NCBI GenBank assembly: GCA_004524535.1
Contig: SDNY01000061.1
Coordinates: 1-21,270, forward strand
Source of the DNA: Promethearchaeota archaeon
GTDB lineage: Archaea; Asgardarchaeota; Lokiarchaeia; Sigyniarchaeales; SOKP01
DNA: 21,270 nt
Direction of reading: 5' to 3'
Part shown: one piece after another, positions 1 through 21,270 of the stretch
Position numbering within the stretch: the stretch's first letter is position 1
How the letters are laid out: each line of letters begins with the position of its first letter
Made by a program: the position numbers and the translations under genes
Notes under the pieces: model-generated
Told to the model about the DNA's origin: nothing
What the model saw: the letters and a program-made list of their open reading frames with translations, nothing else
Databases searched by the model: none

Positions 1-3000
1 TATATGGAGACGTATATTGACGATTTAGACGATCCCTTCACGTTTAATGACATAGAGATTGAGGCGCCTGTACCAAAGAAGCTATTAGAGTTCTCTTGGG
101 AAATGGATAACATTCCCGCAATATTTGATTCGCTAACCACTATTTCAGAGTACGGCGGCATTTCTACCGAGAACATATTAGAATCCTTTGAAACCATTAG
201 CGTTCCCGGGGTGCATACCGAATGGACCGGATTTGACGAAAATAACAAGCTTTCAATGAGCGTAATAAAAGTGGTTCCAAGGGACGGCGTGTATTATGAT
301 AATGCGTTAGAAGATTTTCCCGAAAAAACGGATGGAGCATATTATTACATGAATGGAGATTTTGATGACAACACTTTCGAAACTATTCTGGTGACTAATA
401 AGGAGGGGAACACTATAGGAGTTGGGTTTGATTATGATGGGGATAATTATTTATTTCCAAGTAAGAGAATTTTAACCGAGAAAAAGATAATTAGGTCTCA
501 TCTTTCAGATGATTCTAGAAAGGGGAGATTTAGCTTGAAAGATTTCCGAGACCATCCGATGCTCAATTATCATGACGATGATGATTATAACGGCTATTAT
601 CTTGAAAGAACTTTTTCCGATGCTTTATTTGATATTTGGAAATTGGAGGACGCGGTTATATACGACGAGATGGCACAAATAACCTACGATAGGTTTGTAG
701 AATCTCTCACGCAAAAGAAATTGGCTAAAGATGTGGTCTGGCAAGCCTTCGCAGTAGGAATTTCCGCTGTCATAGGGGCTAAAACAGGCGGTGTTGGAGG
801 GTTCTTTTGCTATATGGGGTTAAGTATCTTAAAGGGAATTAACGACCAAGGCGAGCAAGATAATTTTATCAAATCACAGAAGTTTAAGAGCGAAGAGTAT
901 AAGGGGAAGAAAACGCTTTCTAAAAAATATTCTACAGACGATGCTCTTGGAGGGATGATGACGAATTCTCTGTATGGCAACCCGCAGGGAATATATGCTC
1001 CCATAAAAGTGCAAACCGAACTATACGATTACGAGGGTGAGGTTATTTTAGCACCTGCAGGTCCATTTAAAACGGGCTGGGATTGGGGTCAATTTTTCGG
1101 GGGTTTATTCACAGATTATTGGAGTTCTGCGAGGTCTGCTAAATATGATGATGTTCATGAACCTATGGATTATTCCCTTCAGACTAGGGGATACATGGGA
1201 TATTCAGATGTAACGGTCAAACCTAAAGATGGTTGGGAAATAGAGATCTTACAAGACCAATCCTTAGGTGTAGATAATGATGATTATAGAGTAGTGCATT
1301 ATCTTGATAATATTGGTGCGTACGACAGATATCACCAGCAAATCGCCTACGCGGAAAATAATATCGTTTTCATGGAAGAACAAATAATCTCTACAACCAA
1401 AGACAAAGACGATGAGCCGTTAGATAGAGTGATCCCTTATATGTTTGATTACTTCCCTGTATTATCCTTTGTTGAGACGGAAAGCATAGGGTCTATGCCC
1501 GAGTTTTATGAAGACTATCCTTTAATGGTGGATGATAGTTCTTACGGAAAGAAAGCGAATGATCACGAGACCATATTTAAGGTCTGGGAGGCAGAATCCA
1601 GCGAAATTCGCATCATTCCTAAAACTTCGGATCATGAACTTGAACCAAGAATCTTAGATATTGAAGCGCACTTATGTTCATATAGAGGTGAGAAAAGACA
1701 TTATGCTGAAAATCCAGACTATTTTAGGGAACGGGAAATAAAGGACCTCGATAGTGACGATTATGAGTTCGTGGAGGGCAAATTAATTTTGTCAGATCGA
1801 ACCTATGCTGAATTAAAAGAAGAATTTGATGGTCGAAAGGACTCAGTTATACATACAGATCCAATCGGAGATTGGCAAGTTTATATTGTCTTTAAAATTA
1901 AATTAGAAAAATATCGTTCTATTGGCGATGATCCTGAGCTTACCAAGATCGCCGCTATGCAGAACATTCAGGCAGCCGTTCTTGAATATTATTTTCAATC
2001 CCAATTAGCTATTCAGGGTCAGGAAAAATTAAATGAAATCGCCTACACGGTGGCTGTGACTGTGTTAAGCGTTATCGGTCTCCTTGCGATGCCCGGTACA
2101 ACTGCAAAGTCAATTTTATACGAGCCATTACAGGAAGTATTCCTTGATCCTATGGTGGAGGCGGTTGCCAGCAAGTTTGCGAGAGATTTAGGAGGCGATA
2201 GATATAGCGAGATTTTTTGGAGTGTCTTAGCTGAATCTGTAAGAGAAGCTCTTACTGGTCCAGGTATAGGCACTGATCCTAGAATTGATCCTGAGATCAC
2301 AGTTAATCCAGCATTGGATCTTGATACGAAGGCGAAAATGACTAAAGCTCAGAAAGATAAGGCCAATTTTCTCGAGCAGAAATACCAAGTTCTTAAGAAA
2401 CAGAGTAAAGCTCAGAAAGTTATTGCCATTCTTGCGTGTGTGGCGGCGGCGGCATTAGGACCAGCAGGAGTATTGGTTGCTGGAACCTTATCCACAGCTT
2501 ACGGTGCTTATTCCCAGCACTCTTCTGGCAAAAAGGTTAAGACACTCTTAGACATTTTCAAGGAATCCCTTAAAGATGTACCTGTCACTCCCGAGACTAT
2601 TCCATCCTTACTTCCTAATCTAAAAAAAGGTGACAAACAAGTTAATAACCTGAAGTTATGGGTTTTAACTAAAGCTTTCGCCAAGACTATTAAAACAACC
2701 AATTTATTAGATAAACAAAAACCAATTCCTTCGCATTCTATGTATATAAAATCTAAGAAAACATACAGAACAGTAATGAAACAAGCTCTAAAAATGGCGA
2801 AATCTGTTTTGCCTGGCGAAAAGAAAGTTGAGATTATCAACGAAGATGCTCCAACAGATATAAAGTTTAAGAGAGAAATAAAATCCTTCAAATATAAGTT
2901 AAAGGATGGAGCTCTTATAGAATTGGAAGCGGAATTTGTTATTCAAGAGGGAGTTGCTCAAGAGGATTGCAATTTGTATGCATTTCGAGTTTCTACAGCA

Positions 3001-4629
3001 CTCCCAGATGAAGCGGTTAAATTTATATACATTAAGAAGGGAATGCCTTTAGGAAAAGCTAAAGCAGTTATAAGACAAGCGTATAGATTCAATCCAATAT
3101 TGAGTGTTAAGCTTTTGGCTTATAGTTATTCTCATGGGAAAGATCAACTGTTTGAAGGAAATTCATTAGATGTTCTCCAAAAAGCAAATCTTAAGATTAC
3201 CGATTCCGGCGAGATTATTGTGTTAAATTATATAAAAGTACAGGGCATACAAGCAGCTAAACTTCCTAGTGAAGAGATGAGGCAGAAAAAGAAGCGTGGA
3301 AATATAGAGAATTGGAGAACTGAATTATCTAAATTATTAAATAAATTATTTGGTGAGGATCCTTATTCTATAGATTCTTCGACAGTTCCAAGTATAAGAG
3401 CTCTAACTAAAAGATTTAATAAGCAGGGATCTAGAGGTACTTTGACTACGTTTTTGAAGAATTATTTGTTAAAATTTAATAATCCCGAAGAATTATTTAA
3501 AAAATTTTGGTCAAGTCCATCAGATCCAGAAACAATTCTCGTTAAAAAGGATTTATTATTTCAGATATTAGATAAACAATTAGTTAATTATCCTCAACAA
3601 AAAATTAGTAGTATTCATGATTTGGTAAAATTTATAAATATAAGAATTGGAAGGACAACAAGAAGATCAGTTACTAAATGGACAAGAGAATATTTCTTAA
3701 ATAAACTTATTGAGGAGAATCCTAGTCTTGATTCAACTTTAGCAGAATCTTTAGCTGATAAACTCTATTCAGAAATCTGGCCCTCTCCTAAAGAAAATCC
3801 TGTTATGTATGAGGATATTGAATCTTATATTAAAGCAAGAGGCGGTATTTTAAAGACTACTATGACTCAATTTAATGCGATGAAAGCATCGCCTACTAAT
3901 AGAAAAATAATTATAGAATGTAAAGATGGACATAAATTCTCAATTTCTGTTCATCATATGTTACATCATAATCAATGGTGTTCAAAATGTGCAATTCGTT
4001 TTTGCGAGAAGATTACAAATTTATATGTTCAAAAAATTGTTGATCATATTAGTCCTACAAAGATTAATGTAAAACAACAAATTAAATTAGAGAAGGCTTT
4101 TGGTATCTCCCCTGACAAAGGAGGACGCTTAGTTTTGGATAATCTTATTCAGAACGTGAAACTTAAAGGTAAATCGATAGATGGAGAACTTATTGAGATG
4201 ATAATTAATTTTGTTGTGGAATATGATGGCATACAACATGATAAATTCCCTAATCCTTTCCATAAAAATAAAGCTCAGTTTAATAGGCAACAAGATAGAG
4301 ATAGTCTAAAAGATGATCAAATTGAGAAGCATAAACATTTTATGGTAAGGATAAAAGCTAAGTTCGGTTTCGATCACAAAAAAATAGATCATTTTCAAGC
4401 TGAAATTATCAGGCAACTTCAAGATTGGACGGGGCTGAAATTTGAGCCTATGCCACATTGGATTTATGATAAATATACTGATACTCTTATAAATGATCCT
4501 ACTGGCGCGACAATTGATGTTCCTTTTGATGTTAATGAATTTATCACTCCTCCTTTTTCAAAGCCATGGCTTTTTGGTACTATGGACTTTTTCTTGCGTA
4601 CCAAATACTTAGGGCAGAAAAAAAGTTAA
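1..4629 (+). CDS. C-terminal part (>=1542 aa) of a giant multidomain protein; putative polymorphic toxin with a C-terminal Zn-ribbon + Vsr/DUF559-like endonuclease
   Basis: Frame is open from base 1 (TAT ATG...), so the true start is probably upstream. Acidic region with NGDFDD and DYDGD motifs (~352-444). Hydrophobic segments at 733-831, 2038-2097 and 2419-2514. Ubl-like segment at 2974-3258. CKDGH...WCSKC Zn ribbon at 3919-3990. VEYDGIQHD...QQDRD..K nuclease motif at 4216-4311. Confidence 0.8.
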   Translation, partial: YMETYIDDLDDPFTFNDIEIEAPVPKKLLEFSWEMDNIPAIFDSLTTISEYGGISTENILESFETISVPGVHTEWTGFDENNKLSMSVIKVVPRDGVYYDNALEDFPEKTDGAYYYMNGDFDDNTFETILVTNKEGNTIGVGFDYDGDNYLFPSKRILTEKKIIRSHLSDDSRKGRFSLKDFRDHPMLNYHDDDDYNGYYLERTFSDALFDIWKLEDAVIYDEMAQITYDRFVESLTQKKLAKDVVWQAFAVGISAVIGAKTGGVGGFFCYMGLSILKGINDQGEQDNFIKSQKFKSEEYKGKKTLSKKYSTDDALGGMMTNSLYGNPQGIYAPIKVQTELYDYEGEVILAPAGPFKTGWDWGQFFGGLFTDYWSSARSAKYDDVHEPMDYSLQTRGYMGYSDVTVKPKDGWEIEILQDQSLGVDNDDYRVVHYLDNIGAYDRYHQQIAYAENNIVFMEEQIISTTKDKDDEPLDRVIPYMFDYFPVLSFVETESIGSMPEFYEDYPLMVDDSSYGKKANDHETIFKVWEAESSEIRIIPKTSDHELEPRILDIEAHLCSYRGEKRHYAENPDYFREREIKDLDSDDYEFVEGKLILSDRTYAELKEEFDGRKDSVIHTDPIGDWQVYIVFKIKLEKYRSIGDDPELTKIAAMQNIQAAVLEYYFQSQLAIQGQEKLNEIAYTVAVTVLSVIGLLAMPGTTAKSILYEPLQEVFLDPMVEAVASKFARDLGGDRYSEIFWSVLAESVREALTGPGIGTDPRIDPEITVNPALDLDTKAKMTKAQKDKANFLEQKYQVLKKQSKAQKVIAILACVAAAALGPAGVLVAGTLSTAYGAYSQHSSGKKVKTLLDIFKESLKDVPVTPETIPSLLPNLKKGDKQVNNLKLWVLTKAFAKTIKTTNLLDKQKPIPSHSMYIKSKKTYRTVMKQALKMAKSVLPGEKKVEIINEDAPTDIKFKREIKSFKYKLKDGALIELEAEFVIQEGVAQEDCNLYAFRVSTALPDEAVKFIYIKKGMPLGKAKAVIRQAYRFNPILSVKLLAYSYSHGKDQLFEGNSLDVLQKANLKITDSGEIIVLNYIKVQGIQAAKLPSEEMRQKKKRGNIENWRTELSKLLNKLFGEDPYSIDSSTVPSIRALTKRFNKQGSRGTLTTFLKNYLLKFNNPEELFKKFWSSPSDPETILVKKDLLFQILDKQLVNYPQQKISSIHDLVKFINIRIGRTTRRSVTKWTREYFLNKLIEENPSLDSTLAESLADKLYSEIWPSPKENPVMYEDIESYIKARGGILKTTMTQFNAMKASPTNRKIIIECKDGHKFSISVHHMLHHNQWCSKCAIRFCEKITNLYVQKIVDHISPTKINVKQQIKLEKAFGISPDKGGRLVLDNLIQNVKLKGKSIDGELIEMIINFVVEYDGIQHDKFPNPFHKNKAQFNRQQDRDSLKDDQIEKHKHFMVRIKAKFGFDHKKIDHFQAEIIRQLQDWTGLKFEPMPHWIYDKYTDTLINDPTGATIDVPFDVNEFITPPFSKPWLFGTMDFFLRTKYLGQKKS

Positions 4630-4662
4630 ATTTAAATTTATATTTTTACGTTTAATATAATA

Positions 4663-5214
4663 ATGAGCTCTTTACCTAAAGATCTGTTTTCTGAAGAACA
4701 TAATAGGAGTTCTTTAAGTCAAATAATAAGTTTTTTTAAAAATAATGAATTAAGAATAGGAGATAAAGTATATAATTCTAAGGCACTAGAGGATGTTATA
4801 TTACTTGAAATTGTTCCTTTTGATAAGATATTACAATATGAAAGAGAAGGAATTTGTCCCTATAATGTCTTATTTGAGACAATAGAAGGTAAGAAAAAAC
4901 GTGCACCGATAGGATGTATTACTAAAATATCAGAAGGAGACTACGAAGGTAATATTGAAATTGAAAGATTTAGAAAGAATAAGATTGATTTTTTTTATTT
5001 TCTTGCTAGAAGCGAAGGTTTTAGATCAGAAAAATTGTATAGAGATTGCAAATGTATCATTAGAATTCAAGGGGATTCACAAGAACAAGTGAACCAATTT
5101 ATAAAAGATGCTATATACACTTATAATATTTATTTTGGAAGACTAGAGAATAGACGCAAGGAAAGAAGGTCGGTAAAGCCCGATAGTGTAGTGGTCAAGC
5201 ATTTGGGACTCTGA
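4663..5214 (+). CDS. Hypothetical protein, 183 aa; candidate immunity protein for the upstream nuclease tip
   Basis: Starts 33 nt after the giant ORF stop on the same strand. LRIGDKVY suggests an SH3/KOW-like N-terminal part. The last 38 nt overlap the tRNA. The immunity role is inferred from position only. Confidence 0.6.
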   Translation: MSSLPKDLFSEEHNRSSLSQIISFFKNNELRIGDKVYNSKALEDVILLEIVPFDKILQYEREGICPYNVLFETIEGKKKRAPIGCITKISEGDYEGNIEIERFRKNKIDFFYFLARSEGFRSEKLYRDCKCIIRIQGDSQEQVNQFIKDAIYTYNIYFGRLENRRKERRSVKPDSVVVKHLGL

Positions 5215-5249
5215 ATCCTTAGACCCAGGTTCGAATCCTGGTCGGGCTA
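5177..5249 (+). tRNA. tRNA-Gln (anticodon CTG), intronless, CCA not encoded
   Basis: Acceptor stem AGCCCGA/TCGGGCT with discriminator A. D arm GTGTAGTGGTCAAGCAT. Anticodon loop CT-CTG-AA (anticodon 5211-5213). T arm CCAGG-TTCGAAT-CCTGG. The A1-U72 pair is typical of archaeal tRNA-Gln. Confidence 0.96.
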
Positions 5250-5261
5250 TTTTTTATTTTT
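5250..5261 (+). terminator. Oligo-T tract after the tRNA (archaeal-type terminator)
   Basis: TTTTTTATTTTT directly follows the discriminator base. Confidence 0.5.
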
Positions 5262-5281
5262 ACCTTTAGATAATTAATTAT

Positions 5282-6907
5282 TTAAGAACCGATAAATAAA
5301 AAATAGACAGGAATTCCATCATAATCATATCGATACTTCAAAGATTCAAAAAAATGAAAATCCCCGTAATCTGGTAGATGATTGTATATTGCTTCCCTAA
5401 TATCTTTTACTCTAATTCCATCGACTCGTTTTAGTTTTAGCCATCGAGGTTGTTTAATCTTAGGAAGCGGTTGATTTAAACTTCCTTGAGGAAAGCCCGT
5501 AAAATCCAAAATTTCTACGCTTGGAATAATAAAGATTTCATCGTAAGGAAAAATTATATCGTCATCTGATTTTTCCCATTTTGATTCTATCCATCCCCAT
5601 TTATATAAATCTTCTAATTGCTCTTTTTTATCGTCGATTTCGATCAAATTCTGGTTTTTACCCATTGTAATAAAGCTAACCTCGACATCATCGCTGTAAA
5701 TATTTTTTTTCCCTCCTTTAAAATCACTTTTTTCAATCGGGGATTTTTTAATAACTTTATTATTAAATTTAATGGATTTTAAAGAGCTAAGATTAATTAC
5801 TGATTCTGGAAGCTCATTCATCCCTCCAGCAAACACTTCCAATACTTTAAGCGAAGTTAGATTCTTAAAAGATTCTGGAAGACGACGGAATTTAATAAAG
5901 TTGAGTCGAATTCTAGAATGAAAGCTAAGAGCGTTTTTATCTCCCAATCTAAGATATTCTAGAGATTTAAGGTTACCAAAAGAATCTGGCAATTCCTCTA
6001 TATCTAAATACAATAGGCTTACTTCTTTAAGAGATTGTAAATTTCCAATTGTACTTGGAATTATTTTAATATGATTTAAATGTATGGTTAACTTCTCAAG
6101 AGAAGTCAAATTTCCAATAGCATCTGGTAACTCTTCTAAATGGTTGTTAATCAACACTAACTCTTTTAAAGATTTAAGTTTTGTTAAAACTAATGGAAAG
6201 TTTCTCAGAGGATTAAAAGTTAAACTTAATAATTCGAGAGACGTTAGGTTTTCAAACGAATCTGGAAGTGATTTTAAATAATTAGAGTCTAAGTTTAACT
6301 TTTTTAAATGGGTTAAATTGCCTATTGTCTCGGGTAAAACCTTCAAATTAGAATTAACCAAATTTAATCCAACAACATGGTTATCCTCAACATATATACC
6401 ATTTAGACAATCTTTTTTTTCAATAATAGGTAATGTTCGACCTAATAATTTTTCCAAATCTTTTAAACAGTTGACTTCTTCCAGATTTAATCCGTAATTT
6501 TCGTATACTTTCGTTTTTAAGTCTTTTTCTTTCAAATTGTTGAGAATCTCTTTATCAACATAGTTTCTTAACTTATGTTTTCTTAGCTCTCTTAAAAATT
6601 CTCTAATTAAATAACCATTATTTAGTTTAATACCACAATAAACACAATAATTAGCAACCTCTTTTTTTCCAATCTCTTTGTCATATTTATATTTAATAAA
6701 GGGATATATTTCTATCATTTTTTTATCCAATTTTTCAATATCTCCTAAATTATGGAAATAATTTTGATAAAAATAATAGGTAGCCACGGGAACCTTCTTA
6801 TAACATCTATAACATTCTAAATTCCATTTATACATTTTGAAATTATTAATTTTCTTTATATCGGTTTTAATTTTTGATTTACTGAATAAAACAATATAAT
6901 CGTTCAT
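5282..6907 (-). CDS. Leucine-rich repeat protein with an N-terminal C4 Zn-binding domain and an unassigned C-terminal domain
   Basis: CYRC...YPFIK...ANYCVYCG at the N-terminus. About eight 23-aa LxxLPxxIGNLxxLxxLxL repeats (~5757-6346). C-terminus GDFHFFESL...PVYFLFIGS. Confidence 0.9.
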   Translation of the reverse strand: MNDYIVLFSKSKIKTDIKKINNFKMYKWNLECYRCYKKVPVATYYFYQNYFHNLGDIEKLDKKMIEIYPFIKYKYDKEIGKKEVANYCVYCGIKLNNGYLIREFLRELRKHKLRNYVDKEILNNLKEKDLKTKVYENYGLNLEEVNCLKDLEKLLGRTLPIIEKKDCLNGIYVEDNHVVGLNLVNSNLKVLPETIGNLTHLKKLNLDSNYLKSLPDSFENLTSLELLSLTFNPLRNFPLVLTKLKSLKELVLINNHLEELPDAIGNLTSLEKLTIHLNHIKIIPSTIGNLQSLKEVSLLYLDIEELPDSFGNLKSLEYLRLGDKNALSFHSRIRLNFIKFRRLPESFKNLTSLKVLEVFAGGMNELPESVINLSSLKSIKFNNKVIKKSPIEKSDFKGGKKNIYSDDVEVSFITMGKNQNLIEIDDKKEQLEDLYKWGWIESKWEKSDDDIIFPYDEIFIIPSVEILDFTGFPQGSLNQPLPKIKQPRWLKLKRVDGIRVKDIREAIYNHLPDYGDFHFFESLKYRYDYDGIPVYFLFIGS

Positions 6908-7153
6908 AATTTTTATCTTATAAAATCATTTTGTCTTACTTTTATTGGTATTTAGAAATTTTTAGTATTTTTGGTTATTTCATATTTATTTGAATTATAT
7001 TTGAATTTCTAATATAATAAATCTACCTGATCATTTGTATTCTATTATATATAAAAGAAATTCCGTGCTGGGCTATATTTGTTTCTCTAAATATTCCTTT
7101 ATATAGTTGTTTTGATAAAATTCTTTTTTATGCACTTTTAAGCTAAGAATTTT

Positions 7154-7512
7154 TTATCCTGTACGTTTAATTATATGATAACCAAATTGAGTTTTAACAG
7201 GTTGAGATATTTCACCAATCTTTAATTTAGTACAAGCGTTCCAGAATTCAGATACCATTTTTCCTTTGGGAAATTCTCCTAAGTTGCCTCCTTTATTCTT
7301 ACTCGGGCACTCAGAATACTGTCTTGCGAGTTTTTCAAAGCTTTCACCAGCTTGCAAATCTTCATAAATTTCTTGTGCCCTACTTAGCTTATTAACTAAT
7401 ATATGGCTTGCTTTTATTTTTCCCCCTTTTATTGGGCTCCTCCTTTTCCTGCGGAGCCCTTTGATGCTCCACCCTTTTTTTGCATCCCTTTTCCATATTT
7501 TGGTTTTCCCAT
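7154..7512 (-). CDS. Parvulin-type peptidyl-prolyl isomerase (Par14/PIN4-like), interrupted by a 1-nt frameshift in the 5' part
   Basis: Parvulin motifs [32 protein letters not shown] and [11 protein letters not shown]. The ATG at 7512 reads [27 protein letters not shown] to TAA at 7431-7429. The catalytic frame is -1 relative to it and has no start upstream of ASHILV. The span is 359 nt, one short of 120 codons. Confidence 0.88.
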
Positions 7513-7580
7513 AATTTCAAACCTAAAATTATCTGTTAATTTTATTAATATTATTAAGTGTTCAAGTTAAGAAAAAGTAG

Positions 7581-8006
7581 TTAATTGATGATTAGATACC
7601 TGAAGTTTTTAATTTCCTTTATACTATTGATTTCAACAACAATGCTACGAAAATCTTGAAGGCTTCCCTCAAAAACCAAAAAGAATGTATTATGAGGATT
7701 ATTAGTATAAAATTGCTGATTCTTACTTACAATCTGATCGCAATATTTATTTTCTATTTTATTCAATTTTTTTAGAATATTTATATCATTAGGTACGACG
7801 ATTATCATATTACCGATAATTTTTTTAGTTAATGGAGTAAAAAAATCAATAGTAGCGGCATCCATGTTTGAAAAGTCAGGACTTTGCTGTAATCTCAATA
7901 TTGCATCCCTAATTAGTTTAGATTTGTTCTTGTACTTATTTTTAGAAATTAGTTTATCCAAGAACTTCTTAAGATTATCATTAAGAGACACGGAAACAAT
8001 GGGAAT
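7581..8006 (-). CDS. Ribbon-helix-helix (CopG/NikR-like) transcriptional regulator with an ACT-like C-terminal domain
   Basis: PIVSVSLNDNLKKFLDKL...NKSKLIRDAI fits the RHH pattern. Start placed at ATT 8006 because the GTG at 8015 in the ORF track lies inside the RBS AGGTGG. Confidence 0.75.
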   Translation of the reverse strand: MPIVSVSLNDNLKKFLDKLISKNKYKNKSKLIRDAILRLQQSPDFSNMDAATIDFFTPLTKKIIGNMIIVVPNDINILKKLNKIENKYCDQIVSKNQQFYTNNPHNTFFLVFEGSLQDFRSIVVEINSIKEIKNFRYLIIN

Positions 8007-8011
8007 GAATA

Positions 8012-8017
8012 CCACCT
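8012..8017 (-). promoter_or_regulatory. Shine-Dalgarno site AGGTGG for the RHH gene
   Basis: Minus strand reads AAAAGGTGG-TATTC-ATT CCC ATT GTT, a 5-nt spacer before ATT. Confidence 0.6.
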
Positions 8018-8098
8018 TTTTTTTATTTCTATCTTTGCTTTATATATAATTAGATATAAAAATTTATATATTTATTGTATATAATTGAGAATGAAATT

Positions 8099-10471
8099 TT
8101 AAATCTTTAAAGTTCTAGTTAATACATTTCTGAAGCTTTCTATATCATTAACTAATTTATCGGCGTCATCTTCACTAATACTTTGATCCTTCTCATATTT
8201 ATTTAATCTTGTAAGCCAGAATTCAATTCGCCCTAGGACTGGGCTATCCTCTCCAATAATCTTTCTTAAGCGAATAAAAGTATCATGTAATTTATTTCTT
8301 ATATTTTGTGCTTTCCAACGGAGCATGCAGTAATCGCTTACCTCTGCCAGATTCTGGGTTATTGCCATGACATCGAGCGTTTTCTCTCTTTCAGAGCTTT
8401 TAATTGACCGTATTATGTCTATTTGTTCATACAATAGCTCGATAATTTTTGCTAGAAATCCTGTAAGTTGTCCCGGATTCGCACACCAAACTCGTATTTC
8501 CAAGGATTGACTTGCAGACGAAACAAACACTCTTATAATTATTCTACCGCCCGTGACCTTTGCTTCTGAACAAAACCACGCTTCGGCTTCATAATTTTTT
8601 TCTGCATTGCCACCTTCATGAGATGTAATCATACTTGTATCAAAATTTTTTAAAGTTCTAATTCCAGCTCTATAAGCTAATCGAGGGTCTAAATCAGCAA
8701 TTAAAAAAGCCCGAGCATCATTAGGGAGGTCTTGAATTGATAATTGACAATCTTCGATATTTGTTAGAGAAGCACAAACTAAAGGACACTTAATTTGTAC
8801 TTCTTTTTTTCTCACATGAATCGTTTTTTGTTCACCAACAGCATTTTTGTAAATGATAGTTCCGCCAATATTAGAAATTCCACATTCCTTAGGTTCTAAA
8901 TAGAAATCTACTCCCCTTGAATTCCCTTGTTCAATGACTGGAATAGTTATTAAAGATTGTTTTAAATTGTAGCTTGAAGGAGCATCTAATACAACTTTTA
9001 CATTATTAATCGCCATATCACTATGATTTCTCACAACAACTTTGAAATGAAGTTGACCCCCTATAAAATCATAATCGCGTAATGCTTCAATTTTCCCCTC
9101 ATCTTTCGGCTCAATTTTTTCTTTCGTAACCTGAGCCGCCTTTCTTGAAGCTATTGGTACATCATAGGCAACAAGCATTTTTTTTTCAGAGTCAATATAT
9201 CCATCTATTTCGCCCCTTCCGATTAAAATTGCTAAATTTTCTTCAATAGTCGCCTCTGTCACTCCTAATCTATTTGCTAATTCTTTCAATTTTAAGTTTC
9301 TATATGCTCTCGTGAGTTCTTTTAGTTTTGTTTCGAGATATTTCGTTGTCATGAATTCGCGCCGCTGCGTAAATATACCAGATATTTCAGCACTTTTAAT
9401 CATTTCGTGAAGACTTTTTCTACTTAATTCCAATGCGATATTCTGTTTTTCAGCAAGTTTTGAAAGTTTAAATACTCCCCTATCTTTTGAAAATTGTTTA
9501 ATCTCCCTATAAATTTGATTGGTAGTAATTATTTGTTTACCATGATCAGCAAAATATCCATTAATAGCTTTAGTTTTCATAAGATTAATACAATTATTCT
9601 TAATTAACTCAGAGGGCATGTTAAAAATTTTTGCAAGCTCAATTAACGGAATTCGACCTTTTTCATTAATAGTTTTTATTAAATTATCAGTAATATAGTT
9701 CTGAGAATAATATATTCTTTTATCTTTTGAAAATGCTCCTTTAATTTGGAATTTACTGATTTGTTTGTAAATTACTTTAAGGGCCATATCTGAACTCATA
9801 TCCAGCATCACTGCTAAATCTTTTACCTTTATGATACCTTCTTCTTGAATTTTTGTAACTAATTTCTTTCGCATCTCAAAAGATATATAATAAAATATTC
9901 GATTTGTAGAATCTATAATTCCGTATATTCGTTCTTCTTCAATATATTTCTTTATTAATTTTGCCATCTGTTCTGCTGAGATATGAAAGGCATCCATTAT
10001 GGCTGAAAAATTCGTTGTAGGAGCTGTCTTTAAAAGGTCTAAGAAACATTTAGGGCAAATCTCTTTTCCAATAATGTGTTTTAGTTTTTTGTTACACTTC
10101 GAAAAGGATTGAATAAGATTATACCTTCTCGCTTCTTTTTTCAATTGATCTTCTGATGGATAAAATATACCAGGTGTTTTTAAATACGAATTCCATCCAT
10201 CTTCAGGGTTTGTACATTGAAGAAAATACTGACCTGATGATAATTGCTCGATTCTTAAAAGAGAGCCACAATCTGGACAAGAACTATCTTCCATGATTGA
10301 ACAGCGATATTGTAATTCAGAAGCTTTCGCTTTTGAGTATTGTTGATTATGTTTCTTACATTCCCATAACTCCGTTGTTGCTGTGTGGTTAATACAAAAT
10401 TTAGATTTACATTTCTCACATTTAAATTCTATGCGTGAACTGTCACAGAACAAACATTTTTCCGTCGCCAT
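8099..10471 (-). CDS. Zn-finger + tandem winged-helix (PCI/DDRGK/UFL1-like) + Ig-like/platform appendage protein, 790 aa
   Basis: N-terminal CLFC..CEKC....CINH, CKKH, CPDC and CPKC. Five ~60-aa repeats ending I.G.[IF]D/S (~10020-9170). Then DYDFIGGQLHFKVVVRN...FYLEP beta-sandwich, an alpha/beta segment and a helical tail. Confidence 0.75.
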   Translation of the reverse strand: MATEKCLFCDSSRIEFKCEKCKSKFCINHTATTELWECKKHNQQYSKAKASELQYRCSIMEDSSCPDCGSLLRIEQLSSGQYFLQCTNPEDGWNSYLKTPGIFYPSEDQLKKEARRYNLIQSFSKCNKKLKHIIGKEICPKCFLDLLKTAPTTNFSAIMDAFHISAEQMAKLIKKYIEEERIYGIIDSTNRIFYYISFEMRKKLVTKIQEEGIIKVKDLAVMLDMSSDMALKVIYKQISKFQIKGAFSKDKRIYYSQNYITDNLIKTINEKGRIPLIELAKIFNMPSELIKNNCINLMKTKAINGYFADHGKQIITTNQIYREIKQFSKDRGVFKLSKLAEKQNIALELSRKSLHEMIKSAEISGIFTQRREFMTTKYLETKLKELTRAYRNLKLKELANRLGVTEATIEENLAILIGRGEIDGYIDSEKKMLVAYDVPIASRKAAQVTKEKIEPKDEGKIEALRDYDFIGGQLHFKVVVRNHSDMAINNVKVVLDAPSSYNLKQSLITIPVIEQGNSRGVDFYLEPKECGISNIGGTIIYKNAVGEQKTIHVRKKEVQIKCPLVCASLTNIEDCQLSIQDLPNDARAFLIADLDPRLAYRAGIRTLKNFDTSMITSHEGGNAEKNYEAEAWFCSEAKVTGGRIIIRVFVSSASQSLEIRVWCANPGQLTGFLAKIIELLYEQIDIIRSIKSSEREKTLDVMAITQNLAEVSDYCMLRWKAQNIRNKLHDTFIRLRKIIGEDSPVLGRIEFWLTRLNKYEKDQSISEDDADKLVNDIESFRNVLTRTLKI

Positions 10472-10570
10472 GATATCTTATCTTTATTAGTATTTTTTCT
10501 ATTATATCTCTTATATATTAATATAAAAAAATTCAGATTTAAATTCTTTACATAGTCCATTTTTTATTTT

Positions 10571-11332
10571 TTATTTTATCTGGGAAACGGTAAAAAGATT
10601 AATTTCTAAGAAGCTTAAAACCATAATAATTATATTGACACCGATTATTATCAATAACATAATTACATAAATAGTATTCTTTTTTGTTTTCTCAGATCCT
10701 TCCATTTTGGTTTTAGTTTCCTTCGGAAATGGCTTAATCGTTTCAGCAGTTCGTTTTGCAAGTGCCAATGGGAATAAGCCTATTAATGTTCCCAGTGAAA
10801 AATAGAATACTGTAAAAAATCCTTCTAACCACCCGTAACTTAAAGAAAAGATTAAACATTGAGAATATATATATAATTCGAATAAACAAGGGGGAAAACC
10901 TGCAAGAAGTCCAAAGATATAAGGTGTTCTTCGTTTATTCCAATCCAAATTCATAATACTATCTTTATACTTTGAATGTGGGAAGTATTCCTTCCTCGTG
11001 ATAAAAAATAAAAATGTAATAGCTACAAATGTAGAAGAAAATGCTCCAAAAAAAGTGATAGCATGAGGGTCTAAAACAACAGAGGGGAGTAATATTAAAG
11101 GAATTAAAATAACTAGAATAGAAATAATGGCAATAGTTAAATTAGCAGTCATTAGACCAAGTCCGTATAAAGTTAATATAAAGAAACTGCTTTTGGGGTC
11201 TTTAGTTACTCCAAAACTATAAAAACAGAAGAGAGCTTTGTCCTCACATGGCATAACAGTGTGAAGTAAACCTAATAAAAATGCTGGCAAGAAAATAATC
11301 CAGTATTCCTGTAAAATAAGAAATTGCAGCAT
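10571..11332 (-). CDS. Membrane protein, RcnA/UreH/DsbD_2-like (possible Ni/Co transporter)
   Basis: About six TM segments. LGLLHTVMPCEDK in TM1, GLLAGFPPC, and FSLGT in the penultimate TM. Confidence 0.65.
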   Translation of the reverse strand: MLQFLILQEYWIIFLPAFLLGLLHTVMPCEDKALFCFYSFGVTKDPKSSFFILTLYGLGLMTANLTIAIISILVILIPLILLPSVVLDPHAITFFGAFSSTFVAITFLFFITRKEYFPHSKYKDSIMNLDWNKRRTPYIFGLLAGFPPCLFELYIYSQCLIFSLSYGWLEGFFTVFYFSLGTLIGLFPLALAKRTAETIKPFPKETKTKMEGSEKTKKNTIYVIMLLIIIGVNIIIMVLSFLEINLFTVSQIK

Positions 11333-11404
11333 TTTTTTAAATTTTTAGAGTTATTAATTTATCGTTAAATTAAATAAATTTAATGGTATTTTGTATTACT
11401 AATT

Positions 11405-12130
11405 TTAATTATTATATTTAGCATTTTTTATTATGGAAAAAGGAAGTTTCTCTTCGTAAAAAGCTTTACCTATGATTACACCATAAGTACCTATTTTTTT
11501 AAGCTTTTCAACATCATTTTCATACCTGACTCCACCAGCAGCATAAACAGGTATTTTAACAGATTTGATCATCTTCTCAATATTTCCAAAATCGGGACCA
11601 GTAAACGCCCCATCCGCTTCCACTGAAGAGAAGAGAATGTATCCCGCACCTAAATTCTCGATCTTTTTACCAAAGCTGAATGGATCCTTGTCTGTTTGTT
11701 TCGTCCATCCGTGTGTAGAAATCTTTCCCTGTTTATAGTCTAAAGCAACAATAATATGTTTAGAACCAACCTCCTCTGCTAATCTTTTAATAATCTCAGG
11801 TTTTTTTATAGCTAATGTTCCAATTATAACTCGGTCAGCACCAATTTTAATAAGTTCTTTTGCTGCGTCAAGGCTTCTGATTCCTCCTCCAATTTGAACT
11901 TTTGATTTATTTGATGCTTTTTTTATCATTTTTTTTAGTAATTCTTTGTTCTTATCTGAGCCCCATGCTCCATCTAAATCTACAAAGTGTATTCTTTGTG
12001 ATCCTTGACTAATCCAAAAATCCAGAGCATCAAGAGGATTCTCGTAATATATTTTTTCAGTTCCCTTTTCTCCTTTATACAATCTTACACATTTTCCACT
12101 GCTAATATCAATCGCAGGTATTATTTCTAT
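11405..12130 (-). CDS. hisA: ProFAR isomerase HisA
   Basis: The in-frame extension upstream of the ORF-track start reads IEIIPAIDISSGKCVRLYKG. Further motifs: HFVDLDGA, QIGGGIRS, RVIIGTLA, VALD, THGW, DG..TGPD, AAGGVR and IIGKAFY. Start is placed at ATA 12130. Confidence 0.95.
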   Translation of the reverse strand: MEIIPAIDISSGKCVRLYKGEKGTEKIYYENPLDALDFWISQGSQRIHFVDLDGAWGSDKNKELLKKMIKKASNKSKVQIGGGIRSLDAAKELIKIGADRVIIGTLAIKKPEIIKRLAEEVGSKHIIVALDYKQGKISTHGWTKQTDKDPFSFGKKIENLGAGYILFSSVEADGAFTGPDFGNIEKMIKSVKIPVYAAGGVRYENDVEKLKKIGTYGVIIGKAFYEEKLPFSIIKNAKYNN

Positions 12131-12135
12131 TTTAT

Positions 12136-12142
12136 ATCACCT
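12136..12142 (-). promoter_or_regulatory. Shine-Dalgarno site AGGTGAT for hisA
   Basis: Minus strand reads AGGTGAT-ATAAA-ATA GAA ATA ATA CCT. Confidence 0.75.
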
Positions 12143-12160
12143 TTTATATATTAGTTAAAC

Positions 12161-12943
12161 TTAACCTATTAAAACCTTTTTGTAAATTAAATATATAATT
12201 CCGATATAAATTATAACTAATATCACTGGTATAAAAAATTCTATTGTTGTTAGTATAGATTTATTTTCTAAAACAATTTCGACAATTATCTGATGATTTG
12301 CAATATACAGCTTATATGAATTTAAAATACCTTGATCATTATATGTTGCGTGAATTTTAATATATTCAGTAGGATAATCACCTTTCAAATCATCTTTTTG
12401 AATTTCACAACTTATAGCTGTTATGGTTCTGGATCTGGTATCAATAGAATAACCCTCATATAGACCTATTTCTTTTAAATAGTCATCTAATGGGAGAGGG
12501 AGCCAGACTGGAGCAAAATTTGGAAATATTAAATCATCAGAATAATCTTTTGGATGAGAATAATGTGTAATTTGGTCTTTATAATCATAATCGCCCCATT
12601 CATCATCATTTGTCCATATCCACTTTTTAAAAGTAATACTAAAAAATTCCTCGTTTTCTTGTGAGTTCGGATTGTATATTTCTAAATCTTTATCAGTCTC
12701 TTTAACCGTCAATCTCATCCGATTTCCGCGTTTTAATTCTTCAAAAAGACCTGTTCCATTAGAATTCCAATTTTTTCCAAGTAAATCCTCCATTTTCTTT
12801 TTATCGCATATATTACATTTCCAGGTAAACTTATCGCCTTTATCGACGCCAATATCATAATTTGATGCTACTACATTTGAAGTTGTAATAAGAATAAATC
12901 CTAGAAATACCATTGATATTAATAAAAGCAATTTAATCTTCAA
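12161..12943 (-). CDS. Secreted, C-terminally membrane-anchored surface protein
   Basis: TTG start after GAGGA. N-terminal signal peptide, YDIGVDKGDKFTW start of the mature domain, C-terminal TM helix followed by KK. Confidence 0.75.
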   Translation of the reverse strand: MKIKLLLLISMVFLGFILITTSNVVASNYDIGVDKGDKFTWKCNICDKKKMEDLLGKNWNSNGTGLFEELKRGNRMRLTVKETDKDLEIYNPNSQENEEFFSITFKKWIWTNDDEWGDYDYKDQITHYSHPKDYSDDLIFPNFAPVWLPLPLDDYLKEIGLYEGYSIDTRSRTITAISCEIQKDDLKGDYPTEYIKIHATYNDQGILNSYKLYIANHQIIVEIVLENKSILTTIEFFIPVILVIIYIGIIYLIYKKVLIG

Positions 12944-12984
12944 AATTAATTTCCTCTAAATATAATATTTTGAATTTTATTTAT

Positions 12985-14232
12985 CTATTTTTTCTCTGAC
13001 TTTAACACATATTTACTTATCCCCAAAAAAACCAATATTAGAAAAATCGTGCTTGCAAAATTATAGGGAAAGTAAAACCAAATTAAGAACCAAATTCCCA
13101 TAAAAGCTAAATCAAAGAAACTGAAAAAGAGCAGACTTTTTCTAAAATATTTCATAGTTATTTCTGAATGTCTCGGTAAAATAAATATCATTATAATCAA
13201 TAATGGAATTAAATTCAGAAGATGATGGTCCCAAGAATCGTAATATCCAAGTAGCATAATTATTATGCCAAAAGTAATCCCATAAATTATTTGATAGTTT
13301 TTGTCAAATTTTCCAATAATGAAAATTATAAATCCAATCCCTCCTACAATACCTATGACACCAATTAACACATATAGTTGATTAAAGGGAATATTATACA
13401 GAAAGCAGAAATTTAGTATTAATTTAGTAATACTAAATGAAAAATTTATAGTAACCGGATTACTTCCTGTAAAATTTGTTTCTATAAATCCTTCCCATAA
13501 TTTAGGATATGCTAGAAATATGAAAATATTTAACGAAACTGGCAAAAATACTCCAATTAACCTTACGAGGCTAGTTGAAAAATCAACAGTAACCTTTTTC
13601 ATTCTTTTAAAATCTAGATTGATTACTAATAAAAATGGAATTAAAAAAAAAGCTATAGGTTTAAGGATTATACTTACTCCTAAAATTAAACTACCAACAA
13701 ATTGCCATATAAATTCGTCATATTTAAGAAAGATGTAAAGAGAGATTAGTATAAAAAGGGTAATATATAAATTAATTTGCCCTAAAATATAGTTAAAAAA
13801 TTGGGGTATCCCTACCAAATAAACACAAATATACATGATAATTCGCTTATCGTCTTCTTCATGATCCTCACCTTTAACAAATTTACAAATTTTGTATAAA
13901 AAAATACAAATCAATATATTAAGAATTAAATTAAAAGTATGGAAAAGTAGGAAACCTAATTCAAAACCTAAAAGATAAAAAGGGACGAAAAAAATTGCAG
14001 AGAGAGGTAAATACCTATAGTCCCATAAATAATGTTCTTGATCATATAAACCATTTATATCGTTGTAGAATATTCCCCCTGCATTAAAATAAATTATAAA
14101 ATCGTTTTGATCTCTGAGAATTGTTAGAACAATGATTAACGTGACAATGAAATAACCTAAATGACCTATGACCGCATATCGAAAAAATTTAAAATTAATC
14201 CAGAGTTCTTTAAATCTCTTAATCGGTTTCAT
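12985..14232 (-). CDS. GT-C fold glycosyltransferase, GT87/DUF2029-like
   Basis: Polytopic membrane protein with DF.IY..AG, YRYLP, GQIN, ILKP and SWDHH motifs. Confidence 0.85.
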   Translation of the reverse strand: MKPIKRFKELWINFKFFRYAVIGHLGYFIVTLIIVLTILRDQNDFIIYFNAGGIFYNDINGLYDQEHYLWDYRYLPLSAIFFVPFYLLGFELGFLLFHTFNLILNILICIFLYKICKFVKGEDHEEDDKRIIMYICVYLVGIPQFFNYILGQINLYITLFILISLYIFLKYDEFIWQFVGSLILGVSIILKPIAFFLIPFLLVINLDFKRMKKVTVDFSTSLVRLIGVFLPVSLNIFIFLAYPKLWEGFIETNFTGSNPVTINFSFSITKLILNFCFLYNIPFNQLYVLIGVIGIVGGIGFIIFIIGKFDKNYQIIYGITFGIIIMLLGYYDSWDHHLLNLIPLLIIMIFILPRHSEITMKYFRKSLLFFSFFDLAFMGIWFLIWFYFPYNFASTIFLILVFLGISKYVLKSEKK

Positions 14233-14335
14233 TGACTTTTTAGGGCGTTATAAAATTTACATAAATTTAATTTTCTATAAAATTCTTAAATTAAATTAGT
14301 AAAATTAATTTTTTTAAATTTTAAAAGGGATTTAA

Positions 14336-15742
14336 ATGAAAACTAGTTTTGGAGTTATAGTTGGGAACCGAGATGCATTTCCAGATCACCTTGCAAAAGA
14401 GGGAAGGTTAGAAATTATAGCTGTTTTAAAAGAATTAGGTTATGATTTTGTTATTTTAGGAGAAAATGACACAAAATTCGGAGTTGTAGAAACTTATGAA
14501 GACGCAAAAAAATGTGCTGAACTTTTTAAAGCTAACAGAGAAAAAATCATAGGGATATTAGTTGTGTTACCTAATTTTGGCGATGAAAAAGGAATTGTTT
14601 CAACGCTCAAACTAGCAAACCTAAATGTTCCTGTATTAATCCAAGCCTCTTCAGATCATATCGATAAAATGAATAGAAAATTCAGAAGAGATGCCTTTTG
14701 TGGAAAAATTTCAGTATGTGGCGTTTTATACCAGCATGGAATTCCATTTTCTTTAACAACCCTTCACACTTGTGATATTAAATCAGATAGTTATAAAAAT
14801 GACATTATTAAATTTGAAAAGGTATGTAAAATCGTGGATAAACTTAAAAATGCTAGATTGGGTCAAATTGGAACGAGACCTAATGCGTTTGAAACAGTTC
14901 GTTATAGTGAAAAAATCTTAGCATTTAGCGGAATAACCGTTGAACCTATAGATTTATCAGAAATCCTTGGATTTATTAATGAATTGAGTGATGATGATCC
15001 CCATGTCAAAGAAAAAATGGAATTTCTTACAAATTATACCTCAACACGTGAGTTTCCAGAAGTAGGTCTTGTCAAACTCGCAAAATTGGCAGTAGTTATT
15101 GATAACTGGGTAAAAGAAAAAGAGTTAGATGGATTCGCTTTTCAATGCTGGCCCTCAATCGAATCAAATTTAGGGATTGTTCCTTGCGCTGTTATGAGCA
15201 CTTTTAGTGAAGGGCTAGTGCCCGCCGCATGTGAAGTGGATATAGCTGGATTAATCGGGATGTTAATCCTTCAAATTGCTACTGAATCCCCTTCAGCAAT
15301 TTTAGATTGGAATAATAATTATGGTGATGATCCAAATAAGATGGTATTATTTCACTGTAGTAATTTACCTAAATCATTTTTTCAAGATACTTCAATGACA
15401 CTACATCCTATTATGAAAGATTTCAGAGGCGAAGACAATACTTTTGGTGCGATTCAAGGACGAATAAAGACGAAACCTTGCACTCTTCTGCGTGTAGAAA
15501 CAGATGATATATATGGTGAAATTAAAGCCATTATTGCTGAAGGAAATTATACAGACGATAAATTAGAAACCTTTGGGGGATACGGAGTAATAGAAATCCC
15601 AAATCTACAGTCTTTAATTAAGAAGATATGTAATAATGGATTTGCTCATCATGTTGCAGCAAACTTTAATAGAGTTGGAGATATAATCTACGAAGCACTC
15701 AACAATTATTTAGCCTGGAATGTAGAATTCCATAATAAATAG
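14336..15742 (+). CDS. L-fucose/L-arabinose isomerase family protein
   Basis: NFGDE, RRDAFCGKIS, QCW, ACEVD..G, FHCSN and GFAHH motifs; 468 aa. Confidence 0.85.
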   Translation: MKTSFGVIVGNRDAFPDHLAKEGRLEIIAVLKELGYDFVILGENDTKFGVVETYEDAKKCAELFKANREKIIGILVVLPNFGDEKGIVSTLKLANLNVPVLIQASSDHIDKMNRKFRRDAFCGKISVCGVLYQHGIPFSLTTLHTCDIKSDSYKNDIIKFEKVCKIVDKLKNARLGQIGTRPNAFETVRYSEKILAFSGITVEPIDLSEILGFINELSDDDPHVKEKMEFLTNYTSTREFPEVGLVKLAKLAVVIDNWVKEKELDGFAFQCWPSIESNLGIVPCAVMSTFSEGLVPAACEVDIAGLIGMLILQIATESPSAILDWNNNYGDDPNKMVLFHCSNLPKSFFQDTSMTLHPIMKDFRGEDNTFGAIQGRIKTKPCTLLRVETDDIYGEIKAIIAEGNYTDDKLETFGGYGVIEIPNLQSLIKKICNNGFAHHVAANFNRVGDIIYEALNNYLAWNVEFHNK

Positions 15743-15839
15743 AGATAATCTAAATTTAAATATGTATTTTCTTTTTTTTTTTGATGACTAATTTATATTT
15801 TTTCTTTAGATATCTTTGCTAACTTATTATCTTAAATAG

Positions 15840-16469
15840 CTAGTATCCGTTAATTTGGTTAAAATAATCATCTGGATCATCAATCCCGGATTTTAATAAT
15901 TCAATTTCCTTTTGAATCCCCAATTCTTTACTAGTCTTAATCATATATGATACATCTAATGTATCATTAAATCTCATCCAACATCCTAAGGCATCAGTGT
16001 AATCTTGCCAGCCTCCATAGACTAATTTGCTCATTATAAAATCTTCTTTAGATGTTGACCAACATTCGATTTCCGAAAAAGAAACTCTTACTCTTCTCTT
16101 TAATGCAATCAGCCCGATTCTGTTATATTTGTCTTTTGACTGTCTATCGAGAATATAATTATCAAATTTAATATTCTCTTGTTTATCTAAATATTGAAGT
16201 AATTTAGTTTCTCTCGCCAATCTTGCTGTAGTTTCCCAATCTTGATAAGGGTAAAAATCATTTTGTCTTAATAAAGAAATGTAGGATTCAATACTATGAT
16301 TAACCGAATAAATATCAACAACAAAATCAATATCTTGGGTTGATCTAAGTTCAGAATAGAGACTTGTTAAAACACCACCAACTAAATAATATTTGATACC
16401 ATATTCTTGTTCAATTTTTTCGAGAAAGTCTATCAATTGTTTAAAGGCTAATTCATACCTTATTTCCAT
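15840..16469 (-). CDS. Nucleotidyltransferase toxin, MenT1/AbiEii/DUF6036-like
   Basis: LVGG..TS.YSE.RSTQDIDFVV is a Pol-beta-type signature. EDFIMSKL...QDYTD in the C-terminal part. Overlaps the upstream small gene by 10 nt. Confidence 0.85.
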   Translation of the reverse strand: MEIRYELAFKQLIDFLEKIEQEYGIKYYLVGGVLTSLYSELRSTQDIDFVVDIYSVNHSIESYISLLRQNDFYPYQDWETTARLARETKLLQYLDKQENIKFDNYILDRQSKDKYNRIGLIALKRRVRVSFSEIECWSTSKEDFIMSKLVYGGWQDYTDALGCWMRFNDTLDVSYMIKTSKELGIQKEIELLKSGIDDPDDYFNQINGY

Positions 16470-16708
16470 TTTTTCTTGCGCCTTAATTTCATTTTTTCGT
16501 TAAATTCATTCATTTCAATAATAATTTCTTTTTGTTTTTTATTTGGAAATCTTTTCATTTCTGTTTCAATATAATTTTTGATTCCAAAATTACATAAATC
16601 GAAAAAGATTTTAACTGATTTCTTGGTTGGAGTTCTTTTCATTAGTTCAATCTTTTCCTTAAAATTCCTTGAAATCTTCCTAAAATTTTTTTCTGTACCC
16701 TCTGACAT
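16460..16708 (-). CDS. Small antitoxin, MenA1 (Rv0078B)-like, 82 aa
   Basis: Likely start is ATG 16708 (MSEGTEK). Contains the pattern D-x4-G-x12-PN-x4-EI. Translationally coupled to the nucleotidyltransferase. Confidence 0.7.
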   Translation of the reverse strand: MSEGTEKNFRKISRNFKEKIELMKRTPTKKSVKIFFDLCNFGIKNYIETEMKRFPNKKQKEIIIEMNEFNEKMKLRRKKKWK

Positions 16709-16830
16709 ATTCTTTATTTTTCTTTTAAGAACAAAATTAATTTTAATAATATAATTTTCTAAATTATTAATAAAACAAGACACTTATTAAATTTCTTAAT
16801 AACTTTCATTCTTGAAAGTCAAAGAAATCC

Positions 16831-17937
16831 TCACTTTTTCCTTTCTATTATTAATTCTTTCTCAAAAAAACCAGATTCAATGATATCTTGCCGTCTCCCA
16901 TCCAATTTTGTGTATAACTCAAAAGGAAAATTATTTTCTGCACTTTTTTTGTTATTTTTTTTAAAACTCATTATTCTTTTACGTGTGAGATATATCGAGT
17001 ACTCAGAAATATCGCATCCAATCCATTTTCTACTTAGTTTTTCAGCAGCTAATAATGTTGTCCCTGAACCACAAAAAAAATCTGCTATTAAATCACCCTT
17101 ATTACTTCCTAATTTTATTATTCGCTCAAGTAATTGGTGATGCTTCTGAGTAGGAAACCCTGTCCATTCTTTAGATGCGGGTTGCATACAAGGAATTTTC
17201 CACACATCATCCATTTTTTTATCCTTCACGATACGGTATACCACATGACCATCTTCACCTTTTACATTCTTTAAAACTCCATTAACCATTTCTCTTTTAA
17301 GTTGTTTCCTCGGTTTTTTACGTGGCATTCTTAATTCATTAAAAGTATAATCAGATGTTTTAGAATATACTAAAATATCGTCATGTGCCCGGGGGAGGTT
17401 CTTTTTCCCAGCGGAATATTTATTATAATAGTACCAAATAATATTATTAATAAAATTCTCTTGTCCAAATACTTCATCCAATACCAATTTGATATAGTGG
17501 CTGGCATGCCAATCTAAATGAATAAATAATAAACCAGTGTTCGTCAATAATTTATGAAATAAAACGATTCTTTTATGTAGCATTTGTAAATAAGAGTCAA
17601 AATCCTTTTCCCATTTGTCAAAGTAGGCTACGGTTTCATAATCTTTATCGGCTTCTTTAACTTGGATATTATAATTAGATCCGGAAAAAAAAGGGGGATC
17701 TATGTATATTAAATCTATTTTTTCTTCAAAATCATTTAATAGATAATATAAAACTTCTAAATTCTCGCCCCAAAATAATTTATTTTTCCATTTGTTTGAA
17801 TTTTTTTCTTTTTTAGCGTGTATTTCATAAAAACTTGATAATATATCAATTTTCTTAAAATAACTCAAATATTTCTTCTTTAACTTCTCTATATCGTTTG
17901 TTATATTATTTTTATCTTCCCAGACTAATTTAACCAT
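16831..17937 (-). CDS. Site-specific DNA methyltransferase (N6A/N4C, beta class, type III Mod-like)
   Basis: MVKLVW..K N-terminus, IDLIYIDPPF (motif IV) preceding FPTQK and DFFCGSGTT (motif I). Confidence 0.92.
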   Translation of the reverse strand: MVKLVWEDKNNITNDIEKLKKKYLSYFKKIDILSSFYEIHAKKEKNSNKWKNKLFWGENLEVLYYLLNDFEEKIDLIYIDPPFFSGSNYNIQVKEADKDYETVAYFDKWEKDFDSYLQMLHKRIVLFHKLLTNTGLLFIHLDWHASHYIKLVLDEVFGQENFINNIIWYYYNKYSAGKKNLPRAHDDILVYSKTSDYTFNELRMPRKKPRKQLKREMVNGVLKNVKGEDGHVVYRIVKDKKMDDVWKIPCMQPASKEWTGFPTQKHHQLLERIIKLGSNKGDLIADFFCGSGTTLLAAEKLSRKWIGCDISEYSIYLTRKRIMSFKKNNKKSAENNFPFELYTKLDGRRQDIIESGFFEKELIIERKK

Positions 17938-18054
17938 AATTATTTAAAGCTTCAATATTGATTTTAATCCAAACAAGATAATTGTTAATATATAATTTAT
18001 AGATTATTATAGTTAAAAAAAAATATTGAAGTTTGCTAATATTAATCAAATAAG

Positions 18055-18855
18055 ATGGTTAAAATACAAATTGGATGTGCAGGATGGGACTACAAAGACT
18101 GGGTTGGTCCATTTTACCCTAAAAGACTTGAGAAATATCGTCATTTGGAATATTACGCAAAATATTTCGATTTAACTGAAATAAATACTACATTCTATAA
18201 TCTTCCTACTGAAGAAACAGTTTATAAGTGGGCAAATCGCGTTCCAGAAACCTTTTGCTATATTGTAAAAGTATGGCAAGAAATTACACATAAATTAAAT
18301 GATCCAGAGATAGAATCTCGTCTAGCACAATTTTTTTATCGAATACAACTTCTACGTGAGAAAATTATTGCTTTCCTGTTTCAATTTCCCCCTTGGTTTA
18401 AATATACTGATAAGCATTTAAAACGGTTAATTTGGTTGCTTAATGAAATTCCCTCAGAATATCAGTACATCATTGAATTACGAGATAATTCATGGTTTGA
18501 CCCTAAAATCCTTTCGAACTTCATAGATGGTTCTCAAAAAATTCTTGGAACTTCATATATACCATATACAAAACCATATTACCTTCCTAATCAACAATAT
18601 TACTATATAAGACTTATTGGAGATCGAGAACTCACGGTTTTTAATCGAGTTCAAAGAGAACAAAAAGAAGCATTGAGCCACTTAAATGAAAGTGTTAATA
18701 AGGTGATAAAAGAACCGAATATAAACGAGATATTCATCATTGTTAATAACCATTTCGCAGGCTTTGCTCCTGCATCTGCAAATGAAATTAAAAAGCGATT
18801 TGGTTTAATATTCCATAGATTTAATCAACAAAAAAAATTGTCTGACTTTCTTTAA
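18055..18855 (+). CDS. DUF72 (YecE-like) protein
   Basis: IGCAGWDYKDWVGPFYP, EINTTFY, LFQFPP, ELRDNSW, YIRLIG and NNHFAGFAP motifs. Confidence 0.92.
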   Translation: MVKIQIGCAGWDYKDWVGPFYPKRLEKYRHLEYYAKYFDLTEINTTFYNLPTEETVYKWANRVPETFCYIVKVWQEITHKLNDPEIESRLAQFFYRIQLLREKIIAFLFQFPPWFKYTDKHLKRLIWLLNEIPSEYQYIIELRDNSWFDPKILSNFIDGSQKILGTSYIPYTKPYYLPNQQYYYIRLIGDRELTVFNRVQREQKEALSHLNESVNKVIKEPNINEIFIIVNNHFAGFAPASANEIKKRFGLIFHRFNQQKKLSDFL

Positions 18856-18944
18856 CGTAAATCTTTTTGTAGATGTTTAATTGAAATTATAAATATTTTC
18901 GAATTTTAATAAATTTATAAAATCAAAAAAAAATAGGATTGAAT

Positions 18945-19946
18945 ATGGGCCTTTCAGGATTATCAAGACTTTTTAAAAAAAATTATAGAATTTTTTTAAT
19001 AATTGTACTATGGCTTTTAATTGGAATTTCTATTGCGGCTTTTAATATCTTTTGGGGATTGCTTATCTTAACACCATTAATCCCGCTCTGTATTGTTTTA
19101 TGCGCATTATCCTTGCTTATAGATTTAAGAGAAATGAAATTGCTAACTTTTATTATTGTTATTATTATTACAGCGATCTTAGTTTACTTCTTCTTTATAT
19201 TTCGTAATAGAATCGTTCCATTTTTATTTTCTTTAGCAATAATAAGCTATATTATAATAACAGCTTTATTTACTCTTTATGCTTGCTATGAAGGGGGTAG
19301 AAATTTAGATGAATTTATTTACACAAAGTTTCCCAGCCCTACACATCATATATTTAGATGGTTAGAATTCGCAGGTGGTATAGCTTTAGGTCTTTTAATC
19401 ATTTGGGCGACATATATTTTTACAGGTGCTCAATTAAACCTTATCACATTGATTATTTTTATTACTATTTTAGTGTTAGCGGGTATTGCTGTTCTATTGA
19501 TATTAACGGGAAAATTTAATGCTTGGCTTGGAACTTTCTCTCTTTATGCTGGAATTTATTTTGCATATTTAGTTGTTGCTTTTCTTTATGGCCCTACGCT
19601 AATTCAACAGGGAGGTATTTATCCAATAATGATTGTTATCATTTTTGCTGTATTTGATATAATCATTTTACTCTATACAATTGGCGTTTTAGTGGGCGAA
19701 AGGGCAGATCTCATTAGCAAGAAAATTAAAATAGGGCCAGATACTATTCTCATGTGGTTAATTTTTTCGAAAGCCGCTTATGAACTTGCGAAATTACTCG
19801 ATCCTTCAACTATTTCATTCAAATATTGGTGGGTACTTATTATCTTTATTTTATTATTAGGGATAGTTGGCTTCATAGGAATAATAAAGTACAAGAAGTT
19901 TAAGACAGCTATAAAAAGAAAAAGAACTAGGAGAAAGGGGAAATAG
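18945..19946 (+). CDS. Polytopic membrane protein of unknown function
   Basis: About 9-10 hydrophobic segments and a basic C-terminal tail. ATG 18945 lies 6 nt after AGGA (alternative start TTG 18939). Confidence 0.75.
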   Translation: MGLSGLSRLFKKNYRIFLIIVLWLLIGISIAAFNIFWGLLILTPLIPLCIVLCALSLLIDLREMKLLTFIIVIIITAILVYFFFIFRNRIVPFLFSLAIISYIIITALFTLYACYEGGRNLDEFIYTKFPSPTHHIFRWLEFAGGIALGLLIIWATYIFTGAQLNLITLIIFITILVLAGIAVLLILTGKFNAWLGTFSLYAGIYFAYLVVAFLYGPTLIQQGGIYPIMIVIIFAVFDIIILLYTIGVLVGERADLISKKIKIGPDTILMWLIFSKAAYELAKLLDPSTISFKYWWVLIIFILLLGIVGFIGIIKYKKFKTAIKRKRTRRKGK

Positions 19947-20091
19947 AACAACTTTTAATTCTAATAAATTCTTTTCTATTTTTTTTTCAGAGTTAATAAT
20001 GTAAGAAATTAATTAATAAGTTTTATAAAATAAATATTTTGAATTTATTAGCTTCCACTATTATTCATAAAACAGTAGAATATGCTTTTAA

Positions 20092-21177
20092 TTAAACTAA
20101 ATTTTGGACAAATTGGCTAATTTTTTTTATTGCTTCCTCTGCTTCAGGTAATACGTGCAATCCGAATCCTTGAAAGACATGAACCATATCATCCCATATT
20201 TGTAGTTCCACATCAACCCCTGCTTCTTTAGCTTTTTCAAAAAAACGTTTAATCTCACTATAAAGCACTTCACATGAACTTGCTTGGATTAATATCGGCG
20301 GTAATCCTGTTAAATCCCCAAATACAGGAGAGATCAACGGATCTCGAGAATTTTTTCCTGCTATGTAAATATAGGCCCACCAATAAATTCCGAGATCGGC
20401 TAAAATTGGATCTGTTTCACCATTTTTAATAAATAAATCATCAAGCCTTGAAATATCTTCTGTAAATGAAAGATCTGTGGCTGGTGAGATTGGTATTGCT
20501 CCAGCGGGTAAAGGAATTTCATCATCTCGTAATTTTATAAGTGTTGCGAGTGTTAAATTTCCCCCCGCAGAATCTCCTGAAATGATTATATTCTCGGATT
20601 TTATATTATTCAATAACAACCATTTGTATACTGCAACACAATCTTCTAATGCTGCGGGGAATGGATGCTCAGGTGCAAGCCTGTAATCAACGCTTAAAAC
20701 ATACATTTTAGTTGCCTTGGCTATCTCAGTGGTAAGTAATCGGCAGGTGTTGGGAGACCCCATAATCCAGCCCCCTCCATGGAAGTATAATAAGACTCTG
20801 CTCTTTTCAGCTCCAGGGACGATTTGCCACTCCGCAGGAATGCCGTTGACATTAATTTTTTCTATTTTTACATCATCAGGTATGGGGTGTTTTTTTTGTG
20901 CTATTGTTGCACCATGCTCGAATGCGTGTCGAAGTAATTTTGCCATAAAGAGTCTTTCTTTTTCTGTCAATAAATTATTTAGTTCCTCGACGCTTTTTTC
21001 TCTTTTAAAAAACAGTTCATTTGCATCCATGACTTTTTTAAAGAGAGTCAGGAAATTAAATTCTTTATTCTCTTCTCTATTTATAAATTCAATGATGCCT
21101 TTCATTTGCTCCTTAAAAACATCATCGTAGAGTTTGAGCACATCTGGTCGAATTTTTGATCTATTTAAAATGGGCAT
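20092..21177 (-). CDS. Alpha/beta hydrolase, hormone-sensitive-lipase family esterase
   Basis: HGGG oxyanion motif, DYRLAPEHPFPAALED, GDSAGG nucleophile elbow, HVF catalytic His. Confidence 0.93.
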   Translation of the reverse strand: MPILNRSKIRPDVLKLYDDVFKEQMKGIIEFINREENKEFNFLTLFKKVMDANELFFKREKSVEELNNLLTEKERLFMAKLLRHAFEHGATIAQKKHPIPDDVKIEKINVNGIPAEWQIVPGAEKSRVLLYFHGGGWIMGSPNTCRLLTTEIAKATKMYVLSVDYRLAPEHPFPAALEDCVAVYKWLLLNNIKSENIIISGDSAGGNLTLATLIKLRDDEIPLPAGAIPISPATDLSFTEDISRLDDLFIKNGETDPILADLGIYWWAYIYIAGKNSRDPLISPVFGDLTGLPPILIQASSCEVLYSEIKRFFEKAKEAGVDVELQIWDDMVHVFQGFGLHVLPEAEEAIKKISQFVQNLV

Positions 21178-21270
21178 TATTTATATAATCTCTAATAATT
21201 TAGAATTTATACTTATAAAATTGAAATAAGGATCAATTGCTTATAATTATTTATTTAAGAATAGGAAAAA

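Follow-up and report, generated by a model that had tools for sequence, protein, structure and literature searches.

The window analyzed here, a stretch of DNA of 21,270 nt taken as a whole, appears on balance to carry a polymorphic nuclease toxin together with an immunity-like module, built on an undescribed carrier and restricted to a few Asgard lineages. Its giant gene encodes a conserved body that ends at a sharp junction, beyond which lies a variable tip with a nuclease fold. An Asgard origin, proposed in the first-pass annotation, fits the eukaryotic-signature genes of the window (PCI, UFM1-E3, DDRGK and VPS28 protein).

Architecture of the giant gene

The giant ORF (1..4629, + strand) is a single frame open from nt 1 to the stop codon at 4627-4629, with an ATG at nt 4, and its 1542 aa comprise a carrier body and a nuclease tip, as indicated by the ORF call and the paralogs. 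All of the features described below lie on the same strand unless otherwise stated. The protein starts with a conserved, acidic, beta-rich N domain (aa 1-240; nt 1..720) that contains DxDGD-type motifs, one of them being FDYDGDNY (aa 143-150; nt 427-450). Hydrophobic Gly-rich segment 1 (aa 245-277; 733..831), modeled as a helical hairpin, connects this domain to an acidic alpha/beta middle domain (aa 278-676; 832..2028), which has a confident model and is the most conserved stretch of the giant family. There follow hydrophobic segment 2 (aa 677-706; 2029..2118) and the Gly/Ala-rich hydrophobic segment 3 (aa 804-837; 2410..2511), then a Lys-rich linker whose model is of low confidence (2512..2832), and finally a pre-tip domain (aa 945-1086; 2833..3258) that is conserved among the paralogs of the window's genome (G000). 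The pre-tip domain closes with the junction motif IKVQGIQAA (3232-3258), where paralog similarity stops, and the variable tip (aa 1087-1542; 3259..4626) contains no N-x-S/T sequon. The model of the body as a whole consists of an alpha/beta domain and a helical bundle.

The composition changes markedly along the protein, from 19.2% D+E, 10.1% K+R and a net charge of -62 in aa 1-676 to 13% K and a net charge of +36 in aa 833-1542. The acidic body with DxDGD-type motifs, the three Gly/Ala-rich hydrophobic segments and the switch to Lys-rich sequence, all noted in the first-pass annotation, are thus recovered, with the qualification that segment 1 is under the hydrophobicity threshold in the window copy and clear in homologs. 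Segments 1 and 3 have Lys-rich flanks on both sides, and would therefore fit hairpins with both ends on the same side of a membrane, a topology that counts against a simple export picture.

The giant ORF is 5'-truncated because the window begins a contig. Two paralog contigs begin at the same point, and in the raw assembly the body unitigs have a depth of 125-148, compared to 47 for the tip and the 183-aa ORF downstream of it. Since the body unitigs have two to three times the depth of the tip, the contig break at the window start is a collapsed repeat; the variable tip itself is a single-copy unitig. An upstream contig, from which the full ORF was to be recovered, did not emerge, as none in the bin overlaps the first bases of the window. 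Contig C73 ends with 197 nt (37499-37695) that probably encode the start of one such giant gene, and by comparison with the relative P0005 we estimate that about 125 aa are absent from the start of the window's giant. In a search of sequencing runs, the window stretch was found only in the probable source run, and no RNA run was listed.

The nuclease tip of the window

The tip contains three recognizable parts. Tip residues 86-175 (3514..3783) may form a winged-helix/HTH-like DNA-binding part, based on a weak match to the Spo11/TopoVI-A winged helix (Z ∼6.3). A Zn-ribbon motif of the form C-x3-H ... C-x2-C (aa 1306-1330; 3916..3990) precedes a Vsr/EDxHD-like PD-(D/E)xK nuclease core (aa 1329-1478; 3985..4434), assigned by motif and fold, with the core motifs LVLD (nt 4129-4140), VVEYDGIQHD (aa 1405-1414; nt 4213-4242) and RDSLK (nt 4297-4311). 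The columns D...E-Y-x-G-x-Q-H-D...R-D-x-x-K are conserved across 11 sequences. Near the C-terminus, KYLG (4603..4614) is an instance of a family-wide [YFWH][LF]G tail motif.

Giant aa 1271-1348 match the PHROG family phrog_681 ("endonuclease", E 9.6e-7). The AlphaFold model of the tip superposes on the catalytic domain of the homing endonuclease I-Bth0305I (3r3p_B; Z 8.4, 98/98 residues, rmsd 3.3), on the RAP domain of FASTKD4 (Z 8.4), on Vsr (1cw0; Z 7.9, 129 residues) and on NGO0050 (3hrl; Z 7.2). Taken together, the conserved residues and the modeled fold, with moderate Z-scores, place the window tip among the predicted Vsr/EDxHD-like PD-(D/E)xK nucleases, and the terminal Zn-ribbon and EYDGIQHD nuclease that had been read from the sequence hold up by motif, PHROG match and fold. 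No Pfam model passes its cut-off on the tip, a sequence search of the PDB with the nuclease part returned nothing meaningful, aa 1250-1542 have zero matches among 5.8 billion proteins of 161-513 aa, and Foldseek against the PDB gave no match at E ≤ 0.001 for either tip or body.

Paralogs and tip diversity

G000 contains at least seven giant copies (C153, which is the window copy, C155, C117, C70, C150, C43, C48 and C32). The bodies of these paralogs are 78-89% identical over aa 12-998, and the similarity ends sharply at aa 1086, beyond which the tips are unrelated, with the exception that the C155 tip resembles that of C43 and, weakly, that of C153. The same boundary is evident in the DNA of C43, C48 and C32, which is ∼90% identical up to a junction at nt 484-486 and has nothing in common beyond it. 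C70 is a mosaic, with 97% identity to C155 across 371 nt, and C150 (772 aa) is tipless. The giants therefore share N-terminal and central parts and differ in unrelated C-termini, as polymorphic toxins do. The pattern that the first-pass annotation had named as its test, in which the body is conserved while tips and small neighbors vary, is found both within the same genome and across relatives.

The 68 tips of the family fall into 29 groups (9 clusters and 20 singletons). Pfam cut-offs are passed by LAGLIDADG_3 in the C48 tip and by GIY-YIG in the G001 copy. By eye only, the C117 and P0005 tips are HNH-like, those of P0006 and C70 resemble PD-(D/E)xK enzymes, and those of C32 and G1C9 resemble GIY-YIG enzymes. 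The tips run to 450-800 aa, with several HTH, winged-helix or Zn-ribbon modules, and homologs of several tips occur free-standing, without a carrier, in the same genome. The tips look like complete, site-specific endonucleases of homing type that include long DNA-binding parts, and unlike the small, non-specific domains typical of toxins, which counts against a toxin reading. A [YF]LG tail recurs across tip classes (15 of the 68 tips, compared to a background of 1.7%); no shared DNA-level signal was seen by eye at the 3' ends of the giant genes.

An undescribed carrier with a patchy distribution

The giant family comprises ∼100 clusters among 1.84 billion proteins, and is distributed patchily, in 12 of 301 genomes of the phylum. 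Pfam and NCBIfam searches with the giant gave nothing below E 0.05, and the RHS, CdiA, LXG and HINT hallmarks are not detected, as originally stated. Pfam matches for three of the longest relatives and 13 other members are all sub-threshold, including a weak ubiquitin match in one tip. At E ≤ 0.01 no PADLOC model (2023 library) matched the giant, nor did any match the 183-aa ORF or the LRR and RHH proteins. For the body, no fold match was found in the PDB or in BFVD (viral structures), the ESM Atlas gave no usable match to the middle domain, and VIA-align, queried with a 1086-residue model not split into domains, returned helical-hairpin rows only (Z ≤ 7.4). The suggestion that the delivery scaffold is undescribed agrees with these searches of families and folds; as single domains were not folded alone, the body may possibly be a known fold that went unrecognized. 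The family is also undescribed in the literature searched; a survey of toxins in archaea published in mBio in 2019 (PMC6509191) lay outside the scope of that search and may list it.

The genes that flank the giants are ordinary chromosomal genes, and viral contigs contain no relative, by a single-protein query that finds close relatives only. A tape-measure or ejection protein was considered and dropped on account of these chromosomal flanks and the lack of viral matches.

Downstream genes and their association with tips

Exactly 33 nt past the stop codon of the giant, as first reported, begins a 183-aa ORF (P0002; 4663..5214, + strand), a candidate immunity or neutralizer gene with no signal peptide and normal sequon content. 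Next to it, on the opposite strand, a convergent gene encodes a 541-aa LRR protein (5282..6907, - strand), which may be associated with the giant because many giants have accompanying LRR genes. The candidacy of the 183-aa ORF is strengthened by its absence away from giants and by its sole detectable homolog, which lies directly behind another giant with a Vsr-like tip. That only a single homolog of the ORF can be detected is a point against the toxin reading.

A same-strand ORF lies directly downstream at all 25 loci whose 3' end is complete. Of these, 14 come from genomes and 11 from metagenomes, where the other four of 15 loci were dropped as their 3' ends are cut. Two of the 25 ORFs overlap the end of the giant and may be frameshifted continuations. 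LRR proteins account for nine of the 25 (by our own count, G000 has ∼32 LRR genes in 3.66 Mb), and Imm-LRR is a recognized immunity class in the available portion of Zhang et al. 2012 (PMC3482391).

The downstream families appear to track tip class and not body kinship. In each of the three two-member downstream clusters without LRRs (C153/L033, C117/L038 and L040/L043), both members follow tips of one cluster. In one LRR pair (C48/L034, 44% identical) both members are behind LAGLIDADG tips, and a second LRR pair (C70/L037) has a tip cluster in common. A common tip cluster is found for only 12 of 300 possible locus pairs. C155 and C117, whose bodies are nearest to that of the window copy, have different tips and different downstream genes. 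The covariation is incomplete, because C155 and C43 have tips of one class but different downstream genes, only five of the 12 same-tip-cluster pairs also have a downstream cluster in common, and a permutation test that includes the large LRR cluster gives P 0.066. An orphan cassette of tip plus putative immunity gene, such as is known for polymorphic toxins, is present on C137. Here the truncated remainder of a LAGLIDADG tip, with 70% identity to that of C48, adjoins an LRR gene that is intact and 82.5% identical to the neighbor of C48. The flank of the insertion carries a duplicate of a topoisomerase gene's 3' end. Co-folding of tip residues 180-456 with the 183-aa protein gave a score of 0.01, compared to a mark of 0.32, and weighs neither way.

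Sequon partition and proposed export

The tips are almost devoid of N-x-S/T sequons, with 2 observed in 65 tips versus 222.7 expected, or 1 versus 49.8 when one tip per cluster is counted (Poisson P 1e-20). The region of hydrophobic segments 2-3 (0 versus 29.5), the middle domain (38 versus 112.8) and the N domain (18 versus 67.7) also have fewer than expected. The N-terminal extensions are enriched (194 versus 131.6), as are three predicted secreted proteins (181 versus 86.3). Values are normal for the downstream genes (23 versus 27.4), near-normal for the free-standing tip homologs (15 versus 23.9), 25 versus 23.8 for the other window genes, and about 1.1 times expectation for all G000 ORFs of at least 300 aa (4657 versus 4224.9). 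Control motifs in the tips are N-P-S/T (17 versus 6.8), S/T-x-N (196 versus 222.7) and N-x-C (2 versus 10.3). Among 2263 ORFs, the giants rank 1, 2, 3, 5 and 6 in sequon depletion, and an STT3/AglB gene is present in the same genome.

From the sequon-poor tips, the enriched N-terminal extensions and the normal downstream genes, we argue that the giant is exported. Export, which the first-pass annotation had proposed, is thereby supported indirectly but strongly, on the premise that exposure to oligosaccharyltransferase alone selects against N-x-S/T. The N-termini inspected have no signal peptide or N-terminal TM segment (21 family N-termini, two complete ORFs on long contigs and the C73 start). 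No secretion-system genes are linked to the giants in their neighborhoods, and the giants contain no Pfam trafficking domain, the N-terminal part by which polymorphic toxins are also recognized. The missing signal peptide and linked secretion genes, the tipless C150 and the free-standing tip homologs are all observations that count against a toxin.

Proposed mechanism and alternatives

If the window encodes a polymorphic toxin, the carrier would be exposed at the outer face of the membrane, and the N-terminal extension of full-length relatives would form a sequon-rich stalk, expected to be glycosylated. The conserved N domain, the three Gly-rich hairpins and the tip would follow in that order, all kept without glycosylation sites, and this site-free part would probably enter or cross a membrane. 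The tip, with its putative winged helix, Zn-ribbon and Vsr/EDxHD-like core, would then cut the DNA of a recipient. In the producer, the cytoplasmic product of the downstream gene (the 183-aa ORF here, often an LRR protein elsewhere) would neutralize the cognate tip, and tip and downstream gene would be swapped as a cassette via recombination at the conserved pre-tip junction.

A more specific version, which we put forward only tentatively, is a self-delivering archaeal toxin, in which a glycosylated stalk remains outside. The module behind the stalk, over 1000 residues long and strictly glycan-free, would extend from the N domain through the three Gly-rich hairpins to an entire endonuclease of homing type; it would be exported free of a Sec signal, be threaded through the membrane of a neighbor and cut the DNA there. 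The C-terminal [YF]LG tail may be a new export or processing signal. If this version is true, sequon avoidance would be a general signature of translocated effectors in N-glycosylating organisms, and Asgard archaea would use nucleases for warfare or for telling kin apart, with immunity proteins of the LRR type.

The same features might instead describe a nuclease that stays inside the cell, tethered to the membrane and paired with a cognate inhibitor, of the antiviral abortive-infection or toxin-antitoxin type. The hairpins would anchor it at the inner face with the tip in the cytoplasm, and the product of the downstream gene, in many cases an LRR sensor, would restrain it until triggered. Defense systems commonly swap nuclease effectors, LRR proteins are typical sensors, and the missing signal peptide, the patchy distribution, the Lys-rich sequence on both sides of segments 1 and 3 and a weak, non-significant SLATT_1 match (aa 786-857, E 0.18) are all consistent with such an arrangement. 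We nevertheless consider it unlikely. A cytoplasmic protein should not shun N-x-S/T as the tips do (2 versus 222.7) or carry N-terminal extensions as enriched in sequons as secreted proteins, PADLOC has no model for it at E ≤ 0.01, and at least seven near-identical bodies per genome with cassette-like junctions typify polymorphic toxins and not defense.

Two further explanations take the tips or the downstream gene in a different sense. The tips could be selfish homing-endonuclease genes that entered a multi-copy gene for a membrane protein, in frame at its 3' end, and then passed between the paralogs by homing at the conserved junction, and so parasites on the gene family rather than its weapon. 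Their affiliation with homing-endonuclease families, seen in the Pfam matches to LAGLIDADG and GIY-YIG and in the I-Bth0305I-like fold, agrees with this view, as do their long DNA-binding parts, the sharp paralog junctions, the tipless C150, the free-standing tip homologs and the C137 insertion with its duplicated topoisomerase 3' end. We judge this improbable all the same, as it leaves unexplained the linked, co-varying downstream genes, the [YF]LG tail across tip classes (15/68 versus 1.7%) and the presence in free-standing homologs of the sequons that fused tips lack, and no intein or HINT domain is found by Pfam. Alternatively, surface-anchored or secreted nucleases could scavenge extracellular DNA, with the downstream gene encoding an intracellular inhibitor that acts before export, much as barstar guards the producer of barnase. 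The nuclease fold of the tip, the cytoplasmic type of the downstream genes and a sequon pattern that points to extracytoplasmic exposure agree with scavenging, but it would need neither many unrelated nuclease families per genome with site-specific-type DNA-binding modules nor cassette exchange, and offers no evident cause for such strict glycan avoidance along a stretch of over 1000 residues, hydrophobic hairpins included; its probability is accordingly very low.

The polymorphic-toxin reading, if true, would describe a native, Asgard-restricted system on a carrier of unrecognized fold. This would matter since the available portion of Zhang et al. 2012 (PMC3482391) calls polymorphic toxins in archaea rare and bacterial-derived. 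Asgard archaea are the lineage closest to eukaryotes, and almost nothing is known of how their cells interact. The parts of the system would be unusual, with warheads of homing-endonuclease type and LRR proteins as the probable antidotes. The sequon partition (∼220 expected in tips, 2 found) gives a simple, measurable clue to localization and export in organisms that are very hard to culture, and may serve more widely as a search signature.

Relation to known systems

Nuclease colicins and pyocins are modular proteins with hydrophobic or translocation segments, whose C-terminal DNase enters a competitor and whose immunity gene lies directly downstream. The giants resemble them in the modular C-terminal predicted DNase, the hydrophobic segments and the directly downstream gene, but have no sequence or fold relation to them, are three to eight times larger and have an archaeal host. 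Homing endonucleases (I-Bth0305I, EDxHD/Vsr-like, PDB 3r3p; LAGLIDADG; GIY-YIG) share catalytic folds and motifs with the tips, and are likewise accompanied by HTH, winged-helix and Zn-finger DNA-binding modules. Unlike homing endonucleases, the tips form the C-terminal end of a giant protein with hydrophobic hairpins, outside any intron or intein, and have a co-varying gene behind them; they lack sequons, whereas their free-standing relatives have them.

Parallels in layout exist with bacterial polymorphic toxins (CdiA, Rhs, MafB), which, in the available portion of Zhang et al. 2012 (PMC3482391), likewise have a large conserved carrier, a hypervariable C-terminal nuclease, a sharp pre-tip junction, a tip-associated gene directly downstream, orphan cassettes, multiple copies per genome and a patchy spread. 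The carrier itself is unlike known ones, as Pfam finds no FHA, YD/RHS, LXG, PAAR, HINT, PrsW or DUF4157 domain. With respect to CdiA/CdiB, neither FHA/hemagglutinin repeats nor a CdiB transporter is detected by Pfam/NCBIfam, and the junction motif differs from the VENN type; with respect to Rhs/YD-repeat toxins, which are characterized by a shell of YD repeats and a PxxxxDPxGL cleavage motif, RHS/YD matches are absent and the body is modeled as alpha/beta plus helical bundle. The giants also differ in their 450-800 aa homing-endonuclease-type tips with DNA-binding modules (that portion of the Zhang et al. text, PMC3482391, contains no LAGLIDADG or GIY-YIG toxins), in the conserved [YF]LG tail and sequon partition, and in having no signal peptide or linked secretion system.

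Among archaea, the hypervariable Ig-domain module of Thermococcales, as presented in the available part of its description (PMC8416519), is built from Ig domains in a signal-type surface protein, compared to the novel acidic body and nuclease tips of the giants, and homology between the two is undetected. The two are alike as candidate archaeal systems of conflict or self/non-self recognition, in each of which a large protein is accompanied by variable downstream genes, and an analogy to polymorphic toxins has been proposed for the Thermococcales module as well (PMC8416519).

The giant gene and its paralogs

The giant gene is a single frame without a stop from nt 1 of the window to the stop codon at 4627-4629 (1542 aa), and a second ORF, P0002 (4663-5214, 183 aa), starts 33 nt past that stop. 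The first-pass annotation described an acidic body with hydrophobic segments and a Lys-rich later half, and counts of composition bear this out: residues 1-676 are acidic (D+E 19.2%, net charge -62) and contain DxDGD-type motifs, hydrophobic Gly/Ala-rich segments lie at residues 245-277, 677-706 and 804-837, and the protein is Lys-rich from residue 833 on (net charge +36). The C-terminal part, which we call the tip, carries a Zn-ribbon motif (residues 1306-1330) and a VVEYDGIQHD motif (1405-1414). The giant has no significant family in Pfam, NCBIfam or PADLOC; residues 1271-1348 are matched by PHROG phrog_681 ("endonuclease", E 9.6e-7).

The remaining genes of the window are chromosomal. One of them (8099-10471, minus strand) encodes a 790-aa protein in which the eukaryotic-signature Pfam domains PCI, E3_UFM1_ligase, DDRGK and VPS28 are fused, an unusual combination that fits an Asgard archaeon. 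At 15840-17937 (minus strand), a DUF6036 nucleotidyltransferase-like gene adjoins an N6/N4 DNA methylase, and the two could be a small defence or restriction-type pair. The G+C content is 39% in the conserved body (1-3000) versus 24-36% in the tip (3001-5000) and the rest of the window, an offset for which composition, gene conversion between the paralogs and a separate history are possible causes.

The source genome (3.66 Mb in 198 contigs), whose contig C153 begins with the 21,270 bases of the window, holds further copies of the giant on contigs C155, C117, C70, C150, C43, C48 and C32 (tblastn of the protein), several of which begin or finish at contig ends; the first base of both C155 and C117 is the exact counterpart of window nt 34. 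The public assembly graph of the run that is the probable source splits the body into short unitigs with a depth of about 125-148, whereas the tip and P0002 (nt 3056-5213) form one unitig with a depth of 47. About three near-identical bodies have therefore been collapsed into one repeat, at which the contig breaks.

The paralogs align well up to a junction motif (IKVQGIQAA, residues 1078-1086 of the giant; ITVMAQQRG in three other copies), after which similarity ends. At the DNA level, C43, C48 and C32 are ∼90% identical as far as the junction (nt 484-486) and have nothing in common beyond it. Over 371 nt, C70 matches C155 at 97% identity, yet the window's contig (C153) at just 83%, a mosaic pattern such as recombination would give. 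C150 is a divergent copy of 772 aa without a tip. The conserved body with variable tips that had been set beforehand as a test is thus found among the paralogs, with a sharp junction and mostly unrelated tips.

Family distribution and body structure

Searched exhaustively with HMMER, 1.84 billion cluster representatives yielded 102 relatives at E ≤ 1e-3 (82 at ≤ 1e-10 and 42 at ≤ 1e-30), and 5.8 billion proteins searched through a word index yielded four. The relatives, of which the longest reach 4099 aa, have in common the N domain, the middle domain and the region of hydrophobic segments 2-3, and vary in the tip and in the N-terminal extension, whose length ranges from 0 to ∼2700 aa. Two metagenomic loci (L036 and L040) have open frames of >3531 and >4194 aa, both still running off the 5' end of the contig. 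A family match occurs in 12 of 301 genomes sampled from the phylum (including 9/68, 1/7 and 1/28 genomes of families f1, f2 and f9), and several of these 12 hold 2-4 copies; no relative was found among viral contigs by a search reaching close relatives only.

The AlphaFold model of the body (residues 1-1086, alignment of 51 sequences, mean pLDDT 66.7, pTM 0.66) is confident over about residues 60-750; in it the N domain is rich in beta structure, the middle domain is alpha/beta, and a helical bundle contains the hydrophobic helices. Foldseek with the whole model gave no PDB or BFVD match, and VIA-align gave generic helical hairpins only. Since the body was modelled as one piece, it possibly conceals a known fold.

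The tips are nuclease-like

Clustering on the last 300 residues divides 68 tips into nine clusters and 20 singletons. LAGLIDADG_3 scores above Pfam's own cut-off in the tip of C48, as does GIY-YIG, accompanied by an HTH, in a copy from a congeneric genome, and one family relative has a precomputed LAGLIDADG match. Other copies appear, by eye only, to have HNH-like, PD-(D/E)xK and further GIY-YIG tips. The tip of the giant itself has full-length kin on two other bodies (P0011 and P0037, 31-32% identity) and more distant relatives in C155 and C43, and the alignment keeps the C..H..C..C ribbon and a D...E-Y-x-G-x-Q-H-D...R-D-x-x-K pattern. In the model of this tip (pLDDT 66), residues 243-392 match Vsr (Z 7.9), NGO0050 (Z 7.2) and, at Z 8.4 each, the RAP domain of FASTKD4 and the catalytic domain of I-Bth0305I, a homing endonuclease (98/98 residues, rmsd 3.3), and residues 86-175 weakly match winged-helix domains. 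These Z values are moderate, and the top matches concur with one another and with the motif. The PHROG match, the conserved motif columns and the modelled fold together support the earlier claim of a nuclease tip. Within the tip of another family protein (P0025), residues 653-709 weakly match a ubiquitin family (E 1.8e-4, under the Pfam cut-off).

The tail motif [YFWH][LF]G occurs within the last 14 residues of 15 of the 68 tips, and in 54 of 3127 internal windows (binomial P 7e-13). It spans at least six tip classes, takes the form KYLG in the giant, and is seen at further loci as well; we suggest that it may be an export or processing signal.

The source genome also encodes free-standing kin of several tip types. 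A 595-aa homolog of the tips of two family members (C56:22290-24074, plus strand) has the tail motif, ending in NYLGNL, and the tip module therefore exists without the carrier too. On C16, free-standing LAGLIDADG (381 aa), multi-Zn-ribbon (278 aa) and Vsr-like (219 aa) proteins lie <5 kb apart among ordinary genes (3803-8402), and a homolog of the C32 neighbour is found at 11384-11905.

Downstream genes

A same-strand ORF lies directly 3' of the giant in all 25 loci with a complete 3' end (nine in the source genome and G001, a genome of the same genus, five in three further genomes, and 11 of 15 metagenomic loci, the other four having cut 3' ends). Two of these ORFs overlap the end of the giant and may be frameshifted continuations of it. 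The downstream ORF is an LRR protein at nine loci; across the source genome we count about 32 LRR genes, from 127 matches.

P0002 has no homolog in the search of 5.8 billion proteins, and is 27% identical over 124 aa (pairwise E 1e-7) to a homologous ORF behind the giant of locus L033, from another genus. The tip of that giant, multi-Zn-ribbon and Vsr-like, is of the same class as that of the window giant. Both the tip cluster and the downstream cluster are common to C117 and locus L038, and likewise to L040 and L043. The LRR neighbours of C48 and L034 are 44% identical, both behind LAGLIDADG tips, and C70 and L037, both with LRR neighbours, have one tip cluster. Among non-LRR downstream clusters the tips match in three of three cases, which is unlikely by chance because just 12 of 300 locus pairs have a tip cluster in common; with the single large LRR cluster counted in, the result of the permutation test is weak (P 0.066). 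The bodies closest to one another (C153, C155 and C117) have different tips and different neighbours, which suggests that tip and neighbour tend to move together, apart from the body. The variable small neighbours proposed in the first-pass annotation hold up in part: they differ among close bodies and track the tip in several pairs, but C155 and C43, whose tips are of one class, have neighbours that differ.

C137 carries an orphan cassette (8100-9970), which consists of a truncated LAGLIDADG tip remnant beside an intact LRR gene that is 82.5% identical to the C48 neighbour. A copy of the 3' end of a topoisomerase gene flanks the cassette on either side, as though its insertion had duplicated ∼290 bp of the target. 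At locus L021 (G001:C6), the downstream LRR protein and an upstream WD40 protein (6925-8064 and 12497-13786) have, by eye only, a similar N-terminal domain of ∼130 aa.

Distribution of glycosylation sequons

We compared the number of N-x-S/T sequons (x not P) with that expected from the composition of each sequence itself. The depletion is extreme in 65 tips (39,882 aa; 2 observed versus 222.7 expected), and extends to the region of hydrophobic segments 2-3 (0 versus 29.5), the middle domain (38 versus 112.8) and the N domain (18 versus 67.7). The N-terminal extensions have 194 versus 131.6 expected, three predicted secreted proteins of the source genome have 181 versus 86.3, and all of its 1358 ORFs of 300 aa or more have 4657 versus 4224.9. 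Control motifs in the tips, namely the non-acceptor N-P-S/T (17 versus 6.8), the reversed S/T-x-N (196 versus 222.7) and Q-x-S/T (157 versus 161.3), demonstrate that the depletion is specific to N-x-S/T; N-x-C has 2 versus 10.3. With a single tip per cluster there is one sequon versus 49.8 expected (Poisson P 1e-20). The window giant has 0 versus 6.9, and the giant paralogs occupy ranks 1, 2, 3, 5 and 6 of 2263 ORFs of the genome for sequon depletion. Downstream genes (23 versus 27.4), the other window genes (25 versus 23.8) and free-standing nuclease relatives (15 versus 23.9) are near expectation; the tip-like protein of C56 has 0 versus 4.1. In long relatives, the extension is dense in sequons, which cease well before the end of the protein; in one there are none in the final 1660 residues.

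The genome has an STT3/AglB oligosaccharyltransferase gene, and selection on sequons would act only on proteins that meet this enzyme at the outer face of the membrane. From the partition of sequons we therefore infer that the giant is exported, with its extension glycosylated and the remainder free of glycans, and the normal sequon content of the downstream genes suggests that their products stay in the cytoplasm. Two further proteins of 881 and 670 aa, paralogs of each other (C148:16450-19092 and C136:1643-3652, both minus strand; 65% identical), also have zero sequons, and an LRR gene converges on the 3' end of each; they may represent a second toxin-like family.

Interpretation and comparison with known systems

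From the sequences, the best-supported reading, and a reasonably probable one, is a polymorphic nuclease toxin with an immunity-type module on a carrier of undescribed kind. A substantially less likely alternative is a nuclease tethered inside the cell together with its inhibitor. Against the weapon reading, no signal peptide was found at any N-terminus inspected (21 family members), in two complete ORFs of long contigs where the upstream DNA was inspected too, or at the probable 5' end of one such gene on C73, and no secretion genes are linked to the giants among the flanking genes inspected; the sequon partition, for its part, points to export. The weapon reading is preferred to the tethered nuclease. 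A further point against the weapon reading is that the tips resemble site-specific endonucleases more than typical toxin domains. Selfish homing-endonuclease fusions, with LAGLIDADG and GIY-YIG tips on the one hand and an ORF behind every giant with a complete 3' end on the other, seem improbable, and nucleases that scavenge DNA, a role for which export would also be in place, slightly more so.

No description of the giant family turned up in the literature searched, to which neither the principal survey of archaeal toxins (PMC6509191) nor any supplement belonged. By analogy, the toxin and immunity-type module would work like bacterial polymorphic toxins, and it falls outside every existing class because it has no known trafficking domain. 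In bacterial polymorphic toxin systems, LRR proteins are a named immunity class (PMC3482391), and LRR proteins are likewise encoded 3' of 9 of the 25 giants.
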